DNA from: a virus
Taxonomy: Duplodnaviria > Heunggongvirae > Uroviricota > Caudoviricetes
Reading direction: 5' to 3' (one strand)
Length of the DNA: 64,000 nucleotides
IMG/VR virus record: IMGVR_UViG_3300036985_002287
Coordinates: 30,613 to 94,612 of that record
The translations under genes and the position numbers were made by a program. This document shows positions 1 to 64,000 of this stretch, in pieces (within the stretch, counting starts at the first letter, position 1; each line of letters begins with the position of its first letter). The notes beneath the pieces are model-generated. The model did not search any database. It saw only the letters and a list, made by a program, of their open reading frames with translations, and was not told where the DNA came from.

Positions 1-109
1 TCTTGGCATTGAAGATAGCTTGTGCAAGTGATTTCTTGCTTGGTGCCTTCGGAGCGGCAACAACAGCTTCAACTTCAGTGGTAACAGCGGTATCTTTAGT
101 CATTTTCAT
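1..109 (-). CDS. hypothetical protein (5' part only; gene runs off left edge)
   Basis: ATG at 109 (or 103) just downstream of AAAGGAA; frame MKMTKDTAVTTEVEAVVAAPKAPSKK... stays open to position 1. Confidence 0.45.
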   Translation of the reverse strand, partial: MKMTKDTAVTTEVEAVVAAPKAPSKKSLAQAIFNAK

Positions 110-204
110 TTCCTTTGTGTGTGTTTAATTGACTCTACTTACTCTACAGTTAACAAACCTCTTTTGCTAACATGTCCTTATTATGCAGGAAGATTACATC
201 CTTG

Positions 205-450
205 TCAAGCCTCCGTCACAACCATTACTTCAAAATCTGCATCTAAATTTACTTTGATCCAGCGTGATGCCTTATGCATATGGCCTTCGCCTTCAGGAGC
301 AATAAATAGCCAAGGACCAAATACGCCAGGTGCAAATAGGATGGTATCGGTCTCTGCCAATACAGTCCATTCATTACCGTGTTCACGCACTCGGTTCTTA
401 CCTTTTTGGGTAATACCCTTTAGCTTGATTTTACTTCCGAGCAAACTCAT
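205..450 (-). CDS. hypothetical protein
   Basis: 81 aa ORF on dominant strand; 4-nt overlap with upstream ORF; opposite-strand ORF 119-475 judged a shadow. Confidence 0.5.
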   Translation of the reverse strand: MSLLGSKIKLKGITQKGKNRVREHGNEWTVLAETDTILFAPGVFGPWLFIAPEGEGHMHKASRWIKVNLDADFEVMVVTEA

Positions 451-644
451 ATTGGGCTCAGACTTTCCGATCTAGGAGATATCTTATTAAGAGTATCTTC
501 GAACGATCCTATCACACTGAAACTATTAGTTTGCAAGTGTATGATACAATTCGACCAATCCGGCGCTATCTCTTCAACCATTGCCACATTTTCAGGTCTG
601 ATGGCAATTTTAGTGCCCATTACAGTTGTAAACGTAAGTAACAT
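447..644 (-). CDS. hypothetical protein
   Basis: 65 aa ORF; junctions overlap both neighbours (644 and 447-450). Confidence 0.5.
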   Translation of the reverse strand: MLLTFTTVMGTKIAIRPENVAMVEEIAPDWSNCIIHLQTNSFSVIGSFEDTLNKISPRSESLSPI

Positions 645-874
645 TATTCGTCCTCCTCATCTTCCAATGCATCTACCAAAGCATCGATGTCGGCATTGTC
701 GGTTTTAATTTTCCTGTTCACATTAACTGTGGCTACAGTGATAGGGCGATAAGCCCATAGTGGACACGACTTGACACTTGTGCAGGCCTCGACCTGTTCC
801 CGCCATGTACCGGGTGTTTTCGGATCGTATATACACATCTTGCACATATCGTTGATAGCTTTGGTGCGACTCAT
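644..874 (-). CDS. small Cys-rich protein
   Basis: 76 aa; CKMC...C...C pattern; AAGGA SD; consensus promoter 899-926 upstream. Confidence 0.55.
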   Translation of the reverse strand: MSRTKAINDMCKMCIYDPKTPGTWREQVEACTSVKSCPLWAYRPITVATVNVNRKIKTDNADIDALVDALEDEEDE

Positions 875-898
875 GTAATTCCTTGTTGCGTTCTATGT

Positions 899-926
899 AT
901 TATAGCAGATGTAGGAAAAATGTCAA
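899..926 (-). promoter_or_regulatory. sigma70-type promoter TTGACA-N16-TATAAT
   Basis: minus strand reads TTGACA (926-921), 16 nt, TATAAT (904-899); 24 nt leader with SD before ATG 874. Confidence 0.7.
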
Positions 927-931
927 TAGGA

Positions 932-1318
932 TTAAGACTTAATCTTATTTAACCGTTTCCACGATGGATAAAAAGTAGGACCCACATCCATAGAAACGTA
1001 ATCTTCTCCCTGCATGTCTTTTTCACCATACTTTATATTTCGTACAGAATTAGCACTGAAGCCAATAATCTGAAGACCTTTCTTAAATTCTTTTATCCAC
1101 AACTTATCTGTACAGATAAGGCCGTGGCCATCCACATTCCGGGAGCCCTGTGTGAACCCGTGTGGCTCGTAGTATGCACGAAGTTCACCAGTGAAAGGAT
1201 CTTCAGGATAGTATTTTAGGCTCGAGTATCCAATTTCGAGTTTGGTAATAAGGACCTCTCGCACTTCTTGCGACCAAAGACCTTTACCATTTGTGAGTGT
1301 GACAATATTAGTTTTCAT
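932..1318 (-). CDS. hypothetical protein
   Basis: 128 aa ORF; 4-nt overlap with upstream ORF. Confidence 0.55.
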   Translation of the reverse strand: MKTNIVTLTNGKGLWSQEVREVLITKLEIGYSSLKYYPEDPFTGELRAYYEPHGFTQGSRNVDGHGLICTDKLWIKEFKKGLQIIGFSANSVRNIKYGEKDMQGEDYVSMDVGPTFYPSWKRLNKIKS

Positions 1319-1656
1319 ATTTGCTTGATAGGCCTCTTCGAAACACGATACCCCATCCTTGCTGCCAAGTCCTTCAGCAAGGCAAGATTGACATCGCCGA
1401 CCTGCTGGTGGCGATTCCAGTGCGTATATGCTACAGGCCTTCCACCATATCCGTCCAATACCGCTAATGTTTGTGTATCAGCATGAACTTGTTCAACAAT
1501 CTGCCCGTATTGAAAGTTTTCAAATCCGTATGATACCGATGATGCCGACTCCCAAATCTTGCGACCTAGTTCGGCGTCTTTTTCCCATACGTGGGCAAGA
1601 TCGTTTGATAATACAACTACAGTTCGAAAGCCCATGTTAGCCAACCTTTCCAACAT
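1315..1656 (-). CDS. hypothetical protein
   Basis: 113 aa ORF; overlaps neighbours at both ends. Confidence 0.55.
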   Translation of the reverse strand: MLERLANMGFRTVVVLSNDLAHVWEKDAELGRKIWESASSVSYGFENFQYGQIVEQVHADTQTLAVLDGYGGRPVAYTHWNRHQQVGDVNLALLKDLAARMGYRVSKRPIKQI

Positions 1657-1843
1657 ATTCCGCTCTCATATACCAGTCCGGAACTGTGGTTGCTGTGTTG
1701 TATTTGGCATTGTATGCACGAGCATATTCTTTTGCTTCGGCCCCATTATCGAAATAGATTGTTTCATCAATCTTGGAACCCCATCCGCGTTCGCTTTCGA
1801 TAATGTCTACACGGAAAGCTGTGTTAAGTTGAACTCTTGCCAT
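1637..1843 (-). CDS. hypothetical protein
   Basis: 68 aa ORF on dominant strand. Confidence 0.5.
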   Translation of the reverse strand: MARVQLNTAFRVDIIESERGWGSKIDETIYFDNGAEAKEYARAYNAKYNTATTVPDWYMRAEYVGKVG

Positions 1844-1853
1844 ATCTTACTCC

Positions 1854-2024
1854 TTATTTTACTATTTCGATTTGGATACACCGTGAACGGGCACCGCTAT
1901 CTTTAGCCATTTCCTGCATACGTTGGCAACTAGCTAGGTCAGCCACAGGCGGGGAATAACTGAGCTGATTACCATTGTGTCCACCCGAAGTGATGAGCAC
2001 CCAGACTAAGAAGATCGATTTCAT
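1854..2024 (-). CDS. small secreted protein (signal-peptide-like N-terminus)
   Basis: Track ORF 1854-2147 trimmed to internal MKSIFLVWVLITSGG... because promoter 2050-2077 and terminator 2092-2120 lie inside the longer version. Confidence 0.45.
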   Translation of the reverse strand: MKSIFLVWVLITSGGHNGNQLSYSPPVADLASCQRMQEMAKDSGARSRCIQIEIVK

Positions 2025-2049
2025 TTTGCTTCCTTGTTGCAATACACTC

Positions 2050-2077
2050 ATTATAGCATAACGCAGCATAAGGTCAA
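2050..2077 (-). promoter_or_regulatory. sigma70-type promoter TTGACC-N16-TATAAT
   Basis: rev-comp of ggtcaa (2072-2077) and attata (2050-2055). Confidence 0.6.
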
Positions 2078-2091
2078 TAGGATATGTACTC

Positions 2092-2120
2092 AAAAGAAAA
2101 GCCCGGGCGATAGGCCCAGG
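2092..2120 (-). terminator. intrinsic terminator of the ncRNA unit
   Basis: minus strand CCTGGGC-CTATC-GCCCGGG (7 bp incl. one G-U) followed by CTTTTCTTTT. Confidence 0.7.
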
Positions 2121-2451
2121 CTTCAATGTCTTTATCACTGACGGCACCAGGAACCCCTAGAACCGCTCTTCGTCACCACCCTCTACGGCGCTGTGTGACT
2201 ACCTATTTTCTAACTTCTCTTTATATTATTGACATTATTATCTCTCCAATGAGCTGATAATAAGCGGCCGGGGTTCTACCCCATCTATATTAGTTTTATC
2301 ATTTTAGTTCTTTGGATATATCTCCTCTGCGAGTGGATAATCGCTCAGTTACCTTTAGCCCTTATTTCATATATCATCTCGACAATTCCTACCACTGGTT
2401 AATAGGCTGTGGAGAGAGGATTTGTGTAGCGTACCGGTGCCATTGCTTCTA

Positions 2452-2577
2452 ACACAATACCATAAAACGAGAAGTCCTTTCTTAGTCTCAGCTACTCCAT
2501 AAATTTAAGCGAGTTAAAAAGTTCCCAACGCTTCTACAAGTCTTACAGTTTCGTCCTTCCGGACTCATCAGTTGTGT
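2452..2577 (-). ncRNA. hammerhead self-cleaving ribozyme (type I topology, long stem III insertion)
   Basis: CUGAUGA-GUCC-GGAA-GGAC-GAAA at 2571-2549; stem III ACUGUAAGAC/GUUUUAUGGU; GUA cleavage triplet (cut 2458|2457); stem I ACACAA/UUGUGU. Confidence 0.75.
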
Positions 2578-3103
2578 AATACTATTTATATCAACTACCC
2601 TTGCTCCGGTCTTGAACCGGACACCGAATGGTCACTAAGGCATGCTTGCAGGACCCGATGACAAAACTCATTCAATGCATCCCCATTTCAAGAGTGTATC
2701 AAAAATTCCTAAGGGGACTCGAAACCCCAAACTGATATATTAAAAGAATACCAGCGCGGCCGTTTAAGACGTAGGATGCAGGCCCACTGTCTCATACAGG
2801 AACTTATAGAAACAAGCTAAAAGGTGAAATAACACTACGGTGCCCTAAGTCAGCGAACCAACATTAGAACCAAACCGGGCCAGGGGACACCTCTCTAGCT
2901 GCAACAAGACTTGACAGAATCCACTTGCAGGTGGTAATCTTTCTCGTCAGCTTGCTTCTATAAATTCCCTACAATAACTAAAGTGAAACACATTATGACC
3001 GGGCTGTTATACTCTCTACTAATACCACCAGGGTATTCGGGTCGTTAGTCCGACTTAGTTACCTATCAACTAATGTATCTCACTTTAGCTATCGTATGTG
3101 TTT

Positions 3104-3132
3104 ATTATAATGCCGTTTACTTACACTGTCAA
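3104..3132 (-). promoter_or_regulatory. perfect consensus promoter TTGACA-N17-TATAAT
   Basis: tgtcaa 3127-3132 and attata 3104-3109 on plus strand; overlaps stop of HD gene; drives the ORF-free unit. Confidence 0.75.
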
Positions 3133-3723
3133 CGGTTGTTCCTTACAATACCGTTCTATGTTTGCCCTTGCCTGTTGCTCCCACCTTTCCCGAGCAAAGT
3201 CGGTATGGTAGATGAATTCACGACAGGTTAGAAACTGCTTTAGGAAGGTAGCACTTTTCGATTGATCTGCTGGATAAGAACCGCCATTCTCTTCAATAAT
3301 GTTTATTTGGTTCTGGATAAAGTCTTCATATGGAAGACAGAGTGAAAAGAGATCAGCATCGAGCAAGGTTCCCAGATCACCTCCTAGATCATCTACCATT
3401 CGCTTATTACTTAGATGAATTTCTATACAAGTATATAGAATCAGTTGTGCAGCCTTATCCACCGCTACCATATTATCGGGCGTCATATCACGCCCTGTCA
3501 GTAGAAGTGCAGCAGCAGAGCATCGTTCGTTAGCATCGGATCCAGCACCCGGAATATAGATAGCATCGTGCCAGTATGCTGCCAGTATCAGTTCAGGTGA
3601 TGCTTTCTCATCGATGATCTGAACACCTTTTACAACATTGAGAGCGTGGCCCCAATTATGATAATGACGACTCTTCCAATTGATATCATACCAATACTGT
3701 GCAGAAGTAGCAATGTCTTTCAT
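3121..3723 (-). CDS. HD-superfamily metal-dependent phosphohydrolase
   Basis: RHYHNWGHALNV...AAYWHDAIY (H..HD pattern); start moved to MKDIATS (ATGA overlap with upstream stop). Confidence 0.65.
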   Translation of the reverse strand: MKDIATSAQYWYDINWKSRHYHNWGHALNVVKGVQIIDEKASPELILAAYWHDAIYIPGAGSDANERCSAAALLLTGRDMTPDNMVAVDKAAQLILYTCIEIHLSNKRMVDDLGGDLGTLLDADLFSLCLPYEDFIQNQINIIEENGGSYPADQSKSATFLKQFLTCREFIYHTDFARERWEQQARANIERYCKEQPLTV

Positions 3724-3938
3724 TTTATTTTCCTTGCTGCCTGTGTTTTCCATCCCTCCAACCAGGCACACCATCTTGCTTGAGTCATTACATCTACAAA
3801 ATTTCTCAACAACTTCGGACCACCGTCTGGGCGTGGATCAACTATTAGTCTATCAGGAAACATAGAGCAATACTCGTTAAATGCCTTGCGGCATACCCTG
3901 AGTTCCTTTAATGATAAATCTGGAACATCTTCTTTCAT
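3720..3938 (-). CDS. hypothetical protein
   Basis: 72 aa ORF; ATGA-type overlaps on both sides. Confidence 0.5.
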   Translation of the reverse strand: MKEDVPDLSLKELRVCRKAFNEYCSMFPDRLIVDPRPDGGPKLLRNFVDVMTQARWCAWLEGWKTQAARKIK

Positions 3939-5332
3939 TCTTCAATCTCCACTTTTTCCGGCTTGATAGCAGCAGCGAACTGAGCTTCAACTTCTGCGAA
4001 ACTATCGGCAACCGTTTTGTCATCGCGGACCTCAATCAATCGTGGTAGGAACAGCGAGTGCTTCTTACCGGCCTTAGTGGAATACATAATACCATTAGAA
4101 CGAATGACAGCAATCTTGTTCATGTATTCGGCGCGGTTGTTATGTATTTCGTTCCGCAAATCATCTGGAATACCCGAAGCATTGACCAAAAGCAGGCCGC
4201 AGCTACTCTCACAGATAAGCGAACCAAATAAGTGAGCAAACTTATTTTTACCTGGTGTAAATCCTTTAATTTCAAGGTCGACGTCAACAACTTCCTTCTG
4301 CTTAACTTGATCTTTGCTTGTACCATCCTTCCAGATTGCGTGACGACTCTTACATACTGTGCCTTCCAACTTACGCCGACGAGCATCACGATAATGTGCA
4401 AGTGCTTCATCGGGAGAATAAACAATCTTTGTTTCAATCAGCTGGATCTGAATAACATCTGTACCTTGTAAGACAGGCTTCATTACCTGTTTTTCAAGCG
4501 AAATAAACCGTTCATGATAAGGAATATTATATTTGCCCTTAGAAACAAATTCTTCTAGCGGAATCTGATCCCAACAATCAAAAACGACCACCTCACCTTC
4601 GCCGAGCGACCCACCTTTGGAAACAGAATTCAAAATCCCATTTCCAATTTGGCGTTCCAACATCACACCGTTACGATACACAGTAAGTTCGCCATGTGTG
4701 CTCGTTCCGTGTGTAAATGTTTTCGCAGCATAATCTTCAATGCCGAGCGCATCCTGAGGCATTACTGTACCACCACGTGAGGTGATTTGAACAAATCCAT
4801 CCTTGCCGACATTCACATAAGCAAACATTCCGTCTGCTTTGATTTGTGAATACACACCTTCGGAATAGTCCCACTCTTCCATATTAGAAGATTCGGGCAA
4901 AGAGCAGCGCATATAAGGAGTGACAGGAATTTCGTAATCCTTGTTTACACCTTTGACAGCTTTGTTTACTGTGGATTCACTAAATCCAGAACCCAAGTCT
5001 TTGATAAGAATCTTGCGATACCAACCATTCCATTGATCATTAGTTGATCGCAGCATGGACATATTGATCGCATCCAGCGCCGCGTGACCTGTTAATACCC
5101 GTTTAGTCAAGCCAACAGCCAGCAGCTTAAACATGTCGAATGGCAATCCTGCTCCATCTGCACCGCTGCGGATAGGAACCTTCTTCACACCAAATGTATC
5201 GATGTTATCCAGCGCATAGCGCAAGCCGGCAAAGAATTCGGTATTGCCTGCCTTAGCTTCACGAGCAATAACACCCTGTTTGAAGAGTTTGCCATTGTCG
5301 GATGCGATTTCTGTAAGTAGTTGGTGTGTCAT
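3935..5332 (-). CDS. ATP-dependent DNA ligase
   Basis: Adenylation motif I KADG (SQIKADGMFAY), EGTVCK (motif IV-like), later K-rich motif; 465 aa. Confidence 0.8.
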   Translation of the reverse strand: MTHQLLTEIASDNGKLFKQGVIAREAKAGNTEFFAGLRYALDNIDTFGVKKVPIRSGADGAGLPFDMFKLLAVGLTKRVLTGHAALDAINMSMLRSTNDQWNGWYRKILIKDLGSGFSESTVNKAVKGVNKDYEIPVTPYMRCSLPESSNMEEWDYSEGVYSQIKADGMFAYVNVGKDGFVQITSRGGTVMPQDALGIEDYAAKTFTHGTSTHGELTVYRNGVMLERQIGNGILNSVSKGGSLGEGEVVVFDCWDQIPLEEFVSKGKYNIPYHERFISLEKQVMKPVLQGTDVIQIQLIETKIVYSPDEALAHYRDARRRKLEGTVCKSRHAIWKDGTSKDQVKQKEVVDVDLEIKGFTPGKNKFAHLFGSLICESSCGLLLVNASGIPDDLRNEIHNNRAEYMNKIAVIRSNGIMYSTKAGKKHSLFLPRLIEVRDDKTVADSFAEVEAQFAAAIKPEKVEIEE

Positions 5333-5333
5333 A

Positions 5334-5768
5334 TTAAACCTTTAGGTATGCGATTTGTTCTTTGATTGCGTGTTTTTGGTCAGGCGTCAGCTTATCCCAT
5401 ACCATATTCGCAACAATGCGGCGATCATTGTATTCGTCTTGTGCTTTCTTAAGCTCGTTTAGCTTTCGTTCAAGTGATTCGAGTTCCCATTCTTCTGTAT
5501 TGTATGTAATGATATCATCAATATAGATTTTATTGGTATGATCTTCACACTCAAATCTAACAGAAGGTCCTGTCTCAGTCAAAGATACATGCGTAGATAC
5601 ACCGAGGTGGCATGCCATTGCTTGAGCATCCATCAACCGTTTAGGAATGGTTGCTTTATACATTGCGATATGCTCGGCCTCATTTAATTCGTATTGTCTA
5701 CGAGTCTCAGCTTCTTCAGCTAAACGCTTTGCTCTGCGGCCGGAAGGGTCGATTACTTTTGTTGCCAT
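5334..5768 (-). CDS. hypothetical protein (probably leaderless mRNA)
   Basis: 144 aa ORF; ATG 6 nt downstream of TATAAT. Confidence 0.6.
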   Translation of the reverse strand: MATKVIDPSGRRAKRLAEEAETRRQYELNEAEHIAMYKATIPKRLMDAQAMACHLGVSTHVSLTETGPSVRFECEDHTNKIYIDDIITYNTEEWELESLERKLNELKKAQDEYNDRRIVANMVWDKLTPDQKHAIKEQIAYLKV

Positions 5769-5774
5769 GTGTAT

Positions 5775-5803
5775 ATTATAGTTGATTCGCTATAAAGAGT
5801 CAA
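5775..5803 (-). promoter_or_regulatory. promoter TTGACT-N17-TATAAT, 6 nt from ATG
   Basis: agtcaa 5798-5803, attata 5775-5780; ATG at 5768. Confidence 0.7.
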
Positions 5804-5808
5804 CAGGA

Positions 5809-6015
5809 TTATTTTAATAATTCCAATCCAAGCCGTCTAATTTCAGCAATGTCTTCGTCACTGTATTTGTCTTCGTCAAACCAACCATAGAAACCCTGAT
5901 GTGTTACTTCATTATCCATCCAGCGTTCTATCTGACCATTTAAGAACACCCTGAAACAACCTTCGTCTGTATCGATATACGCAATCTTTTCTACAAACTT
6001 ACTAATAATTTTCAT
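5809..6015 (-). CDS. hypothetical protein
   Basis: 68 aa ORF; 4-nt overlap upstream. Confidence 0.5.
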   Translation of the reverse strand: MKIISKFVEKIAYIDTDEGCFRVFLNGQIERWMDNEVTHQGFYGWFDEDKYSDEDIAEIRRLGLELLK

Positions 6016-6218
6016 TTTACTTTCCTCGGTTTCGGGAAATATCCTTCGGCAAGGTCGTCAGTGATAGAATTCATAAAGCGTGTCATACTTTCGACATCGC
6101 CGTGTGCCTGGAAAAATTTCTTCTTGGCACCGTCGGCAAACCGTGTAACAGTGATATGAAGATACTTATCGATGTCTTCAGTAACTTCAAAATCAAACAG
6201 TGTCATTAATTTCTGCAT
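6012..6218 (-). CDS. hypothetical protein
   Basis: 68 aa ORF. Confidence 0.5.
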   Translation of the reverse strand: MQKLMTLFDFEVTEDIDKYLHITVTRFADGAKKKFFQAHGDVESMTRFMNSITDDLAEGYFPKPRKVK

Positions 6219-6651
6219 CTTCGGCCTTTAGTTTTCTAAGTCTCAGAACTTCTTTTGTTTCGCCCTTGCTCTTCTTACCATTGCAGGGAGAGCACATAAT
6301 TTGCGTATTGGTAAGATCGTCTGCACCACCCAATGCCCTTGCTTTGATATGATCATGAGTGAATAGAATCTCCTCACCATCACGTACACCATATAGGTTG
6401 AGGTGCCAGGAATCTTGTCCAGGAGATTGCTCCACAGCGAAGAATGTAGCTTCCAAATCGCAGCATACGCACTTCATACCTTTAGCACTCAATCCAGCAC
6501 GAGCAAATGTTCTCATACGGCGAGAGGATACACCTACCCAAATGCCGGATGATCGTTGGATACGGACTCGCTTTTCTTTCCAATGTGTTTTCACATAAGG
6601 AATAATTTCAGAAATGGGTATTACTTCGGATCGAAGGTATCTTTGTGTCAT
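6193..6651 (-). CDS. HNH endonuclease
   Basis: FTHDHIKARALGGADDLTNTQIMCSPCNGKKS = HNH motif; Cys pairs upstream. Confidence 0.8.
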   Translation of the reverse strand: MTQRYLRSEVIPISEIIPYVKTHWKEKRVRIQRSSGIWVGVSSRRMRTFARAGLSAKGMKCVCCDLEATFFAVEQSPGQDSWHLNLYGVRDGEEILFTHDHIKARALGGADDLTNTQIMCSPCNGKKSKGETKEVLRLRKLKAEDAEINDTV

Positions 6652-6657
6652 GCTACT

Positions 6658-6685
6658 ATTATAACATAAGATATAGAAAAGACAA
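6658..6685 (-). promoter_or_regulatory. promoter TTGTCT-N16-TATAAT, 6 nt from ATG
   Basis: attata 6658-6663; weaker -35; ATG at 6651. Confidence 0.5.
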
Positions 6686-6692
6686 ATAGGTA

Positions 6693-6730
6693 GCAGTCGC
6701 GAATGAAAAATTGTTAATCATTCCACTGCC
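6693..6730. repeat. GGCAGTGG...TTCGCGACTGC hairpin element, copy 1
   Basis: gcagtcgcgaa...ccactgcc; related copies at 12314-12362 and 12156-12177. Confidence 0.45.
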
Positions 6731-6809
6731 TGTGCTTTGGTTCTTATGGGTTTAGGATGCTATTTTATAGCAGACGCCCGTAATCCTTTCGGATACCTGC
6801 CCTCACACC

Positions 6810-7697
6810 TTAAATTATATTCTTTGCAACAGAGTCCACGATTACTTTCATATGCTTCGGACCTATATCTACACTCTCCGAAAAATCAATTACGAAGTCT
6901 TTTCTTGTTAGTGGATCTTCGAGATATTCTTTAACTAATTTGTTCCAAAATACTAAATTTTCTTGTCGAGCATCTTTAGGAAGCACAATACAATACCCAT
7001 CTGCATCTTGCCATAGTGGATAAACTTTATTTAGAATAGGAACGAATTCCGAATCGTGTAAAGGTTTTCTATTGCTCAAAGCAAGTAATCGTAACTTTCC
7101 TGCATCTATCATCGGCTTTGCAAGTATCAACGGAAGTATAGCAACGTCGACATGACCACCCATTACATCTGTCATTAACGGTGCACCACCTTTATATGCG
7201 ACCAATGTGGGTGGCCGCCTTCCATTTTTAAGATCTGTAAACTTGAATAGTTCTTCCATTAGAATCTTTTGTGCTGGTGCTCCATAGCCAAATGATTTTT
7301 TGGTGTCTACTTTGCTCAACTCGTTTTGAACTTCTGACAACGATTGTAGGCTATTAGCAGACCCAGTTACAAGTGCAAAGATCGACGTTCTTATCATAGA
7401 TACATATTCAAATTGATAATTAGGGTTCTTATTTTGATAGACTGCTACAGTAGCCACAGTACCAAAACCGATTGTGCTGTCGTCGGCAGAAGCAACTTCT
7501 CCCATCCCTATTAAGCCGTCTGCACCACTTTTATAATTTGCAATAATATTGATTCCTCGTGAATCGGCATATTTTTGAAAATGTCGAAAGGCAATATCGG
7601 CGCCGCCGCCTGGCGGAAATGGTATAATGGCTTTATATGGGTCGGCGTGAGCAATGGCGCATATTAAAATTAACGCTGCGATTATAATTTTTCTCAT
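6810..7697 (-). CDS. TctC/Bug-family periplasmic solute-binding protein (tripartite tricarboxylate transporter receptor)
   Basis: Signal peptide MRKIIIAALILICAIAHA; PFPPGGGADI..., YKGGAPLMTDVMGGHVDV, AGKLRLLAL family signatures. Confidence 0.8.
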   Translation of the reverse strand: MRKIIIAALILICAIAHADPYKAIIPFPPGGGADIAFRHFQKYADSRGINIIANYKSGADGLIGMGEVASADDSTIGFGTVATVAVYQNKNPNYQFEYVSMIRTSIFALVTGSANSLQSLSEVQNELSKVDTKKSFGYGAPAQKILMEELFKFTDLKNGRRPPTLVAYKGGAPLMTDVMGGHVDVAILPLILAKPMIDAGKLRLLALSNRKPLHDSEFVPILNKVYPLWQDADGYCIVLPKDARQENLVFWNKLVKEYLEDPLTRKDFVIDFSESVDIGPKHMKVIVDSVAKNII

Positions 7698-8866
7698 GGT
7701 GTCTTATCGAACTGTCCTATGTTATAAAATCGAGAAAATATCGATTTTGTTGCAATTTTGTTACCTAGCGGATCTAAATCACAATACATGGCATCAATAT
7801 CATCCATCTCGGATGAATAATTATGGCGCCACGCTGCGATCGAATCTTTCAATTCTGGATGAGAATATAACCAGTAGTCCTTATCTTCTCTAAATACACT
7901 CTTAGGCTTCTCAGCCTGAAAGCGACTAAAATCCCAATCTTTATATATTATAGTACGAATAGCATGTTGCGCCAATTCTGCGGCAGCATGGGCTTGATCT
8001 TTTGTTTCTGTATCCCATTTTCTTTGAATGAGAGGTCTCATAGCAGGATTATTATTAAAATATTGGAATACTTGATAGGCCTGCTCGTACACTAATTCGG
8101 GCATATTGGGTGCCCAATAAAATAATTCTAATCCCTCTGTATTCTCGTGATAAGGTGTACTGACTGCAATTATACCATCATTAAATACCATACCAACATC
8201 ACCTTCGTCGTCGGCTACTACAATCGGTTTATCGACCCCCCATATCTCTGCAACCCGCTTACCTGCAGATAACCACTTTTTCTCGTTTTCGGAGAATGTC
8301 TGCATACGCATAAGATTTGCTGCCGAGTGCAGATGCTGTTGTGTTTCAAATAGTGAATCCTTAAAGTATTCAGGACTACATTTATCGACCCATTCGGCAA
8401 CTTCGATTTTTATTTCTGGATGATTTTGTGCAAGCCATTCCAGATCTTTTTTAATCACAAGATCCCATTCACTCATGAAATTGTAGGCGCTCTTGTCATC
8501 TGATCTGACCCGGTGTAGTGGTTGCGCCTTCATGGGCCAGCGAACAAATATACAATCCAGTTTTATATTATTTTTTAAGAAAGTATTCAGAACAGTCCAG
8601 CTATCGCTACCTCCACTGTAATATAACACGAGGTAATCATATGAATCCCTTATCTGTTGAGCTCTTTCTTTATATAATGTTTCTAACGGAGTTTTTCCTA
8701 ATATAGATTTATCGAAATTTAACCATGTATTAAAGAAATAGGAATAGTGTACCCGAGTTTTACTTTTCGATGCCTGCACTAATGCTTCGATCTTATTATA
8801 GTATTTTACATACTTCCCGGCATCATTCTGTGCCCACCATTCTCCATTCTTGTATAAATGTTTCAT
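7694..8866 (-). CDS. PP-loop (SGGxDS) ATP pyrophosphatase-family protein
   Basis: LVLYYSGGSDSWTVL PP-loop motif about 85 aa from N-terminus; 390 aa; ATGA overlap with downstream TctC gene. Confidence 0.55.
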   Translation of the reverse strand: MKHLYKNGEWWAQNDAGKYVKYYNKIEALVQASKSKTRVHYSYFFNTWLNFDKSILGKTPLETLYKERAQQIRDSYDYLVLYYSGGSDSWTVLNTFLKNNIKLDCIFVRWPMKAQPLHRVRSDDKSAYNFMSEWDLVIKKDLEWLAQNHPEIKIEVAEWVDKCSPEYFKDSLFETQQHLHSAANLMRMQTFSENEKKWLSAGKRVAEIWGVDKPIVVADDEGDVGMVFNDGIIAVSTPYHENTEGLELFYWAPNMPELVYEQAYQVFQYFNNNPAMRPLIQRKWDTETKDQAHAAAELAQHAIRTIIYKDWDFSRFQAEKPKSVFREDKDYWLYSHPELKDSIAAWRHNYSSEMDDIDAMYCDLDPLGNKIATKSIFSRFYNIGQFDKTP

Positions 8867-10050
8867 TACGGTATAATCTCCACAAAATCGTATATTGATG
8901 CAGTAGTTACTAATTGTTTATCTTCTACCGATAATTTACTGAACCATTTTACTGGATCACCTTCTGCCATCCGTCTGCCTAAATATTTAACTAATTCGCA
9001 AACGGGCTCGACTACTTCTGTACGATAGCTATCATTCTTAAGGACATAAGCTATATGCAAATTCTTCATGCAGTTACCACGACACCATTCCACGGCTTCA
9101 CATCTATGGCATGGCATATCTGGATGCATCTGCAAAGGGCTATGTGTTAAAGTATTATCGGTAATGGAACCATGCTGCATATCGGGCACCCATGTCATAT
9201 CTGTACACGCAAATATTTTTCCATCAGGGCTTATATTAACTGCATTAGTTGAAGACCGACACTGTGCTTTACCCGAACATTGTGCAGCAGCCGCACCAGG
9301 CACCGCCATGTTACGCGCAATGCCCATTAATGGTACAATAGGGTAGACACCGTCATAGGAATAGAATCTATCTACCAATTGGTCGATCACTCGTTTTTTT
9401 GCTTCCATATGTTCGGGGTAATATACACCTTTTTGTTGAGCAAATTGAAAATGCACCCAATCAAATGTTTCTAATAATTTATCGAAAGCTTCAGAAGGTA
9501 AGTCTGGATCACACCAAGTAACTCTTGCAGTCAGTGTACCTGTTACCCTGGACTGTATTGCTCCTACATTTTTCATAATGTTAGCAAATACATTCTTACC
9601 ACGATACTTATTCGTTATTTGTTCGGTACCATCTATCGATATAAGGAAATTTGTAAAGCGTGATAGCACATCGTCATCTATTTTATTCAATAGTGTGCCA
9701 TTTGTTATAATTTGATATTCCGCAAAAGGAAACCGATCCATAACTTCTGTTATGAACGGCCTGTTCATTAACGGCTCGCCGCCAAAGAATGTGAAATAGA
9801 TATCCTTATCAGACAAGTGAGTATCAACAAATGTCTCTAATTCGTCTAAAGAATATGTAGGTTTTCCTTGAGATGAGAGAATATCTCCTTCGCCTAACAC
9901 ACAGTAAGAACAACTAAGATTGCACTTCAGTGTAGTAGATATCTGGATTTCAACTCTGTTACCACTAATTGCTGGCAGAATTACTGTATCCATGCTCTTT
10001 CTATTATCGATCAACTTCTGTTTTAATAAAATTTGCAAGTTTTGCAGCAT
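8866..10050 (-). CDS. radical SAM enzyme with C-terminal SPASM-like Cys cluster
   Basis: CNLSCSYC (CxxxCxxC), FGGEPLMN, ITNGTLL, C-terminal CxxC...C...C (CHRCEAVEWCRGNC); start may be ATG 9993 (MDTVIL). Confidence 0.8.
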   Translation of the reverse strand: MLQNLQILLKQKLIDNRKSMDTVILPAISGNRVEIQISTTLKCNLSCSYCVLGEGDILSSQGKPTYSLDELETFVDTHLSDKDIYFTFFGGEPLMNRPFITEVMDRFPFAEYQIITNGTLLNKIDDDVLSRFTNFLISIDGTEQITNKYRGKNVFANIMKNVGAIQSRVTGTLTARVTWCDPDLPSEAFDKLLETFDWVHFQFAQQKGVYYPEHMEAKKRVIDQLVDRFYSYDGVYPIVPLMGIARNMAVPGAAAAQCSGKAQCRSSTNAVNISPDGKIFACTDMTWVPDMQHGSITDNTLTHSPLQMHPDMPCHRCEAVEWCRGNCMKNLHIAYVLKNDSYRTEVVEPVCELVKYLGRRMAEGDPVKWFSKLSVEDKQLVTTASIYDFVEIIP

Positions 10051-10216
10051 CCTCGGGAGATAGAATAAGTTCGGTCATCACCCGTTCATTAGTTGGATCT
10101 AATGCTGTATCGAATGTAGATAGGAATCGTAGTTGATATTCATTTGATCGAGGATTAGCATCACGCATCTCTACATAGACTGAATACGATCCGTTTGTAC
10201 TAAGAAGTTGTTTCAT
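10004..10216 (-). CDS. hypothetical protein
   Basis: 70 aa ORF immediately upstream of radical SAM gene. Confidence 0.45.
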   Translation of the reverse strand: MKQLLSTNGSYSVYVEMRDANPRSNEYQLRFLSTFDTALDPTNERVMTELILSPEDAAKLANFIKTEVDR

Positions 10217-10413
10217 CGATCGCCTTCGAATGCGGCCTCCGCCGCCATTACTAAATTGTCATAACCGATGTCATACAATTCGGCAGGATCTAATTCATTC
10301 AGCTCTTCTTCTGTCATATCAAGTCCGTCGTCCCAGCAACCTTCTGTAGCATAGAAGCCATCATCCATGTCGCCTTCGACTACAACGCTATTCCAATCAA
10401 CTTCTTTACTCAT
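10213..10413 (-). CDS. small highly acidic protein
   Basis: 66 aa, D/E-rich (EGDMDDGFYATEGCWDDGLDMTEEELNELD); AGGAG SD. Confidence 0.5.
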   Translation of the reverse strand: MSKEVDWNSVVVEGDMDDGFYATEGCWDDGLDMTEEELNELDPAELYDIGYDNLVMAAEAAFEGDR

Positions 10414-10757
10414 GTTTTACTCCTGTGTATTATATTGAAATACACTGGCAATACTGAGGAGCCAGTTCCGCAGGCAAATACGAGTTCTCGTAGATGAATG
10501 CACCTGGAGCCATTTTCATACCAATATACTTCAATATGATCACAAATAAAAGTGTTCTGGCGACTCCACCACAAAGTCCCAGAACCGGGCTATTAATCCA
10601 TTCATCTAATATCTGTCACGTTTGGCCAAATTAGAACTGACCTACGATTTTTCCAGGCTCCCCTACAAGGGGACTATGAGGCTGATCGTATGCGTACCCG
10701 GCAACTATGGTCTCTTGCCTAACCCACTTCACATAACGGAAAAGTGTACTCCGGGTC

Positions 10758-10961
10758 CTATTTTGAAGAACTTGTATCTTGTTCTAATAATCGTTCTTCA
10801 TATTCTTCTTCGGTCAACGAGTGACTACCATTACAATAACCTGTGGTACTACGACCACATCCGCATGGTTGTTTGTGGTCTGTGCCAAAAATCATATCCC
10901 ATCTCTGCGAGTATTCCTCGTTAGAAACACTCCGGGGTCTTTGCTTACTTCCCTTACTCAT
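10758..10961 (-). CDS. hypothetical protein
   Basis: 67 aa; CGCG...GYCNGSH Cys/His cluster. Confidence 0.5.
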   Translation of the reverse strand: MSKGSKQRPRSVSNEEYSQRWDMIFGTDHKQPCGCGRSTTGYCNGSHSLTEEEYEERLLEQDTSSSK

Positions 10962-11053
10962 TATTATCTTATCCTTTTAAAATTGCGATACTGTGCTTCA
11001 TCCTGATCAGGGCCTATACACAGTGGTGCTCCCGTCTTTCAACATCGCAAACT

Positions 11054-11138
11054 TGGTGCGGCTGGCCGGACTCGAACCGGCACACCTTTCGGCGAGAGAT
11101 TTTAAGTCTCTTGTGTCTACCAATTTCACCACAGCCGC
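11054..11138 (-). tRNA. tRNA-Leu (anticodon TAA), CCA encoded
   Basis: GCGGCTGTGGTGAAATTGGTAGACACAAGAGACTTAAAATCTCT-long variable arm-GCCGGTTCGAGTCCGGCCAGCCGCACCA; class II cloverleaf. Confidence 0.9.
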
Positions 11139-11168
11139 AGTATTCACTAATAAGTATTTATTATATAC

Positions 11169-11501
11169 TTATTCATAGTATATGTCAATATAGGCCAAGG
11201 CATCCATTTCTTCTTGCAGTGCAGTGGCAACGGATTCCTTCACACGCAGCGGATCATTAATCACAACTTCGCGAACCTTATTTGCGATCGAGTCGCGACC
11301 ATTTAGGTACGCAATTAGTCGACCGGATGCAATCGCTCGGCCAACCTTCTTATTGAATACATCAGTTGTATTACACCGAGCAATGGAAACAAGAACCTTA
11401 TTGTTATCGGCTGGCAGAATTGCAATTGTGGCGCCACCACGCGAACTCATTTCCATGTCCATGTTGAAGTACCGATAATGCATAAATTCTAGCTTATTCA
11501 T
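11169..11501 (-). CDS. hypothetical protein
   Basis: 110 aa ORF; AAGGAA SD. Confidence 0.55.
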   Translation of the reverse strand: MNKLEFMHYRYFNMDMEMSSRGGATIAILPADNNKVLVSIARCNTTDVFNKKVGRAIASGRLIAYLNGRDSIANKVREVVINDPLRVKESVATALQEEMDALAYIDIYYE

Positions 11502-11538
11502 TGTGTTCCTTTGTGTGTTAAAGCGTTTATAAGTTTAT

Positions 11539-11567
11539 ATTTTACAGTAAGGCAAGCTGCCTGTCAA
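11539..11567 (-). promoter_or_regulatory. promoter TTGACA-N17-TAAAAT
   Basis: tgtcaa 11562-11567; atttta 11539-11544. Confidence 0.55.
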
Positions 11568-11574
11568 CTATCTT

Positions 11575-12102
11575 TTACTTTGGCCTGTAAAATTTGTGAT
11601 TGTCGATTATTGCCATCACCTCAAATTGTTTTGACCAGATAGGATATTTGTAACCTTTAGCTTTCATCACTTTGTCAGCAAGGTAAAATGTTGCGCCACC
11701 GGTCGGATCGGGTACTGTTCGGTGTGCCACTTTATGTGCTACCTGCATGGCCATTTGCCAACTTTGCTTGTCGATTTCGTTCTTTTGATTCGGTATTTTG
11801 TTTGGGCTAACTGCTATATTTCTAAGTGTAGCGTTATTATTAAATACGCTATACTGCTTAGGCTGTAATACGACCTGGCATAACGTCTTTTTAACCGCCC
11901 TATTTAATGCTGTGTATGCCACAGCTACCTGACCACGCTCCGGCTCGCTACGAGCTTCGCCGTATATAGCAGTAGCCAAACACTTGATCTGCTTCATATC
12001 AACCTTAACTACTTTCGGAGTATGATGCGGTTTAAAACACATTGTCGGCTGACCCAGACCTAATGTGGTAGGCACTAATGCTAGTAAGAGTAATTGCTTC
12101 AT
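11575..12102 (-). CDS. SleB-like cell-wall hydrolase, secreted
   Basis: Signal peptide; AIYGEARSEP...VAYTALNR...PKQYSVFN signature of SleB/Hydrolase_2 family. Confidence 0.7.
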   Translation of the reverse strand: MKQLLLLALVPTTLGLGQPTMCFKPHHTPKVVKVDMKQIKCLATAIYGEARSEPERGQVAVAYTALNRAVKKTLCQVVLQPKQYSVFNNNATLRNIAVSPNKIPNQKNEIDKQSWQMAMQVAHKVAHRTVPDPTGGATFYLADKVMKAKGYKYPIWSKQFEVMAIIDNHKFYRPK

Positions 12103-12109
12103 ACTTCCT

Positions 12110-12138
12110 ATTATATCTTAAATAGGAGTATGAGTCAA
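12110..12138 (-). promoter_or_regulatory. promoter TTGACT-N17-TATAAT, 7 nt from ATG
   Basis: agtcaa 12133-12138; attata 12110-12115; ATG 12102. Confidence 0.65.
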
Positions 12139-12155
12139 TAGGAATTAGAATAAGC

Positions 12156-12177
12156 GGCAGTCACGAAAAGTAGTGCC
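12156..12177. repeat. GGCAGT...hairpin element, short copy
   Basis: ggcagtcacgaaaagtagtgcc; shares TTCGYGACTGCC half with the other copies. Confidence 0.3.
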
Positions 12178-12313
12178 GAACCAGAACCCAATCCGGTCGA
12201 GATGCTTTTCTACTGTCTGTTCCGACATGTATTAGGAACCTTTATAAGAAGTTTACAGCCCTTTCGGGATTGGCTCCACTTATGCCGTGGTGAGCATTCT
12301 TATATTAAAAATT

Positions 12314-12362
12314 GGCAGTCGCGAAAGTAACGATCTTTAACTATCTTGATACTACCACTGCC
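12314..12362. repeat. GGCAGTGG...TTCGCGACTGCC hairpin element, copy 2
   Basis: ggcagtcgcgaaag...ccactgcc, immediately downstream (minus sense) of tRNA 12401-12477. Confidence 0.45.
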
Positions 12363-12400
12363 GGTAATGTTTCTTGACTATCCACATCACCTTTTAAAAA

Positions 12401-12477
12401 TGGTAGGCCGGGTGGGAGTCTAACCCACGATCAACGGTTTATGAGACCGCTGCTTTAGGACACTAAGCTACCAGCCT
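12401..12477 (-). tRNA. tRNA with CAT anticodon (Met or lysidine-dependent Ile2), CCA encoded
   Basis: AGGCTGGTAGCTTAGT...GCGGTCTCATAAACCGT...GTGGGTTAGACTCCCACCCGGCCTACCA; A1-U72 and acceptor resemble E. coli ileX as I recall it. Confidence 0.85.
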
Positions 12478-12482
12478 AAATT

Positions 12483-12674
12483 TTATTTCTTGGTTTTTCT
12501 TGGGTCATCATCCATTAACCCTTGCGCCAATAAGGCATCGCATACACCATTCATGATGATCCACAATTTCCAGTCGGTAGCGCCGCCTTGCTTAACCATT
12601 TCTCTCAATTGTGTATTTGTTTCCTGCAATTCTTGCAGAATTGCATCTAATACTTCTTCTTTACTCTTAGCCAT
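12483..12674 (-). CDS. hypothetical protein
   Basis: 63 aa ORF. Confidence 0.5.
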   Translation of the reverse strand: MAKSKEEVLDAILQELQETNTQLREMVKQGGATDWKLWIIMNGVCDALLAQGLMDDDPRKTKK

Positions 12675-12698
12675 TATATCGCCTTTGTTTGTTATTTA

Positions 12699-12971
12699 CT
12701 ATTTCTTAAACCAAATCTTTGCAATCGCGGTAGCAACTATTAGTGATAAATGGTTGCTACAGAGAACATTTTCGCGTCGTGCAATCTTCGAAACTTCGTG
12801 GCTAAGATAATACCTAACCCAGCTCAACAGACCTTTCGCCTTAGCAAAACTGTCGTGTACATCTTTTCTGCTGTTAAATTCCGCATCACATATTTCGAAT
12901 AATGTATCAACTGCCCCTATCTCAGAGTTCATACAATGATACAATTCGATATGATTTCTTGGAGACAGCAT
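12699..12971 (-). CDS. hypothetical protein
   Basis: 90 aa ORF; 1-nt overlap upstream. Confidence 0.5.
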   Translation of the reverse strand: MLSPRNHIELYHCMNSEIGAVDTLFEICDAEFNSRKDVHDSFAKAKGLLSWVRYYLSHEVSKIARRENVLCSNHLSLIVATAIAKIWFKK

Positions 12972-13273
12972 TATTTGGCCAAACTAATGAAATGTCGTGG
13001 TGTTTTGAACTCTGCATCACCTTTTGCTCGCCATTGCGCCGGTGTCTGAGCTACCTTGGCAATCTTTGCGGCTGGCTTAACCATTTCGCGATTGATATAC
13101 CATGTAAGCATTTTGGCCTTAACTTGGTCTGCTACACTGCCATATTCGGGATCGTGGCTAAATCTAATCGGCGAATCCGCCCATGCATTGCGCGTCATGA
13201 AGGATGCCACTGCCTTCCTGTGCAATTTATTATTCGCATCAAATGCAACTGTGTTCATTTTATGAAGAATCAT
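12971..13273 (-). CDS. hypothetical protein
   Basis: 100 aa ORF; AAGGAAAC SD. Confidence 0.55.
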   Translation of the reverse strand: MILHKMNTVAFDANNKLHRKAVASFMTRNAWADSPIRFSHDPEYGSVADQVKAKMLTWYINREMVKPAAKIAKVAQTPAQWRAKGDAEFKTPRHFISLAK

Positions 13274-13291
13274 TTTGTTTCCTTAGTGTGT

Positions 13292-13366
13292 TGGTCCGGC
13301 GTACAGGAATCGAACCTGTATTAATAGCTTAGAAGGCTACTGTTCTTTCCATTGAACTAACGCCAG
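13292..13366 (-). tRNA. tRNA-Arg (anticodon TCT), CCA encoded
   Basis: CTGGCGTTAGTTCAATGGAAAGAACAGTAGCCTTCTAAGCTATTAATACAGGTTCGATTCCTGTACGCCGGACCA folds as cloverleaf. Confidence 0.9.
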
Positions 13367-13370
13367 AATG

Positions 13371-13484
13371 TTAAAGCTTTGACAAAACTGGTATTACGGT
13401 GAGAGCAACAAACTGCCAATTGACTACAATGTTTTCTGTAATAAATTCCACTATAAATTCCAAAATAGATTCTATCGTCTTCAT
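13371..13484 (-). CDS. possible 37-aa hydrophobic peptide
   Basis: MKTIESILEFIVEFITENIVVNWQFVALTVIPVLSKL; AAGGA SD and promoter 13509-13537 upstream; below ORF-track cutoff. Confidence 0.3.
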   Translation of the reverse strand: MKTIESILEFIVEFITENIVVNWQFVALTVIPVLSKL

Positions 13485-13508
13485 ATAGTCCTTTGTTGCT
13501 ATGTATTT

Positions 13509-13537
13509 ATTATATATAGATTAAGGCTCTCTGTCAA
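13509..13537 (-). promoter_or_regulatory. promoter TTGACA-N17-TATAAT
   Basis: tgtcaa 13532-13537; attata 13509-13514; upstream of small ORF and tRNA-Arg. Confidence 0.7.
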
Positions 13538-13763
13538 TGTCTTTCCAAATATGCAATTCACACATACCATGCTCGGTCCAGCCCGAGTATGCTCGGCCTT
13601 CCAGCCCGATGCATATGAATCCTTTTGGTACACTACATACACAGCCTTTATGATTTTCACTACCTACTGTAGTACAATGAAGATAATCTGTAAGACGAAA
13701 CTCACAATTACAGCAACATCGTCCTGCCGAACTCTCGGGCCAGCCTTGAAAACATTTATTCAT
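13521..13763 (-). CDS. Cys-rich small protein
   Basis: 80 aa with 11 Cys (CCCNC, HCT, CVC, CIG, CELH). Confidence 0.5.
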   Translation of the reverse strand: MNKCFQGWPESSAGRCCCNCEFRLTDYLHCTTVGSENHKGCVCSVPKGFICIGLEGRAYSGWTEHGMCELHIWKDIDREP

Positions 13764-13773
13764 TTCGGATATT

Positions 13774-13798
13774 AAAAAAGGGCCCAGGGACCCTTTTT
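13774..13798 (-). terminator. intrinsic terminator
   Basis: AAAAAGGG...CCCTTTTT GC hairpin with flanking T run after stop of 13814-14014. Confidence 0.65.
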
Positions 13799-13813
13799 AC
13801 TGTTTAGCTGATA

Positions 13814-14014
13814 TTACTTAGCAGCTGAAGCAGGAGCGGCCTTCTTTGCAGCAACTTTCTTTGCTGGCTTCTTAGCAACCACAGTCTTCGTAGCTGCTGC
13901 TGGTGCTGCCGCTGCTGGTGCTGCCGCTGCTGCTGGTGCTGCCGCTGCTGCTGGTGTGGCAGCGAAGGCGCTGAATGCAAATGCCGTAACGATAAGGGCG
14001 ATAACATGTTTCAT
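13814..14014 (-). CDS. secreted Ala/Pro/Lys-rich low-complexity protein
   Basis: Signal peptide MKHVIALIVTAFAFSAFA then (AAAAP)n and KK-rich tail; own promoter and terminator. Confidence 0.55.
   Translation of the reverse strand: MKHVIALIVTAFAFSAFAATPAAAAAPAAAAAPAAAAPAAATKTVVAKKPAKKVAAKKAAPASAAK
13893..13956. repeat. imperfect tandem repeat (about 18-nt unit) inside coding sequence
   Basis: gctgctggtgctgccgct reiterated about 3.5 times; encodes the AAAPAA repeats. Confidence 0.7.
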
Positions 14015-14096
14015 AATTTTTCCTTTTAAAAACGTGAATTACTATTTACAATCTTTATCCGGCAACCTAGCCGAAGATTGGGTGATTTAAGCTACT

Positions 14097-14125
14097 ATTG
14101 TATTATCTTTAACAATTTTTGTCAA
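14097..14125 (-). promoter_or_regulatory. promoter TTGACA-N17-TACAAT
   Basis: tgtcaa 14120-14125; attgta 14097-14102. Confidence 0.65.
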
Positions 14126-14137
14126 CTAATCCTTTTA

Positions 14138-14491
14138 TTAATGCAAAATATGTGGTTCGGAAGCATTGTCTTTTTCTATTATATGATTAATTGCTACATT
14201 CATCATATCACGCATCTTACGCTCATTACGAATGATCATTCGGACAATATTTCTGCAATGTTCGACTGAGATATCCTGTACTTGAAGCATTTCACCTGCC
14301 TCAGTGAACCAAATTTCTTCAGGGAATACTTCACCATCTTGTGCCGTGTAGGTTTTATGTTCTTGCCACTGTACCTTGTACCCCGCACCGTTAGGTAGTT
14401 CCTGAATGTCGATTGCGTATTTGCCTTCGAGCATTAACGGTGCTATAAATTTCTCGAGTTCTTCGGGAGTTTTAATTTCTTTATTCATCAT
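14138..14491 (-). CDS. hypothetical protein
   Basis: 117 aa ORF directly abutting upstream gene. Confidence 0.55.
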   Translation of the reverse strand: MMNKEIKTPEELEKFIAPLMLEGKYAIDIQELPNGAGYKVQWQEHKTYTAQDGEVFPEEIWFTEAGEMLQVQDISVEHCRNIVRMIIRNERKMRDMMNVAINHIIEKDNASEPHILH

Positions 14492-14731
14492 TTATGCTCG
14501 TGTATTCCATTTTTCAATTGCTTCCTCTTTAGAGTCAGCGGACATTTCACACCCGCAGCCACCGGCGGTTGTGGGACAATTAAAACTCCAGCACCACTGC
14601 TCTTTAGGTACTTCTCTAAATGAGTGATACGATCTGCCAAACTCATTATCCTTCCAGCCAGTACCGCTTGGATATAGTGTGTCTCCATCGTCGAGATCAA
14701 CTTCGTGACCGCAAAACGGGCAGGGTTTCAT
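14492..14731 (-). CDS. Lar-family restriction-alleviation-like protein
   Basis: MKPCPFCG...CP...CGC...EEAIEKWNTRA matches the Lar family pattern; start at internal ATG (ATGA overlap). Confidence 0.55.
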   Translation of the reverse strand: MKPCPFCGHEVDLDDGDTLYPSGTGWKDNEFGRSYHSFREVPKEQWCWSFNCPTTAGGCGCEMSADSKEEAIEKWNTRA

Positions 14732-14955
14732 TTTACTACTTTCATAATTTGCCAACAATTACTTGTACCTTCCACACCGTCGTCATATCGTACACAAACA
14801 TTCCCCCAGAAAGATTCGGATCCGTCGTGATGCAGCACTTGTTCGATTATAGTAGCTTCCATCTTTAGTGGTGTAACATATACACGATCACCTTTTTTCC
14901 ACAGTGGCCTTCGGCCCTCGCTGTCAACTCTTTTCATCTTGACGTTCTTTAGCAT
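14728..14955 (-). CDS. hypothetical protein
   Basis: 75 aa ORF. Confidence 0.5.
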   Translation of the reverse strand: MLKNVKMKRVDSEGRRPLWKKGDRVYVTPLKMEATIIEQVLHHDGSESFWGNVCVRYDDGVEGTSNCWQIMKVVK

Positions 14956-15064
14956 CTCTCTTCTGAGCTTGCCGTTCAGACTTCCAGAAAATGCGTTTCC
15001 AGTCTCTTAAATGCTTCCACCATTGCGGCGCAGGCGTGAGCTGCCCTTGTCTTTTTTGTGCCAT
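14924..15064 (-). CDS. possible 46-aa basic Trp-rich peptide (leaderless)
   Basis: MAQKRQGQLTPAPQWWKHLRDWKRIFWKSERQ...; ATG 5 nt after TATAAT of promoter 15070-15098; below track cutoff. Confidence 0.3.
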   Translation of the reverse strand: MAQKRQGQLTPAPQWWKHLRDWKRIFWKSERQAQKRDAKERQDEKS

Positions 15065-15069
15065 AGTAT

Positions 15070-15098
15070 ATTATAGTTGTAATTAAGTTTAATGTCAA
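15070..15098 (-). promoter_or_regulatory. perfect promoter TTGACA-N17-TATAAT
   Basis: tgtcaa 15093-15098; attata 15070-15075. Confidence 0.7.
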
Positions 15099-15304
15099 TG
15101 TCTGAATTGAGGTTTATCGAATTTAGCTAAACTTGCCGCCACAATATCTTTTGCATCACTCTCTGACAAACTGTTTGTTTCTTCCCATTGTTCATTATCT
15201 TCGTTCCAAATAAGAATGCCACCTAGGTTATTGATTTTGTAGAAACCCGAAATAGTATGAACCAATACATATTGAAGAATGATTGCTTTGTGTGCTTGCA
15301 TCAT
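15095..15304 (-). CDS. hypothetical protein
   Basis: 69 aa ORF; ATGA overlap with GGDEF gene. Confidence 0.5.
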   Translation of the reverse strand: MMQAHKAIILQYVLVHTISGFYKINNLGGILIWNEDNEQWEETNSLSESDAKDIVAASLAKFDKPQFRH

Positions 15305-15978
15305 CTATTTATTACTTCTGGAGGTATTCCATGATATAGGTCGATACCGGACTTCTTAGCATAATACATGGCGCAATCAGCGTGATACATCAATGAAGTA
15401 TAATCTTCACCGTGAATTGGGTAAGTAGTCACTCCTACACTGAGACCAACACTAAGATTAGTTCCAGAAATCTCCATTGGCAATTCGACACTCTTTATTA
15501 GATTAATATATTCCACATCAGATAATTCGCCCTTGACTAATATAACAAATTCGTCGCCGCCCAGCCTAGCTGAAATATCACCTTTTCTTAAAGAATCCTG
15601 CATTCTTTCAGCTATGATCTTTAATACGTCGTCGCCCACACGATGCCCGTAGGTATCGTTTATGTATTTGAATTTACATAAATCTATCAATACTAGTTGA
15701 AATTTATCTCCTCGCTTAATAAATTTCTTAAATTCCTTATTAAAGGAACTTCGATTGAATAACCCTGTGAGTGCATCATATTTTGCAAGAGTGACCATTT
15801 CGGACCAGGAAGAATATTGTATAACCATAGGGATAAGTAATAAACATGATACCACAGCATCTACTAAATAATGTAGAACATGTGGCAACACGATTAGTTC
15901 ATGCATAAGATGGATGATAGATATACACCCGGAGAATGCTAGGCATAATACCGTAGCATGAATGATATTTGCTTTCAT
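15301..15978 (-). CDS. membrane-anchored GGDEF-domain diguanylate cyclase
   Basis: Two N-terminal hydrophobic helices; YDALTGLFNR, HRVGDDVL, RLGGDEFVIL (GGDEF) motifs. Confidence 0.8.
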   Translation of the reverse strand: MKANIIHATVLCLAFSGCISIIHLMHELIVLPHVLHYLVDAVVSCLLLIPMVIQYSSWSEMVTLAKYDALTGLFNRSSFNKEFKKFIKRGDKFQLVLIDLCKFKYINDTYGHRVGDDVLKIIAERMQDSLRKGDISARLGGDEFVILVKGELSDVEYINLIKSVELPMEISGTNLSVGLSVGVTTYPIHGEDYTSLMYHADCAMYYAKKSGIDLYHGIPPEVINR

Positions 15979-15989
15979 CTAATATTTAT

Positions 15990-16193
15990 TTAAGATCCAA
16001 TAATTTTAACACGAGATAGGTATGATCGAGCACCCACTAATTCAATCTCTAACTGATCAAGTGCCTTTACAAAGTGCCCACGCATATGCTTTTCGTGAGT
16101 TATCTTTCTAACTTGATTTCCTAACGACCTGACAGAGTCGAATGCCTCTTGTGTTAATCGAAATGCTTCCTCTGCCTTTTCGAGTTCAGTCAT
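15990..16193 (-). CDS. hypothetical protein
   Basis: Track ORF trimmed to MTELEKAEE (8-nt overlap with upstream stop). Confidence 0.45.
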   Translation of the reverse strand: MTELEKAEEAFRLTQEAFDSVRSLGNQVRKITHEKHMRGHFVKALDQLEIELVGARSYLSRVKIIGS

Positions 16194-16371
16194 TTTGAAA
16201 TTCTCTATCTCTTGTTTGATCAGCAAGCCATTCTCCGTATGCAGCCCACCGTTCTGGGATTGGATTACCGCCTATGTCGTAACGTCCGCTGGCAGAAATA
16301 TTCCCTCTTGCATCATAATATTCGTCGTCATATTCATCATCAAGCTCTAGAGCTTCAATCTGTTTTCTCAT
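16186..16371 (-). CDS. hypothetical protein
   Basis: 61 aa acidic ORF. Confidence 0.45.
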   Translation of the reverse strand: MRKQIEALELDDEYDDEYYDARGNISASGRYDIGGNPIPERWAAYGEWLADQTRDREFQND

Positions 16372-16433
16372 ATTGACTCCTGTAAAGTTTATTCTTCAGC
16401 TAACTTAGGAACTCCAGTAGGTACCGGGTCGAC

Positions 16434-16907
16434 CTACGGCTCAGACTCTTCGTGTCTTTCGCGATGATGCCTTTCGCATAATGTCTTAGTCCAACCGTCG
16501 CTGCGTGGCTCACCCGGTGCACCGCACATTTCGCATACGCGGAAAGACATAGATTCGGCAAAATCTATATAATTATGCACTTCATCTGATGCACCATTGA
16601 CATAAAATCGCAAGCCACCAAATTTTTCCTTGACTTGCATAATAGTAGGGAGATCCTCTAATGCATCTGCTACTTCCTTTTCGAGTTTAGGAATGTATTC
16701 GGGATCACCCGAAGGAGTTGGGCACTCTAGTGCAAATTTTAGTCGTCTCTTAGCACTTTCTACCCTGTGTGATATTAAACTGCATAAGGTATCAATTATG
16801 CCGGTCCATCCTATCTCTACGCCGAAATAATCGACATTAGCTTTTTCGTATAGGTCGGGCCAGCGTTTAGCTAAATCTTCAAAATGTTGGTCAATATCTG
16901 GAGTCAT
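16434..16907 (-). CDS. hypothetical protein (leaderless)
   Basis: 157 aa; KEKFGGLRFY and CEMCG motifs; ATG 6 nt after TAAAAT. Confidence 0.55.
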   Translation of the reverse strand: MTPDIDQHFEDLAKRWPDLYEKANVDYFGVEIGWTGIIDTLCSLISHRVESAKRRLKFALECPTPSGDPEYIPKLEKEVADALEDLPTIMQVKEKFGGLRFYVNGASDEVHNYIDFAESMSFRVCEMCGAPGEPRSDGWTKTLCERHHRERHEESEP

Positions 16908-16913
16908 GCTATT

Positions 16914-16942
16914 ATTTTAATACCTTATTATGTAACTGTCTA
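16914..16942 (-). promoter_or_regulatory. promoter TAGACA-N17-TAAAAT, 6 nt from ATG
   Basis: tgtcta 16937-16942; atttta 16914-16919. Confidence 0.5.
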
Positions 16943-16997
16943 TACCTTCATACGCTTATATGCGCGAATTTTGTACGCGATTTTGGTGCAGGATTTC

Positions 16998-17032
16998 TAT
17001 TTTAAAATCCAAATCCCAAATTTAAATCTGAG
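16998..17032. promoter_or_regulatory. 35-nt conserved intergenic element, copy A
   Basis: tattttaaaatccaaatcccaaatttaaatctgag; 31/35 identical to 43391-43425. Confidence 0.6.
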
Positions 17033-17034
17033 AT

Positions 17035-17283
17035 TCAAATCTCGGATTCGTAATTAGGATCGTTGGTCTTACCTTCTTTACAATGTAGCCGACTAATTCT
17101 CTCTGCTGTTGCTGCTAGGCGAACAAAGAGTAATTCATACTTAGATAAGGATACAATATACCCTAATTTATTCTCTCGATCACTTTTCACAACCGATTCT
17201 ATCTTCATGTTCGCTCTACTAAGAAAGCTATGTAATTCTTTTTCCTGATCTTGTGTGATGTCTATTCTATATTTATTTCTCAT
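17035..17283 (-). CDS. hypothetical protein
   Basis: 82 aa ORF. Confidence 0.5.
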   Translation of the reverse strand: MRNKYRIDITQDQEKELHSFLSRANMKIESVVKSDRENKLGYIVSLSKYELLFVRLAATAERISRLHCKEGKTNDPNYESEI

Positions 17284-17633
17284 CGTAACTGGATTCCTTT
17301 TAGTTTTTCAGCCAGCACGTTAGGGTCCGATAAGTCTTCACTACCAGTATGTACTGTAATCTTAATCGTATGCTGATCATTTATTCGTTTTTCTTCTGCT
17401 AACTCTTCTTCAGTGCGTTCACGCCGAATCTTTACCGTCTTCATACCTAACCGGAATGTCAGTGCAGATTCCGCATCCATATCTATAATAGTCTGCCTAT
17501 TTGATGTCCGTAAATTTTCAGTGTCGACTGGATGAATTTCTTCTACCACACTGTATTCGTCGTCATCCAATCTTCCTAAGATTCTACGGAATTTAGTTTC
17601 TTCTTCTGCATCTATTGTAAATGTATATTTCAT
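17280..17633 (-). CDS. hypothetical protein
   Basis: 117 aa ORF; ATGA overlaps. Confidence 0.5.
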   Translation of the reverse strand: MKYTFTIDAEEETKFRRILGRLDDDEYSVVEEIHPVDTENLRTSNRQTIIDMDAESALTFRLGMKTVKIRRERTEEELAEEKRINDQHTIKITVHTGSEDLSDPNVLAEKLKGIQLR

Positions 17634-17869
17634 GTTATTTCCTGTTCGTTATTAACTATGCCCATTATAGGACAAGACAATTTTAGTGCAACCAAGTCAT
17701 TCCTGGTTGCTTTTATCGAATACATTGCTGTCAGCATTCCTGATCCGGAGCCTTCATGCCCTGGTATAAGATCGTAAGATATTGCCTTATGAATTATATC
17801 ATTAGCAGTCAAATATTCCTCTAGCACTGTCGAGTCTTCAAATTTTATTCTAACAAATGATCCACTCAT
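17630..17869 (-). CDS. hypothetical protein
   Basis: 79 aa ORF. Confidence 0.5.
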   Translation of the reverse strand: MSGSFVRIKFEDSTVLEEYLTANDIIHKAISYDLIPGHEGSGSGMLTAMYSIKATRNDLVALKLSCPIMGIVNNEQEIT

Positions 17870-18084
17870 ACCATGTGATCCCTGAAGGTTCCTGCGGGGT
17901 ATTTTAATTTAAGAACTATTTCTAATTCCTCATCGTCAACACAGAATACAAATTGTGTAAGCGGTCCTACTCCTCTAGGATCTATCTCTATTTTTCTAAA
18001 TATAGGCACTCCTACCTCTTCTTTTAACCATTTTTCCTTCATCTGCGCTATTGACGAGATGCATGTATAAGACATAATTCGCAT
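17866..18084 (-). CDS. hypothetical protein
   Basis: 72 aa ORF. Confidence 0.5.
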   Translation of the reverse strand: MRIMSYTCISSIAQMKEKWLKEEVGVPIFRKIEIDPRGVGPLTQFVFCVDDEELEIVLKLKYPAGTFRDHMV

Positions 18085-18845
18085 TATACGCCCTTTATTA
18101 GTTGTAGCATATCGGGAATTCTAGTATGTGAATTCTTACTCCCTAACAATATATACATTCGTTTCCCTACATCAGAATTTAATATCATTACAAGACACCC
18201 TCCTGCTGGATTAGTAAATCCAGTTTTAGATAATTGTATATCAAACTGCGATGTTAGTGGATTCGTATTATGTAATTTAATCAATCTCTTATTTGTCCGT
18301 ATTTCGGCATTAGGCTGACCCGATATTTCACTAATTGTATTATTTAATGTAGCCACCATTAACAATTTCAATAAATCATGTGCTGTGCTAACATTGCCTT
18401 TATCTAATCCGGTGGGTTCTTGATATCGGGTGCTTGTCATTCCTAACTCTGCTGCCTTATCATTCATTTTCTCTACACAAGATGGCAAGTTGATACATAA
18501 TATTTGTGCTGCGAAATTATCCGATCTAACAAGTGCTAGTGTCAATAATTCACGTCTAGATAGATTATGTGTTGTCCTCGGTATGCTACTTTGTACTTGA
18601 CGCTTATTGGGTATAGATAAAGCTTCGGTCAAGTCTTGTTCGGACGAAAGAAGCGCAACCATTAATTTACTGATACTTGCTATAGGGCGTATTGTATCGC
18701 CGTCTTGTTCTTTCAGTATTGTGCCATCCTCTGTAGCCACAATATAACTTTTCGAACTAAAGGGTATTACTCGATGATTGCCTTTGGCCGCAGCATTACT
18801 TATGAGAAGAGCAGATGCACATATAGCTAGAATAAGAGTCTTCAT
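18084..18845 (-). CDS. secreted D-alanyl-D-alanine carboxy/endopeptidase (S11, PBP5/7-like)
   Basis: Signal peptide; SISK (SxxK), SDN, KTG active-site triad motifs in correct order. Confidence 0.75.
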   Translation of the reverse strand: MKTLILAICASALLISNAAAKGNHRVIPFSSKSYIVATEDGTILKEQDGDTIRPIASISKLMVALLSSEQDLTEALSIPNKRQVQSSIPRTTHNLSRRELLTLALVRSDNFAAQILCINLPSCVEKMNDKAAELGMTSTRYQEPTGLDKGNVSTAHDLLKLLMVATLNNTISEISGQPNAEIRTNKRLIKLHNTNPLTSQFDIQLSKTGFTNPAGGCLVMILNSDVGKRMYILLGSKNSHTRIPDMLQLIKGV

Positions 18846-18851
18846 CTCTTT

Positions 18852-18880
18852 ATTATACTACATATATTATTTAATGTCAA
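18852..18880 (-). promoter_or_regulatory. perfect promoter TTGACA-N17-TATAAT, 6 nt from ATG
   Basis: tgtcaa 18875-18880; attata 18852-18857; ATG 18845. Confidence 0.7.
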
Positions 18881-19260
18881 CCTGTGTTCAGGCCTACTGC
18901 CGGTGCCGTCCATAATGGACCTACAGAGGTTGGGCCGTATGTTACGACAGGGAAAGATATTGTACTACCATCATTTATTTGGAAACTAATGCGGCCACCG
19001 CGATCAGTAATATCTAAAAGGTTATCTGTTACCTTAACCATACAGGTGCCTATCGTATCATCTACAGGAATGAATTGTCGAGTTTCGAATATTACGCTTG
19101 CTCGATTTTCGGGATACCAATTAAAGGAGATAATGTTACTTAGTTCCGATCCTACGACCTTAAAGTAACTGGGAACTCCACTTGTTATAACTATCGCTAC
19201 TAGGCCGGAACCTGCAAATGGGCTGGTCGGTAATGCTTGAACTTCGTCTATGGTTGTCAT
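18877..19260 (-). CDS. hypothetical protein
   Basis: 127 aa ORF. Confidence 0.5.
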   Translation of the reverse strand: MTTIDEVQALPTSPFAGSGLVAIVITSGVPSYFKVVGSELSNIISFNWYPENRASVIFETRQFIPVDDTIGTCMVKVTDNLLDITDRGGRISFQINDGSTISFPVVTYGPTSVGPLWTAPAVGLNTG

Positions 19261-19272
19261 CCACTATTTATC

Positions 19273-19530
19273 TTATCGCCGATACTTATTTTTAAGGTCG
19301 TCAGAAATATAGGATATTCGCATATGCTCTGCAAAATATGAATCGCGTAATTTTATAACAGATGCATATGAAGAATTGATTTTACCCCACACTGTGGCCT
19401 GCCCGCTTTCTACATCAGTAAAAAGATGTACAATTTCAAACTCATCCTTATCTAATGCATGAACTTTTTCTAGTAAAATAGACCCGCCGTCTACATCAGA
19501 CAAGAATTCTACCAATATCAGTTCGTTCAT
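19273..19530 (-). CDS. hypothetical protein
   Basis: 85 aa ORF. Confidence 0.5.
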   Translation of the reverse strand: MNELILVEFLSDVDGGSILLEKVHALDKDEFEIVHLFTDVESGQATVWGKINSSYASVIKLRDSYFAEHMRISYISDDLKNKYRR

Positions 19531-19829
19531 ACGCTAATTGATTTTTTAAATATAATACGAAGCAGAGATGGTTTTAATTTAGTGCATAGTGGTTTATACA
19601 CTTCGCCTTCTATCACAAATTCTTGAACATCTAGTTCTTTTATAGCATTGATACAGGATAGTTCTTTATTAAGATGAACGTCAAGATATATTGTATCGTC
19701 AGTTGTCTTTATGACTATTTCGTCTATCGATTGCCTGTTGGTTTCGATTATGGAACGTTCGTTAACAAGCCCATTTACTGATAGAATAGACAGCACTAGA
19801 ATAATTACAATTAAATATTTCACCGACAT
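19527..19829 (-). CDS. hypothetical secreted/membrane protein
   Basis: 100 aa; N-terminal hydrophobic segment YLIVIILVLSILSV. Confidence 0.5.
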   Translation of the reverse strand: MSVKYLIVIILVLSILSVNGLVNERSIIETNRQSIDEIVIKTTDDTIYLDVHLNKELSCINAIKELDVQEFVIEGEVYKPLCTKLKPSLLRIIFKKSISV

Positions 19830-19832
19830 TCC

Positions 19833-19861
19833 TTGATATTGAACATATTATAGTATATAAT
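19833..19861 (+). promoter_or_regulatory. plus-strand promoter TTGATA-N17-TATAAT
   Basis: ttgata 19833-19838, tataat 19856-19861; interdigitated with divergent minus-strand promoter. Confidence 0.55.
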
Positions 19862-19875
19862 ATTATTTTAATCAA
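19847..19875 (-). promoter_or_regulatory. promoter TTGATT-N17-TATAAT
   Basis: aatcaa 19870-19875; attata 19847-19852; AAGGA SD before ATG 19829. Confidence 0.55.
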
Positions 19876-19915
19876 CAGAAGTAAGATAAATAAGTACATA
19901 CTTAACGGAATTCAG

Positions 19916-21055
19916 ATGAGACAGAATGTTTATATAATTTACGATAAGCAGACAGAATATGTTTGTGACAAGATTTGCAAGAAGTTAGATGTAGATGGAA
20001 AATTCATGTCTGAAAATTCCGAATTAACAACCGAAATTTTAGTATCGATAGCAAAGAATTGTAGCAGTAGATACTTCTATATTATTAAAACAGATAAAGA
20101 AATTATATTCGATAAATTTGATTTTTCATATATACCTAAGGTCGTAAAATGGGACAGAAATTATATTCATGTATGGAATAATGATACATCTGTGAGATTA
20201 TATGACTCTGTCGAAGTATTAGACGAACCCGAAATATTTAACGACACTGCACTAAAGAATGGTACAATTAAGATTAAAAATATTGCCGATAAGATATACA
20301 CATATCCGTATTTTGATATAATATTTTTAAGCTACGACGAAGAATATAGCGATGCAAACTATAAGAAATTATTAGATAGATTTCCTAAGGCAAAAAGATT
20401 ACACGGAGTAAAAGGTATCTTGAAGGCTCATAAGATGGCGGCCCGTCTGGCAGAGACCGATATGTTTTATATTATTGATGCCGATGCTGAAATCGTATCT
20501 ACATTTGATTTTTCATACCAACCACAGTCACTCGAAAGGCAATCTGTTCATGTCTGGTACTCGCATAATCCAGTTAATGATTTGGAATATGGGTATGGTG
20601 GCGTAAAATTATTTCCCACACTTGGATTAATAAGATATATAGGTTCTCCCGTAGACTTTACTACCACCGTATCTAAGAGTCTTGTTGTAAAAGAGGAAGT
20701 TAGCAATATCACCCGATTTAACACAGATCCTTTTTCAGCCTGGAGAAGTGGTTTTAGAGAGTGTGTGAAATTAGCATCTAAGATAATACCTAATCATAAT
20801 AATGAAGAAACGGAATACAGATTAAATGAGTGGTGTACTAAGGGAGCAGATAGAGAATTTGGAGAATTTACTATTAAGGGTGCAGTCGAAGGTGCTGTAT
20901 ATGGTAAAATGTTTAGCACTCGCCCTGAACGGCTCTCGATGATAAATGATTTTGCATGGTTAGAAGATAGATTTAGTAGAAATATTAAAATTGTTAAATG
21001 GGATTGGTCCCGTAAAACAAACAAAACATTGACAAAAGACTGTTCCGATTCTTAA
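19916..21055 (+). CDS. hypothetical protein, AT-rich plus-strand gene (possible DxD glycosyltransferase-like)
   Basis: 379 aa; IIDADAE motif; K/I/N/Y/F/D-rich composition; one of only three plus-strand genes. Confidence 0.55.
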   Translation: MRQNVYIIYDKQTEYVCDKICKKLDVDGKFMSENSELTTEILVSIAKNCSSRYFYIIKTDKEIIFDKFDFSYIPKVVKWDRNYIHVWNNDTSVRLYDSVEVLDEPEIFNDTALKNGTIKIKNIADKIYTYPYFDIIFLSYDEEYSDANYKKLLDRFPKAKRLHGVKGILKAHKMAARLAETDMFYIIDADAEIVSTFDFSYQPQSLERQSVHVWYSHNPVNDLEYGYGGVKLFPTLGLIRYIGSPVDFTTTVSKSLVVKEEVSNITRFNTDPFSAWRSGFRECVKLASKIIPNHNNEETEYRLNEWCTKGADREFGEFTIKGAVEGAVYGKMFSTRPERLSMINDFAWLEDRFSRNIKIVKWDWSRKTNKTLTKDCSDS

Positions 21056-21387
21056 CAGTAACTACCTAAGTATCTTTCTACTGTATTATTGATATCGTCT
21101 TCTAACTTATCAGCCTTTATAAAGATTTCTATATCTTTCATTTGTTTAAAGGGATGATCTAGCATATTACATAATGCAGATTTATCTATTAGGACAGGAT
21201 TAAGTAAGTCATCACCTGTCAATTCTACTATATTACCATCTGTATAGAGTACAAGAATCTGATCTATATATTCTAATGGAATTTCTTTAGCATCTATCTC
21301 CCTGACTATACGATCGAATACAGATGGTTTACTTGTTCTACTAATAGCCTTATTAATACTAAAGCTTGTCACTGTTTTCTTTGCCAT
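21052..21387 (-). CDS. hypothetical protein
   Basis: 111 aa; 3' end overlaps convergent plus-strand gene by 4 nt. Confidence 0.5.
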   Translation of the reverse strand: MAKKTVTSFSINKAISRTSKPSVFDRIVREIDAKEIPLEYIDQILVLYTDGNIVELTGDDLLNPVLIDKSALCNMLDHPFKQMKDIEIFIKADKLEDDINNTVERYLGSYC

Positions 21388-21413
21388 ATTATCTCCCGTA
21401 TAGTATATTTATA

Positions 21414-21440
21414 CAAAAATAGGTCGAATGATCGACCTAT
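21414..21440 (-). terminator. intrinsic terminator
   Basis: 9-bp stem ATAGGTCGA/TCGACCTAT, 4-nt loop, followed by TTTTG on minus strand. Confidence 0.6.
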
Positions 21441-21460
21441 TACTCGATGGGATAATATTA

Positions 21461-22186
21461 TTATCTAGCAGCATCTCTCTTTAATTTTGCCGCAACTTTG
21501 GTGCTAATTGCAGAATCCACCTTATCTACTTTGGCCGCTGCTGCTTTAGCTCTGTCACGTTCTCTACGCTTAACCTTTTGTTCTTCTAGCTTTACGGCCT
21601 TTACATCCACCGGTAAAGCTGGTCTTCCTTTACCTGGTCTTGAGCTGGGATCTAATGCGTAAGCCTCCTCGCGCTTTGCTGCTGCATCTTTCTCTAGTAA
21701 CTCTGCTTGAAGAAGTAATCCTTTAGCAATTGCCGATGTATCTATACCTGGAACTGCCGGTATTGTAGGAAGTACAACTGGCTCAACTACTTGCTGACCT
21801 GCTTGTTTAGCCTTATATTCGTCAACCTTCTTATCGATAGTTGCATTAATAAGTGCTAAAGGGACCATGTGTCCTGGTAAAGGAATCATTGTGATATTAG
21901 ATACAGGCTCCTTCCTTAAGAATCCACGTTGATGCAATGCAGTTAAACAATTCTGCCCGTCTGGGAATGTTCTTCGATTCAGAACTTCATAGAATTCATT
22001 TGTTTCGGCTGCTTCTTTGCTGTTAGCACATTGTATCATGTAATCATGATAACTATCCGGGATACGCTCTGTTTCAACAATTAAGCAATTTGTTTCGTCG
22101 TTTGGTAGTTTTCTAAATACAACTGCAACTCGTACACCTGTATTATTTAATGTTCCTACATGCTTTTTTAAATTTTCGATAGCCAT
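21461..22186 (-). CDS. hypothetical protein with Lys/Ala-rich C-terminal tail
   Basis: 241 aa ORF; C-terminal KRRERDRAKAAAAKVDK... basic tail. Confidence 0.55.
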   Translation of the reverse strand: MAIENLKKHVGTLNNTGVRVAVVFRKLPNDETNCLIVETERIPDSYHDYMIQCANSKEAAETNEFYEVLNRRTFPDGQNCLTALHQRGFLRKEPVSNITMIPLPGHMVPLALINATIDKKVDEYKAKQAGQQVVEPVVLPTIPAVPGIDTSAIAKGLLLQAELLEKDAAAKREEAYALDPSSRPGKGRPALPVDVKAVKLEEQKVKRRERDRAKAAAAKVDKVDSAISTKVAAKLKRDAAR

Positions 22187-22195
22187 ATTATCTCC

Positions 22196-22471
22196 TTATT
22201 GAGCCTTCGGCTCTTTTTTCTTTTCTTCGTTCTCTACCCAGGCAAGAAAGCCTGTGAGCTTGTTAAATGCTGTACCTACATCAGCCAACTCAACCGCCTG
22301 AAATGCTCCCCTTCGAGATGCCAAATCAATAATTCGGGCAAGTAGTTGAAGGTCGTTTACTGTTAGCTGCACCGGCTGCGGCTCTTTTTCGGGTAATTGT
22401 AATGAATCATCGGGTAATCCCGACAGTGTTTTTTGTGATAATTTATCAGCATTTACCATTATTGTCTCCAT
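22196..22471 (-). CDS. hypothetical protein
   Basis: 91 aa ORF. Confidence 0.5.
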   Translation of the reverse strand: METIMVNADKLSQKTLSGLPDDSLQLPEKEPQPVQLTVNDLQLLARIIDLASRRGAFQAVELADVGTAFNKLTGFLAWVENEEKKKEPKAQ

Positions 22472-22554
22472 AAAATTAAATACATACTATTCTATATGTA
22501 TTTTATTTATCTCTTCGTGGAGGAAAATGGTATTTTATTGGACGAAAAGTCAAT

Positions 22555-22579
22555 AAAAAGGACCCGAAGGTCCCTTTTT
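22555..22579 (-). terminator. intrinsic terminator
   Basis: AAAGGGACC-TTCG-GGTCCTTTTT on minus strand directly after stop of HNH gene. Confidence 0.65.
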
Positions 22580-23165
22580 AAGTGGCATGCCCAGTTGGCT
22601 GTGGCAGAACAGTTACTAAGTGATCCGGCCAATCCACATAAAACTTCCATTCTTCATCTCTAATATGCAAGGGCAAAGTTTTGCGCTTTGCAAGAATTTC
22701 GTAGTATGTGGGTTTAACAGGCTTCTTTTTTGGCACAATAGTATGATCATCACCCTTATCGCTATTACACGCCTTGCAGGATGTACATACATTGTTCCAA
22801 ACAGTCTTACCACCATGCGAACGCGGAATAACATGGTCGAGTGTTAAGTCGACAAACTTTACCTTACCTGCACGATCCCTGCACCTGCTTGTTGTCTGTA
22901 ACTGGCAGGTAAAATCGTCTCGCAGATACACATTGGCGCGGCTGTACTTCAATGTCTTAGCCCACTTAACCTGTTCTGTCATGATAATGATAGAAGGGAT
23001 AGCCATATCTAAATATTGCGATCTGGCAGTCCAGCTATCGTATGACTTCAATACCTTCACTTTATCAGTGAAAACTAATCTCATAGCGACTTGCCAGCTC
23101 ACAACAGAGAGCGGGATAAGCGATAAGGGCATGCCATTGGCATTTAAAAGTAAGGTATCCGACAT
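22578..23165 (-). CDS. HNH endonuclease
   Basis: LTLDHVIPRSHGGKTVWNNVCTSCKACNSDKG. Confidence 0.8.
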   Translation of the reverse strand: MSDTLLLNANGMPLSLIPLSVVSWQVAMRLVFTDKVKVLKSYDSWTARSQYLDMAIPSIIIMTEQVKWAKTLKYSRANVYLRDDFTCQLQTTSRCRDRAGKVKFVDLTLDHVIPRSHGGKTVWNNVCTSCKACNSDKGDDHTIVPKKKPVKPTYYEILAKRKTLPLHIRDEEWKFYVDWPDHLVTVLPQPTGHAT

Positions 23166-23205
23166 ATTATTCTTAATTTAAAGGATCATTGTGATCCAAT
23201 AGTAC

Positions 23206-23234
23206 ATTATACCGCAGTATAACGTAATTGTCAA
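23206..23234 (-). promoter_or_regulatory. perfect promoter TTGACA-N17-TATAAT
   Basis: tgtcaa 23229-23234; attata 23206-23211; leader contains inverted repeat GGATCA-CAA-TGATCC. Confidence 0.7.
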
Positions 23235-23240
23235 CTCGTC

Positions 23241-23501
23241 TTAAGCAACAAATTCGACATAGTGTTGTAGTTCGGATGGGACACCTTTTAATCTAAGTGC
23301 TACAGCATCTTCTCTTCTATCAAAATCCACTATATATGTTTCTTCGACAATGCGCGGAGTCACAGTTGTTCTTTCGAGTCTGTAACTAACTTCATTATTA
23401 CAAGAATCGTCTATCCAAGCTTTAAAGAAAATATCTAAAAGAGGATGTTTATTTAAAGATTCAGGATTTTTAAGCTTGAATAATAATGAGGTCGAGGACA
23501 T
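23241..23501 (-). CDS. hypothetical protein
   Basis: 86 aa ORF. Confidence 0.5.
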   Translation of the reverse strand: MSSTSLLFKLKNPESLNKHPLLDIFFKAWIDDSCNNEVSYRLERTTVTPRIVEETYIVDFDRREDAVALRLKGVPSELQHYVEFVA

Positions 23502-23544
23502 TAAAAGTATTTATCTATACTTTTAATGTTTGATGAAATTACTG

Positions 23545-23793
23545 TTACAGTACGGGTGTTTTCAGAGGAGTTTTTGTTCCGACGGGACAAAACGTCTCAT
23601 CAACCAATACAAAGATAGGCACAATGATTGTTTCTGAAAATACAATTGCCAAGAATGTATTCCATACACTTAGTTTATAAACAAGTTCTGGATTCTTATC
23701 ATCGGCAATACCAACACAGTGACCAAACTGAGTGGTAGATGTGCAGCCAGAAAGCATAGCGGCTGCTAAGATAATAGCAATAAGTTTTTTCAT
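23545..23793 (-). CDS. small lipoprotein
   Basis: MKKLIAIILAAAMLSGC lipobox; start trimmed to this ATG, 1 nt after VWA gene stop. Confidence 0.6.
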   Translation of the reverse strand: MKKLIAIILAAAMLSGCTSTTQFGHCVGIADDKNPELVYKLSVWNTFLAIVFSETIIVPIFVLVDETFCPVGTKTPLKTPVL

Positions 23794-23794
23794 T

Positions 23795-24997
23795 TCATTT
23801 TTTCCTGTTTTGCGGTGAATGGCTATCTGCCTCATACCAAGCTGTCATACCGAACGGCGCAACCAATTTGCGACCGGGGTCTCCGTGAATAAGAAAGAGT
23901 GTATCACAGTAATCCGGGTCTCCCCAGGATCCGCATGGATATCCATCGGTCATCATAATGAATCTTTCAGGACAAATACCTTTCTCCTTCATGAATTTCC
24001 AATTACACATGAAGTCAGTCCCGCCTCCGCCCTTTATATCATACTGGTCGATATCGTCGAGCGTATCTGGCGTAAACTTTTGATAGTTATAAACCTTTGT
24101 ATCAAAAGTCCAAACTTCTAACTCAAAGTCCATGAACTGTTGCATAATACCTTTTGTTTCGGTTAGTAAATCACGCAGCATATCGTCACTCATAGAGCCG
24201 GAAGCGTCTACGCCTACAGCCGCTTTAACTTTGAAATCGTTCTTTGTAGCAGGCAGATATATGCCGCTTGCTTGCATCTTACGCGAGCAACGATCCCAGG
24301 TAAAATCTGCCTTTACCATAGACTGCAATTTCATATTAAGCACCTCTCTCCAATCCATCTGTGGCTCAACAAGATCCTTCAACAGGCGCCGAACACCTGC
24401 CGGTGTATGTCCGGCGCCTGCAGCCTTAGCCGCTTGCATAACAGCATTGCGAATTTCATCTGACAGAACACGTTGTTCTTCTTCTGTCATCGGCTCACCT
24501 TTGCCATCACCTGGTTCCAAGTGAATATCGAACTCGGGCCAATTGGAGTTAGGATCCTTAAGAAGCAGTTCATACACTTCTTCTGTACACATTCCTTTGT
24601 ACTTTTTATCGAAACATGCAGTTACCCCGGATGTTTTTGGATTAGGTAAAACACCGATGTGATGTTCGTCCAACTCGCAATTAATGACATAGTCAGCAGC
24701 AGCATTCCACATCTTTGGTTTGCGGCTACCTCGTCTGTCCATGTGGTCATATACGCAGTGTTCTACTTCGTGTCCTACCAGGAAGATGCACTCGGGTCGA
24801 TCGAGCTTGCTAATGAAGTCTCTGTTGTAATAGAAGTATCTACCGTCCGTCGCCGCGGTTTTACACCAAGGATCGTCTGTAGCATCCCTCAGAATCAGTC
24901 GTGTTGCAAGTGTTCCCCAAAATGGTTGTTGGAGAAGTAATGAGATTCGAGCCCTTGTCAATTGCTCCAATACTGCTTCGGCACTATTGTTAATCAT
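23795..24997 (-). CDS. VWA-domain protein with N-terminal HExxH metallopeptidase-like domain
   Basis: GHEVEHC (HExxH); MIDAS-like DASGSMSD; standard partner of MoxR ATPases. Confidence 0.7.
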   Translation of the reverse strand: MINNSAEAVLEQLTRARISLLLQQPFWGTLATRLILRDATDDPWCKTAATDGRYFYYNRDFISKLDRPECIFLVGHEVEHCVYDHMDRRGSRKPKMWNAAADYVINCELDEHHIGVLPNPKTSGVTACFDKKYKGMCTEEVYELLLKDPNSNWPEFDIHLEPGDGKGEPMTEEEQRVLSDEIRNAVMQAAKAAGAGHTPAGVRRLLKDLVEPQMDWREVLNMKLQSMVKADFTWDRCSRKMQASGIYLPATKNDFKVKAAVGVDASGSMSDDMLRDLLTETKGIMQQFMDFELEVWTFDTKVYNYQKFTPDTLDDIDQYDIKGGGGTDFMCNWKFMKEKGICPERFIMMTDGYPCGSWGDPDYCDTLFLIHGDPGRKLVAPFGMTAWYEADSHSPQNRKK

Positions 24998-25017
24998 TTA
25001 ATTCCTTTGTTGTATGT

Positions 25018-25046
25018 ATTATACATTTATACAGTTAAACAGTCAA
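25018..25046 (-). promoter_or_regulatory. promoter TTGACT-N17-TATAAT
   Basis: agtcaa 25041-25046; attata 25018-25023. Confidence 0.65.
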
Positions 25047-25050
25047 GTGG

Positions 25051-25072
25051 AAAAGGCCCTTGCGGGCCTTTT
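25051..25072 (-). terminator. intrinsic terminator (weak T tract)
   Basis: AAAAGGCCC-GCAA-GGGCCTTTT hairpin abutting MoxR stop. Confidence 0.5.
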
Positions 25073-26167
25073 TTAATCTTCCAGGATGTATTTACCGTAT
25101 TTTTCTTGGAATGTCTTGAACGTCTTCAGTTGCCGGTGACGAATAGGCAGGTTGTAATCACGTAGTGCAGTCTTAGCACCGAGCACAATCATTTCTGTCT
25201 GGAAATTGCTCATCATGTATGCAAAGAAGTGATCGATGCACTCATGCCATGTGTCCATATTGAACCCGTCTTCTTTTGCATTAGCCTTCGCAACCCATTC
25301 GTTCAGTGTGTAACACATAGAAATAGTCAGCGAATACATTGCGCTCAAGTCCTTAACATTAAGGGACTTTTCCTTACCCATCAGCACATCTTCCGACTTA
25401 GGCATGCGAGCCGAAATCTTTCTATGAGCACTAAACTCTGTTGCCAAGCCATCACCGACAGTGCCAGCAACCAGCGCCGTATTCATCGACTCAGGAATAT
25501 CATCGCTAATCAGTTGCGAAACGAATACCCAAGTACGCGGGGTAGCGAATGCCTTGTCCGGGCTCTTGCTGTCGAAGTTAAACAATTTTTGTTTGTGATG
25601 CGACAAGAAACCTACCACGTCTGGATGGATGCGGTTAGCGATTGCCCATTTTTGCCAATCTTCAAAGTTGGCCGCCATTTCCATGTGAACCAAACGATTA
25701 GCCAACGGACTTGGCATACGATATGTCACACCCTTGTCGCTATCCCTATTCCCTGCACAGACGATAGATACACCTTTTGGCAAGTGATATTCGCCGACGC
25801 GCCGATTAAGAATAAGCTGATATGCAGCAGCTTGAACGCTGGGCGGTGCAGCATTGATTTCGTCCAAGAAGAGAATGGCATTTGCCATATATGTGTCGGT
25901 AGGCAAGTCAGCAGGCTGTGCCCACTTCATTGTCTTTGACTCGGGATCGAAGTACGGAATACCTTTAATATCGGTAGGTTCCAATAACAGCAGACGCATA
26001 TCAATCACAGGGCGACCAGTTTCTTCACCGATCTCTGCAATCAATTCAGATTTACCAATACCAGGCGGTCCCCAAATCATTGCAGGACGACCTACCTTCA
26101 TACAACGAGTAAGAAGGGTGCGTACATCACGTGGACGTTCGACGCGGGAGGTATCAAGTGTAGCCAT
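25073..26167 (-). CDS. MoxR/AAA_5-family AAA+ ATPase
   Basis: Walker A GPPGIGKS, Walker B LFLDEINAA; 364 aa. Confidence 0.8.
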   Translation of the reverse strand: MATLDTSRVERPRDVRTLLTRCMKVGRPAMIWGPPGIGKSELIAEIGEETGRPVIDMRLLLLEPTDIKGIPYFDPESKTMKWAQPADLPTDTYMANAILFLDEINAAPPSVQAAAYQLILNRRVGEYHLPKGVSIVCAGNRDSDKGVTYRMPSPLANRLVHMEMAANFEDWQKWAIANRIHPDVVGFLSHHKQKLFNFDSKSPDKAFATPRTWVFVSQLISDDIPESMNTALVAGTVGDGLATEFSAHRKISARMPKSEDVLMGKEKSLNVKDLSAMYSLTISMCYTLNEWVAKANAKEDGFNMDTWHECIDHFFAYMMSNFQTEMIVLGAKTALRDYNLPIRHRQLKTFKTFQEKYGKYILED

Positions 26168-26207
26168 TTAAATTATTCTCCAAGGGTTAAAAAGTTGCTA
26201 TCTGTAT

Positions 26208-26236
26208 ATTATACGTTTATTGGCAGTATGTGTCAA
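26208..26236 (-). promoter_or_regulatory. perfect promoter TTGACA-N17-TATAAT
   Basis: tgtcaa 26231-26236; attata 26208-26213. Confidence 0.7.
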
Positions 26237-26240
26237 TTGG

Positions 26241-26570
26241 CTACTTTACGTGGCCTGCTAACAATTCCATAATCAATTTGCCTTCCATGTCTTCTTTGAA
26301 GGTTGGCCAAATTTGGTAGAGTCTATCTTCAGTGATAGGCACATAGCCTTTCTTGCGTTTGGAATTAACGAGCTTGTCCAACTCATACCCGGTGACGTCG
26401 GCCTTAAACTGCATAGCTTTGCCACGCGCTGCCCAAAATTTAGCACAATTCCAGCCGACACGCTTGGTCGCCCACTTGCGGGCATTGGGCGTCGGACGGT
26501 ACAAATATCCCCAGATTTTGTCATGATTATCTTCATTGCACCAGCCAATCCAGCCAAATTCAGCAGCCAT
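26241..26570 (-). CDS. hypothetical protein, possibly WGR-domain-like
   Basis: HDKIWGY...AKFWAARGKAMQFK...KLVNSKRKKGY loosely resembles the WGR pattern. Confidence 0.5.
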   Translation of the reverse strand: MAAEFGWIGWCNEDNHDKIWGYLYRPTPNARKWATKRVGWNCAKFWAARGKAMQFKADVTGYELDKLVNSKRKKGYVPITEDRLYQIWPTFKEDMEGKLIMELLAGHVK

Positions 26571-26598
26571 ATTGCACTCCTATCTATTGTATGCCTTA

Positions 26599-26627
26599 AT
26601 TATAGCACTAATAGTGGAACCTGTCAA
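26599..26627 (-). promoter_or_regulatory. perfect promoter TTGACA-N17-TATAAT
   Basis: tgtcaa 26622-26627; attata 26599-26604; AGGAG SD. Confidence 0.7.
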
Positions 26628-26634
26628 CAGGATA

Positions 26635-27099
26635 TTACACGGGCATTTTGCCGTCAATTAACCAAACATAGGTAGGATATGTTACCGTCTCTTCAATAAT
26701 GGTAGAAATAATATTCCAATTGCCGCCACCTAATCCGGCGCCAATTAAAGGGATATGTAATTCGGACACAACATCTTCTAAGAATGACACAGCATGATTG
26801 ATTTGCTCGAAGCAGGACTGTATTGCATCATAACTACAATTTCTTGTAGGCATGCCAAATCCGTCCTGCGTAATTGCATTCCATATGACAAGCTCGGCGG
26901 TAGGACAGAAAGGGTATGCAAAACCTAAATCGAGTCCTTCCTCTTCGTGGATAGTGACATAGTCGGTATACGCTCCGGGATATTTCCTCTTTACTGCTAA
27001 GGCAACACCGGAACCCATAACACCTTGTGCATTGCATCCGTGAACAATATGACCGGATGTCACATCAAGTAAATTGCCAGTTCTATAAATAAGTTTCAT
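26635..27099 (-). CDS. macro-domain protein (ADP-ribose binding/hydrolase)
   Basis: TGNLLD...HGCNAQGVMGSGVALAVKRKYP...IGAGLGGG; start at MKLIYRTG (1-nt overlap with upstream stop). Confidence 0.75.
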   Translation of the reverse strand: MKLIYRTGNLLDVTSGHIVHGCNAQGVMGSGVALAVKRKYPGAYTDYVTIHEEEGLDLGFAYPFCPTAELVIWNAITQDGFGMPTRNCSYDAIQSCFEQINHAVSFLEDVVSELHIPLIGAGLGGGNWNIISTIIEETVTYPTYVWLIDGKMPV

Positions 27100-27395
27100 T
27101 AAATCTTCCTTGTTGTATTTCGAAAATTGTTGTCCCAAACCGGATCAAGTAAAGGTTTAAATTTGGGATAGTATGCATCATGCAAATCGACGAGCGCATC
27201 TATTGCCAATACCGCATCAAATGGAAAACCTTGCCTATTTGGTCGATCAGAATATGTTAAGCTAGTTAATAACTCTCTGCCTGCCTTGTATCCCCAATGT
27301 AAACGCAATTTATTTTGTATATGCGGAAATTTTTCCAAACGCTCAATCAAATTGATTACTTCCTCGTTTTGATTCTTGTTTTGATCTTTTGTCAT
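27099..27395 (-). CDS. hypothetical protein
   Basis: 98 aa ORF. Confidence 0.5.
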   Translation of the reverse strand: MTKDQNKNQNEEVINLIERLEKFPHIQNKLRLHWGYKAGRELLTSLTYSDRPNRQGFPFDAVLAIDALVDLHDAYYPKFKPLLDPVWDNNFRNTTRKI

Positions 27396-27406
27396 ATATC
27401 ATATAT

Positions 27407-27658
27407 TTATTTCTGCTTCAATAATTTACTTATATCACGCAGTTGAACTATCTCATGTGCTGCCTCTTCCAATAGGTCTGCTATGCGATCCGGTTTGTTT
27501 TCCTGAACACTCTTTCTACCCGGAATCTGCCGGCGTATGCGGGCTCGCTCCTTCAGGCGATATACGATGTCCTGTTCCGGCGCCAGCTGTTGTTTGTCAT
27601 AGATTGACACCAGCCGTTCATTGTCGTATACTGATTCTGGGTTAATTTTCTTATTCAT
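27407..27658 (-). CDS. hypothetical protein
   Basis: 83 aa ORF. Confidence 0.5.
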   Translation of the reverse strand: MNKKINPESVYDNERLVSIYDKQQLAPEQDIVYRLKERARIRRQIPGRKSVQENKPDRIADLLEEAAHEIVQLRDISKLLKQK

Positions 27659-27848
27659 CTTCTTGTATACTTTTCAGTATGCTAATTAGTTGTGGGATTG
27701 CTTTGCGGTCCATGTGAAACACACTATTAAATGGCATTCCTTTAACCTGCATCTTCAACACAGTATCGGACGCCCACACATCAGCATACCAAGACGGTTC
27801 AAACTTTCCCTGATGTGTAGTGTCATACTGAGTGATTGTGTGTTTCAT
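27651..27848 (-). CDS. hypothetical protein
   Basis: 65 aa ORF. Confidence 0.5.
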   Translation of the reverse strand: MKHTITQYDTTHQGKFEPSWYADVWASDTVLKMQVKGMPFNSVFHMDRKAIPQLISILKSIQEDE

Positions 27849-28627
27849 TTTATATTACAAGTATTGTTTAAATTTTGCATATCGGCGCATGTATATGCTT
27901 GATAAGAATCTTTTAAAATATCCGGCATATCGATGTACTCGACTCTTGCATTATACTCCTTTGCAATTGTACGAGCAACCAACTCAAAAGATGATGCCTG
28001 CCCTGTTCCCAGATTCCATAATCCACTTTTATTAATATTCAAAAAATCCAGATGAGTTTTTATTACTTTCTGGACTTGAATAAAATCTCTCATAAAATTT
28101 TCACTATTTTTAAATAACTTAATTACACCAGTTTCCTTAGCCTGCTTTGTAAATTTAAAATGTGGGCTTGCTTGATCGCCTTTATGTTCTTCACCTTCGG
28201 GCCCATAGACATTAAAATATCTAAATCCTTGAATAATATTGCCACCGGGATGATCACGCACATATCGTTCAAATAAGTATTTACTCCATGCATACGGAGT
28301 GCGAGGATCCAATCGGGCATCTTCCTTGAATGTGCTGTTTAGTCCGTAAACGCTTGCACTACTCGAATATTGAAAATTAACTCCGTATGTTTTACAAGCA
28401 TTATACAATTGACGACTAAAATCAAAATTTTGTCTCATTACCTTTTCTATATCTCTATCAGTTGTGCTACTGATTGCACCAATATGTATAACCCAATCTT
28501 GTTCCATAACACTAGGGAGATTACTCTCGCCCCATTCATAAGTTGACACAGAATGTCCTGCAGATTCTAGTGCGGTCAACATATGACCGCCTATAAATCC
28601 TTTATAACCAGTTAATATAATATTCAC
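27845..28627 (-). CDS. NAD-dependent sugar epimerase, HldD (ADP-glyceromanno-heptose 6-epimerase)-like, short form
   Basis: ILTGYKGFIGGH Rossmann; GAISSTT...FQYSSSASVYG resembles the HldD pattern GACSSTTE...YASSAATYG. Confidence 0.6.
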   Translation of the reverse strand: MNIILTGYKGFIGGHMLTALESAGHSVSTYEWGESNLPSVMEQDWVIHIGAISSTTDRDIEKVMRQNFDFSRQLYNACKTYGVNFQYSSSASVYGLNSTFKEDARLDPRTPYAWSKYLFERYVRDHPGGNIIQGFRYFNVYGPEGEEHKGDQASPHFKFTKQAKETGVIKLFKNSENFMRDFIQVQKVIKTHLDFLNINKSGLWNLGTGQASSFELVARTIAKEYNARVEYIDMPDILKDSYQAYTCADMQNLNNTCNIK

Positions 28628-28980
28628 TTCTGGCTATCTCCCGGCATAACACGATAATTATCTTCTACACTATCCGGTGTACTAACTTCCAGAATAGTGC
28701 CTGCTTCAAGACAGATAACTTGATGCGGAGATAGTGGTGGATTATGGTGTATCATCCCTGCTTCTAAAGTACATTCAAATATCTGTGCATTACTTGTCTG
28801 AATATATCTGACTAAGAACTTGCCACTCATGATACGCCATGTTTCTTCTTTAACTGAATGAAAGTGCATACTGAATCTAGAATCTTTATCGAAATGCATT
28901 AGTTTACTACAATATTTGTCATTAGATATCCAAATTTCTTCCGATCCCCAACCTTTTTTTACTCGGCCATTTAATCTCAT
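28624..28980 (-). CDS. cupin-fold protein (sugar isomerase/epimerase-like)
   Basis: WGSEEIW...MHFHSVKEETW...G pattern of small cupins; ATGA-coupled to the epimerase. Confidence 0.5.
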   Translation of the reverse strand: MRLNGRVKKGWGSEEIWISNDKYCSKLMHFDKDSRFSMHFHSVKEETWRIMSGKFLVRYIQTSNAQIFECTLEAGMIHHNPPLSPHQVICLEAGTILEVSTPDSVEDNYRVMPGDSQK

Positions 28981-29186
28981 ATATTACCTCTTCCTATTCT
29001 GCTGTAACCTAACTCACTCATTGTGTCACGCCGACCTTCTCGCTTGTCGTTTTCGTATTGTTGAATGACAAGCATGGCAAACTTTTCCAATTCTGATTCA
29101 CTAAAATTCCAGGGCTGTTTATGGTACTTTTCATAATCTCTTTGCCCGCCGGCCTTAAGAGTAAGTTGTCGAATTCGTTCATTCAT
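28977..29186 (-). CDS. MNE-paralog family member (divergent)
   Basis: MNERIRQLTLKAGG...KFAMLVIQQ; ATGAATGA junction with upstream paralog. Confidence 0.5.
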   Translation of the reverse strand: MNERIRQLTLKAGGQRDYEKYHKQPWNFSESELEKFAMLVIQQYENDKREGRRDTMSELGYSRIGRGNI

Positions 29187-29397
29187 CACTAACTCCAAAA
29201 TGTTCTAAAATAGAAGGCCGGACTAATCTTGCCTCACCGTGTGTCGCTGCATGATTACCAATGTCAGCACACTCCTGCACGATAAGTTCGGCAAACTTAC
29301 CAAGTTGGATCATGGCGAACTGATTGTCACCTTCTTGTGTGTGCTTGTCTGCATACGCATAGGCTTGCTTTTGCAGGGCTAAAAGTCGTTCATTCAT
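29179..29397 (-). CDS. MNE / FAELIVRE / HFGV paralog
   Basis: MNERLLALQKQ...FAELIVQECA...EHFGVSDE. Confidence 0.55.
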   Translation of the reverse strand: MNERLLALQKQAYAYADKHTQEGDNQFAMIQLGKFAELIVQECADIGNHAATHGEARLVRPSILEHFGVSDE

Positions 29398-29600
29398 TCT
29401 TCAACTCCGAAATGTTTAAACATCGCAACTACCCCTTCATGATCGTGCCCGCAAAACTCACCACATTCCCGAACAATCAACTCGGCGAACTTTTTCATCA
29501 CAGTAGAGTCCAGAGTATCTTTTGGATCGTACATATACACAGCATCACCCCACACGGCAATACCAGCCTGTTCAGCAAGTAGTCGAATTCGTTCGTTCAT
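29394..29600 (-). CDS. MNE / FAELIVRE / HFGVEE paralog
   Basis: MNERIRLLAEQAGI...FAELIVRECG...KHFGVEE. Confidence 0.55.
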   Translation of the reverse strand: MNERIRLLAEQAGIAVWGDAVYMYDPKDTLDSTVMKKFAELIVRECGEFCGHDHEGVVAMFKHFGVEE

Positions 29601-29770
29601 TCTTCTACTCCAAAGTGTTGTTTAATCACCAACTTATATTCAAGCGCCCGTGGATCAATTGGCGGCTCTACTTTTTCATGAACTAGTTGGTGTCTACCTT
29701 CAGTGTTTGTTACACCAAGTAATACACCATTATGATATACTTCCCATTCGTATCTATTTTCGTCAATCAT
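29597..29770 (-). CDS. 57-aa protein sharing only the HFGVEE tail
   Basis: MIDENRYEWEVYHNG...KQHFGVEE; ATGA overlaps at both ends; below track cutoff. Confidence 0.45.
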   Translation of the reverse strand: MIDENRYEWEVYHNGVLLGVTNTEGRHQLVHEKVEPPIDPRALEYKLVIKQHFGVEE

Positions 29771-29982
29771 TCTTCTACTCCAAAGTGTTCTCTTATAATC
29801 TCTGCACCAGAAATACCGTAATCATTAACACGCAGGTTTTTAACTTGTTCGGCACATTCCCGAACAATAAGTTCGGCAAACTTTTCTTGTTGTTCTACCC
29901 ACGCTTCACAATATTCTCTGCCGTGAAAATCTAAAAACTTAATATCAGCCTGCGTGGCAAGTTCTTTAATTAGTTCATTCAT
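29767..29982 (-). CDS. MNE / FAELIVRE / HFGVEE paralog
   Basis: MNELIKELATQADI...FAELIVRECA...EHFGVEE. Confidence 0.55.
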   Translation of the reverse strand: MNELIKELATQADIKFLDFHGREYCEAWVEQQEKFAELIVRECAEQVKNLRVNDYGISGAEIIREHFGVEE

Positions 29983-30193
29983 GCTTCGGCTCCAGACTAC
30001 CGCGTTCTAACCAAAGCGCAATGGCATTGTTGGATGTGTGGGATACATGTTCAATCCCTTTACTATCCACAAAAATAATGTCTTTACCGTCAAACTTTAG
30101 GTGACCATTCTCTGGTCCGATGATCATGTCATACGAATCATTGTGTGTCAGAAAACCTAACACAACGGGCCGCAGGATTGTATATTCATTCAT
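29975..30193 (-). CDS. small protein with EPKHE tail
   Basis: MNEYTIL...SLEPKHE; ATGAATGA junctions. Confidence 0.5.
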   Translation of the reverse strand: MNEYTILRPVVLGFLTHNDSYDMIIGPENGHLKFDGKDIIFVDSKGIEHVSHTSNNAIALWLERGSLEPKHE

Positions 30194-30425
30194 GCTTCGG
30201 CTCCCGAGGGTCTTTGAAATACAATTTTTGATAATCAGGTGTAGATTTACCCAATGGTTGGATCATTGGTAATGTTCCGCCCAATTCAATTACTTGCCTA
30301 CGCAACTCTGTTATTTCTTCTAAAGAAGCCAGGTATAATGTGTCCCATGGCTTACCGTAGTTCAACGCATTTTCCAATACAGGCACAATGTCCTGGTCTC
30401 TGATTTGTTTTACTTGTTCATTCAT
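30186..30425 (-). CDS. small protein with EPKHE tail
   Basis: MNEQVKQIRDQ...PREPKHE; start trimmed to the MNE ATG. Confidence 0.5.
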   Translation of the reverse strand: MNEQVKQIRDQDIVPVLENALNYGKPWDTLYLASLEEITELRRQVIELGGTLPMIQPLGKSTPDYQKLYFKDPREPKHE

Positions 30426-30624
30426 GCTTCGGCTCCACACCCTCTGGGTTTAACAGTTGAAAACAAAAATACTCCTCGCAATCGCTGCCAGGATCTCTCT
30501 TTTCTTTATGCAGGCGACACCAACCATCGCCGGTGTAGCAACCTTCAGCATCACCGTTGAAGTTATAGTAAGCACAGTGGTCACAGCAAGTGAACCCTGG
30601 AGCGCAATCAGGACATAGTTTCAT
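30418..30624 (-). CDS. Cys-rich small protein with EPKHE tail
   Basis: MKLCPDCAPGFTCCDHCAYY...GVEPKHE; N-terminal extension of track ORF displaced by 30626-30802. Confidence 0.5.
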   Translation of the reverse strand: MKLCPDCAPGFTCCDHCAYYNFNGDAEGCYTGDGWCRLHKEKRDPGSDCEEYFCFQLLNPEGVEPKHE

Positions 30625-30625
30625 T

Positions 30626-30802
30626 TCATTTCCACATTGTGGCTCCGCACTTGGTGCAATCATACGCAGTATCATTATGTCCATGACCAGCAAAACGCCA
30701 ATAGTGTTCACAGGTTCGTTGTTTCTCTTTTAAATCTACTGCTGCTTTAATCTTGGCACGATGATCCAGCACTAGTTGCTTTTCTTCTTCAGTTAGTTTC
30801 AT
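30626..30802 (-). CDS. 58-aa zinc-ribbon-like protein
   Basis: MKLTEEEKQLV...CEHYW...HGH...DCTKCGATMWK; ATGA overlap with upstream stop; below track cutoff. Confidence 0.45.
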   Translation of the reverse strand: MKLTEEEKQLVLDHRAKIKAAVDLKEKQRTCEHYWRFAGHGHNDTAYDCTKCGATMWK

Positions 30803-31275
30803 GTGTTGCCGCCAGCTTCTACAAAATTAATTTTAACACAGAATTTTTCCTTCCAGCTCCTGTAGGCGTGTTTCACAAAACCGTCCGGTCTATTTCGATA
30901 TTCGGTGCTTCTCTTGCGTTCGATATACCATTTAAACAGAAATGTCATCCCGAAGGTCGCAACAACCAGAAGAGTGATAATCATGGTTACTTCCGCCCAA
31001 GAAGAGAAGAACCAAGTACCGAGCATGAAACTGAACCAAACACCGATCAGGACGTGTGCCAGAAGAAAACCGACCAAACCTATTAAGGCAGCGGCTATTG
31101 CCAATAGCAATGCACCGCCCATAACATGCTTGGAGTATGTGCAGATATCTGCACTATCTCCGTATGTATAAAACTCACCGTCGCTATATTCGCAGACGCT
31201 GGGCACCCTGTAGTTGGCTACTTTTGTAGCAAGCAAAAAGTGCCAGCTGTTTACATTAAATGTAAGTGTTTTCAT
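30799..31275 (-). CDS. integral membrane protein
   Basis: Start at MKTLTF (AGGAAA SD; longer track start would include the promoter); three hydrophobic helices. Confidence 0.55.
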   Translation of the reverse strand: MKTLTFNVNSWHFLLATKVANYRVPSVCEYSDGEFYTYGDSADICTYSKHVMGGALLLAIAAALIGLVGFLLAHVLIGVWFSFMLGTWFFSSWAEVTMIITLLVVATFGMTFLFKWYIERKRSTEYRNRPDGFVKHAYRSWKEKFCVKINFVEAGGNT

Positions 31276-31306
31276 TTTGTTTCCTAAAAATAAAGGGGTT
31301 ACACAC

Positions 31307-31335
31307 ATTATAGCGTATAACCCCTAATATTGCAA
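31307..31335 (-). promoter_or_regulatory. promoter TTGCAA-N17-TATAAT
   Basis: ttgcaa 31330-31335; attata 31307-31312. Confidence 0.6.
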
Positions 31336-31357
31336 TAGGTGTTGCCACCTATGTTTC

Positions 31358-32581
31358 TTACTTAGAAGTCTTGCCCTTAGTGACAGACATATCAATACCA
31401 AGTTCTCGCGCAGTCTTAGCAGTGAGCATTTCAACAAGAGCAGCAGCACCGTTTCCGCCTTGGGCACTATTACCCATCACTACACTCGGAACCCAAGCGC
31501 CTTGATATTCACCCATTGCAGTTGCATAAGCCTTTGATACAGTTACATACGCTTCCAGCTTTGCATCCAAAGCACCGTCCGCGTTCATTCGCAGAGACTT
31601 TGCTTGTGCATCACCTTCACCACGAAGAATTTGTTCCTTCTTGTATTGTTCAGCAGCCTTTGCACCTAGCGTTGCCACAGCCACAGCCTTTTCAGCGAAA
31701 GCAATTTCCTTGGCATTCAGTGTTTCTTGTTCCCACTTTGCCTTAGCCGCAGTTGCCTTACCTTGTTGCTCAGTTGTGATCGCATCTTGTTCAGCTTTCT
31801 TTGCGTTGGCGATAGAGATTTGAACACCAGTTGTTGACTGTTGACGTTGCTTGATCTGGTCTTCAACGATCTGGTCGTACTTGATTTCGTTGATTGAGAC
31901 CGGCTGTAAAATGATGCCATACTTCGTAATCTGGGATTCAGATTCACGCATCGGCTGACCCTTGTCATTCATTGCAATCTGCACCACAGCCACTTGCTTA
32001 TCAGCACCAGTGATCGGATCCTTCTGCGTGACTGTGACAGTCTTTGTCAGATACGGACCGTGAATCAACTGATCGTCAATGTACTTCGGAATCTCAGGAC
32101 GCTTTTCAGCCGATGATTCAGTTGAACTCATTGTGGGTCCGACGTTGTAAATAACTTTCTGCATCGCCGGGCGAATCAATTGCTGCTCAATGGCGCCGAC
32201 TGATCCAAAGTCCTTGTGAAGCGCCACGATCTGTTCGTGCTTCAACGGCATCTGCCAGTTCACTGTTCCGGAGATGTTACCGTGACCACCGTCATTGAAG
32301 CGAGTGGAGATTGATTCATCAGTCGTTTTTCCCTGATCTTTCACGGAACTAAACGAGAACTGATCACGCCGTTGATACGTTGTAACTTTGCCGAACGCCT
32401 GGGCTTTCCAACCGGGTTCAGTAAAAGTATTCAGATCGCCGCCAAGTGCCTGAATCACCATGAGGTTCTTCGCATCAAGATTTTCCACCAGCATTGGCAG
32501 ACATATCAGAAGTGCGAAAAATGCAAGCCCTGATAGAGCGCCGACTAGAATTCGGCGCGGGGTAATTGTGGGGGTGTTCAT
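31358..32581 (-). CDS. SPFH/band-7 (prohibitin/flotillin-like) membrane protein
   Basis: N-terminal TM helix, SPFH-like core, C-terminal Ala/Lys/Glu/Gln coiled coil; start at MNTPT (AAGGA SD), alternative ATG 32602. Confidence 0.55.
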   Translation of the reverse strand: MNTPTITPRRILVGALSGLAFFALLICLPMLVENLDAKNLMVIQALGGDLNTFTEPGWKAQAFGKVTTYQRRDQFSFSSVKDQGKTTDESISTRFNDGGHGNISGTVNWQMPLKHEQIVALHKDFGSVGAIEQQLIRPAMQKVIYNVGPTMSSTESSAEKRPEIPKYIDDQLIHGPYLTKTVTVTQKDPITGADKQVAVVQIAMNDKGQPMRESESQITKYGIILQPVSINEIKYDQIVEDQIKQRQQSTTGVQISIANAKKAEQDAITTEQQGKATAAKAKWEQETLNAKEIAFAEKAVAVATLGAKAAEQYKKEQILRGEGDAQAKSLRMNADGALDAKLEAYVTVSKAYATAMGEYQGAWVPSVVMGNSAQGGNGAAALVEMLTAKTARELGIDMSVTKGKTSK

Positions 32582-32604
32582 GTAGTTTTTCCTTGGTAAC
32601 ATGA

Positions 32605-32874
32605 TTAAGATTTGACTATCGATGCTTCGACAATCTTCTGCTCAAGGGCAGCTTGCTCTTGATTTAAATCGAACAGTCGCTTTTGAAGGCGATACAGTTC
32701 GGTCTTTTCTTCCAGTTCGTGTTCAGCTTCCTCAACTGCAACAAGCAGAGGAGTAACCTTACGGAACATAGGAAAGAAAGGGGTGCTGAACAAGAAGGGC
32801 ATCACTATTTGAGTCAGAAACCCAATGAATAGCACCAGTGCCACAAACCCGCCAACCAATTCTAAAAAGATCAT
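32605..32874 (-). CDS. small membrane / coiled-coil protein
   Basis: 89 aa; TM helix then heptad-like acidic helix. Confidence 0.5.
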   Translation of the reverse strand: MIFLELVGGFVALVLFIGFLTQIVMPFLFSTPFFPMFRKVTPLLVAVEEAEHELEEKTELYRLQKRLFDLNQEQAALEQKIVEASIVKS

Positions 32875-32897
32875 ATAAACTCCTTTGTGTGTAGTGT

Positions 32898-32926
32898 ATT
32901 ATATGTAATTGATTATTAATTGTCTA
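32898..32926 (-). promoter_or_regulatory. promoter TAGACA-N17-TATAAT
   Basis: tgtcta 32921-32926; attata 32898-32903. Confidence 0.55.
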
Positions 32927-33152
32927 GTGGATTAAGGTTACTTTTGAAATGGTTGTTTACTACAGAAGCAAAATATTCTCGACGATATCGGTCTTTGGTC
33001 ATAATAACATCGGAGCATTCTTTAACAATTAATCTAGCAAATTCTTCTAATGCTTCTTCAGGGCAAATTACATAAGCAGGTGCTGACCCAGATACTACTC
33101 GAACGAACGGTATACCGGCCTGTTCGGCAAGTTGTTTCAGTTGTTCATTCAT
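32916..33152 (-). CDS. MNE-paralog family member
   Basis: MNEQLKQLAEQAGIPF...FARLIVKECS. Confidence 0.5.
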   Translation of the reverse strand: MNEQLKQLAEQAGIPFVRVVSGSAPAYVICPEEALEEFARLIVKECSDVIMTKDRYRREYFASVVNNHFKSNLNPLDN

Positions 33153-33346
33153 TACCAACCTTCTACGCCGGATACTTCAATCTTAAATTCGCCCTCTTCA
33201 CCCTCGATTGTGGTCCGTATTGTCATAGAAGTGGTTGAACCTATGCCGCTCGAATTATCCTGTTCAATTAAGAAGGTTTCGATATTAGGAAATTTATCCA
33301 TAATCTCTACCATCTTCTTTAAATCATCTCTGTGTATGTACATCAT
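33152..33346 (-). CDS. hypothetical protein
   Basis: 64 aa ORF. Confidence 0.45.
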   Translation of the reverse strand: MMYIHRDDLKKMVEIMDKFPNIETFLIEQDNSSGIGSTTSMTIRTTIEGEEGEFKIEVSGVEGW

Positions 33347-33363
33347 TTAACTCCGAATATTAA

Positions 33364-33807
33364 TTAGATCGAATACTCGTAATTAACGGTATCCGTGTTT
33401 TCCCTAAAAATCGCAGCACCATTCTTTAAATGGAATCGGCGAGCCATAGGCGTTTTAGGACTTAGTGTGACAAATCGTGTTACTGTTGGATATTGTATGC
33501 GAATGCTATCGACAGCCTTTAGTAACAGTTCGGCGCCTGCACCTGGTTTGTAACTCCATATTGTATAAAACACCGCCATAGTTGGATTATCGGTATTAGT
33601 TGATAGTTCGGCAACGTTCTCGGGAATCTCAGAATGGAAGCTGACACATACCATAGCATCAGGCGTACTATTCGATAAATCGTTGGATAGTGCAATAACT
33701 ATACGGCCGTCACTTACTCGGAACTCAGTTGGAATTTCCGGGCGGACAGGATCGTCTTTGATAAAGGATAGAAAGGAATTTAGGGTGTCTTTTATGTAAT
33801 GTATCAT
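33364..33807 (-). CDS. possible GNAT-fold acetyltransferase
   Basis: KPGAGAELLLKAV and ARRFHLKNGA resemble the GNAT acetyl-CoA-binding segment; weak. Confidence 0.45.
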   Translation of the reverse strand: MIHYIKDTLNSFLSFIKDDPVRPEIPTEFRVSDGRIVIALSNDLSNSTPDAMVCVSFHSEIPENVAELSTNTDNPTMAVFYTIWSYKPGAGAELLLKAVDSIRIQYPTVTRFVTLSPKTPMARRFHLKNGAAIFRENTDTVNYEYSI

Positions 33808-33864
33808 GATAATGATATTTATTATCTGCCGCTAAAAAATGAAATATTAGCACGTTATTTGACT

Positions 33865-34062
33865 TCAGTGTATTTTCTTTCTGAATATCTTAGCTTCCAA
33901 AAGTACATAAAAAGCCATAACCAAATTAATCATAGGCACCAAAGAGACGACCGCGCCGATGCAAATATCAACAATAGTGATAGAGCCTCGCTGCTTTCGA
34001 GTGCCGTAGAAAATACACACAAACGAAAGTAATACTGTTAATAAATAAATAGTTCCCATCAT
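33865..34062 (-). CDS. small membrane protein
   Basis: 65 aa, two hydrophobic helices. Confidence 0.5.
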   Translation of the reverse strand: MMGTIYLLTVLLSFVCIFYGTRKQRGSITIVDICIGAVVSLVPMINLVMAFYVLLEAKIFRKKIH

Positions 34063-34200
34063 TTCTTTCCCATCTCATAACGCCACGAATTATACGCATC
34101 GATACCCCAGCGGCGTTTCAACGATTCTTTTCCCATACATTCAATAAGAAGCTGATAATAACAAACTCGGAAATTACTATACTTGCCCAATATAAAATAG

Positions 34201-34452
34201 TCATTCTTCAACTCCAAAATGTCCTTCGAGTGTTCTTATCGCAACGAGTAACCCATCGTCGAATGCTCGATCATACACTTGACCAGCGGTGCCAACTTTG
34301 ATCGCTCTTACTTCTTCAATTTGATTAATACTTTCACGAATGATTAATTCTGCGAATTTTCTGTAGTCAAAATCACGTAACCCCTCGTGATCGCTTCCAT
34401 AAGGGGCAATCAATCCAGCTTTTCTTGCTAGGTCTCTCGTAATATCAATCAT
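34201..34452 (-). CDS. MNE / FAELIIRE / HFGVEE paralog
   Basis: MIDITRDLARKAGL...FAELIIRES...GHFGVEE; start trimmed. Confidence 0.5.
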   Translation of the reverse strand: MIDITRDLARKAGLIAPYGSDHEGLRDFDYRKFAELIIRESINQIEEVRAIKVGTAGQVYDRAFDDGLLVAIRTLEGHFGVEE

Positions 34453-34723
34453 ATACCTTCCAACAGTTGTTGTCATAGTCCCAGTGTCGGGTGTCGTAAA
34501 TCTGCACTTCCACACCGTATCCGAATAAGCATAACTCCAACGACGGTCCGGCGTGGTCGCACCGCACTGACCAATTAAAACTTATCTTGAGTAAGTCATA
34601 CGAATAGCGACAAATTTCAAATTCCCACGCTTTGTGCTCGGTAATCTTACAGGAACGGCAAAACAAGTTTTGGAAGTTTTCCGTGTACCACGGATTGGTA
34701 ATACTAAGTTGTAGATTTATCAT
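34445..34723 (-). CDS. hypothetical protein
   Basis: Start uncertain (ATGs at 34723-34753); track start 34843 would overlap the upstream gene extensively. Confidence 0.4.
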   Translation of the reverse strand: MINLQLSITNPWYTENFQNLFCRSCKITEHKAWEFEICRYSYDLLKISFNWSVRCDHAGPSLELCLFGYGVEVQIYDTRHWDYDNNCWKVYD

Positions 34724-34928
34724 GAAGTTTATTCGCTTCATTTTCATCGCCATCCATAATTTCGAGCGTGCCGTCGAAATTGTAGCCAATGCCTTTGAGC
34801 CAATCCTGAATATGATTAAGCAAGTCCGGCCAAGTCTGTTCACCTGTGATAGTATGCTTTATTTCACGACCTGGGCCAAAGGATGTAACTTCGTCATCCT
34901 CATATATAAGAGTATATTTGCTCGTCAT
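34704..34928 (-). CDS. hypothetical protein
   Basis: 74 aa ORF. Confidence 0.5.
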   Translation of the reverse strand: MTSKYTLIYEDDEVTSFGPGREIKHTITGEQTWPDLLNHIQDWLKGIGYNFDGTLEIMDGDENEANKLHDKSTT

Positions 34929-34929
34929 A

Positions 34930-35478
34930 TTATTTCTCGATTGAAAATTTTGCTATTGCTTCTCTGAGGATATGTTCAACATAGTGGTTGAGAGTCATAT
35001 CAGCTTCGTGAGCTTGCGTCATCAATAACAATTTGGTTTCATCATCCAAATTTAATGTTATCGTTATGCGTGTATCATATTCTTTACCAGCAGCAATGGC
35101 AGTAGCCTTTTTCAAGATATCTTCTTCGACATCTAAATCGATGAACTTACTATCGTCCAGCGATGCTTCAAAATCTACGCCGCGGCAATCTGCCTCTGCC
35201 TTGTGTGCTTCCAGATAGTCCGGATGAATCCAGCGATATTCGCGATGGTTAGCATAGTCCCACGCTTGCATTTCATATACAACTTGAGTCTTTGTATCAA
35301 AGATGACACTTATCGAGCAGCCTGTGTCGTCATGTTTCTGGTTCCAGAAATCCATGTTATAGGCATCCGGACCATAACATGCCCAACCGTAGGTACTACC
35401 TTCAGTAATTTTATACTGAGTGCATTCCATAAAATCTTTAAGAGTAATAATAGTCATTTCGGGTCCTTTATATACCAA
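34930..35478 (-). CDS. hypothetical protein (C-terminal ribbon-helix-helix-like tail?)
   Basis: 182 aa; tail ...MTLNHYVEHILREAIAKF weakly RHH-like. Confidence 0.5.
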   Translation of the reverse strand: MVYKGPEMTIITLKDFMECTQYKITEGSTYGWACYGPDAYNMDFWNQKHDDTGCSISVIFDTKTQVVYEMQAWDYANHREYRWIHPDYLEAHKAEADCRGVDFEASLDDSKFIDLDVEEDILKKATAIAAGKEYDTRITITLNLDDETKLLLMTQAHEADMTLNHYVEHILREAIAKFSIEK

Positions 35479-35642
35479 CCAGTCTTCAACTCTGAGTTCA
35501 ACTTACCTTTTTTCTCATAATGTGTCTTTGTAAATTCAGACATAGTATGAAATTCTGTAATTTTCCGCAAGATTTCTTCAATATTTTTTCCTGCAACTTG
35601 TGTGCTGTATTCTTTGCCCATTTTAATTTCAGCAGTAATCAT
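35454..35642 (-). CDS. hypothetical protein
   Basis: 62 aa ORF. Confidence 0.45.
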   Translation of the reverse strand: MITAEIKMGKEYSTQVAGKNIEEILRKITEFHTMSEFTKTHYEKKGKLNSELKTGWYIKDPK

Positions 35643-36106
35643 TTCGGTTCCTTGGTTAATTTACAAATTAGCATAAATTCTTCATACGCATTTCTCACTG
35701 CCTGGTTATTTAACAGTTTATCAGCTTCTTCCTGCATCGCTTTTACGGCGGCATCGGTTGCTTCTTGTGCAGATGGCCACTGAAGTGCATGTGTTTCTTC
35801 ACCAAACGATGCTGCCAATGCAGCCCATGCAATCCGTTGTTCCTCAGTCAATAGAGTACTTCCTCTAGCTGCTCTTAAATCTGACTCACGCATTATAACA
35901 CGTGAGATAGCATCTTTGCAATATCTACCAGCTGCAATCATCGGTGCAAATGCAGGATCAATGTCGTAATTCCGTTGCTCGCCGTTCTTATATTTCATCA
36001 CTAAGTGATTACCATACGGCATAGCATTATAGAACTTGGTCCTATCGTCATATTCCCTAACAGGAATATATTTACGACCTTCTTTTTTATAGAATATTGT
36101 TTTCAT
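35639..36106 (-). CDS. hypothetical protein
   Basis: 155 aa ORF. Confidence 0.5.
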   Translation of the reverse strand: MKTIFYKKEGRKYIPVREYDDRTKFYNAMPYGNHLVMKYKNGEQRNYDIDPAFAPMIAAGRYCKDAISRVIMRESDLRAARGSTLLTEEQRIAWAALAASFGEETHALQWPSAQEATDAAVKAMQEEADKLLNNQAVRNAYEEFMLICKLTKEPK

Positions 36107-36470
36107 TACCCGTGTATGTTAATGTTATATCTTCAACTTCGGGATTAGCATTCATGGCTAACCAGCGACCCCATACATACATAGCATCGCCATTGTATCC
36201 CGGGTCGCCCGATAATAGATAAACTCGACCGCTACCTGTTACACCTTTGCGTGATTTGACATCAAAGGTTTGGACAGCAGAACAAACACGACCTTCATAG
36301 CCGGCATATCCTACAAAATGGATAGTATCTCCTGTTCCGTGAAAATCCCCCTTAACACGATAGATTCTCCATTGTGTCAGAGTTGTATTTGGTTCCTGTG
36401 TCACATCAGCAGGTTTCCATATGCTAATGCTTTCTAAATGGTCCATAAGTTTTTCAAAATTTGTTGTCAT
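36087..36470 (-). CDS. hypothetical protein
   Basis: 127 aa ORF; AAGGA SD; promoter upstream. Confidence 0.55.
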   Translation of the reverse strand: MTTNFEKLMDHLESISIWKPADVTQEPNTTLTQWRIYRVKGDFHGTGDTIHFVGYAGYEGRVCSAVQTFDVKSRKGVTGSGRVYLLSGDPGYNGDAMYVWGRWLAMNANPEVEDITLTYTGNENNIL

Positions 36471-36487
36471 ATCCGATCCTTTGTCCT

Positions 36488-36516
36488 ATTATAGTACAGA
36501 GTTTAAAACTAGTCAA
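36488..36516 (-). promoter_or_regulatory. promoter TTGACT-N17-TATAAT
   Basis: agtcaa 36511-36516; attata 36488-36493. Confidence 0.65.
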
Positions 36517-37439
36517 TCTTTTAGATCTACCTTGTTCACAACAAAAGGCTCTATTTCCTTAAACTCGGTTTCAGTGGCCTGGTAGAATTTCCATTCATTT
36601 AATTCGACACAAGTTAATCCAGCCCATTTCTTCGGCGCCACACCATGCTGCGAATATCCGCCTGTATTCGACCAGCGACATTGCCATGCGCCGGTATCGA
36701 TACAAGTCTGCCCTACTATAGTAATTGGTTGATGTAATGTTGTATGGCCACAGATGATGTGTGATAGCTCATCATTAAACATACCAGTCATGTCGTTATA
36801 TTTAATTACTCTGACTATCTTATCTCTATTACTTAAATCGCGTTCATACATCTCGTAGAATATACATCTATGCCATGTAAGTGAATCACCTTCATAACAT
36901 GGAACAGTTGCTATTTTTCTTACGTCATCCGGGTCAGATAAAATTTCATCCGAAAGAGGTACCCGTACCTCCGGGAATTCTGCGTGAATGATATGAAACT
37001 TTTTACCATTCTTTACATCTACTGTAATAAGGTAAGGCAATTCCTCTACAAGTGGCAGTAGATCAAACAGGGCAACACTATGATCGGAAGGTATCAGTGC
37101 CGGATTCTTTTTATCGTTTATTGCTTCTATTCCCCATTGTCCACCATTATTAAACCACATACTATCAGTCCCGTGCGGCCAGTGGAATTTTTCAAGCATC
37201 ATCTGTTCATGATTACCTAACACAGCATGAAACCAAGGCTCTCTAATTAGTTCCAAACATTTGAGATGGTCGGGACCTCGGTCGACCAAGTCACCAACGG
37301 AAATCATACGGTCGATGGTAGTATCGAAATTAATATTCTTTAGCAAATTCTGAAGCACATCGTAGCATCCGTGGAGGTCTCCGATCACGAAATCGCGACC
37401 TAATAAATTCGTCTCTAATGTCTTTAATGCATCCTTCAT
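36513..37439 (-). CDS. Ser/Thr protein phosphatase-family metallophosphoesterase (lambda PP / ApaH-like)
   Basis: GDLHGCYD, GDLVDRGP, GNHE motifs in order. Confidence 0.8.
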   Translation of the reverse strand: MKDALKTLETNLLGRDFVIGDLHGCYDVLQNLLKNINFDTTIDRMISVGDLVDRGPDHLKCLELIREPWFHAVLGNHEQMMLEKFHWPHGTDSMWFNNGGQWGIEAINDKKNPALIPSDHSVALFDLLPLVEELPYLITVDVKNGKKFHIIHAEFPEVRVPLSDEILSDPDDVRKIATVPCYEGDSLTWHRCIFYEMYERDLSNRDKIVRVIKYNDMTGMFNDELSHIICGHTTLHQPITIVGQTCIDTGAWQCRWSNTGGYSQHGVAPKKWAGLTCVELNEWKFYQATETEFKEIEPFVVNKVDLKD

Positions 37440-37705
37440 TCTTTAATTCCCCATACTTTCTTTGTAGCTTCTAATGTAAATGCACCACTCGTTGTAATGC
37501 GAGTTAAAAAATCTTCCTCTTCCTGTGTTAGTACGGGAATCGGTCTAATCTCATACCAAAATTCGTAAGAATCGTTTTTACCGAAATCTTCCTCTTGTCT
37601 TGCACACTTATCGCAAAATGGATGATCGCCCGCAAACTGAGTTGAACGAATCCATACAGTGGGAGCATTGCATATTATACAAAATTCCTCTTTTATTTTT
37701 GTCAT
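37436..37705 (-). CDS. small zinc-ribbon-like protein
   Basis: 89 aa; CIIC...CDKC. Confidence 0.5.
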   Translation of the reverse strand: MTKIKEEFCIICNAPTVWIRSTQFAGDHPFCDKCARQEEDFGKNDSYEFWYEIRPIPVLTQEEEDFLTRITTSGAFTLEATKKVWGIKE

Positions 37706-37980
37706 TCTTCAACTCCGAAGTGTTCACTAATGCTATCTCTGATTGTTTGGGCAGTATCATCATTATCCCAATTAAACTCCAATGCGTTCTTATGTTCTTG
37801 GTGGACAATACCCAAACATTCCCGAACAATAAGTTCGGCGAACTTTTCCGGGCTAAACTTAGTTTCGGTAGTAGTTACATAACGATAAGGCGGCCGATCA
37901 TTATCCCATGCACCCGAAATTTCCCGAGTTTCGATTGTGATAATAGATTGTTTTTCAAGTTCTTGCAGTCGTTTATTCAT
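37702..37980 (-). CDS. MNE / FAELIVRE / HFGVEE paralog
   Basis: MNKRLQELEKQ...FAELIVRECL...EHFGVEE; start trimmed (ATGA overlap). Confidence 0.5.
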   Translation of the reverse strand: MNKRLQELEKQSIITIETREISGAWDNDRPPYRYVTTTETKFSPEKFAELIVRECLGIVHQEHKNALEFNWDNDDTAQTIRDSISEHFGVEE

Positions 37981-38303
37981 TTTATTCCTGCTAATACATT
38001 TAACACGTTTTCCTGATCTGCCCATGCTTTTTCCTGATCAACCCTAATCTTCAGATACTCGCGTATGTGTCTGCGATTGCTCCAAATAAACTTTTCGTAT
38101 TTTAACAAACTTTTAGCACACCCTTCGCATCCATAAACAAATAACATACCGGCGAGTTCGATATAACCAAAAGAATCATCGCTATCCTCCGGAAAGCTAT
38201 GATCCTTACCGCAGCCACAATGCACCCACGGGCCACCACCACCCAGGCCAGCATCCCACATCATATCACTGGCTCTATCGGTGGGTTCTGTATAATTTGG
38301 CAT
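37977..38303 (-). CDS. hypothetical Cys-rich protein
   Basis: 108 aa; HCGCG...CEGC. Confidence 0.5.
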   Translation of the reverse strand: MPNYTEPTDRASDMMWDAGLGGGGPWVHCGCGKDHSFPEDSDDSFGYIELAGMLFVYGCEGCAKSLLKYEKFIWSNRRHIREYLKIRVDQEKAWADQENVLNVLAGIK

Positions 38304-38497
38304 TAATCGTCCCCGTATAAAGCATCGCCCAAACTTTGCTCGAGCTCGCTGATTTTATCTTCCAGTCGCTCAACTACTTTATCCTTTTCGTCCTCGAGGC
38401 TAGATAGTTGTTCCTGCAGATATGTTATCTGTCCACGCAGACGAATATTTTCCTGTTGTAGTTCAAATATTCGTTCGTCCTTCAAGTCATCCATCAT
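38303..38497 (-). CDS. small coiled-coil protein
   Basis: 64 aa, heptad-like acidic helix. Confidence 0.45.
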   Translation of the reverse strand: MMDDLKDERIFELQQENIRLRGQITYLQEQLSSLEDEKDKVVERLEDKISELEQSLGDALYGDD

Positions 38498-38973
38498 TTT
38501 ATAAGTCCTTTGCGCTTTCTGCGTTCAATTTCTTTCTTATATTCTTTCGGAGACCATTGCTGCCCGTTGATCCAATATTCTTTTGGATGTCCTGTAGCAT
38601 CAACTGCCGGCCCATCCAGACGATGCAATTTTCCATCTACAAACCAAAACCTACTCTGCTTATGTCTATATGCGGGGCCGTCTTCACGATGAAGTTCACC
38701 GTCTTTATACCAACCTTCGAAATCATACTTTCTACTAATATGTGATGGACCAAAGAGTCTATGAAGTACCTTCTTTTCTGCGAAGGCCGATTCGGGTTGT
38801 GGACTACTCGATTTACGATATATAACATCCATGGCACCTGTGCCAGATCCCCACCAGTCTTCCCACAGCTTACCACGCACATAATAATGCGGTCTAACAG
38901 GGTTCATAAATTCTTTATCGATGGTAAGAGCTTCAATTAGCCGATCACCTTCTCTATCGTCGTGCTTAGTCAT
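38494..38973 (-). CDS. MORN-repeat-like protein
   Basis: Repeats GELHREDGPA / GKLHRLDGPA / WINGQ; start uncertain (38973, 39033 or GTG 39039). Confidence 0.5.
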   Translation of the reverse strand: MTKHDDREGDRLIEALTIDKEFMNPVRPHYYVRGKLWEDWWGSGTGAMDVIYRKSSSPQPESAFAEKKVLHRLFGPSHISRKYDFEGWYKDGELHREDGPAYRHKQSRFWFVDGKLHRLDGPAVDATGHPKEYWINGQQWSPKEYKKEIERRKRKGLIK

Positions 38974-38989
38974 ATTATTGTATTTTACA

Positions 38990-39334
38990 CTATCTGTCAA
39001 AGGTAGAGTATGTCTCCAAGAACCGTTCGACATCGCCACATAATTTTATCGTAATAGCATCACTCTCTGAAAATAATATCAATCTCTTTTTTGTAACAAA
39101 ATAAGGATAATCTATCTTCGACATCGCCCGTTGATGTCTGGATTTAATTGTATCTGGCAATTCGAATGAATAAACAGTAAAGATAGACTTAACAATAATA
39201 AAGCCGGTCAGTGACAATCTCACACCATCAGGATGATGAAATAAGAGTTTATTGAGTTGGTTATCGTCTAACGATGCTGCCGTCTCATGCTTACTCCTGA
39301 CCTCGGTAAATATAGCCGCTTTAAGTGGTAACAT
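38990..39334 (-). CDS. hypothetical protein
   Basis: 114 aa ORF. Confidence 0.5.
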   Translation of the reverse strand: MLPLKAAIFTEVRSKHETAASLDDNQLNKLLFHHPDGVRLSLTGFIIVKSIFTVYSFELPDTIKSRHQRAMSKIDYPYFVTKKRLILFSESDAITIKLCGDVERFLETYSTFDR

Positions 39335-39341
39335 AAACTAT

Positions 39342-39566
39342 TTATAATAACCAACGAACAATACCTACAAGATTTATAACAACAAAGAAATAACTTTGAT
39401 ATATTATAGATTTAGAAGCATCCGAATCTTTTAATAAATAAATTGTTGCTATGTTAGATAAAAGAAATAACAGGAATGCCCAGCCTGACACAGAAATTTT
39501 CAGTGCCATGAGCATCGAGCCTGCGACCGCTCCCCAGAATGATGTGTGATCTAAAAATGATTTCAT
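39342..39566 (-). CDS. small membrane protein (leaderless)
   Basis: 74 aa, three hydrophobic helices; ATG 5 nt after TATAAT. Confidence 0.5.
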   Translation of the reverse strand: MKSFLDHTSFWGAVAGSMLMALKISVSGWAFLLFLLSNIATIYLLKDSDASKSIIYQSYFFVVINLVGIVRWLL

Positions 39567-39571
39567 ATTAC

Positions 39572-39600
39572 ATTATAACACATGATAAGATAAATAGCAA
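39572..39600 (-). promoter_or_regulatory. promoter TTGCTA-N17-TATAAT, 5 nt from ATG
   Basis: tagcaa 39595-39600; attata 39572-39577. Confidence 0.55.
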
Positions 39601-39601
39601 T

Positions 39602-39979
39602 ATGAAGATTAAAGAAGCTATATTAGAACCTGCAATATCTCACTTAATTCAGCTTTGTAAAGAGGAATTAGGTATAACTGAATTGCCACACATCCATCTT
39701 ATAAGTAATCAATCCTTTATTGAATCCGGAGATAAGAAATCTTTCGGTGAGTTCAATGGAAACCACGTTAAGGTAATTACAAAAGGTAGACACCCATTGG
39801 ATGTCATGCGAACACTTGCCCATGAACTAACACATTGGAAACAACAGTTAGAAGGTGACGTGATGGATGGCGAAGACGGCAGTGATGTAGAAAATGAAGC
39901 TAATAGCACTGCCGGGGTAATTATGCGTAAATTCGCAGAAAAATATCCCGACTCTTTCTTAAGTTCTATACCAGATTAA
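39602..39979 (+). CDS. HExxH motif protein (putative small metallopeptidase)
   Basis: LAHELTHWKQQ; start at MKIKEAIL; plus strand. Confidence 0.45.
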   Translation: MKIKEAILEPAISHLIQLCKEELGITELPHIHLISNQSFIESGDKKSFGEFNGNHVKVITKGRHPLDVMRTLAHELTHWKQQLEGDVMDGEDGSDVENEANSTAGVIMRKFAEKYPDSFLSSIPD

Positions 39980-40269
39980 TCATCTGCCTCGGTACACTGT
40001 ACTCCAGTAACTAATTTAAATACAGAAAAATCACTTGTCTTGAACATCTTGTTTAATCTCTCTGCTAGATTAAAAGCATGGCCAGAGTTAGAAAAGGATA
40101 CCTTCTTATACTTAGGACCAGGATAAGAAATTAAGTGGCTTAGTGTACGAAGATTTATAGGCTTTTCTTGATAAAATACAGCATAGATAGCATCAGCATT
40201 CAACACTTGTTCTGCCTTGTATTGTTTGTTAACATTCTCTAAAAGTATGGTGGGTTTTGGTCTCGCCAT
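39976..40269 (-). CDS. hypothetical protein
   Basis: Start trimmed to MARPKPT; 4-nt tail overlap with convergent gene. Confidence 0.45.
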   Translation of the reverse strand: MARPKPTILLENVNKQYKAEQVLNADAIYAVFYQEKPINLRTLSHLISYPGPKYKKVSFSNSGHAFNLAERLNKMFKTSDFSVFKLVTGVQCTEADD

Positions 40270-40353
40270 GTAAGTATTCTCCAATAATATGTATATATTT
40301 ATCAAAAAATACACTTTTAATGAGTTTCTAAAATATCAGATAAATAATAGATT

Positions 40354-40596
40354 ATGAAATTACAAGAATTAATCCGAGAAAACAGATTAGAGCAGGCCCG
40401 ATATAATGCCGAATTCGACAAGGCTAACGGTCAGTGGGAACCTAGCCGTCCCAAAATGATACCTACTTATTCAGTCTTTATAAATGGTAAACACTGGAGA
40501 GATTTTGAATCGGAAGATGCAGCTATGAAATCTGCAAATACAGTGTATAACAAGAAACCCCGTTGCAGGGTAGATGTTATGCCGTATAAAAGGTAA
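40354..40596 (+). CDS. hypothetical protein
   Basis: 80 aa plus-strand ORF ending in the convergent hairpin. Confidence 0.45.
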   Translation: MKLQELIRENRLEQARYNAEFDKANGQWEPSRPKMIPTYSVFINGKHWRDFESEDAAMKSANTVYNKKPRCRVDVMPYKR

Positions 40597-40612
40597 GACC
40601 CGAAGGTCTTAC
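40593..40612. terminator. hairpin between convergent genes
   Basis: GTAAGACC-CGAA-GGTCTTAC (8 bp) overlapping both stop codons; T tract only in minus sense. Confidence 0.5.
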
Positions 40613-40809
40613 TATAGATGCCCGCCGTCTATTATTCGAGTTGTTTCGGCGGGTGCATTGATAACCACTTCGAGTGGTTTTTCTTTTTGTATTAGAAGAC
40701 CCTCAATCTCTTTCAACAATTGCTTCGCTTGTGTCATGGACATCCTGTATTCCACAACATCTTTTTTAACGTTCTGTAAACGTAATTTGAATTTATTTAT
40801 TTCCTGCAT
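40612..40809 (-). CDS. hypothetical protein
   Basis: 65 aa ORF. Confidence 0.45.
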   Translation of the reverse strand: MQEINKFKLRLQNVKKDVVEYRMSMTQAKQLLKEIEGLLIQKEKPLEVVINAPAETTRIIDGGHL

Positions 40810-41299
40810 TGTCTGAATTCTTTTGTTTGCGATTTTTTGTCAAGGCACTTCTCATCTCTAATTCTGTCTTAAATGGGCCTGCATATTCGTATGTTTCTAA
40901 GGTAGAAAATTTAGGACAAAATGCGGGCATCCAATTCTTAGGAAAATGCAAGCAATAATAACCTGCACTATAGTACACATTGCTAGTCGCTTTTTTACTA
41001 AAAAGAGGTAACTTATTGCCTTTTATTAATACCTCGGTAGGACTATCGAAATCTACTGGGTAGCCGTTTATGAAATAATTAGTTACACTTTCTTTCTCTG
41101 TCTTATCAACTACATTTTCAAACACATCTTCATTAAAGAATTTGTTAACTTCTTTTCTATCAACGAATTGTTGTTTTACTCCCTTAACCATTAATACATA
41201 TTGGTTACGGATTTCAGTTAATAATCCTACACGACTATCTTCTGTATCACTAATCACCAGCCAGCTGGTTTCCGTGATCGGTTTTAATTTTACGGACAT
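40793..41299 (-). CDS. hypothetical protein
   Basis: 168 aa ORF. Confidence 0.55.
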   Translation of the reverse strand: MSVKLKPITETSWLVISDTEDSRVGLLTEIRNQYVLMVKGVKQQFVDRKEVNKFFNEDVFENVVDKTEKESVTNYFINGYPVDFDSPTEVLIKGNKLPLFSKKATSNVYYSAGYYCLHFPKNWMPAFCPKFSTLETYEYAGPFKTELEMRSALTKNRKQKNSDNAGNK

Positions 41300-41310
41300 T
41301 CTTTTTCCTT

Positions 41311-42348
41311 TTAAGAAATGTATTTAGCACGAAGCATAGGCATAAAATCTACAGAGTTATCGCCTATCTTCTTTAATCCCCATCTACCACAAAATTTCAT
41401 GAAATGGTGTCCGATCTCAATTGCTGGAACTGCTTTTCTTCCAGTCTCCTCTGCAATGATTTGTAGACATTCTATCTTGATATCGTCCGGTATCTGTGTT
41501 AAGTCTATCAGCATACGATTAAATTCATAACGCTCTCTAACGATTTGTTCTTGTTGGTTATGGTCTACCCATTTCTGCAACATAAAATTATGCCAGCTAA
41601 ATCCTTTGGCTGTCTGATCGCCGAATGCTTCGCGGATACCCACACTCGACTTTGTGCCTTTTTCCCGAACACCGGGGTAGGCACTAAAAATATTGTCTGT
41701 CTTATCCCCGCGGACGCATTTTAAGAACAAAGCATATTCATACCACTTATCTTCACACACAAAGGTAGGATTTCGTTTTCCGGGCTTAATCTTAGCATCG
41801 GATGACAAGATGAATTCGAGTCTCTTCCCGTTATCGTCATAAACTCCATCTTGTTTTATCTGGATGTCCTTGACAGGATCATACAACATAACACCGGGGT
41901 ACCGTAATAACTGAAAGAAATCTGAGTCTGAGCTGATTACTATGTGTTTATCGTCTGGGTGTGCCTCGATAAACATAGCAATCATGTCATCTGCTTCTGC
42001 ATGTTTGTTCTGCAATACAGTTACATTAGTCTTGGTGTCTAAATACTCTACAAGATCATCGAATGCTTCTGTAAGAATGGCATGATCTTCTTGTTCTTTT
42101 TGTGTCAGCAATGCTCTGGCCGCTGTACGATTACCCTTGTAATCGGGGTAGACGTGTTTTCTCCACGAGTGACCTTCTATAAAGAATACAGTATGAGTAC
42201 CATTAAATTTATTGTACTCTTTTTTCATACTGCTAAGAATAAGGTGCAATGCCATCCCTATCATACTATCGATGCCCAATGCAGGATTGGTCATTTTAAT
42301 TTGGCGGTGAAATAGATTTGCGCCGTCTGTATGGATAAATGTGTGCAT
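41311..42348 (-). CDS. 5'-3' exonuclease / flap endonuclease (T4 RNase H / PolA-N family)
   Basis: DGANLFHR, HAEADDMIA, SSDSDFFQL acidic-cluster motifs; leaderless start. Confidence 0.75.
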   Translation of the reverse strand: MHTFIHTDGANLFHRQIKMTNPALGIDSMIGMALHLILSSMKKEYNKFNGTHTVFFIEGHSWRKHVYPDYKGNRTAARALLTQKEQEDHAILTEAFDDLVEYLDTKTNVTVLQNKHAEADDMIAMFIEAHPDDKHIVISSDSDFFQLLRYPGVMLYDPVKDIQIKQDGVYDDNGKRLEFILSSDAKIKPGKRNPTFVCEDKWYEYALFLKCVRGDKTDNIFSAYPGVREKGTKSSVGIREAFGDQTAKGFSWHNFMLQKWVDHNQQEQIVRERYEFNRMLIDLTQIPDDIKIECLQIIAEETGRKAVPAIEIGHHFMKFCGRWGLKKIGDNSVDFMPMLRAKYIS

Positions 42349-42353
42349 GTCTG

Positions 42354-42382
42354 ATTATACTATATTTAAGGGTGACTGTCTA
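42354..42382 (-). promoter_or_regulatory. promoter TAGACA-N17-TATAAT, 5 nt from ATG
   Basis: tgtcta 42377-42382; attata 42354-42359; ATG 42348. Confidence 0.55.
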
Positions 42383-42399
42383 CTGGCTAGATTGTAAAC

Positions 42400-42672
42400 T
42401 TACAACGAGTCGCTTACACTAGGTCGACGCTTAACAACATTGACCTGTTCAAGAAGCGCCTGGTATTCTGCTGGGTGTGAACGCCAATATACTACGCAGG
42501 ATTTCTGGGGGCGTTCGACGTAATGATTGAATAGGATTTCTTGGCGTTTCGGATGGATTTCATGCTGAAGGCACCCGGGGACTGGATAATATTTCCAGCA
42601 GAGTTTCTGATGTTTTGTCATTTTCTCGCCACCTAATCTGGCCTTCATAGCATAGTAGGTCCTTAAGTGCAT
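42400..42672 (-). CDS. hypothetical protein
   Basis: 90 aa ORF. Confidence 0.5.
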   Translation of the reverse strand: MHLRTYYAMKARLGGEKMTKHQKLCWKYYPVPGCLQHEIHPKRQEILFNHYVERPQKSCVVYWRSHPAEYQALLEQVNVVKRRPSVSDSL

Positions 42673-43322
42673 TATTTGTATCCACGTCTACCTTCACCAA
42701 ACGCCTTAGGGGTCGAATTATCGTTTGCATTCCAGCGTCTCATTGCTTCCATGTTGGCATCCGAATCTGCAGTGAAATCACCCGTACCATCGAATTCTTC
42801 TAACGCTACATTTCTGCATACTTCCATAAACCACTGATTAACAATGCTATCTGGAGTCAGCCCTTCATAACCTTCTTTCTTAAGATTCTCTACAAACAAC
42901 TCATTCCAATCTAATTCGAAGCTACCTTCTAATGATTTCTTTCCACCAAAGTCCATGCTTAATACAGTTACCCATGGCTCACCTTTTAATGTAGCAGTTT
43001 GTTTGCCGTGTTCGAGTTCGGTAATCTTTCCTTGTTCCTTTTTAAGGTTCAACAATGCTTGTTTTCTTTCACCGTCGTCTTTAATGAGTGTTAGAAGTAA
43101 GTGATCATATTCGTCCTTGTCTATTACACCTCTTCTTAATTCCAGATCATTAAATCGTTTAAAATAAGTATCCTCGTCGAGCTCGTCTTTGGATAACTCG
43201 AGTAATTTCCGCTCTAATTCGAACCCTGATAATTCATACTCAGCTCTGGCTCGCTCTCTTGTTTTTCCGGCCATCCCCCATGTAAATGGCAATAATGAAA
43301 AGGGTATTAATTTTTTTGACAT
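42672..43322 (-). CDS. hypothetical protein
   Basis: 216 aa ORF downstream of palindrome-rich control region. Confidence 0.55.
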   Translation of the reverse strand: MSKKLIPFSLLPFTWGMAGKTRERARAEYELSGFELERKLLELSKDELDEDTYFKRFNDLELRRGVIDKDEYDHLLLTLIKDDGERKQALLNLKKEQGKITELEHGKQTATLKGEPWVTVLSMDFGGKKSLEGSFELDWNELFVENLKKEGYEGLTPDSIVNQWFMEVCRNVALEEFDGTGDFTADSDANMEAMRRWNANDNSTPKAFGEGRRGYK

Positions 43323-43341
43323 CGTTATTCCTGTGTATAGG

Positions 43342-43365
43342 TAGAAAATTTACGTAAATTTTCTA
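43342..43365. promoter_or_regulatory. 24-nt perfect palindrome (operator-like)
   Basis: TAGAAAATTTACGTAAATTTTCTA equals its own reverse complement. Confidence 0.7.
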
Positions 43366-43368
43366 GGT

Positions 43369-43384
43369 TCAGATTTTAATCTGA
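43369..43384. promoter_or_regulatory. 7-2-7 inverted repeat
   Basis: TCAGATT-TT-AATCTGA. Confidence 0.6.
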
Positions 43385-43390
43385 GAATGA

Positions 43391-43425
43391 TATTTTAAAA
43401 TCCAAATCTGAAATGTAAATCTGAC
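43391..43425. promoter_or_regulatory. 35-nt conserved intergenic element, copy B
   Basis: tattttaaaatccaaatctgaaatgtaaatctgac; 31/35 identical to 16998-17032; carries AATCTGA repeats. Confidence 0.6.
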
Positions 43426-43437
43426 TTTGATATTCCA

Positions 43438-44340
43438 TTATGCCATGCTTACATATAAATGCTGTTGTAGGTTCAGCTTGAATCCATGATCAAGACAGTA
43501 TTTACCTGTGTATTCGTGATTACGTTGATTTTCTACTAAGTTTAATAATCCAGGTTCCCAGAAAGAAATTACCTCATCTACTGTAGATCGTTCTGCCATT
43601 GTGATCTCACCTTTCTCTGCTCGAAGTAATTTAATCTTCTGCGGAAAGTCATTATATACATTCATAGGGGAACAATAGATTTCTTTCTCCGGATTAAGTC
43701 TTTTCCATTCGTGTGCCCATTCCGGGACTGTGCTATATGGACTTACCGGGTCCGCACTCATTACAAACTTAAGGCAGTCGGCCCGCTTAAGAATCATATC
43801 AGTCGGTGCTAAATACTTTGTTGCTACACCGTTCTTTTCCGAACACTTGGGAGAACATACAACAGTGACGTGACTGGCTATATATGGATTGCTTATTGTG
43901 CCATTAGTTTCGATTTGAATTGCCTTAAATACCGGTTCAACACTATCCATAAAACCTAATAAATTAGATTGCAACATCGGCTCGCCACCCGTGATAACTA
44001 AGACAATGTTCGGCCAATGGAAGCTTGGCTGTGGCCGAGGGAAACGAGTCATTGCCCACTCCGGCGGCACTTCTGGCGGTGTCCGTGTAGCCCAATAATT
44101 ACGAATAGTATCAAATGCCTTATGCTGAATTTCATCATATGTCATCCATGTACCGTCATCAAAGAAAGTATCGCAGAAAGAACATGCTAGGTTACACTTT
44201 GCTAATCTGATGAATAGTGCAGGTAGACCAGCATAGGGTCCTTCTCCTTGCAACGTAAAGAACATACTTGTAACATACAAGCTGCCTTTAGGTGCTTTAT
44301 CAAAAAATTTCTTGCCAATTATTGTATTAGTTCCGAACAT
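43438..44340 (-). CDS. queE: 7-carboxy-7-deazaguanine synthase (QueE-like radical SAM)
   Basis: LQGEGPYAGLPALFIRLAKCNLACSFCDT is the QueE N-terminal signature. Confidence 0.7.
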   Translation of the reverse strand: MFGTNTIIGKKFFDKAPKGSLYVTSMFFTLQGEGPYAGLPALFIRLAKCNLACSFCDTFFDDGTWMTYDEIQHKAFDTIRNYWATRTPPEVPPEWAMTRFPRPQPSFHWPNIVLVITGGEPMLQSNLLGFMDSVEPVFKAIQIETNGTISNPYIASHVTVVCSPKCSEKNGVATKYLAPTDMILKRADCLKFVMSADPVSPYSTVPEWAHEWKRLNPEKEIYCSPMNVYNDFPQKIKLLRAEKGEITMAERSTVDEVISFWEPGLLNLVENQRNHEYTGKYCLDHGFKLNLQQHLYVSMA

Positions 44341-44516
44341 TATTCTTTATCCTCGAATTTAACAAGTTTAACTCTGACGCCTTCAAATTCATTATCGAAC
44401 GCAACAGTGACAACTTCCAAAACTTCTTCACAGCCTGTTACGCCACGATCATTTATGTCATTCCAGAACTCATCATCGCCTTCTTCTATAACAAATTCGA
44501 ATATGTATCTTTTCAT
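44340..44516 (-). CDS. 58-aa acidic protein
   Basis: MKRYIFEFVIEEGDDEFWNDINDRG...; AAGGA SD, own promoter, TAATG junction with queE; below track cutoff. Confidence 0.5.
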   Translation of the reverse strand: MKRYIFEFVIEEGDDEFWNDINDRGVTGCEEVLEVVTVAFDNEFEGVRVKLVKFEDKE

Positions 44517-44534
44517 ATATAGTCCTTATCTGTT

Positions 44535-44563
44535 ATTATAGCGATTTTCGATATGTAAGTCAA
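44535..44563 (-). promoter_or_regulatory. promoter TTGACT-N17-TATAAT
   Basis: agtcaa 44558-44563; attata 44535-44540. Confidence 0.65.
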
Positions 44564-44576
44564 GTCACCTATCGAA

Positions 44577-44900
44577 TTATACACCAGATGAGTCGCCCCA
44601 TGTATGCATATATTTAGATAGTCTTATCATCTTATTAACACGGGCTTTTTCTATACCAGAAGCGGTAACACCGAGATTCGCGTTAGTAACCATATCTACC
44701 AACGCCAATACATCTCCTAATTCCATTTCTAAATTTTCAAGATTAGTTGTTGTAGAAGCAGGGTTCTTACCCACTACACCAAATCGTTTAATTTTAGATG
44801 CTGCCTGAATTACTTCGGCACATTCTTCCTGAAGAATATTAAGACATTCTTCCTGATGATCATTTACTTGTTTCAAATTTTTTCTCCCAATTCCATGCAT
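44577..44900 (-). CDS. MazG-like nucleotide pyrophosphohydrolase
   Basis: CLNILQEECAEVIQAASKIKRFG...ELGDVLALV: EExxE/D helices of the small all-alpha MazG family. Confidence 0.6.
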   Translation of the reverse strand: MHGIGRKNLKQVNDHQEECLNILQEECAEVIQAASKIKRFGVVGKNPASTTTNLENLEMELGDVLALVDMVTNANLGVTASGIEKARVNKMIRLSKYMHTWGDSSGV

Positions 44901-45828
44901 GTGATATAATATCTTTTATATTATATTGAGGTTCCCAATGTAATATATTCTTAGCCTTATCTATACATGCCGTCAATATTGCAGGATCTCCTTTGCGAGG
45001 TGCAACATATTCATATATAGGCTCTTTACCAACTACTTCACCTGCATATTTAACTAGCTCTGTTAAACTTATGCCACCGGTACCACCACCTAAGTTAAAT
45101 ATTTCATTACTGAAACCGGCATTAAGGAATTCTATCGCCTGTACGTGACCTTCTGCTAAGTCAGACACATGAATATAGTCCCTAACACAAGTTCCGTCTT
45201 TTGTAGCATAGTTGTTACCGAATATTTGAAATACTTCATTATTCATTATTTTATTACATATAATAGGAATAACATGAGTAGCAGGGCGCTGTGTATATCC
45301 GAATCGACATTCTGGATCAGCACCTGCGGCATTAAAATATCTAAATGTGATATACTTGATACCATATGCTCTTGCATAATCCCTGATCATTAATTCTCCT
45401 GCTGTCTTTGACGATGCATAGGAATTTTCTGGATCATAATACATATCTTCTTTTAGATATAGAGCTCTGCCTTGCCTACCATATAAATTTCCGGTAGAAC
45501 TAAAGACGATATTTTTTATGCCTATAGCGACCATATGATCGAGCATAACCTGCATTTTTACCACATTATTCGTGTAATATTTAGCCGGCTCTGACAGGCT
45601 TTGCGGCACAATATGCTCCGCTGCCAGATGCACTATTGTATCAAATTTAGTTGTATTTGTTTTAATGAAGTCACAATAATCTGATTCAATAACTTCGCCT
45701 GGACCATTCCAGTTCTGTGTATTCTTATCCACAATAGTAATTTTGTGACCTTCTTCGTGTAATTTATATACTACTTGCGTACCTATAAATCCACAGCCTC
45801 CGGTAACTAGAATATTATGTCTTCTCAT
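44860..45828 (-). CDS. NAD-dependent sugar-nucleotide epimerase/dehydratase (GalE-like SDR)
   Basis: VTGGCGFIGTQV Rossmann, YASSKTAGE (YxxxK). Confidence 0.8.
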   Translation of the reverse strand: MRRHNILVTGGCGFIGTQVVYKLHEEGHKITIVDKNTQNWNGPGEVIESDYCDFIKTNTTKFDTIVHLAAEHIVPQSLSEPAKYYTNNVVKMQVMLDHMVAIGIKNIVFSSTGNLYGRQGRALYLKEDMYYDPENSYASSKTAGELMIRDYARAYGIKYITFRYFNAAGADPECRFGYTQRPATHVIPIICNKIMNNEVFQIFGNNYATKDGTCVRDYIHVSDLAEGHVQAIEFLNAGFSNEIFNLGGGTGGISLTELVKYAGEVVGKEPIYEYVAPRKGDPAILTACIDKAKNILHWEPQYNIKDIISHAWNWEKKFETSK

Positions 45829-46202
45829 TAGTTGGGAAAATATTCTAATATTCCACCATTAATATTATCTTCGTAAATCTCTACCTTAATGTATCTACCT
45901 TCATACCTGTATCGAATTTTATCGATAAGCTGTTCTGCTAACATCTCACAGCTCATATAGTCCATTTTTAGTTCTTCCACATATAAGGATTCCAGCCATC
46001 GTCTAAACTGAATGAATTCTATATCACGATTGTTCTGGAATACTTCCACAGTTACAACAAAGTAAAAATAGTGGAAGTGTTCGTGTCCTAAGAAAGATAC
46101 ATCATCCCACTTACCCGTCTTTAAGGTAGGATCTGTTAATGCTTCCGGATACCTATGTGTACCTTCTTTAGTAAATTTTACGTTTATATATCGCTTAATC
46201 AT
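45828..46202 (-). CDS. queD: 6-carboxytetrahydropterin synthase (QueD / PTPS-like)
   Basis: FTKEGTHRYP...LGHEHFHYFYFVVTVE...SCEMLAEQL aligns by eye with E. coli QueD FEAAHRLP...LHGHSFMVRLEI...TSEVLAKW. Confidence 0.65.
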   Translation of the reverse strand: MIKRYINVKFTKEGTHRYPEALTDPTLKTGKWDDVSFLGHEHFHYFYFVVTVEVFQNNRDIEFIQFRRWLESLYVEELKMDYMSCEMLAEQLIDKIRYRYEGRYIKVEIYEDNINGGILEYFPN

Positions 46203-46357
46203 ACAATCTCTTCGATAATACCTAATATCTCTGCAACTACAATCATTGTACCTGCAAAAAACAGATTTCCTGCAGCAAGACTACATCCTGCCACAATGCG
46301 TAATGCGCTCTTAACGAAACTAATTCGTTGATGTAATTTAGGATCTGGCTGTCTCAT
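46199..46357 (-). CDS. 52-aa hydrophobic peptide
   Basis: MRQPDPKLHQRISFVKSALRIVAGCSLAAGNLFFAGTMIVVAEILGIIEEIV; ATGA overlaps on both sides; below track cutoff. Confidence 0.45.
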   Translation of the reverse strand: MRQPDPKLHQRISFVKSALRIVAGCSLAAGNLFFAGTMIVVAEILGIIEEIV

Positions 46358-47142
46358 TTCTTAGCCTTTACTGTTTTCGGTTCTTTCGCAGATAGCGGGT
46401 CTTTCGTAGTACCAGCCGTATATGCTTCAACTGCATCATTAGTAGTCTGAATAGTACTCGTTTTGATGGTCTGGATTTGCGTTTCTTCATCTTCCGGTTT
46501 CAGTTGTGATTTAGCGTCTGGATCAAGTCCTAACTCTGCTTGATTCTTTACATCGCTCAATGGCTTATTTAGCGCCTGTTTGGGCTGCTCTGTTGTAATA
46601 ATAACATCATCTACATATTCACTCCAACTTGTGAAGCGATTGCTATCCGTTACTTCATGATGATTCATACACCATACACCGGGATTTGTTGCACCAAAAT
46701 TAATATCATCAATCTTAATTGTTAAATTAATGTTGGATGTATTTACGTGTGGAATTGCAACACTGAGCACCGGTACAAAGTTTCTGGATTGCCATACATC
46801 CTGATTCAAAATATTAAGTACCATAGCATGTTTATGTGCTGGATAATCTAAAGATACCATAAATCCTGCATTAAGCAAGAACAAGATTTGTTTATCCCAA
46901 TCAGAAGCCAGTGTGTTACCGACCATATACTTTCCGTTTACCATGTCGACAGAATCAAAAGATCTGTTAGCACTCAAGAAGATGTGCTTGACTCCATACT
47001 TTTTAGCATGATCCAAGATAGTTTGTGTATCTTGTAGTCCTACCACAAATAATGTCTTCTTGTTAAATGCAGGTGTCTGCTCAATTTCGGGGCCTACAAA
47101 AAATGTTACGCCTTCATGACCTTTTCTTACAAATTCGCTCAT
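46354..47142 (-). CDS. hypothetical protein in modification cluster
   Basis: 262 aa; no motif recognised; Pro/Lys-rich C-terminal tail. Confidence 0.55.
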   Translation of the reverse strand: MSEFVRKGHEGVTFFVGPEIEQTPAFNKKTLFVVGLQDTQTILDHAKKYGVKHIFLSANRSFDSVDMVNGKYMVGNTLASDWDKQILFLLNAGFMVSLDYPAHKHAMVLNILNQDVWQSRNFVPVLSVAIPHVNTSNINLTIKIDDINFGATNPGVWCMNHHEVTDSNRFTSWSEYVDDVIITTEQPKQALNKPLSDVKNQAELGLDPDAKSQLKPEDEETQIQTIKTSTIQTTNDAVEAYTAGTTKDPLSAKEPKTVKAKK

Positions 47143-47143
47143 A

Positions 47144-48232
47144 TTATTTCCTTAATAATTGGTTTATTAAACCGTATGCTGTGAAGTATTCCTTCAGTAA
47201 ATGCGGGGCCAACCTGCCCTTAGTATCCTTACTAATAATATCATATTGACCCATAGTATTCTTTATCAAAGTTATAATATCGGTCTTATGTTTATAATAG
47301 TTTTCCATGCTACTTGTCCACTCATCTGGATATAAGTATCTTACGTCATACATCTCACTATAACTCAATCTATCAGGTAATAAAGGTATGACACCTAGTA
47401 ATGCACCTTCGAACGGACTTATACCTAATGTTTCTTGTAAATTAGCCGACCACATAATCTTCGACTTAGCTAATAATTTATGATATTCTTGCTTTGTTAG
47501 CTTATTATCCTGGCACACAACAAATTTATACTCGGGTAGTGATTCTGCCAGATCTCTAAATATCTCTACCTGCTTTTCGGGTGCAAGACGATGCGGGAAA
47601 ATAATGATATCTTCTTTTTCGCTAGTATCATATTCCTTAAACAGGTCGGGCATATATTCCATAGGCCATCCGGTGCCTATAATTTTCTTCGACTGAATAT
47701 CATCCAGCATATTGGTACCTAACAGATTCAACATAAACATCTCTATGTGAAAATCCGTAGCAAAATAATTATGATCGAATGAATGGTAGAAGCTACGCTC
47801 TGCATTTCTTACCCACGCAGCAGGTCCTATCAATCTGCCCAGGAAATCGTATGCATCATAACTTCCTGCATGCCACATTCCGTGCAGTGTCCAATTATGC
47901 CCCAACAAGTCATTCATATATCTTAGTTGAACAACAGTGGGATTCCACGCATCTGTAAATAAAAAATGATCGTCGGGTGTTACCTTACCGCTATTATAGA
48001 ATTCTATCCAGTTACACAACTGCGAACTTTTCCAATAATTAGTATCCGAGAAGTTTAAGAACGCACCCGGAGTGACTTGTGTATTTTTTTGAATTCCATC
48101 CACTTGAACAATGTTGAATTTATGTCCGCATTGTTTTTCTAACATAGCAGGAACACGACTGTGCCATTGTCCCGTATATCGCGTCTCTATGGGCTCTATA
48201 CTAAAAATCCAGATTGTCGGTTTTACTTCCAT
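47144..48232 (-). CDS. GT-B-type glycosyltransferase
   Basis: C-terminal QETLGISPFEGALLGVIPLL (E-x7-E-like) and overall two-Rossmann layout. Confidence 0.55.
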   Translation of the reverse strand: MEVKPTIWIFSIEPIETRYTGQWHSRVPAMLEKQCGHKFNIVQVDGIQKNTQVTPGAFLNFSDTNYWKSSQLCNWIEFYNSGKVTPDDHFLFTDAWNPTVVQLRYMNDLLGHNWTLHGMWHAGSYDAYDFLGRLIGPAAWVRNAERSFYHSFDHNYFATDFHIEMFMLNLLGTNMLDDIQSKKIIGTGWPMEYMPDLFKEYDTSEKEDIIIFPHRLAPEKQVEIFRDLAESLPEYKFVVCQDNKLTKQEYHKLLAKSKIMWSANLQETLGISPFEGALLGVIPLLPDRLSYSEMYDVRYLYPDEWTSSMENYYKHKTDIITLIKNTMGQYDIISKDTKGRLAPHLLKEYFTAYGLINQLLRK

Positions 48233-49125
48233 TCAATATATCCTCTAGAATAATTTTGCGGCCTATTAAGCCCCTCATCAAATGCTAGTTTAACTTCTGT
48301 CTCCCTATCATATGACTTTGTCCATAACCCGCTTACATCCAAATCGCCATATCTTAGCAGTTCTTCTGCTAATACCATTGCACTGTAGAATGATTCGTTT
48401 CTCGGACTTGGAAACTTCACATCCACTGCGTTCCAGAGGAACTGTGAGAACGATGTTACTGCTGGCGGATGCTTTTCTGCAGCAAGTACAATTGTAGCAC
48501 GTTCCTTATAAACATTCAAGTTTAGATACTCTGGTTTATCAGATAAGTCTATGATATATTCGAAGCCTTTATTCTGGACATCTTTTAATTGTTTTACTTC
48601 TGCATTATTCTGTTTTGACCAGAAATCTTTGTTGGCTTCGCCGACTACAACTACTTTATTTTCCCAATATCTATCGAGTATTGTATAAACAACTGTTGCT
48701 AAAAATCCTGTACCTAACAATAAAATATCTGCATTTGTAGTCGGCACTATACTCTTTGCAATGTTAATGCCGCAAGCGATAGGTTCTAAAATAAATCTAG
48801 GATTACAATCAGGCACCTTAACAAACATCTTATCCGGGCAGTTATAATAATCAGCAAATGCTGGTTCTCCGCGAGTACCAACATAGTCGCCTTCCTTAAC
48901 AGTTGATATATCTTTACCTACCTTAGTAACTACACCCAGACTTTCGTGTCCTTGTATAGTCTTGGGTAGCATCTGAAATGTACCACAATACATATCGATG
49001 TCAGAACGACAAACACCTGTATAGATAGACTTTACTTCGATCTCATTTGATTTGGGTTCAGGTTTATTCCATTCTTCCTCTATGATGTCTTTGTTGCCTG
49101 TAGTATAGAAAAGTCTTGTCTTCAT
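48223..49125 (-). CDS. zinc-dependent medium-chain dehydrogenase/reductase
   Basis: GVCRSDIDMY (catalytic Cys) and GHESLG motifs. Confidence 0.7.
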   Translation of the reverse strand: MKTRLFYTTGNKDIIEEEWNKPEPKSNEIEVKSIYTGVCRSDIDMYCGTFQMLPKTIQGHESLGVVTKVGKDISTVKEGDYVGTRGEPAFADYYNCPDKMFVKVPDCNPRFILEPIACGINIAKSIVPTTNADILLLGTGFLATVVYTILDRYWENKVVVVGEANKDFWSKQNNAEVKQLKDVQNKGFEYIIDLSDKPEYLNLNVYKERATIVLAAEKHPPAVTSFSQFLWNAVDVKFPSPRNESFYSAMVLAEELLRYGDLDVSGLWTKSYDRETEVKLAFDEGLNRPQNYSRGYIEWK

Positions 49126-49985
49126 TAAAATCTCTCCAAAAATCTATGAATTTCTAAATCCAATGAATAGCTATCGGATGTATTTGTTAACATTTTACCG
49201 TATGCTTCTGCGGGACATAATCCAAACACCCATTCATATGTTGTGCCGTCTTTAAAATACAAAGTGATAGATTGTTTATCATACCCTTCTTTCCATGCGG
49301 CATATAATTTTACAGAAATTCCGTCTATTGTTGCAATTGCAAATGCTGTATCATCTACGTCATATACACCGTTAGGATAAACTGTTCCATAATCTGTAGA
49401 AGAGATTGACGAGAGATCCCATCTCTGATAACTAGATTGTTTAAATACCGATTTCTTTACAGTATCTTCACCAAATAATTTTACAGCAAAACAATACAGG
49501 TGTGGCATTAAATCTCGGGAGATACCTCCAAAGGAAGAATCCTTATCTGTAAACCAACTACCGGGATTAGGAATACGATTATCATTTATCCAATTAATGT
49601 CGACGCCTATTACTTTTTTGCTTCGCATTAATTCCAATACATCGCCATAACTATCTCTGTACAAGTTATTTTTTACTAAATGGAATGTTGTGTTGGTATA
49701 CTTATATTTAAGTCGACTCCATGCCCATGAATCTACAAGGCCCGGCTTCTCTACGAAGATTTGTTTTGTACCTGTCTCTGCCAATCTTTCTGCGATAGGT
49801 CCGTGCGTAAAATTGGGTGTACAAATTACTGCTATATCGTATGCTTTGTTGATTTCCGATGCATCTTTATATATCGCATTATCTGTTCTTGCATCTAATA
49901 CATCTATATCATAACCTAACTTTTGTAATTCGGGCCAATAGACGTTAGCGCCTATTCCACCGAACCCTGCCAATAATGCCTTCAT
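49125..49985 (-). CDS. Gfo/Idh/MocA-family oxidoreductase
   Basis: N-terminal MKALLAGFGGIGANVY Rossmann, ICTPNFTH, FVEKP. Confidence 0.6.
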   Translation of the reverse strand: MKALLAGFGGIGANVYWPELQKLGYDIDVLDARTDNAIYKDASEINKAYDIAVICTPNFTHGPIAERLAETGTKQIFVEKPGLVDSWAWSRLKYKYTNTTFHLVKNNLYRDSYGDVLELMRSKKVIGVDINWINDNRIPNPGSWFTDKDSSFGGISRDLMPHLYCFAVKLFGEDTVKKSVFKQSSYQRWDLSSISSTDYGTVYPNGVYDVDDTAFAIATIDGISVKLYAAWKEGYDKQSITLYFKDGTTYEWVFGLCPAEAYGKMLTNTSDSYSLDLEIHRFLERF

Positions 49986-50231
49986 TTAATCTCCTGAATG
50001 TTTTAATAGATACACTATCATATCTGATTCTTGTAATAGTATTGCTTGTTTTGGATATATAAGATAAGATTTTTTTCCATACGATGATATAGATATAACC
50101 CGTATTAGTTTAGGAGTTACTTTAATTACTGCACCCAATACTAGATTATTGTTTCTACAAAAGGCAACGTGATTTCCTACTGAAATCGCATTGTCTAATA
50201 AATCAGTATGGACTATGCTTTTTGCCGCCAT
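49986..50231 (-). CDS. hypothetical protein
   Basis: 81 aa ORF. Confidence 0.45.
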   Translation of the reverse strand: MAAKSIVHTDLLDNAISVGNHVAFCRNNNLVLGAVIKVTPKLIRVISISSYGKKSYLIYPKQAILLQESDMIVYLLKHSGD

Positions 50232-50499
50232 ACATTGTCTGCAACTCTTTTATTATTTCGTTATCTATTTCTTTGGTTATCTCTGCTGACATAACAGCCA
50301 AGATCTCATCTTCTAAACGCTCGTCGAGTGTTTTATAAGGTTGGCTTAGACGGCGAACAATCTCGTCTGCCCGCTCGTCTTCAGTCATATCTTTGACGTT
50401 CTTAAAATACTCCCGAGGACGGATATCCTGGATGTAATTAATCGATATACTTTCGGATATACCGACAGGCTTTATCTTATCTGTCATAGTCGATAACAC
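50203..50499 (-). CDS. hypothetical protein
   Basis: 98 aa ORF. Confidence 0.45.
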   Translation of the reverse strand: MLSTMTDKIKPVGISESISINYIQDIRPREYFKNVKDMTEDERADEIVRRLSQPYKTLDERLEDEILAVMSAEITKEIDNEIIKELQTMYGGKKHSPY

Positions 50500-50773
50500 G
50501 AATCAACTTATCACCCATCCAATGAGAACAATTTTCATTATCATCTTTTGCTAAGTCTTTGAGCATATTGTCGAATTCTTTCTTAGTGATTTCTCTTCCA
50601 TCAATGATAGTTTCGCCCAAGTGGCGCTGTGTTACTTCTGCGAACATATCAGCTTCACTGCCGGAACTAACCATTGTTACTTCGTCATAAGCATGTTCGA
50701 GCTCATCTGCTTCAATAACATAACGGCATCTAAATGTAGAAATTGTATCTACGATGTATAGTTTCTTTTTCAT
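50477..50773 (-). CDS. hypothetical protein
   Basis: 98 aa ORF. Confidence 0.45.
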   Translation of the reverse strand: MKKKLYIVDTISTFRCRYVIEADELEHAYDEVTMVSSGSEADMFAEVTQRHLGETIIDGREITKKEFDNMLKDLAKDDNENCSHWMGDKLIRVIDYDR

Positions 50774-51000
50774 ATTATTCTCTTATTACTTTTATGCCGT
50801 ATTTTGGCATGTTTTTTTCTTATAGGTCTTATATAAAAATCTGGATCATGCGAATCCGCGAATATTGAGTGGGCACATATAAGCCCGTTCAACATTCCGT
50901 GCATATATTGTACACTAGGGTCGCCGGCAATTACACAATCCGTTTGTATACCGATCATGTTCTCTAGAGTACTAAGATCCTTTTGTAATCTCTCATTCAT
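50770..51000 (-). CDS. hypothetical protein (MNE start)
   Basis: 76 aa; ATGAATGA junction with the DpdA-like gene. Confidence 0.45.
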   Translation of the reverse strand: MNERLQKDLSTLENMIGIQTDCVIAGDPSVQYMHGMLNGLICAHSIFADSHDPDFYIRPIRKKHAKIRHKSNKRII

Positions 51001-52561
51001 CTTCTTCAGCTAAATGTACATCGTCCATATCAGCCATATCTTGCACTGTTGGTAATTCATCAACTGGTTCTGTAGTAGGTTGTCCCCACATATCGACATT
51101 TTCTATAGTAGTAACAGTTTTCTTATCACCAAAACTAATACTTTCCAAGAAGTCCTTATAAGTTTCTAACATTTTATATGGGTCCTTATTATTTGGATCA
51201 AATAATTCCTCAACAAACTTATTAAAATAAATTATATCATTCGGAACAAAATCGCTCTTATTAGAAACCTTACCTTTCTTCCCTCTATACTGATACCAAT
51301 CTCTAAAATCTACACTTGGCAGCGTAGCATGAGCTATGTCTGCCAACCGATTGATTTCTTGAACTGCATGTATATGATTATACACATTGTGGGCCATAAC
51401 AAGAGCATAGCTAGTTGTATCCCAGCTTGTTTTACCTATCTTTTTATTCTTATTTGTATCAGTTGGACCCATAACACAAATGTCACCACTTGTTAATCTG
51501 TCATTAATGGGACTTTGATAAGGCATGGCATATCTTGTATTTTTCAATCCCTTATCATCCAAGCCCTTACCCATAGAATAAGTCAGTCTATCTGACGAGA
51601 AGTGAGTGTAGTCGTAAGATAAAGCATATCCACCTGCTGCAACAAACGGTGATGCAGCATCAAAGCTAATGCTAATGTTAGGATTGTGATACTTCTTAAT
51701 TTGTCTTTCGATGGATGTTAAGTAACAAGCCCAATCGAGTCTGCCAATACCCAAGAAGTGAATCCAGTCTTTACCTTCCAGTAAACCATCATCACGTAAG
51801 TTCAGTAATCGTTCGAGTGTTACTCTCATACGGCGCATATTACAACCTGCAAATGCCCAGCCTTCTAATGTCCTATCACGCGAATAACCCAATGCTTCTA
51901 CTATATCTGGTTGGCTAAACACTTTTACAGATTCGTACCACACTTTGGAATTTTCATTATCGCTACCCGATAATACATTAAGAAATTTTGTAGCACCGGG
52001 AATACGATTCTTCATGAAGTAATGAAGATTACATTCAGTAACATCCAGACATTCTTGAAAACTTGTTAAACCAGTCTTTGCACTAAATGGAGGTTTAGCG
52101 GCAAATGCAGGTACATCTAATGTCATAGACCAATCCGAAGTGTGTTCTAAGTATCGTAGAATTTCTTCTCTTAGCTTATCGCCCTCGGGACCTTTAACAG
52201 TTTTCCAATCTAACTTAATAACACCGGTCGCTACCTGAAACCCGCCCGAATCGCCAACAATAATTGTTTTCTCGCGATTACGCTTATGGATCATCGGCTC
52301 TTTAATATCACATCTATCCAGACGTCTTTCGGCGTGCCCTGCTGAAAATAATCCGTAGCCATAATGATAGTAAGAATTATCAGGTTCTAAAAAGTCCAAA
52401 CCTTGTATACCATGTTCGAATTTTTCCGGCACACGTTCTTTAGGAATAAATGTCGGATCAGAAAGATCCTTTCCTAAGTGAGTAGTATAGAACCCGCTGA
52501 TTGCAGGTAGATACTTAGCCCACTTACCGTCGTCGTGACGCTTTGTTAGATTAATACCCAT
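50993..52561 (-). CDS. tRNA-guanine-transglycosylase-fold protein, DpdA-like DNA transglycosylase candidate
   Basis: IIVGDSGGFQV (TGT catalytic DSGGFQ), WAFAGCNM and IHFLGIGRLD resembling TGT YAIGGL / LMGVG segments; acidic tail. Confidence 0.6.
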   Translation of the reverse strand: MGINLTKRHDDGKWAKYLPAISGFYTTHLGKDLSDPTFIPKERVPEKFEHGIQGLDFLEPDNSYYHYGYGLFSAGHAERRLDRCDIKEPMIHKRNREKTIIVGDSGGFQVATGVIKLDWKTVKGPEGDKLREEILRYLEHTSDWSMTLDVPAFAAKPPFSAKTGLTSFQECLDVTECNLHYFMKNRIPGATKFLNVLSGSDNENSKVWYESVKVFSQPDIVEALGYSRDRTLEGWAFAGCNMRRMRVTLERLLNLRDDGLLEGKDWIHFLGIGRLDWACYLTSIERQIKKYHNPNISISFDAASPFVAAGGYALSYDYTHFSSDRLTYSMGKGLDDKGLKNTRYAMPYQSPINDRLTSGDICVMGPTDTNKNKKIGKTSWDTTSYALVMAHNVYNHIHAVQEINRLADIAHATLPSVDFRDWYQYRGKKGKVSNKSDFVPNDIIYFNKFVEELFDPNNKDPYKMLETYKDFLESISFGDKKTVTTIENVDMWGQPTTEPVDELPTVQDMADMDDVHLAEEDE

Positions 52562-52569
52562 CTTAGATC

Positions 52570-53313
52570 TTACGCCTTGCCAGCTGGCAGAAGATAGGTA
52601 TACTTTCCTATACCACTGTCAATATCAATCTTCAATACGCCCATGTCGGAGAAGCTCATAGTAGCTGTAGCTGTCTCTGTCAATTTCAAGATACTGAGAA
52701 CTTGTGACAAAGGCCACGACCACTGATGCTTCAATGTACCTGTTACATTTTCTGCAAAAGAAATATCCATCTTATCTGCAGGACCCGATCCCACAGCAAA
52801 TACCAATGTACCTTTAGTATTCACACTAACAGTAAATCTCTTTTCTAAAGAACCTAATGCGCCTTGCATATAAGACAGTTCGGTAATTCTCTTCTTCTCT
52901 GGTGTAATAACTACATTCCATGTTGCACCCTTAAATGGTGGAACTTTAATTTGTTCATTAACCATTGACTCGCCCATAAAGCGATAATTTGCAGAAGATT
53001 CGCCGCTGTCAAACTTAACTCCAGTTGGAACAGTAACACCCGCACGAGATTCTGTAACTACTTCCGTAGTTGCCTTTGATCCAGAATATGGTGGAAAGTC
53101 AATAAAGCTCTTTAACACTGGAATGCGAGATAATCCCACAACAGAATCAATACCTGCGATAGGCTGATACATAGTTCCAAAAATAACAACAGTCTTATCT
53201 GCATCTAGTGCTTCAATCTTTGCATCTGTTGCTGTACCTACAATTTTTACCATATCAATAAAGCCTAACGAATTTGTGTGCTTAATGATATCCTTAAATG
53301 AATCTAATAACAT
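52570..53313 (-). CDS. possible sliding clamp (gp45-like)
   Basis: 247 aa, immediately downstream of DNA polymerase; size and loose resemblance only. Confidence 0.35.
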   Translation of the reverse strand: MLLDSFKDIIKHTNSLGFIDMVKIVGTATDAKIEALDADKTVVIFGTMYQPIAGIDSVVGLSRIPVLKSFIDFPPYSGSKATTEVVTESRAGVTVPTGVKFDSGESSANYRFMGESMVNEQIKVPPFKGATWNVVITPEKKRITELSYMQGALGSLEKRFTVSVNTKGTLVFAVGSGPADKMDISFAENVTGTLKHQWSWPLSQVLSILKLTETATATMSFSDMGVLKIDIDSGIGKYTYLLPAGKA

Positions 53314-53333
53314 GTGAGATCTCCCTTTTGTTT

Positions 53334-53362
53334 AGTGTATAATATTTCGTGACTGTTGTCAA
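53334..53362 (-). promoter_or_regulatory. promoter TTGACA-N17-TACACT
   Basis: tgtcaa 53357-53362; agtgta 53334-53339; AGGGAG SD. Confidence 0.45.
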
Positions 53363-53367
53363 ACGTT

Positions 53368-56316
53368 TCAGCAGTTGCTGAAGTCAAACAACGTTTCCAG
53401 GTGTGCATGTTCTTTGTTGGTTCTGCTAAGATCCCATTTAAGCACACCTAATAAATTTTCGACCTTCTTATCGACAATGCCTGCCATCATATCGTCACTG
53501 TCGAATGGCAAACTTAAGAACCATTCCGGTAAATGTGTTTCGTCTACAGGATATGCAATACTAGACAATCTATTTTCGGTTGTTTCTTTTAACTTACAAA
53601 CAATAATCTTTTGGCCGTCGACGATACGCATTGCATGTTGGTCTTGATTAATTTCCTTTAACTTGTTCCATGCAAGACTAGCAGATACATGACCCGGTAC
53701 ATGCAAGTTTCCGGATTCTATACCCTTCAACTTTTTAACACCGGCATCTTCTATCTTTTCTCTATAATGCGTTAATCTATTAACTGCGCGAGGAGTGCCT
53801 TGCTGCCATGGTTTCATGCTTTCGAATGTTTCCTTGAATAGCTTAATCTTTTCTATGACAGCATTCTCGCCCTTACCAGTCAATGTATCCATCAATATTT
53901 CTGATAAGAATTTTTGAACAAACTTAGGTGTATCAGCTCTCTTCAGATCCAGTCCCATTGCCTTTACCTTACCTACTTTGCCACTAGCATCAAGTCGAAT
54001 TCCGTCCTTATCATACATAAGACAAGCATAACGTTTCTTAACAATCCATAATCCTGTTTCGGACACTGTTTCACGAGAACTAGCAATTACACCAGTGGAT
54101 CGCTTAATGGGCACATTTAGTCGTCCTAATAAGAACTCCGGGAATGTTGCAGATACTGCTTTGGCTAAGGAATTGTACAAATCTACAATGCTTTCCTTTG
54201 TCCACTCTATCTCACCCCTGTCAATCTCTTCTTTAAGAATAGGATATGCGGAGAAATAACACGAGTCAGTATCGCCATATACGATGCACTTACCATAATG
54301 ATCATATTCATTTGTTATCATCTCATTAGTCTTAGCAGCCATATGTTTAGTAATTGTTCTGCCAGTTAATGTAGTAGATTGTCCGAGGCGTTGATCAAAG
54401 AATCTGCTTCCAGCATTTAACAAAGCGCCGTATGCGGAGTTCAGGTTAATTTTCTTAACTAACTGCCTCTTGTCCCAGAAACCAATGATAGATTTCAGTG
54501 ACTTCTGGTCACGATGAATTGCTTTACCATCTTTTACCATTAAGTTATGTTGGTTCATATATTGAACAACACGCTTCTTATGACCTTCGGAAATAATTTC
54601 TTTCAGTTTCTTTGGTCTATATGCTTCGGAATCCAGGAAAGGATCTGCCTTTGATTCTACATCACTTATGTCATCGTTCGTAAACAAATCTGCAGAAACC
54701 TTTACGCCGTCGATCTTAGCATTATCTTCTATATCCTGATAATTTACCATGAGACCCTGAAGTATCTTACGCTCGTTATACCAACGAGTTAATAGACTAG
54801 GAATAACACCGTCTGTATCAGTTTTGAATATTGTGCCATTTGCGCTAATGCACCAAGGCTGTCCACTCTCAAATATTAAGTCATGAAGTTCTTTACCTGT
54901 CACTTCAAATTCGGAACCATCTTCCATATCTAATATCATAGATGTGCCGATATCTTGATTATAGAAATCTTCCATCTCTAACACATTAAATCTGTCGTTC
55001 CACCAAGATGCAAATGTATATTTTGCGCCTTTCTTTTCCCAGTCAGCAATTGCCTGATTAGTACGATCCAATCTAATCTGCCCGATAATCATTTCAGGGC
55101 TCATATTAAGAGTTCTAATAACAGATGGATACAGAGACTTCATGTCGGTAGAAGCGATCCATCTATGCAAACCCTTCTTAGGTGTTGCTACCCACCCGCC
55201 TGCTGCTCTAGTTTCTCTATCTTCGCCATGCTTCTTATCCGGGCACACCATATTACGGTTGTGCGCTTCTATAAGAATGTTTTGATCAGTAACTGCCACA
55301 ACACCCATAATTGTCTGAATTAACACACAACTCGAATGTGCAATAGAATTAGCCAAATCAATAAACTGTAATTTTCTATCAAGCTGATCCAGCAGTCGTG
55401 TATCTTGTATGTTATACTCTAAAAACTTCTTAAAATCGTCATTGTATAATTCATCTAGAGTACCTTCATATTGTACTTTAGTTTCGCCTAGTTCAATTTC
55501 TGCAATTGCATTAAGCGCATAACTATGCCGTTCTTCATAGTTGAACTTCTTATAAATTTGCATATAGTCGATAGATATTCTGCCGATCAGATCGTATGTA
55601 AATGCTTCTTTTCCGCCTCTGTCGTATTTTCTTTCTTTAGGCATTTGTTCCCAGAGACATAGCTTTCGGGCCGCTTGTTTTCCTAATACTTTCTTTATAC
55701 GATTAACTACATACGGAATATCATATACTTCCGAATTCCATCCAGATAATACATCGGCATCTTCTACAATGTCCATGAAGGCATTTAACATCTCGCCTTC
55801 ATCTTTGAATAATACAGTATTACCTACCTGATTAGCAATTTCATTTGCTTCTTCCCAGGTATGTGTATCTGGTGGAATAGCCAAACAAATAATTTCATCC
55901 TGCCACTGTAAGTGTACTGATATAGCTGTTATGTAATTATCTGCATCGGCTGGATCAGACCAACCACGTTCTTTATCGAAACTAGTTTCTATATCGAAAA
56001 ATGCTACATTTAATTTAGGTGCTTCGCCACTGTGATAATTATGTTCGAGACATCGAAAGACAGGATCTACGTCAGATTCCCAACTCTTGACATTACTGGA
56101 TAATGTTTTAACAAGTTTTTGTTTTTCGCCAAATGAGCGCGGCGTTACTTTTTTGACTGCGTCGCCAAAAATACTTTTGTGTGAACCACGCGGATCAGTG
56201 ACAAAGAAATGGAAATCAGGTTGGTACTCTTTATAAACACGAGCCCCGTTTATTCTTTCTACTATCCTGATTGTTTCTTCTTCGCCCGATCTCTTGAAGG
56301 AGGCATCAATATACAC
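53368..56316 (-). CDS. family-B DNA polymerase with 3'-5' exonuclease domain
   Basis: FDIETS (ExoI), DMKSLYPS (motif A), KINLNSAYG (motif B), YGDTDS (motif C). Confidence 0.95.
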   Translation of the reverse strand: MYIDASFKRSGEEETIRIVERINGARVYKEYQPDFHFFVTDPRGSHKSIFGDAVKKVTPRSFGEKQKLVKTLSSNVKSWESDVDPVFRCLEHNYHSGEAPKLNVAFFDIETSFDKERGWSDPADADNYITAISVHLQWQDEIICLAIPPDTHTWEEANEIANQVGNTVLFKDEGEMLNAFMDIVEDADVLSGWNSEVYDIPYVVNRIKKVLGKQAARKLCLWEQMPKERKYDRGGKEAFTYDLIGRISIDYMQIYKKFNYEERHSYALNAIAEIELGETKVQYEGTLDELYNDDFKKFLEYNIQDTRLLDQLDRKLQFIDLANSIAHSSCVLIQTIMGVVAVTDQNILIEAHNRNMVCPDKKHGEDRETRAAGGWVATPKKGLHRWIASTDMKSLYPSVIRTLNMSPEMIIGQIRLDRTNQAIADWEKKGAKYTFASWWNDRFNVLEMEDFYNQDIGTSMILDMEDGSEFEVTGKELHDLIFESGQPWCISANGTIFKTDTDGVIPSLLTRWYNERKILQGLMVNYQDIEDNAKIDGVKVSADLFTNDDISDVESKADPFLDSEAYRPKKLKEIISEGHKKRVVQYMNQHNLMVKDGKAIHRDQKSLKSIIGFWDKRQLVKKINLNSAYGALLNAGSRFFDQRLGQSTTLTGRTITKHMAAKTNEMITNEYDHYGKCIVYGDTDSCYFSAYPILKEEIDRGEIEWTKESIVDLYNSLAKAVSATFPEFLLGRLNVPIKRSTGVIASSRETVSETGLWIVKKRYACLMYDKDGIRLDASGKVGKVKAMGLDLKRADTPKFVQKFLSEILMDTLTGKGENAVIEKIKLFKETFESMKPWQQGTPRAVNRLTHYREKIEDAGVKKLKGIESGNLHVPGHVSASLAWNKLKEINQDQHAMRIVDGQKIIVCKLKETTENRLSSIAYPVDETHLPEWFLSLPFDSDDMMAGIVDKKVENLLGVLKWDLSRTNKEHAHLETLFDFSNC

Positions 56317-56568
56317 TTAACCTAAGCCTCCGGCTTTATACAGTTCTTCTAGCTCGTCGAATGCTTCGCGCTGATCATTCATAGTGCCTTTTTGTACAGC
56401 CTTTATCAACTTGTTTAGTTGTGCAGGTTTTACTTCTAACTCTTCTGCTATTGCTTTAACAGTGTCGCTTAAACCTTCCTTCAAGTCCTCACATTCTTGT
56501 AATACTTGAACTCCGTCTGCAACCAATTGTTTCAATCGTGCAATATTTTCTGGTGATAGTTTCGCCAT
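56317..56568 (-). CDS. hypothetical protein
   Basis: 83 aa ORF abutting the polymerase start. Confidence 0.5.
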   Translation of the reverse strand: MAKLSPENIARLKQLVADGVQVLQECEDLKEGLSDTVKAIAEELEVKPAQLNKLIKAVQKGTMNDQREAFDELEELYKAGGLG

Positions 56569-56645
56569 GTTACTCCTTGAATCTTAGTGTTTTACTTAGC
56601 ATTTAAGCTAGTGTAACACCGATCTTTACGAAAGTATAGAGTTTC

Positions 56646-57054
56646 TTAGTTGCAGGCGCATCGGGCAACTTCCTTGCCACGATAATCAGCAATTGCTGCC
56701 TTCACTGCATCCTCTGCAAGAATTGAGCAATGTATCTTAACCGGAGGTAGTGCCAATTCTTCTGCAATTTGCGAATTCTTAATAGTTGCTGCTTCGTCTA
56801 GTGTCTTACCTTTTACCCATTCGGTAACTAAAGAACTCGACGCAATAGCTGACCCGCAACCATATGTCTTAAATTTTGCATCTTCGATGATGCCTGTAGC
56901 GGGATTTACTTTTATTTGGAGTTTCATTACATCTCCGTTAACCGCACGCTGGGGCGCCGACAATGCCGGTTCCAACGTGCGTATTCTCCTTATCTAAATT
57001 CCCGACATTACGGGGGTTTTCATAGTGGTCAATCACTTGTTTACTATAGGACAT
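56646..57054 (-). pseudogene. iscU: IscU Fe-S scaffold gene interrupted by a 7-nt insertion (in-frame TAA after Cys of GAPACG)
   Basis: ATG 57054: MSYSKQVIDHYENPRNVG...GAPACG-stop; removing TAACGGA restores ...ACGDVMKLQIKV...TYGCGSAIASSSLVTEWVKGK...PPVKIHCSILAEDA. Confidence 0.7.
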
Positions 57055-57628
57055 TTTTAGTTCTCCTTCTCTCATGAGCAAGTTTCATGGATATAGATCT
57101 CTTGAGACGTGTTTCTTCGGAGACCTCCTTACCTCTGTTTCCTGCTTGAATCTTTAATTTAGTTTCCGCGGAATGTTGTTTACCTAACATGGGGCCGGGT
57201 TTACCATATCCGTGATGTTTTTCTCCAGAAAACTGTTTTAATTTTGTTTTTTGTTCTTCAGACATAATCCTGCCAAAACAAACATTCTTCTCCCCGAGCA
57301 TAGATTCGCTTTTCTTACGTTTTTCTTCTTCTGTCCAGGCTCTTCCACCCTTAGAATGGCCTATCTTACCCACATTACCTTCGCCGCCATCGGATTTATT
57401 CTGTAATATGCCTGTATTAATATCTTTTCTTCCCCACCACGCAATCATCCTGCGTTCTATCGCCCAGGCACCTATCTCGGATAATTTAGATTCAAGAATC
57501 ACAATTTTCGACTTATCGTTAGGTCTGTTTATGTTTGTGTGCTTTTCCCAGGCTCTCCTGTTTTTACCTTTCCCTATGTAGTAAGGTTTACCGGAGTTAC
57601 CTATATATGCATATACATAGAACATCAT
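57044..57628 (-). mobile_element. GIY-YIG homing-endonuclease gene (Seg-like, NUMOD3-type repeats)
   Basis: YVYAYIGNSGKPYYIGKG (GIY-YIG); repeated G..HSxETKxK motifs; free-standing between sigma-like gene and iscU, overlapping both. Confidence 0.75.
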
Positions 57629-58761
57629 ACACGTCCAAATGCGTTGCCGGTAAGTGCTTCATTTGAGCCTTTATATTGGTGTGGATCGTATCCATGTATA
57701 GGAGAAAAGAGTCCTTTGCGTTCGTTTTCGTCTGCCCTCGGTTGGCCAAAACGATGCATCTGATCCGGCATTACTCTATCTAACCAAGAGACCACGAATG
57801 GACGGATATCTCGATTAGGCTCGGTGTCCTCTAGTGTTCTTATTTGATCATTCAACTCGTCATCATCTATAATTTCTATTAGGTAGATAGATGCTACTGC
57901 TGCTGGAATAGGATTTTCCATTATTCGCTTAACTACTTCGAAATCATCGTCTGTCAACGGTAACTTGTTCACTGATTCATTGACTCTACCTACTGGTCTG
58001 AAATCGTATTTGTCTGGATTTTTATCTTCTCTGCCTAAGAATACGGCGGTGTTACTGGCCTTCCCTGGCGTTTTATATATGTGGCCGGGAACCCTTTTGT
58101 TCGTAGATTTATCGTATATTTCGTAATATTTAACATCTCCGGCAGTAGCATTGTTAGTAATATTAGGTGTAGGAATCTTAGATAACTCCTTAGCCCGGTC
58201 GATATAAGCTGCCTTCATGATTCCCCGTAATCCACTTGCTTCGAGTTGTCTGATTCTTTCTCTGGTGACACCCATTTGTTCCGCAATTTCCTGGTATGTC
58301 ATTTCACCAAATACTCTCATCTTAATTACTTCGGCAATTCTGTCGGGTAGCATTGACATATACTTTTTAATAACCTGATCTCGGGTCATTGGGCTAAGTT
58401 CTTCTTCATATCCGTCGTCAGGTACTGAACTTAGTGGTTCAGCATTATCTGCCGGGTCAGGTCTTAAAGTGGGCATCTGCTCTCCACGATAGGTAGCGCC
58501 ATCCGGATTATATAGACTCATCTGTTGTTTAGGATTTGCTTCAGTTATAGCAATTTCTTTTATTGCTGCTTTGAATTCATCATAGTCTGTCTTCAAATGT
58601 GCTTTTAAGAATTCTTTTCCAGACTTAGATGTTTTAGGATCACATATCTTATCTACATATCCGGTCATGCGCTTTTGCAAGGCATCGATCTTTTTGATTT
58701 TTTGAGGCGATAGACTCTTGTCGGAAGTGCCTTTAGGTAATAGGATTTCTAAAATTCTCAT
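57625..58761 (-). CDS. sigma-70 region-4-like HTH protein (atypical sigma factor or transcription regulator)
   Basis: RIAEVIKMRVFGEMTYQEIAEQMGVTRERIRQLEASGLRGI = region 4.2 signature in mid-protein; no region 2 recognised. Confidence 0.5.
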   Translation of the reverse strand: MRILEILLPKGTSDKSLSPQKIKKIDALQKRMTGYVDKICDPKTSKSGKEFLKAHLKTDYDEFKAAIKEIAITEANPKQQMSLYNPDGATYRGEQMPTLRPDPADNAEPLSSVPDDGYEEELSPMTRDQVIKKYMSMLPDRIAEVIKMRVFGEMTYQEIAEQMGVTRERIRQLEASGLRGIMKAAYIDRAKELSKIPTPNITNNATAGDVKYYEIYDKSTNKRVPGHIYKTPGKASNTAVFLGREDKNPDKYDFRPVGRVNESVNKLPLTDDDFEVVKRIMENPIPAAVASIYLIEIIDDDELNDQIRTLEDTEPNRDIRPFVVSWLDRVMPDQMHRFGQPRADENERKGLFSPIHGYDPHQYKGSNEALTGNAFGRV

Positions 58762-58790
58762 ATTGTATTTATCTTATTTATTGCGTAGTC

Positions 58791-58817
58791 AAAAGAAAAG
58801 GGGCACGAGCCCCTTTT
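58791..58817 (-). terminator. intrinsic terminator
   Basis: GGGGC-TCGT-GCCCC followed by TTTTCTTTT on minus strand. Confidence 0.7.
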
Positions 58818-58832
58818 CAGACATTATCAATA

Positions 58833-59198
58833 TTAGATATTGAATTCTGTAGCAATAGACTTAGGAACTAAGTCGATACTATATTCCTTAGCTTTTCCAA
58901 TGATTGTAGGAAGAGCGAAAATAGCACCTGGCACGGCCACAAGTGCTGCGAATGAAGTTGCCTTCATTAATTCTTTAGCATTTGTATTGGCAGCAGCAAG
59001 TTCTTTTGGAGTTGCATCACCCAACATAGCTTTCTGATAGACACGTGTCATCTCTTGAGCATTGGTAACTTCTGTAGTAATAACAGATTGTACTTTTTCA
59101 AATACAACTTTTGCTGCCTGAGGTGTCTTAGGGATAGATTCAAACATGTCTGTCATAGACTTGATGAAGGCTTGTGGGGTTTTGATAGATGTGAACAT
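58833..59198 (-). CDS. hypothetical protein
   Basis: 121 aa ORF with own terminator. Confidence 0.55.
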   Translation of the reverse strand: MFTSIKTPQAFIKSMTDMFESIPKTPQAAKVVFEKVQSVITTEVTNAQEMTRVYQKAMLGDATPKELAAANTNAKELMKATSFAALVAVPGAIFALPTIIGKAKEYSIDLVPKSIATEFNI

Positions 59199-59321
59199 TT
59201 TTAATTTCCTTATAAAGTGCCATAATTGGCCACTATTGCAATTTACTGCCTCACCATGAGCACAGTTCTTGTAGTGTAACAGTATTTATGTGCGGTCGCA
59301 ACAATTCTGTATAATATCGGT

Positions 59322-59555
59322 TTATAATGTCGGTTTTGGCTCTGTTGATTCTTTAATCTTAACACCAGCACTGCCCGCGCCTAAGAGTGATCCGTATGCT
59401 AGGCCGAAATTTACCATATCAAAAGCACCGCTCTTGTATATTTGGAATCCTGAAAATCCTAAGAAACAAACTACACCAACGATCCATAACCATCTTGCCG
59501 GATCATGCGTCTCGCCGTCCGGGCCTGTGAGTAAATCTTTAATCATTCTATTCAT
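59322..59555 (-). CDS. small membrane protein
   Basis: 77 aa; hydrophobic helices WLWIVGVVCFLGFSGF and GLAYGSLLGAGSAG. Confidence 0.5.
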   Translation of the reverse strand: MNRMIKDLLTGPDGETHDPARWLWIVGVVCFLGFSGFQIYKSGAFDMVNFGLAYGSLLGAGSAGVKIKESTEPKPTL

Positions 59556-59567
59556 TTTTACCTCCTA

Positions 59568-60533
59568 TTATTGCGGAACCTGATAAGAGTATATAATATG
59601 GCACAAACCGCTGCCCGAAGATCCTGCAACAGTTGCTATAACTTGCTCGGAGGCCCCTATTGTGAAGAATATATCGGCCTCATATATACCTGCAGTTTGT
59701 AAATCATTCTCCGTTGTTAACATAAATGCATCTATACCATCTGTAACAGATCCTACGCAAAGTGTAGCTGTAGTGTCGGGTACATCTACTAATACCTTGA
59801 CTGATAGAAGTGTCGAATTCGTAGGAATAAAGGTTCCTATCACAGTTGTGCCATCGACATTTAATGGTACTTCTGTCTGTAAAGATTTCACGGCCCCTGC
59901 TGCTGCGCCTGTTGTTATCGCATTATCTACATAAAATTTATTTGTTAAATCGTTTTCTGCAAGGCCTGTTGCATAGTCAACTGCTGTAGGCCCTATAATA
60001 GACAATTTATTAGTAATTCCTGCCGGCAATGATAGATATAGTGAGCCGAGTATAGAGGTTAATGTTAGTGTAGTATTACCCACTACTTCTAAGGATTCCG
60101 CAGCAGCCGATTCTAATATACCGCCGCCAGTTGTGCCTATTATAACCGACCCATTTCCATTCGGTATGAGTGTTATACTATAATTAGGTGCAATAGATGA
60201 TAGTGTTACACCTAGAGTATCTGTTGCAAGCCTGGCGCCATTTAGCCCGCCTATGAATAATGTACCATTTAGTCCATCCGGTATAAATGCTAATGCAGGA
60301 TCGGTTTGTAAAGGTAGCGTACCTTTGCCAAAAAGAATTTGGTTAGGTTCGAAATAATCGTTTCCAGTACCTCCCGACGGTACATCAAGTATAGTCGTAT
60401 TGCTATTTTGTTCGGCATTAATAAATGCCTTTCTTACCGAATCATATACAAGTGTTTGTCCTTGTTGTATATTCTTTATGAAGAATGTCGGTACATACTG
60501 ATTTAGTAAGGTGTTTTGTCCTACAATTGACAT
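59568..60533 (-). CDS. putative virion / fibre-like protein
   Basis: 321 aa, Gly/Thr/Asn/Ser/Leu-rich beta-type composition; no motif. Confidence 0.4.
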   Translation of the reverse strand: MSIVGQNTLLNQYVPTFFIKNIQQGQTLVYDSVRKAFINAEQNSNTTILDVPSGGTGNDYFEPNQILFGKGTLPLQTDPALAFIPDGLNGTLFIGGLNGARLATDTLGVTLSSIAPNYSITLIPNGNGSVIIGTTGGGILESAAAESLEVVGNTTLTLTSILGSLYLSLPAGITNKLSIIGPTAVDYATGLAENDLTNKFYVDNAITTGAAAGAVKSLQTEVPLNVDGTTVIGTFIPTNSTLLSVKVLVDVPDTTATLCVGSVTDGIDAFMLTTENDLQTAGIYEADIFFTIGASEQVIATVAGSSGSGLCHIIYSYQVPQ

Positions 60534-60545
60534 CGATATTATCCT

Positions 60546-60983
60546 TTATAAACTCAACAGAACACAATCAATTTGTCCATATTGCCATGTACTCCATTGT
60601 GGATTGACAACTACAGGTTGTAAATAATCGCGAGTTAATACTGCTCTCAGAAATACAAAATTTCCAATAAATGTGACTGCCATAGACCCGGTATCTCCAC
60701 CATTATTTCCTGTAGGTGCATAAGGGTCGAGTGGATATGGAATGAAGGGGGTATTAACGTCACCGTTTGGATTTAACTTAATCCAAAACCAATCTTCAGG
60801 TTGCGGATTTATGGCAAGAGTTCCTTGTATGCCAAATCCACCTACAAGATTTTGATATATTACTTGAACTGTGCATACTCCGTTGTCGTACCCGTAATAG
60901 GCATTTCCGCGAATAGGTTCCCCGATAACATTCCAATTTGTGCCTGTATTAGATAGCATCATTATACTTTTTCTGATAGCCAT
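60546..60983 (-). CDS. hypothetical protein
   Basis: Start trimmed to MAIRKS (GAAGGAA SD). Confidence 0.5.
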   Translation of the reverse strand: MAIRKSIMMLSNTGTNWNVIGEPIRGNAYYGYDNGVCTVQVIYQNLVGGFGIQGTLAINPQPEDWFWIKLNPNGDVNTPFIPYPLDPYAPTGNNGGDTGSMAVTFIGNFVFLRAVLTRDYLQPVVVNPQWSTWQYGQIDCVLLSL

Positions 60984-61040
60984 TCTTGTTCCTTCTTGTT
61001 CTCTATTATTTATCATAAGTAGACAAGAATTATAACCCAT

Positions 61041-61066
61041 AAAAAAGCCGCCTACTGGCGGCTTTC
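61041..61066 (-). terminator. intrinsic terminator
   Basis: AAGCCGCC-AGTA-GGCGGCTT followed by TTTTTT on minus strand after ClpA-like gene. Confidence 0.75.
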
Positions 61067-61079
61067 TATATTAGCTTAT

Positions 61080-63296
61080 TTAATTTAATATTTCTTCTAA
61101 GATAGGAGATATAACGTCAATACTCAATGCATCTCCTACAATGTCATAATCGACGTTTGCTCTACCGCCATTTCTTAATTTTCCGAATAAGATTTCTTTA
61201 GACAGTGGCTTTTTAACTTTCTCTTCAAACAACCGTTCAAATGGTCGCGCACCCATCTTAGGATCATATCCATTCTTAGCTAACCAGTCACGTGCTTGTT
61301 GAGTAACATTTATGCTAATATTCTTAGGAGAAAGCATTACGTCAAGCTTCTCTACCTCGGCGTTAACAATTAAGTTCATGCCAGACATAGTTAATTTATT
61401 AAATGTCACTATACCATCTAATCTATTTCTAAATTCCGGAGTAAAGAAGCGTTTAACTTCTGCTTCTACTGCATTACTATTGTCCTGATTGCCAAATCCG
61501 ATTTTTAATTTTTCAGTTTCGGCGGCACCCAGATTAGCCGACATAATAATTATCACATTTGAAAAATCAATTGTCTTACCTTTAGACGAAGTAAGCCGGC
61601 CGGCATCCATAACTTGTAATAATACACTAAGAACGTCCGGATTAGCCTTCTCAATTTCATCTAACAGTAATACACAGTTAGGATGTGTATCAATCGTCTG
61701 GATTAGTTGTCCCTCACCCATCTTACCTTCGCCGTGTCCTACATACCCGGGAGGCGCACCAATAAATTTAGATACAGTATGCTTTTCCATATACTCGGAC
61801 ATATCAAATCTAGCAAAATGTACACCCAATGTTTCGGCAAGTTTACTAGCCGTATAAGTCTTACCAGTTCCTGTAGGGCCAGTAAACAAGAAACTACCGA
61901 TGGGCTTAGATGGATTTCGTAATCCTGCCTTAGACATAAAAATAGCTTCGACTAATTTATCAATTGCTTCATCTTGTTCATATACCTTGTCCTTCATACG
62001 CGGAGCAAGATTCTCGAGTGAAGTATTCTCTTTCATATCAATCATATCAACAGGCATATGTGCAATCTTTGCCGCCTGCTGCACAATAGTATCGATAGTA
62101 ACGACTGTCTGATCCATCAGTTTAGTTATCGCGCCAGCTGAATCCATAATATCGATTGCTTTGTCAGGGAAGAACTTCGACTTCAGATATCGGTCAGCTA
62201 AATCCACGCACATATCTGTGGCACCTTCCTCGAAAGTAACACCATGGAATTTTTCGTATTGATAAGCAATACCTTTAAGAATTAATTTAGTCTCTATTGC
62301 GGACGGTTGTTCAATATCATATTTTTGGAAGCGACGAAGCAATGCTTTGTCCTTCTCGAAGTGTTGATGGAACTCGTCGTATGTGGTCGCACCTACACAA
62401 GTTAATTGTCCTTTGGCAAGCATAGGTTTCAACAAATTGCCTGCATCCATTTGACCACCACCTGCGGCGCCCGCACCTAAGATCATATGAATTTCATCAA
62501 TGAACATAATGCAGTTGCCCATTTTCTTAACTTGCTCTAAAACACCTTTAAGACGTTCTTCAAAGTCTCCACGGAATTTTGTGCCAGCAATCAGTGCGCC
62601 AACATCTAAACTATATACTACTTTGTTCTGTAATGCTTTAGGCACTTCTTTATTAACAATTTTTAATGCAAGTCCTTCAGCAAGTGCTGTCTTTCCAACA
62701 CCGGGTTCGCCCACGTAAACTACGTTATTCTTTCTGCGTCTAGCAAGAATTTCGATAGTATCCATAACTTCTTTTTCTCTACCGATTACAGGATCGATAG
62801 ATCCGTCAGTAGCTTCCTTATTCAGATTACGTGCATATTGATCTAAGAAAGTCTCATTAGGTCCTTGCTTTTCTTCCGACTTACGCAGTTGTCCCATAAT
62901 CTTTTCTCTGGTAACACCGTGTTTACCTAAGTAATAGAATGCATGACTAGTTTCTTCACTAAGGATACTCAGTAGAATACCTTCGTTAGTCAATTCTCTG
63001 CGACCCGAAAATATTACTTGAGTTAATGCACGTTGAAACGTGCGATTTAATACTGATGTACGCTTTGCCGGCACATCTTTGAGTGCATCAGGTTTCTTTA
63101 GTGCAGGATCACCCAAAAATTGGACAGTTTCGACCTTAATCTTAGCCGGTTGTCCGCCTACTGCAAGTATAAGTTCGTTAACTTCTTTCTCATGCAACAG
63201 AGATAATAGCATATGTTCTAAGGTTACATATTCGTGATTATTGTCATTAGCGAGAGTCACTGCTCTCTCGATCATCTTTTCTACTTTTTTAGTCAT
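61080..63296 (-). CDS. ClpA/ClpB-family double-AAA+ chaperone (ClpA-like length)
   Basis: Clp_N repeat; [15 protein letters not shown] and [15 protein letters not shown]alker A motifs; 738 aa, no long M-domain. Confidence 0.85.
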
Positions 63297-63303
63297 GTTT
63301 ACC

Positions 63304-64000
63304 TTAAATATTTATAGATTCTCTGTGATTCAAAGACTTCATAATGTCCTTCTCTGCGTCACTTAAATTTTTAGGAATACTGATATTGATCCTAACCAAG
63401 ATATCGCCCTGCCTATCTATCTCGGGATTGTTCATACCTTTCCCACCTAATTTAACTATTTGCCCGGGCTGAATACCTGCCGGTATTGTAAACTGTAGTT
63501 TAGCACCGTCTATATGATCGAGTATAGCCTCCACGCCCAGAGCAGCTTCAGCGGAATTAATATTTACATCGACTAATAAGTCGTCGTTCGCCCTCTTAAA
63601 TTTATAATGAGGTTGAACATCTATACGGTATAATTTATTATCAGCGAAGAATCGTGTACCCGACCGTACTCCTCTAGGAATAGTCAAAGTAACTGACGAA
63701 TCGACCCTAATTACCTTACCCGAATAAGCATCTGCTAATGAAATATTTATAACAGTTATTTGTTGGCGGCGCTGAGTGCCACTATAGGGGTCGAATGATG
63801 CATTAGTTCCAAAGAATGATTTAAGCATATCTTCGACATCTCGTTGGTTAGTCGTACCATGTGCCCATTGCTGTGCATTTCCACCAGATAGACCTTCGTG
63901 ACCGTGTATATCGTACTGTCGACGCTTCTCGACATCGGCAAGAATTTCGTATGCCTCTTTAACTTCCTTGAAGTTAGCTTCGGCGGTCAGTTTTTCGGGC
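63304..64000 (-). CDS. DnaJ/CbpA-like J-domain co-chaperone (5' end beyond window)
   Basis: Frame stays open upstream of track ATG: ...FKEVKEAYEILADVEKRRQYDIHG (end of J domain), then DnaJ C-terminal beta-domains; no Zn-finger CxxCxGxG. Confidence 0.75.
   Translation of the reverse strand, partial: PEKLTAEANFKEVKEAYEILADVEKRRQYDIHGHEGLSGGNAQQWAHGTTNQRDVEDMLKSFFGTNASFDPYSGTQRRQQITVINISLADAYSGKVIRVDSSVTLTIPRGVRSGTRFFADNKLYRIDVQPHYKFKRANDDLLVDVNINSAEAALGVEAILDHIDGAKLQFTIPAGIQPGQIVKLGGKGMNNPEIDRQGDILVRINISIPKNLSDAEKDIMKSLNHRESINI

What the first reader, a model, noticed from the sequence alone, without database searches (positions are those of the whole stretch)
6810..10413. Translationally coupled radical-SAM/SPASM, PP-loop ATPase and secreted TctC-type binding-protein operon preceded by small acidic ORFs
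Three genes overlap end to end, sharing base 8866 and the ATGA at 7694-7697.
- The first is a 394-aa radical SAM enzyme with CNLSCSYC and a C-terminal Cys cluster typical of SPASM maturases.
- The second is a 390-aa protein with a PP-loop (SGGSDS).
- The third is a signal-peptide-bearing Bug/TctC tripartite-tricarboxylate-transporter binding protein.

Immediately upstream are 70-aa and 66-aa ORFs, and the 66-aa one is extremely acidic. SPASM enzymes usually modify peptides (RiPPs, cofactor precursors) or proteins, and PP-loop enzymes adenylate carboxylates or carbonyls. An orphan periplasmic TctC receptor in a phage is itself unusual. Together they could make and bind or import a small molecule or modified peptide. 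I cannot place the trio in a known pathway.
Basis: partly seen in the sequence, partly recalled or inferred. Interest (0 to 1): 0.7.

Follow-up and report, generated by a model that had tools for sequence, protein, structure and literature searches.

The report
Phage carboxylate-binding protein plus amide-synthetase pair
The three overlapping genes are real but are not one pathway: a host-derived radical-SAM enzyme sits beside an inserted two-gene cassette, an unannotated ATP-using enzyme and a secreted carboxylate-binding protein, a pairing that recurs in many uncultivated phages and probably helps them take up and chemically trap an organic acid.

Summary

The trio is not a conserved unit.
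- The closest relatives of the radical-SAM (rSAM) gene (92%, 82% and 75% identical) lack the PP-loop and TctC genes.
- DNA homology to these phages stops at the rSAM stop codon and resumes at the HNH promoter. This marks a 2.2-kb cassette (6667-8865) holding only the PP-loop and TctC genes.
- More than 550 betaproteobacterial rSAM homologues (about 50% identical) stand alone, with no conserved neighbour or small ORF.
- PP-loop/rSAM adjacency matches chance: 6 observed against 6.1±2.2 expected.

The conserved unit is the PP-loop/TctC pair.
- Adjacency is 41 observed against 9.9±2.8 expected, in either gene order, usually with overlapping start and stop codons, and sometimes 2-3 pairs per phage.
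- The PP-loop protein has no Pfam, NCBIfam or PHROG match. Its AlphaFold2 (AF2) model (pLDDT 94) is closest to the asparagine synthetase B synthetase domain, and it has no glutaminase domain.
- The TctC protein is a genuine signal-peptide-bearing tripartite tricarboxylate transporter (TTT) binding protein with the carboxylate-clamp motif.

Most likely mechanism (inferred, confidence 0.42): the secreted binding protein feeds a carboxylate to the host TctAB, and the enzyme adenylates and amidates it. The rSAM is an independent host-derived gene of unknown substrate. The small ORFs are lineage-specific.

The parts
6667..8865 (-). Two-gene cassette (PP-loop enzyme, TctC and 3' spacer) that is absent from the closest syntenic phages
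   Evidence: blastn of the window against L006 and L169: homology ends at 8866/8864 and resumes at 6665/6666. P0121 contigs have the rSAM followed directly by HNH.
7694..8866 (-). PP-loop ATP pyrophosphatase of asparagine synthetase B (AsnB) synthetase-domain fold, 390 aa, with no glutaminase domain. A new sequence family.
8600..8617 (-). PP-loop motif S84-G-G-S-D-S89
   Evidence: S84, G85, G86, D88 and S89 are invariant in 57 homologues.
6810..7697 (-). Secreted orphan TTT-family solute-binding protein (TctC/Bug), 295 aa
   Evidence: PF03401 54.7 bits. AF2 pLDDT 92.9. Foldseek hits to TphC, BugE and BugD at TM about 0.8. Profile against BugE E 5e-87.
7644..7697 (-). Sec signal peptide (residues 1-18, AHA|D cleavage site)
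   Evidence: Read from the sequence. All about 60 phage TctC homologues have equivalent N-termini. A18 is nearly invariant.
7596..7622 (-). TTT signature carboxylate-clamp loop P26-F-P-P-G-G-G-A-D34
   Evidence: Matches the motif P-F-x-A-G-G-x-x-D described in PMC5812351. F27, G30 and D34 are invariant; P26, P29 and G31 are nearly invariant.
8866..10050 (-). Stand-alone radical SAM/SPASM enzyme of a betaproteobacterial family. Alternative start M20 at 9993.
   Evidence: PF04055 and TIGR04085 above cut-off. About 50% identity to more than 550 betaproteobacterial genes. 67% mean column identity.
9901..9924 (-). CxxxCxxC radical-SAM cluster motif (C43, C47, C50)
   Evidence: Invariant in alignment A3.
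8998..9261 (-). SPASM seven-cysteine region (C264 to C351)
   Evidence: All seven Cys and G277 are invariant. TIGR04085 36.4 bits against a cut-off of 27.
10004..10216 (-). orf70, a small ORF found only in this phage
   Evidence: tblastn finds it only in the window and L010. It is absent from L006 by DNA alignment.
10213..10413 (-). orf66, a very acidic small protein. Syntenic companion of the rSAM only in the closest clade.
   Evidence: 97% identical in L006-8. A 66-aa ORF is present in the P0121 contigs. Absent in L009, L169, L239 and bacteria. pI about 4.05.
6658..6685 (-). Promoter-like site (TTGTCT-16-TATAAT with TG) for the downstream HNH gene. It marks the right edge of the cassette.

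Best explanation
The locus is a mosaic of two independent things.

(1) A mobile two-gene module, 6667-8865. A Sec-exported orphan TTT solute-binding protein (TctC-like) captures a carboxylate-bearing solute in the host periplasm. It delivers the solute to the host's own TctAB membrane components, because the phage encodes none. The translationally coupled cytoplasmic partner is a PP-loop ATP pyrophosphatase with the asparagine synthetase B synthetase-domain fold and no glutaminase domain. It adenylates the carboxylate of that solute and resolves the acyl-AMP with free ammonia or another amine, giving an amide. This would trap and convert the imported acid during infection.

(2) Immediately upstream, a stand-alone radical SAM/SPASM enzyme acquired from Betaproteobacteria. 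It acts on a substrate encoded or made elsewhere (unknown) and does not need the cassette. orf66 and orf70 are lineage-specific small genes, not its precursors.

What is shown: the folds, the motifs, the export signal, the cassette boundaries, and the statistical coupling of the pair together with the non-coupling of the rSAM. What is inferred: a shared substrate, use of host TctAB, amide formation, and the identity of the ligand.
For: **Pair coupling**
- The PP-loop family has 548 relatives in IMG/VR.
- 41 PP-loop genes have a TctC gene as immediate neighbour, against 9.9±2.8 in gene-order shuffles (maximum 21 of 2000).
- There are 42 unique adjacent pairs, in both orders (31 and 11), mostly -4 to +26 nt apart. 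PP-loop and TctC similarity matrices correlate at r=0.76, Mantel p=0.001.
- Pairs persist down to 26-29% identity.
- A reverse search seeded on TctC finds an adjacent PP-loop gene in 24 of 38 viral loci.
- Some phages carry 2-3 paralogous pairs (L038, L050, L029).

**Enzyme**
- The SGGxDS motif is invariant.
- The AF2 model has pLDDT 93.9.
- All family members are 370-430 aa with no fused glutaminase.

**Binding protein**
- Pfam hit, fold match and the signature water-clamp motif for the proximal carboxylate.
- Every solved structural neighbour binds a carboxylate: aspartate, glutamate, nicotinate, adipate, malate, terephthalate.
- All phage homologues carry signal peptides.
- No TctA or TctB appears among recurrent neighbours.
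- Betaproteobacteria commonly run many orphan TctC proteins on few TctAB, and adjacency of an orphan TctC to an enzyme is used to infer a shared carboxylated substrate (PMC5812351).
- A phage binding protein plugging into a host transporter has a precedent in cyanophage PstS (10.1101/2021.07.20.453049, abstract seen).

**Independence of the rSAM**.
Against: - No ligand, no activity and no host are known.
- About half of the PP-loop genes have no adjacent TctC gene. They sit instead next to other partners: a 104-aa protein, a GARS_A ATP-grasp, or a QueC-like PP-loop. The enzyme therefore does not strictly need the binding protein.
- Overlapping start and stop codons suggest equimolar synthesis, which is more typical of complexes than of a binding-protein and enzyme pair.
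- A DctP-like neighbour in L039 lacks a signal peptide.
- The same rSAM/PP-loop/TctC order recurs in L239-241, with 73%, 58% and 56% identity. L026 has a different rSAM in the same position.
Confidence: 0.42

Rival explanations
1. The five tightly packed genes are one biosynthetic pathway. The SPASM enzyme modifies orf66 or orf70 (or a small molecule), the PP-loop enzyme ligates or cyclises it, and TctC binds or re-imports the product.
For: All five genes are co-directional, with overlapping or near-overlapping junctions and no strong internal promoter or terminator. The rSAM/PP-loop/TctC order recurs in L239-241, where each protein is the other's closest relative. L026 has a different SPASM-type rSAM fused by a 4-nt overlap to a PP-loop/TctC pair. 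AsnB-like enzymes act on peptides in lasso-peptide biosynthesis (general knowledge).
Against: The nearest rSAM relatives (92%, 82% and 75%) lack the pair. The pair is a discrete cassette. Dozens of pairs lack this rSAM. rSAM adjacency to PP-loop genes equals chance, 6 against 6.1±2.2. More than 550 bacterial orthologues are stand-alone, with no conserved neighbour or small ORF. The rSAM aligns to CteB only from residue 101, after the RRE domain, so it has no leader-binding domain. orf70 is unique, and orf66 is absent from L009, L169 and L239.
Confidence: 0.1
2. The PP-loop enzyme amidates a carboxylate on a host macromolecule or envelope precursor, as AsnB-type enzymes do for peptidoglycan meso-diaminopimelate or uronic acids of LPS. 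TctC is co-expressed for an unrelated nutrient-uptake or periplasmic role.
For: The enzyme has the AsnB-type fold. The surrounding islands are rich in envelope- or lipid-type tailoring enzymes: fatty-acid desaturase, Asp/Arg hydroxylase, PhyH, P450 and epimerases. Half of the PP-loop genes work without an adjacent TctC gene.
Against: This does not explain the 4-fold adjacency enrichment, the translational coupling in both gene orders, or the co-divergence of PP-loop and TctC subtypes at r=0.76. No glycosyltransferase or Mur-type partner recurs next to the pair.
Confidence: 0.15
3. The two proteins interact directly. The PP-loop enzyme modifies the TctC precursor before export, or the pair acts as a non-transport device such as a periplasmic decoy, a sensor, or superinfection exclusion at TctAB.
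For: Overlapping start and stop codons imply stoichiometric synthesis. Cognate co-divergence is strict. Some phage TctC subtypes (L009, L077, L087) have a degenerate clamp motif.
Against: The two proteins are in different compartments after export, and all TctC homologues have Sec signals. The window TctC keeps the full carboxylate-clamp motif and a closed-form Bug fold. No precedent is known to me.
Confidence: 0.08
4. A specific version of the best explanation: pyridine-carboxylate (nicotinate or quinolinate) capture followed by NadE-like amidation, to rebuild NAD+ during infection.
Against: AsnB-type structures score higher than NadE. No NadV, NMNAT or other NAD-salvage gene was seen in the window ORFs scanned. 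Several paralogous pairs per phage argue for several substrates.
Confidence: 0.07

Closest known systems
Asparagine synthetase B synthetase domain and its relatives (beta-lactam synthetase, carbapenam synthetase CarA, TsnB9)
   Different: 9% identity. No hit to the Pfam Asn_synthase model and hhalign probability 0.3%. No N-terminal Ntn glutaminase domain; instead a roughly 60-residue beta-hairpin/helix N-domain. Phage-restricted so far.
Orphan Bug/TctC solute-binding proteins of Betaproteobacteria (BugD, BugE, Bug27, AdpC, TphC)
   Same: The same fold (TM about 0.8), the same Pfam family, the same P-F-x-x-G-G-x-x-D carboxylate clamp, a Sec signal, and no adjacent tctAB.
   Different: Encoded by a virus. 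It forms a separate clade (27 clusters with E of 1e-41 or better, then a gap to cellular proteins at about 1e-17). It is systematically paired with a PP-loop enzyme.
Cyanophage PstS (a phage-encoded periplasmic binding protein that uses the host transporter)
   Same: The concept: a phage supplies only the high-affinity binding protein and relies on host membrane components (10.1101/2021.07.20.453049).
   Different: A different transporter class (ABC against TTT secondary transporter), a different solute (phosphate against carboxylate), and no coupled enzyme.
Anaerobic sulfatase-maturating enzyme (anSME) and CteB-type SPASM maturases
   Same: A radical-SAM core plus a seven-Cys SPASM domain. 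A compact, roughly 370-aa anSME-like architecture. Best solved relatives are CteB (E 5e-25) and anSME (E 4.5e-12).
   Different: Far below the family cut-offs (TIGR03942 68 against 349; PapB 85 against 340; TIGR04084 138 against 225). No RRE domain, no sulfatase, and no precursor peptide nearby.

Membership tests
Radical SAM superfamily | CxxxCxxC cluster motif and a PF04055 match above the gathering score | tested here: met
   C43/C47/C50 invariant. PF04055 41.5 bits against 29.5.
SPASM-domain rSAM enzymes | C-terminal seven-Cys motif Cx9-15Gx4C...Cx2Cx5Cx3C...C | tested here: met
   C264-x12-G277-x4-C282, C314xxC317x5C323x3C327 and C351, all invariant. TIGR04085 36.4 against 27. Pfam SPASM scores only 18.3 against 21.5.
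Anaerobic sulfatase maturase (TIGR03942) | Equivalog score of at least 349 and a sulfatase substrate gene | tested here: not met
   68.1 bits. No sulfatase in the window ORFs scanned.
RiPP-maturing rSAM/SPASM enzymes (PapB, CteB and similar) | An N-terminal RRE leader-binding domain, or a conserved adjacent precursor peptide | tested here: not met
   Alignment to CteB starts at its residue 101, after the RRE. No conserved small ORF in 74-76 bacterial flanks. orf66 and orf70 are not conserved with the rSAM.
TIGR04084 (AF0577-type rSAM/SPASM) | Subfamily score of at least 225 | tested here: not met
   138.2 bits. It is the best NCBIfam hit but is below the cut-off.
PP-loop ATP pyrophosphatases (adenine nucleotide alpha-hydrolases) | An SGGxDS motif after the first beta-strand of a Rossmann-like core | tested here: met
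Asparagine synthetase B family (Pfam Asn_synthase) | A sequence-profile match to the synthetase domain | tested here: not met
   No Pfam hit for any of 57 members at E up to 1. hhalign against E. coli AsnB gives probability 0.3%. No PDB sequence hit.
Asparagine synthetase B family | An N-terminal class II (Ntn, Cys2) glutaminase domain | tested here: not met
   The protein starts MKHLYKNGEW with no Cys2. Only about 60 residues precede the PP-loop helix. All family members are 370-430 aa.
Asparagine synthetase B family | Synthetase-domain fold including the C-terminal subdomain | tested here: inconclusive
TTT solute-binding proteins (TctC/Bug, PF03401) | A Pfam match above the gathering score and the type II binding-protein fold of Bug proteins | tested here: met
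   54.7 against 27 bits. Foldseek hits to BugE and BugD at TM 0.80-0.81. Profile against BugE E 5e-87.
TTT solute-binding proteins | The signature loop P-F-x-A-G-G-x-x-D that clamps the proximal carboxylate through two waters | tested here: met
   P26-F-P-P-G-G-G-A-D34, conserved across the clade. The motif is as given in PMC5812351.
TTT transport system (TctCBA) | Cognate TctA and TctB membrane genes | tested here: not met
   None in the window next to the gene, and none among recurrent neighbours in 83 loci. It is therefore an orphan binding protein. Use of host TctAB is inferred.
   The single exception is L239-241.

The most novel reading that the evidence does not exclude
Uncultivated, apparently freshwater phages of Betaproteobacteria carry a diversifying family of 'capture-and-amidate' modules. 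Each is an orphan TTT binding protein that hijacks host TctAB, coupled to a cognate glutaminase-less AsnB-fold amide synthetase from a previously unrecognised family. Several paralogous pairs per genome would be tuned to different organic acids, possibly including amino acids or NAD-precursor pyridine carboxylates. This would be a new class of phage auxiliary metabolic system.
Probability: 0.3. Interest if true: 0.7.

Novelty: new variant of a known kind. Interest (0 to 1): 0.55.

Why it matters
**New enzyme family.** If the model is right, the pair defines a large, unannotated phage enzyme family. It comprises about 1700 clusters at 50% identity. It has no Pfam, PHROG or NCBIfam model and no match in 50,697 deposited phage genomes.

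**Second example of a phage binding protein on a host transporter.** It would also be a second, mechanistically different case of phages supplying a periplasmic binding protein to boost a host transporter. Here the transporter is a TTT carboxylate system, and it is hard-wired to a downstream activating enzyme.

**Help with TTT ligand assignment.** Substrate assignment for TTT binding proteins is a long-standing bottleneck. Co-diverging enzyme/binding-protein pairs offer a compact way to assign ligands to both partners.

**A caution for genome annotation.** Overlapping start and stop codons in phage genomes can arise from cassette insertion and do not prove a shared pathway.

Tried and rejected
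- **DNA and protein searches of GenBank phages.** No DNA match. No match for the PP-loop protein or TctC. Only remote rSAMs at 22-25% identity.
- **Sequence-based family assignment of the PP-loop protein.** Pfam, NCBIfam, PHROGs, PADLOC, a PDB profile search and hhalign against E. coli AsnB all gave nothing significant.
- **Foldseek against AFDB50.** Unavailable.
- **Conserved partner of the rSAM in bacteria.** 80 betaproteobacterial loci showed no conserved neighbour (the best real cluster is in 11 of 80) and no conserved flanking small ORF.
- **orf66 or orf70 as precursor peptides.** Rejected on conservation grounds.
- **Viperin-like reading of the rSAM.** The PADLOC pVip hit covers only the generic rSAM core (45 bits), and NCBIfam viperin scores 38 against a cut-off of 180. 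Rejected.
- **DctP (TRAP) binding protein next to PP-loop genes as independent support for the import model.** Only partly usable, because the L039 DctP-like protein has no signal peptide.
- **Literature searches for TctC, PP-loop or asparagine synthetase in phages.** Nothing relevant found.
- **First attempt at a TctC-seeded locus search.** It failed because the alignment was too divergent. It was repeated with a closer subset.
- **First structure job.** It was rerun with alignment A2.

Full report
**1. Observation**

All features are on the minus strand exactly as described.

- The rSAM gene spans 8866-10050 (394 aa). It has TLKCNLSCSYC and a complete SPASM seven-Cys pattern. Every one of these Cys is invariant in an alignment of 23 phage and bacterial homologues.
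- The next gene spans 7694-8866 (390 aa) and carries SGGSDS at residues 84-89. S84, G85, G86, D88 and S89 are invariant in 57 homologues.
- The third gene spans 6810-7697 (295 aa). It hits Pfam TctC at 54.7 bits against a cut-off of 27. It begins with a classical Sec signal, MRKIIIAALILICAIAHA|DPYK.
- The junctions read TA[A]TG (shared base 8866) and ATGA (7694-7697).
- orf66 has 21 acidic and 2 basic residues. Its stop overlaps the orf70 start as ATGA.
- The rSAM may really start at M20 (9993). Homologues are 371-391 aa and unconserved before about residue 25.

The window is part of a large phage. It encodes a family B DNA polymerase, DNA ligase, a 5'-3' exonuclease, a sigma-like factor, a ClpB-like ATPase and three tRNAs. 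It has no DNA match among 50,697 GenBank phage records.

**2. The trio is not a conserved unit**

*Phage relatives of the rSAM.* The rSAM has close phage relatives and roughly 50%-identical orthologues in Betaproteobacteria.

- In the closest relative (P0121, 92%) the gene order is Hydrolase_2...66-aa ORF-rSAM-HNH.
- In L006-8 (75%) it is orf66-rSAM-180-aa gene-HNH-...-ligase.
- In L169/170 (82%) the rSAM follows a tRNA-like stretch and is followed by an opposite-strand gene and then HNH.
- None of these carries the PP-loop or TctC genes.

*Cassette boundaries.* blastn of the window against L006 and L169 is collinear. Homology ends precisely at the rSAM stop (8866/8864) and resumes at 6665/6666, in the HNH promoter region. 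orf70 is also missing from L006. The PP-loop gene, the TctC gene and their 3' spacer (6667-8865) are therefore a discrete cassette in a variable slot. The one-base overlap with the rSAM is an insertion junction.

*Bacterial relatives of the rSAM.* A scan of one genome per species found more than 550 relatives. The top 80 are all Betaproteobacteria at 46-51% identity, including Gallionella, Aromatoleum, Noviherbaspirillum, Rubrivivax and Sulfuritalea. They have no conserved neighbour: the best real cluster occurs in 11 of 80 loci. They have no conserved flanking small ORF. In Azoarcus KH32C the gene sits alone between ftsEX and a PAS kinase.

*The small ORFs.* orf66 is found only in the closest syntenic clade, and orf70 only in this phage.

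**3. The conserved unit is the PP-loop/TctC pair**

- The PP-loop protein has 239 homologues in the protein collection, none named. It has 548 relatives in IMG/VR. A profile search of 1.84 billion representatives finds 1698 clusters, all 370-430 aa.
- In the 78 loci fetched, TctC-like ORFs lie directly beside PP-loop ORFs again and again.
- There are 42 unique adjacent pairs: 31 with the PP-loop gene first and 11 with TctC first. Gaps are mostly -4 to +26 nt. PP-loop and TctC similarity matrices correlate at r=0.76, Mantel p=0.001.
- Shuffling gene order within 71 non-redundant loci gives 9.9±2.8 PP-loop genes with a TctC neighbour (maximum 21 in 2000 shuffles), against 41 observed. For rSAM neighbours of any family, 6 are observed against 6.1±2.2 expected, p=0.59.
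- The reverse search, seeded on a TctC motif, found an adjacent PP-loop gene in 24 of 38 viral loci. Five further loci are truncated.
- Pairs are kept at 26-29% identity (L009, L002).
- Several phages carry two or three paralogous pairs, for example L038: PP-TctC-NMO-TctC-PP-PP-TctC.

One exception exists. In L239-241 the order rSAM (73%)-PP-loop (58%)-TctC (56%) is the same as here, and each protein is the window protein's closest relative. The juxtaposition was therefore inherited or transferred once as a block. It is still absent from the nearer rSAM relatives.

**4. What the proteins are**

*PP-loop protein.*

- It has no hit in Pfam, NCBIfam, PHROGs or PADLOC. None of 57 family members hits any Pfam model. 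There is no PDB sequence hit.
- The AF2 model is confident, with pLDDT 93.9 and pTM 0.92.
- It therefore has the AsnB-type synthetase-domain architecture but no Ntn glutaminase domain. About 60 residues precede the PP-loop helix.
- Membership of the AsnB sequence family fails. The resemblance is one of fold and, by inference, of chemistry.

*TctC.*

- AF2 pLDDT is 92.9.
- Foldseek's top 17 PDB hits are all TTT binding proteins: TphC, BugE, BugD, Bug27, AdpC, MatC and Polaromonas TctC, with TM up to 0.81. A family profile hits BugE at E 5e-87.
- The family signature loop P-F-x-A-G-G-x-x-D holds two waters that bridge to the ligand's proximal carboxylate (PMC5812351). Here it reads P26-F-P-P-G-G-G-A-D34 and is conserved across the clade.
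- All roughly 60 phage homologues carry Sec signals.
- The phage proteins form their own clade, with a gap from E of 1e-41 or better to about 1e-17 for cellular TctC proteins such as that of Herminiimonas.
- No TctA or TctB recurs nearby.

*rSAM.*

- Its best NCBIfam hit is TIGR04084 (138 bits against 225). anSME scores 68 against 349 and PapB 85 against 340.
- The closest solved relatives are CteB (E 5e-25, aligned only from CteB residue 101, after its RRE domain) and anSME (E 4.5e-12).
- It is a compact, RRE-less, anSME-like SPASM enzyme of unknown substrate. Mean column identity is 67% between phage and bacterial members.

**5. Mechanism**

*Shown:*

- a secreted binding protein with an intact carboxylate clamp;
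- a cytoplasmic enzyme whose nearest structural relatives all adenylate a carboxylate and convert it to an amide or lactam;
- tight, ancient, order-independent coupling of the two genes;
- co-divergence of the two partners.

*Inferred:*

- The binding protein delivers a carboxylate to the host TctAB. Orphan TctC proteins sharing few TctAB are the rule in Betaproteobacteria, and adjacency of orphan TctC proteins to enzymes is used to infer shared carboxylated substrates (PMC5812351).
- The enzyme adenylates that carboxylate.
- Lacking a glutaminase, the enzyme uses free ammonia or an amine to form an amide.
- A phage binding protein working with a host transporter has a precedent in cyanophage PstS.

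*Weaknesses:*

- About half of the PP-loop genes lack an adjacent TctC gene. They sit next to other partners: a 104-aa protein, a GARS_A ATP-grasp with a 4-nt overlap, a QueC-like PP-loop, or a 450-aa membrane protein.
- The DctP-like neighbour in L039 has no signal peptide.
- The ligand is unknown.

I put the uptake-plus-amidation model at about 0.42. The structural conclusion, that the pair is the unit and the rSAM is independent, stands at about 0.8.

**6. Context and novelty**

The pairs lie in accessory islands rich in other enzymes: B12-rSAM, SPASM-first rSAM, QueC-like PP-loop, fatty-acid desaturase, P450, PhyH, Rieske and NMO. This explains the occasional chance adjacency to rSAM genes.

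Neither the PP-loop family nor TctC occurs in deposited phage genomes. BFVD holds only 'uncharacterized protein [uncultured Caudovirales phage]' relatives. Literature searches found nothing on this pair.

The parts belong to known superfamilies. The enzyme family and its systematic pairing with an orphan TTT binding protein in viruses are new. I file the finding as a new variant of a known kind, with interest 0.55.

Noticed in passing
window 11054-13366 and 11160-11188: Three tRNA genes (Leu-TAA, Met-CAT, Arg-TCT) lie interspersed with small ORFs. A perfect sigma-70 consensus (TTGACA-17-TATAAT) sits immediately upstream of tRNA-Leu on the minus strand.
   Followed up: partly
window 6193-6651: An HNH endonuclease gene with its own promoter-like site lies exactly at the right-hand edge of the variable slot. 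That slot holds the PP-loop/TctC cassette here, a 180-aa gene in L006, and an opposite-strand gene in L169. This may be a homing or recombination hotspot.
   Followed up: partly
window 8866-9982 against L006 10045-11161: The rSAM gene is only 72.5% identical in DNA to L006, while the flanks (orf66 region 92%, ligase region 87%) are much closer. This suggests allele exchange at the rSAM itself.
   Followed up: no
window 10758-10961; L239 2105-2200: The 67-aa ORF begins MSKGSKQRP...W..IFG. The same N-terminal motif appears as the N-terminal extension of the L239 rSAM ORF, so it may be a recurrent small phage gene or leader.
   Followed up: no
window 15301-15978, 18084-18845, 27845-28627, 43438-49125: Further host-like auxiliary genes: a GGDEF diguanylate cyclase, an S11 D-Ala-D-Ala carboxypeptidase, two NAD-dependent epimerase/dehydratases, an ADH-like protein, and a weak second radical-SAM candidate (43438-44340) in a possible sugar-nucleotide cluster.
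   Followed up: no
window 23795-26167: A DUF2201 metallopeptidase/VWA-like protein lies next to a MoxR-like AAA ATPase.
   Followed up: no
L017 4619-7143; L024 4604-9529: A GARS_A-type ATP-grasp ligase overlaps the start of a PP-loop family gene by 4 nt. In L024 this occurs as two convergent copies. It is an alternative recurrent partner of the PP-loop family.
   Followed up: partly
L039 2481-3476; L066 23-928: A DctP (TRAP) family binding-protein homologue lies directly after PP-loop genes and before a TctC gene. The L039 copy lacks any signal peptide, which is unusual for this family.
   Followed up: partly
L239 5459-6921; L041, L064, L024 and L029: A second recurrent gene pair occurs in the same islands: a QueC-like PP-loop protein of about 305 aa followed by a partner of about 190 aa with no family hit.
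   Followed up: no
L066 3383-5940; L027 11237-12595: A 450-aa polytopic membrane protein with no Pfam hit overlaps the start of a PP-loop gene by 1 nt. It may be a transporter partner.
   Followed up: no

What the first reader, a model, noticed from the sequence alone, without database searches (positions are those of the whole stretch)
26241..27099. Macro-domain protein next to a possible WGR-like protein: ADP-ribosylation counter-defence candidate
ORF 26635-27099 has the macro-domain signature (NAQGVMGSGVALAVKRKYP...GAGLGGG). The gene immediately upstream (26241-26570) has its own perfect promoter and loosely resembles a WGR domain (KFW...G....F....KKGY), the nucleic-acid-sensing module of PARPs. 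Macro domains remove ADP-ribose from proteins or nucleic acids. They could reverse host ADP-ribosylating defences (DarT-like toxins, other ARTs) or degrade ADP-ribose-derived signals.
Basis: partly seen in the sequence, partly recalled or inferred. Interest (0 to 1): 0.5.

Follow-up and report, generated by a model that had tools for sequence, protein, structure and literature searches.

The report
Phage macrodomain hydrolase beside WGR-like protein
A jumbo-phage genome carries an ordinary ADP-ribose-removing macrodomain enzyme of the DarG/TARG1 class, probably used to undo host ADP-ribosylation of phage DNA. Next to it sits a small basic WGR-fold protein that is its neighbour only through lineage-specific gene order, so there is no sign of a two-part system.

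Summary
Both ORFs are real, conserved genes on the minus strand, with dN/dS about 0.1.

**Macro protein, 26635-27099(-).** It is a bona fide macrodomain (Pfam 29.5 bits against a threshold of 22). It belongs to the ALC1/TARG1/DarG class: the best curated hits are the DarG models (PADLOC 4.6e-18), and the best structures are TaqDarG, BT1257, SCO6735, Poa1p and TARG1 (TM about 0.8). Its active site is of the SCO6735 type. Gln78 replaces the DarG/TARG1 lysine and Asn23 is retained. It is an orphan: it has no DarG C-terminal domain and there is no DarT nearby. Phage orphan macrodomains that neutralise DarT2 are already known (PhiKZ AdfM). Homologues occur in more than 2,100 phage records.

**109-aa protein, 26241-26570(-).** It is a divergent WGR-fold protein.
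- 24 of 129 relatives give sub-threshold Pfam WGR hits.
- 70 of 129 carry a literal WG[R/K]xG motif.
- The Atu_ph07 homologue is named a WGR protein in UniProt.

The window copy itself gives no WGR hit and reads WAARG. It has its own perfect sigma70 promoter.

**Pairing.** This is not supported. The spacing varies from 65 bp to 6 kb within one phage lineage, and distant WGR-like genes share no neighbours.

**Verdict.** A new member of known kinds, of low to moderate interest.

The parts
26635..27099 (-). Macro-domain protein, 154 aa: an orphan macrodomain of the DarG/TARG1/SCO6735 (ALC1-like) class. Key residues: N23, the GVMGSG loop (26-31), Q78 at the position of the catalytic Lys of DarG/TARG1, and the GAGLGGGNW loop (120-128).
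   Evidence: Pfam PF01661, E 7.8e-7, 29.5 bits against a threshold of 22. PHROG 335, E 8.5e-37. PADLOC DarG, E 4.6e-18. NCBIfam antitoxin_DarG, E 2e-14, N-terminal 135 profile positions only. AF2 pLDDT 90.3. Foldseek top hits TaqDarG 5m3e, BT1257, Poa1p, SCO6735, MtbDarG and TARG1, TM 0.78-0.84. Active-site alignment.
26241..26570 (-). Stand-alone WGR-like protein, 109 aa, pI 9.4. A beta-sheet plus helix WGR core (about residues 4-78) is followed by two C-terminal helices (81-105). The motif here is degenerate (FWAARGK) where most of the family has FWGRRGK.
26599..26627 (-). Perfect sigma70-type promoter (TTGACA-17-TATAAT with an extended -10 TG) in the 64-bp gap between the macro stop and the WGR-like start. 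It makes the WGR-like gene its own transcription unit.
   Evidence: An equivalent strong promoter (10-12 of 12 matches), 23-37 nt before the start codon, is kept only in the closest relatives L001, L002 and L005-L010.
26208..26236 (-). A second perfect sigma70-type promoter, just after the WGR-like stop codon. It drives the MoxR-like AAA gene, so the WGR-like gene is bracketed by two promoters.
27099..27395 (-). 98-aa ORF of unknown function. Its stop codon overlaps the macro start (TAATG), so the macro gene is translationally coupled to it and belongs to the upstream multi-gene unit (epimerase, 65 aa, 83 aa, 98 aa, macro).
   Evidence: Sequence and ORF list. No Pfam, PHROG, PADLOC or NCBIfam hit. 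Found upstream of the macro gene in L005 and in other samples of the same phage (L047, L048).
23795..26167 (-). Syntenic context, not part of the finding: a MoxR-like AAA ATPase (25073-26167) and a DUF2201 metallopeptidase-vWA protein (23795-24997). This is the chaperone pair already described for group 2.2 jumbo phages.
   Evidence: Pfam and PHROG hits. AAA is 72-99% identical across L001-L029 and always lies downstream of the WGR-like gene. Described in PMC7824862.

Best explanation
These are two independent accessory genes in the sigma70-promoter-rich (probably early) region of an uncultured jumbo phage.

**(1) The macro protein.** It is an orphan, single-domain ADP-ribosyl hydrolase of the ALC1-like macrodomain class (TARG1, DarG, SCO6735). 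It binds the ADP-ribose moiety through its two glycine-rich loops. It uses the SCO6735-type active site, in which Gln78 is positioned by Asn23, in place of the Lys of DarG/TARG1. The most likely job is to strip ADP-ribose from base-modified nucleic acid. The prime candidate is thymine-ADP-ribose placed on phage ssDNA by host DarT2-type toxins. That would make it an antitoxin mimic, like PhiKZ AdfM. Activity on glutamate-linked protein ADP-ribose, as shown for SCO6735 and TARG1, is also possible.

**(2) The 109-aa protein.** It is a basic, stand-alone WGR-fold protein with a two-helix C-terminal extension. It is made from its own consensus promoter and most likely binds nucleic acid: DNA ends or nicks, as PARP WGR domains do, or DNA as a small regulator. 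It works independently of the macro protein.

**Shown:** domain identities, class, active-site residues, fold, promoters, synteny pattern.
**Inferred:** substrate, counter-defence role, nucleic-acid binding.
For: **Macro protein**
- Pfam Macro scores above threshold.
- The only PADLOC hit is DarG (4.6e-18). The best NCBIfam hit is antitoxin DarG, covering its macrodomain part only.
- Best PDB sequence matches are SCO6735, BT1257, TaqDarG, MtbDarG, Poa1p and TARG1. The same set tops the fold search at TM about 0.8.
- In the alignment, Q78 matches SCO6735 Q85, TARG1 K84 and DarG K80. N23 matches SCO6735 N27. Both are invariant among 34 phage homologues.
- In SCO6735, the Q85A mutation abolishes and N27S nearly abolishes thymine-ADPr-DNA hydrolysis. 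SCO6735 also rescues cells from DarT toxicity (PMC9411070).
- PhiKZ AdfM is 26% identical (E 2e-8). It removes DarT2 marks from DNA, and its N23A mutant is impaired (PMC13309987).
- No DarT2 homologue lies in the window or in the related loci, so the gene is an orphan.

**WGR-like protein**
- Fold and family evidence.
- pI is 9.4. The family median is 9.0, and 106 of 129 members exceed 8.
- In PARP2, the WGR Trp (W151) stacks on the ribose at the 5' DNA end and Y201 contacts the 5'-phosphate (PMC6294510). The family's near-invariant residues include the motif Trp (W46) and the KGY Tyr (Y76).
- WGR proteins in jumbo phages have been read as DNA-binding regulators (PMC7824862).

**Independence of the two genes**
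- Promoters lie between and after them.
- Macro-to-WGR spacing ranges from 65 bp to about 6 kb in 23 lineage loci.
- No neighbour is shared among 17 distant WGR-like loci.
- Macro homologues occur in 2,126 phage records; WGR-like homologues of the window protein occur in 2, both Atu_ph07.
Against: **Macro protein**
- There are no biochemical data, and the host and its defence systems are unknown.
- It lacks the two lysines that position DNA in SCO6735 (K34 becomes S30, K89 becomes G82). It has Gly21 where SCO6735 has Val25.
- It is acidic (pI 4.7), unlike SCO6735 and DarG. However, the validated AdfM is also acidic (pI 5.05).
- The Gln-type mechanism has been characterised in only one enzyme.
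- Poa1p is an equally good structural match. Relatives sit near RNA-repair genes in some phages.

**WGR-like protein**
- The window copy gives no Pfam WGR hit. The best family member scores 20.5 bits, below the 22-bit cut-off.
- The family profile finds no PARP WGR in the PDB by sequence, and 2ra8 only at E 0.53.
- hhalign against the single PARP1 WGR sequence is not significant (probability 0.8%).
- The window copy has WAARG instead of WGRxG.
- Residue equivalence to PARP2's DNA-contact residues is inferred from motif order, not from a printed structural alignment.
Confidence: 0.5

Rival explanations
1. The macro protein works on soluble ADP-ribose derivatives rather than on modified DNA. It would act as an ADP-ribose-1''-phosphate phosphatase (Poa1p-like) or an O-acetyl-ADP-ribose deacetylase. 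The purpose would be to clear by-products of NAD-dependent RNA repair, or to destroy ADP-ribose-derived immune signals or toxins.
For: - PHROG 335 is annotated 'phosphatase'.
- Yeast Poa1p is among the best sequence and fold matches. His20 aligns with Poa1p H23.
- RtcB RNA ligase lies within a few kb of the macro gene in L001, L002 and L004.
- The homologue in Salmonella phage 7t3 sits next to a CCA-adding enzyme/2',3'-cyclic phosphodiesterase and a Nudix hydrolase.
- Iyer et al. proposed exactly these roles for jumbo-phage Macro domains (PMC7824862).
Against: - Poa1p S30 aligns with Val27 here.
- The curated profile hits are to DarG, not to phosphatase families.
- No RtcB, Nudix, Tpt1 or NAD-salvage gene was found among the window ORFs scanned.
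- RtcB ligation leaves no 2'-phosphate, so it generates no ADP-ribose-1''-phosphate (established biochemistry).
Confidence: 0.2
2. The macro protein removes ADP-ribose from proteins. The targets would be either phage proteins modified by host ADP-ribosyltransferase defences, or host or phage proteins modified by the phage's own Alt/Mod-like transferases. In the second case it acts as the eraser of a phage-controlled modification.
For: SCO6735 and TARG1, the closest characterised Gln-type and class relatives, both hydrolyse glutamate-linked protein ADP-ribose (PMC9411070). Jumbo phages commonly encode ARTs (PMC7824862).
Against: No ART or PARP catalytic domain was detected in any scanned ORF of this 64-kb window. 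The TARG1 Lys/Asp dyad used for protein substrates is absent, with Q78 and G124 in its place. The rest of the phage genome was not seen.
Confidence: 0.15
3. The WGR-like protein senses nucleic acid or lesions and works together with the macro hydrolase as a two-gene ADP-ribosylation counter-defence unit.
For: - The genes are 64 bp apart here, and about 100 bp apart in L006.
- Both stay in the same order and orientation within one lineage in 23 of 24 informative loci.
- A basic DNA-binder (pI 9.4) next to an acidic enzyme (pI 4.7) would be complementary.
- In PARPs, the WGR domain couples DNA sensing to ADP-ribosylation chemistry.
Against: - A perfect promoter separates the genes, and another follows the WGR-like gene.
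- In most lineage members, 1.6-6 kb of other genes (AAA, Cpn10, PspA and others) intervene.
- L007 has 10 kb of upstream sequence and no macro gene.
- 17 distant WGR-like loci share no neighbour family, and only 2 have any macro gene within 10 kb.
- No Macro-WGR fusions were seen; the only longer family members are a tandem WGR-like duplicate and an N-terminal extension without a domain.
- Macro homologues occur in more than 2,100 phage records, while tblastn with the window's WGR-like protein finds a relative only in Atu_ph07 (2 records).
Confidence: 0.07
4. The WGR-like protein is part of, or a regulator of, the MoxR-AAA / metallopeptidase-vWA chaperone pair that follows it. It would not be a free DNA-binding protein.
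For: The MoxR-like AAA gene lies directly downstream of the WGR-like gene in essentially all lineage loci. In the more distant L030 (AAA 52% identical, WGR-like 43% identical) the two are again neighbours, in reversed order.
Against: - Each gene has its own promoter.
- 16 of the 17 distant WGR-like loci (L031-L046) have no AAA homologue within 10 kb.
- In Atu_ph07 the two genes are about 57 kb apart.
- PA5oct-type phages have the AAA gene (54% identity), but no WGR-like match was found there.
Confidence: 0.08

Closest known systems
AdfM (PhiKZ gp104), the phage orphan macrodomain that counters DarTG2 (PMC13309987)
   Same: A single-domain, phage-encoded, acidic macrodomain of about 155-160 aa from a jumbo phage. 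Same ALC1/DarG-like class. The active-site Asn23 is conserved, and there is no cognate toxin. Pairwise identity is 26%, E 2e-8.
   Different: AdfM keeps the DarG-type catalytic Lys (FPTKDNW), whereas this protein has Gln (AITQDGF). The phage lineage is different (not a chimallivirus; no evidence of a phage nucleus). Activity is untested here.
SCO6735 (Streptomyces coelicolor) and BT1257: Gln-type ALC1-like macrodomains (PDB 5e3b, 2fg1)
   Same: Best PDB sequence matches (E about 3e-10). They share the Gln at the catalytic-Lys position, the Asn that positions it, His20 (SCO6735 H24) and the GxGLxGGxW loop. SCO6735 hydrolyses thymine-ADPr DNA, uracil-ADPr RNA and Glu-ADPr protein, and it antagonises DarT.
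   Different: Only about 28% identity. The DNA-positioning Lys34 and Lys89 are missing, and Gly replaces Val25. The protein is acidic rather than basic, and phage-encoded rather than chromosomal.
DarG antitoxin (DarTG2) macrodomain (PDB 5m31/5m3e, 5m3i; NCBIfam NF048014; PADLOC DarG)
   Same: Best curated-profile and fold match. Same class and the same ADP-ribose-binding loops.
   Different: It lacks the catalytic Lys80 (Gln78 instead), the C-terminal DarT-binding domain (only profile positions 3-135 of 338 are matched) and an adjacent darT gene. The score of 53.6 bits is far below the 250-bit equivalog cut-off.
TARG1/OARD1 and yeast Poa1p
   Same: Same fold class (TM 0.78-0.87).
   Different: The TARG1 K84/D125 dyad is replaced by Q78/G124. 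Poa1p S30 is not conserved.
WGR domain (Pfam PF05406): PARP1/2/3 WGR, the bacterial MolR-like WGR (2ra8), and Atu_ph07 AUZ95089.1 / A0A2L0UZX9
   Different: It is a stand-alone 100-110-aa protein with a conserved extra two-helix C-terminal extension, and it has no PARP, MolR or ligase partner domain. All members tested fall below Pfam's 22-bit threshold. The window copy has a degenerate WAARG motif.

Membership tests
Macro domain (Pfam PF01661) | Profile score above Pfam's gathering threshold | tested here: met
   29.5 bits against a threshold of 22, E 7.8e-7, profile positions 1-113 of 118.
Macro domain (Pfam PF01661) | Macro fold with the two glycine-rich ADP-ribose/phosphate-binding loops | tested here: met
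   AF2 pLDDT 90.3. TM 0.78-0.84 to solved macrodomains. The GVMGSG and GAGLGGG loops are invariant or nearly so.
ALC1-like (TARG1/DarG/SCO6735) macrodomain class | Closest sequence and structure neighbours are members of this class rather than MacroD, PARG or viral nsP3 types | tested here: met
   The top 17 Foldseek hits are DarG, BT1257, Poa1p, SCO6735 and TARG1; nsP3 macrodomains follow at TM about 0.64. The phmmer ranking agrees.
TARG1 | Catalytic Lys84/Asp125 dyad | tested here: not met
   Q78 and G124 occupy the aligned positions.
DarG antitoxin (DarTG2) | Catalytic Lys (TaqDarG K80) | tested here: not met
   Gln78 aligns with K80.
DarG antitoxin (DarTG2) | C-terminal DarT-binding domain and full-length equivalog score | tested here: not met
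   Only 154 aa. It matches profile positions 3-135 of 338 and scores 53.6 bits against a cut-off of 250.
DarG antitoxin (DarTG2) | Adjacent darT toxin gene | tested here: not met
   tblastn with P. aeruginosa DarT2 finds nothing in the window (E<=10) or in the 46 related loci searched (L001-L046; E<=1). Divergent DarT1-type toxins were not tested.
SCO6735-type (Gln-type) hydrolase | Gln at the catalytic-Lys position, held in place by an Asn (SCO6735 Q85 and N27) | tested here: met
   Q78 and N23 are invariant in 34 homologues. Their roles are taken from PMC9411070.
SCO6735-type (Gln-type) hydrolase | DNA-positioning Lys34/Lys89 and Val25 | tested here: not met
   S30, G82 and G21 occupy the aligned positions. 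The Val25 role is backbone-mediated, so the Gly substitution is inconclusive on its own.
AdfM-like phage anti-DarT2 factor | Removes DarT2-made ADP-ribose from DNA and rescues cells from DarT2 toxicity | not testable with these tools
   Only homology is available: 26% identity and a conserved N23.
WGR domain (Pfam PF05406) | Profile score above the gathering threshold (22 bits) | tested here: not met
   The window protein has no WGR hit at E<=0.1. The best relatives score 20.5 bits (P0186) and 19.8 bits (Atu_ph07). WGR is the only recurrent family: 8 of 46 and 24 of 129 members.
WGR domain (Pfam PF05406) | WGR fold (antiparallel sheet plus helix) | tested here: met
WGR domain (Pfam PF05406) | Conserved W-G-R motif and the C-terminal K..KGY motif | tested here: inconclusive
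   The family consensus is FWGRRGK / K.KGY, and 70 of 129 members have WG[RK]xG. The window copy reads FWAARGK but keeps KKGY.
WGR domain (Pfam PF05406) | Nucleic-acid (DNA break) binding | not testable with these tools
   Only a basic pI and conservation of the motif Trp and Tyr are available. [quoted passage not shown]

The most novel reading that the evidence does not exclude
The stand-alone WGR-plus-two-helix proteins form a widespread but uncharacterised phage family (335 cluster representatives). They would act as early-expressed binders of DNA ends or nicks. In this lineage they would cooperate with the orphan Gln-type macrodomain: the WGR-like protein would mark discontinuities or ssDNA regions of replicating phage DNA and recruit or stimulate the acidic hydrolase there. 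That would be a split, PARP-inverted 'sensor plus eraser' pair for repairing ADP-ribosylated phage DNA.
Probability: 0.06. Interest if true: 0.6.

Novelty: new member of a known kind. Interest (0 to 1): 0.25.

Why it matters
If the macro protein does reverse DarT2-type DNA ADP-ribosylation, it would extend the recently shown phage 'antitoxin-mimic' strategy (AdfM) in two ways. It would reach a different, uncultured jumbo-phage lineage. It would also reach the Gln-type active site, so far characterised only in SCO6735. That in turn would suggest that the very large PHROG 335 family (more than 2,000 phage genomes) is a general anti-ADP-ribosylation tool.

The WGR-like family is a modest annotation gain. 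About 100-aa phage proteins currently labelled hypothetical can be described as divergent stand-alone WGR-fold proteins.

Neither point overturns current understanding. The supposed two-gene module, which would have been the interesting part, is not supported.

Tried and rejected
1. **Nucleotide identification of the phage.** Megablast of 3.7 kb against 50,697 phage records gave no match. Only protein-level relatives were found: the PA5oct group, 54% identity on the AAA protein.
2. **Direct profile proof of WGR.** The close-family profile A1 found nothing in the PDB. The wide-family profile A2 gave WD40 hits, which I reject as repeat-summing artefacts because every single stretch has an individual E above 10. 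2ra8 appeared only at E 0.53.
3. **hhalign of A2 against the PARP1 WGR sequence.** I recalled this sequence from memory and checked it against the PDB. The result was not significant (probability 0.8%). It did align FWAARGK with SWGRVGT.
4. **AFDB50 fold search.** The library was unavailable.
5. **Conserved partner of the WGR-like gene.** I clustered same-strand ORFs within 4 kb in 17 distant loci. Nothing was shared except the gene itself.
6. **Informative domain fusions.** The longer family members are a tandem WGR-like duplicate (P0238) and an N-terminal extension without a domain (P0280).
7. **Using the acidic pI of the macro protein against a DNA substrate.** Rejected, because the validated AdfM is equally acidic.
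8. **Phage-encoded DarT, ART or PARP.** None was found by tblastn or in Pfam scans of the macro-locus ORFs and all other ORFs of at least 150 aa. Most smaller ORFs were not scanned.
9. **tblastn of a distant WGR-like member (P0186) against phage isolates.** No match.
Full report
**What is there**

The region lies in a 64-kb stretch in which almost every gene is on the minus strand. In transcription order the locus reads:
- NAD-dependent epimerase (28627-27845);
- three small ORFs of 65, 83 and 98 aa;
- the 154-aa macro protein (27099-26635);
- a 64-bp gap;
- the 109-aa protein (26570-26241);
- a MoxR-like AAA ATPase (26167-25073);
- a DUF2201 metallopeptidase-vWA protein (24997-23795).

The macro ATG at 27099 overlaps the stop of the 98-aa ORF (TAATG). 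This start is the one used by homologues and by independent gene callers in other samples of the same phage.

The gap before the 109-aa gene holds a perfect TTGACA-N17-TATAAT promoter with an extended -10, followed by AGGAG and the ATG. A second perfect promoter follows the 109-aa stop codon. The window contains nine such perfect promoters, all on the minus strand and all within 1-27 kb, against 0.10 expected by chance.

Both genes are under purifying selection. dN/dS is 0.09 for the 109-aa gene against L006, and about 0.10-0.14 for the macro gene, with dS close to saturation.

**The macro protein**

It passes Pfam's Macro threshold (29.5 bits against 22) and matches PHROG 335 at 8.5e-37.

Among defence-system profiles its only hit is DarG (PADLOC, 4.6e-18). 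Among NCBI naming models the best hit is the DarG antitoxin equivalog. That match covers only the macrodomain part (profile positions 3-135 of 338) and scores 53.6 bits against a cut-off of 250.

By sequence, the best solved relatives are SCO6735, BT1257, the Thermus and M. tuberculosis DarG macrodomains, Poa1p and TARG1. An AlphaFold model (pLDDT 90.3) finds the same set at TM 0.78-0.84, ahead of the viral nsP3 macrodomains. The protein therefore belongs to the ALC1-like class.

I aligned it with TARG1, whose sequence I recalled from memory and verified as identical to PDB 2lgr. I added the PDB segments printed. The alignment shows:
- Gln78 sits where TARG1 has Lys84 and TaqDarG has Lys80.
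- Gly124 sits where TARG1 has Asp125.
- Asn23 sits where SCO6735 has Asn27.
- Gln78 and Asn23 are invariant in 34 phage homologues.

This is the SCO6735 arrangement. In that enzyme, Q85A abolishes and N27S nearly abolishes hydrolysis of thymine-linked ADP-ribose on DNA. SCO6735 also rescues cells from DarT and removes glutamate-linked protein ADP-ribose (PMC9411070). SCO6735, DarG and TARG1 also remove uracil-linked ADP-ribose from RNA, whereas other hydrolase families do not (PMC13036486).

The phage protein differs from SCO6735 in three ways. It lacks the two lysines that position DNA (S30 and G82 here). It has Gly at the Val25 position. It is acidic (pI 4.7).

The acidity is not informative. 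PhiKZ gp104 (AdfM) is a phage orphan macrodomain shown to strip DarT2 marks from DNA and to rescue cells from DarT2. Its pI is 5.05. AdfM is 26% identical to the window protein (E 2e-8) but keeps the DarG-type lysine.

No DarT2 homologue is encoded in the window or in the related loci searched. No ART or PARP domain was found in any window ORF I scanned.

Homologues of the macro protein occur in 2,126 phage records. One example is Salmonella phage 7t3, whose copy is also Gln-type (AITQEYYG).

**The 109-aa protein**

On its own it gives no Pfam, PHROG, PADLOC, NCBIfam or PDB sequence hit.

It has 48 close relatives. A profile search finds 335 cluster representatives, nearly all stand-alone proteins of 90-130 aa.

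Four independent lines point to a WGR domain:
1. **Recurrent Pfam hits.** PF05406 WGR is the only family that recurs when the relatives are scanned: 8 of 46 close members and 24 of 129 distant ones. No other family is hit by more than 3 members (close set) or 2 (distant set). Nine of ten hand-picked members have WGR as their top hit, in one register (profile positions about 12-78 of 79). The best is 20.5 bits, E 5.4e-4. All are below the 22-bit threshold.
2. **Motifs.** The wide-family consensus reads DKvWG ... FWGRRGK.LQ.K ... K..KGY. 70 of 129 members contain a literal WG[R/K]xG. The window copy reads FWAARGK.
4. **Viral structures.** In BFVD, the neighbours include the Atu_ph07 homologue, named 'WGR domain-containing protein', and two uncultured-phage proteins named WGR and WGR_MMR_like. 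The Atu_ph07 protein is 36% identical to the window protein and scores 19.8 bits on Pfam WGR.

Against this:
- Family profiles do not find PARP WGR domains in the PDB by sequence.
- hhalign against a single PARP1 WGR sequence is not significant.

My conclusion is that the family is a divergent WGR-fold family with an extra conserved two-helix C-terminal extension. Strict Pfam membership is not met.

The protein is basic (pI 9.4). The family median is 9.0. The family's most conserved residues include the motif Trp (W46) and the KGY Tyr (Y76). [quoted passage not shown] The residue equivalence is an inference from motif order.

Iyer et al. had already noted WGR-domain proteins in a few jumbo phages and read them as DNA-binding regulators (PMC7824862).

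**Are the two genes a unit?**

I fetched 4 loci by exact-protein look-up and 42 from IMG/VR and mapped the neighbours by tblastn.

Twenty-nine loci belong to one jumbo-phage lineage (AAA protein 72-99% identical; contigs up to 385 kb). In that lineage the order macro ... WGR-like ... MoxR AAA ... DUF2201 is conserved. The macro-to-WGR spacing, however, runs from 65-100 bp (the window and L006) through 0.4-0.7 kb (L023, L005) to 1.6-6.3 kb in the rest. The intervening genes include another AAA protein, Cpn10 and PspA. L007 has 10 kb of upstream sequence and no macro gene.

In five lineage members, the macro gene upstream of the WGR-like gene is a different, only 31%-identical, but still Gln-type macro gene.

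The 17 more distant WGR-like loci share no neighbour family at all. Only two have any macro gene within 10 kb.

Promoters separate the genes here, and no fusions exist. The macro family is found in thousands of phage isolates, whereas tblastn with the window's WGR-like protein finds a relative in one isolate only, Atu_ph07 (two database records).

This is the pattern of lineage synteny in a variable accessory region. It is not the pattern of a functional pair.

**Mechanism and rivals**

Most likely (confidence about 0.5) the macro protein is an orphan antitoxin-like hydrolase that reverses base-linked ADP-ribosylation of phage nucleic acid by host DarT2-type toxins, using the SCO6735-type Gln/Asn site. 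The WGR-like protein is an independent small nucleic-acid-binding protein made from its own promoter.

The main rival for the macro protein is processing of soluble ADP-ribose derivatives in RNA repair or signal destruction. Its support comes from:
- the Poa1p similarity;
- RtcB near the macro gene in L001, L002 and L004;
- the CCA-enzyme and Nudix neighbours in phage 7t3;
- the proposal of Iyer et al..

Protein de-ADP-ribosylation is a second rival.

For the WGR-like protein, a role with the adjacent MoxR/vWA chaperone pair is conceivable, since L030 keeps the adjacency in reversed order. It is not supported in distant loci.

**Novelty**

All of the following are already described: macro domains in jumbo phages, phage orphan macrodomains as anti-DarT2 factors, the MoxR-vWA-peptidase pair, and WGR proteins in jumbo phages (PMC7824862, PMC13309987).

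What is added here:
- assignment of this macro gene to the Gln-type (SCO6735-like) subgroup of the DarG/TARG1 class;
- delineation of a sizeable stand-alone WGR-like phage family;
- rejection of the proposed two-gene module.

The finding is a new member of known kinds, and the interest is low to moderate.

Noticed in passing
window 899-26627, minus strand (9 sites: 899, 3104, 11160, 13509, 15070, 18852, 23206, 26208, 26599): There are nine perfect TTGACA-N16-18-TATAAT promoters, all on the minus strand and all in the first 27 kb, against 0.10 expected by chance. None lies in 27-64 kb. This suggests that a block of individually promoted, host-RNA-polymerase-dependent (early?) accessory genes ends near the macro gene.
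   Followed up: partly
window 15301-15978 (-): A phage-encoded GGDEF diguanylate cyclase domain protein (Pfam E 6e-40). It could manipulate host c-di-GMP signalling.
   Followed up: no
window 28977-29982 (-): A tandem array of four or five small paralogous ORFs (57-73 aa). They share a KFAELIV(R/Q)EC motif and a C-terminal HFGVEE-type ending. They have no annotation.
   Followed up: no
L004 2082-2567, L012 2254-2811, L018 989-1567, L019 6809-7327, L029 5424-5912: In five members of the same phage lineage, the macro gene upstream of the WGR-like gene is a different macro gene, only about 31% identical to the window's. It still has the Gln-type site (NAYTQ, IG(M/C)GLAGG). This looks like gene replacement.
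   Followed up: partly
window 23795-26167 (-): A MoxR-like AAA ATPase and a DUF2201 metallopeptidase-vWA protein, each with its own consensus or near-consensus promoter. PHROG 1314 labels the latter 'HNH endonuclease', which looks like a mis-annotation. The AAA protein is unusually conserved across the lineage (72-99% identity).
   Followed up: partly
P0238 (233 aa); L023 624-914; L045 (two copies): The WGR-like unit is sometimes duplicated. P0238 is a tandem fusion of two units, and L023 and L045 each carry a second divergent copy a few kb away.
   Followed up: no
window 27099-27395 (-): A 98-aa basic ORF, translationally coupled to the macro gene (TAATG overlap), with no detectable homology to any library. 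It is found upstream of the macro gene in L005 and in other samples of the same phage (L047, L048).
   Followed up: partly
window 44860-49985 (-) and 27845-28980 (-): Sugar-nucleotide modification genes: two NAD-dependent epimerase/dehydratases, a cupin, a glycosyltransferase-like protein, an ADH_N protein and a GFO/IDH/MocA oxidoreductase. They may serve DNA or surface glycan modification.
   Followed up: no
window 3935-5332, 8866-10050, 18084-18845, 31358-32602, 57625-58761, 61080-63828 (all -): Other cargo: an ATP-dependent DNA ligase, a radical SAM/SPASM enzyme, a D-Ala-D-Ala carboxypeptidase (S11), an SPFH/Band7 protein, a sigma70 region-4 protein, a ClpB-like double AAA protein and a DnaJ C-terminal domain protein. 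A family B DNA polymerase lies at 53368-56316.
   Followed up: no
alignment A2 against the PDB: The WGR-like family profile gives apparently significant whole-sequence E-values against designed and natural WD40 repeat proteins (6r60, 2ymu). The cause is summation of many weak repeats ('vWgv...W.r.Gq.lq'). This is an artefact to keep in mind when annotating the family.
   Followed up: yes
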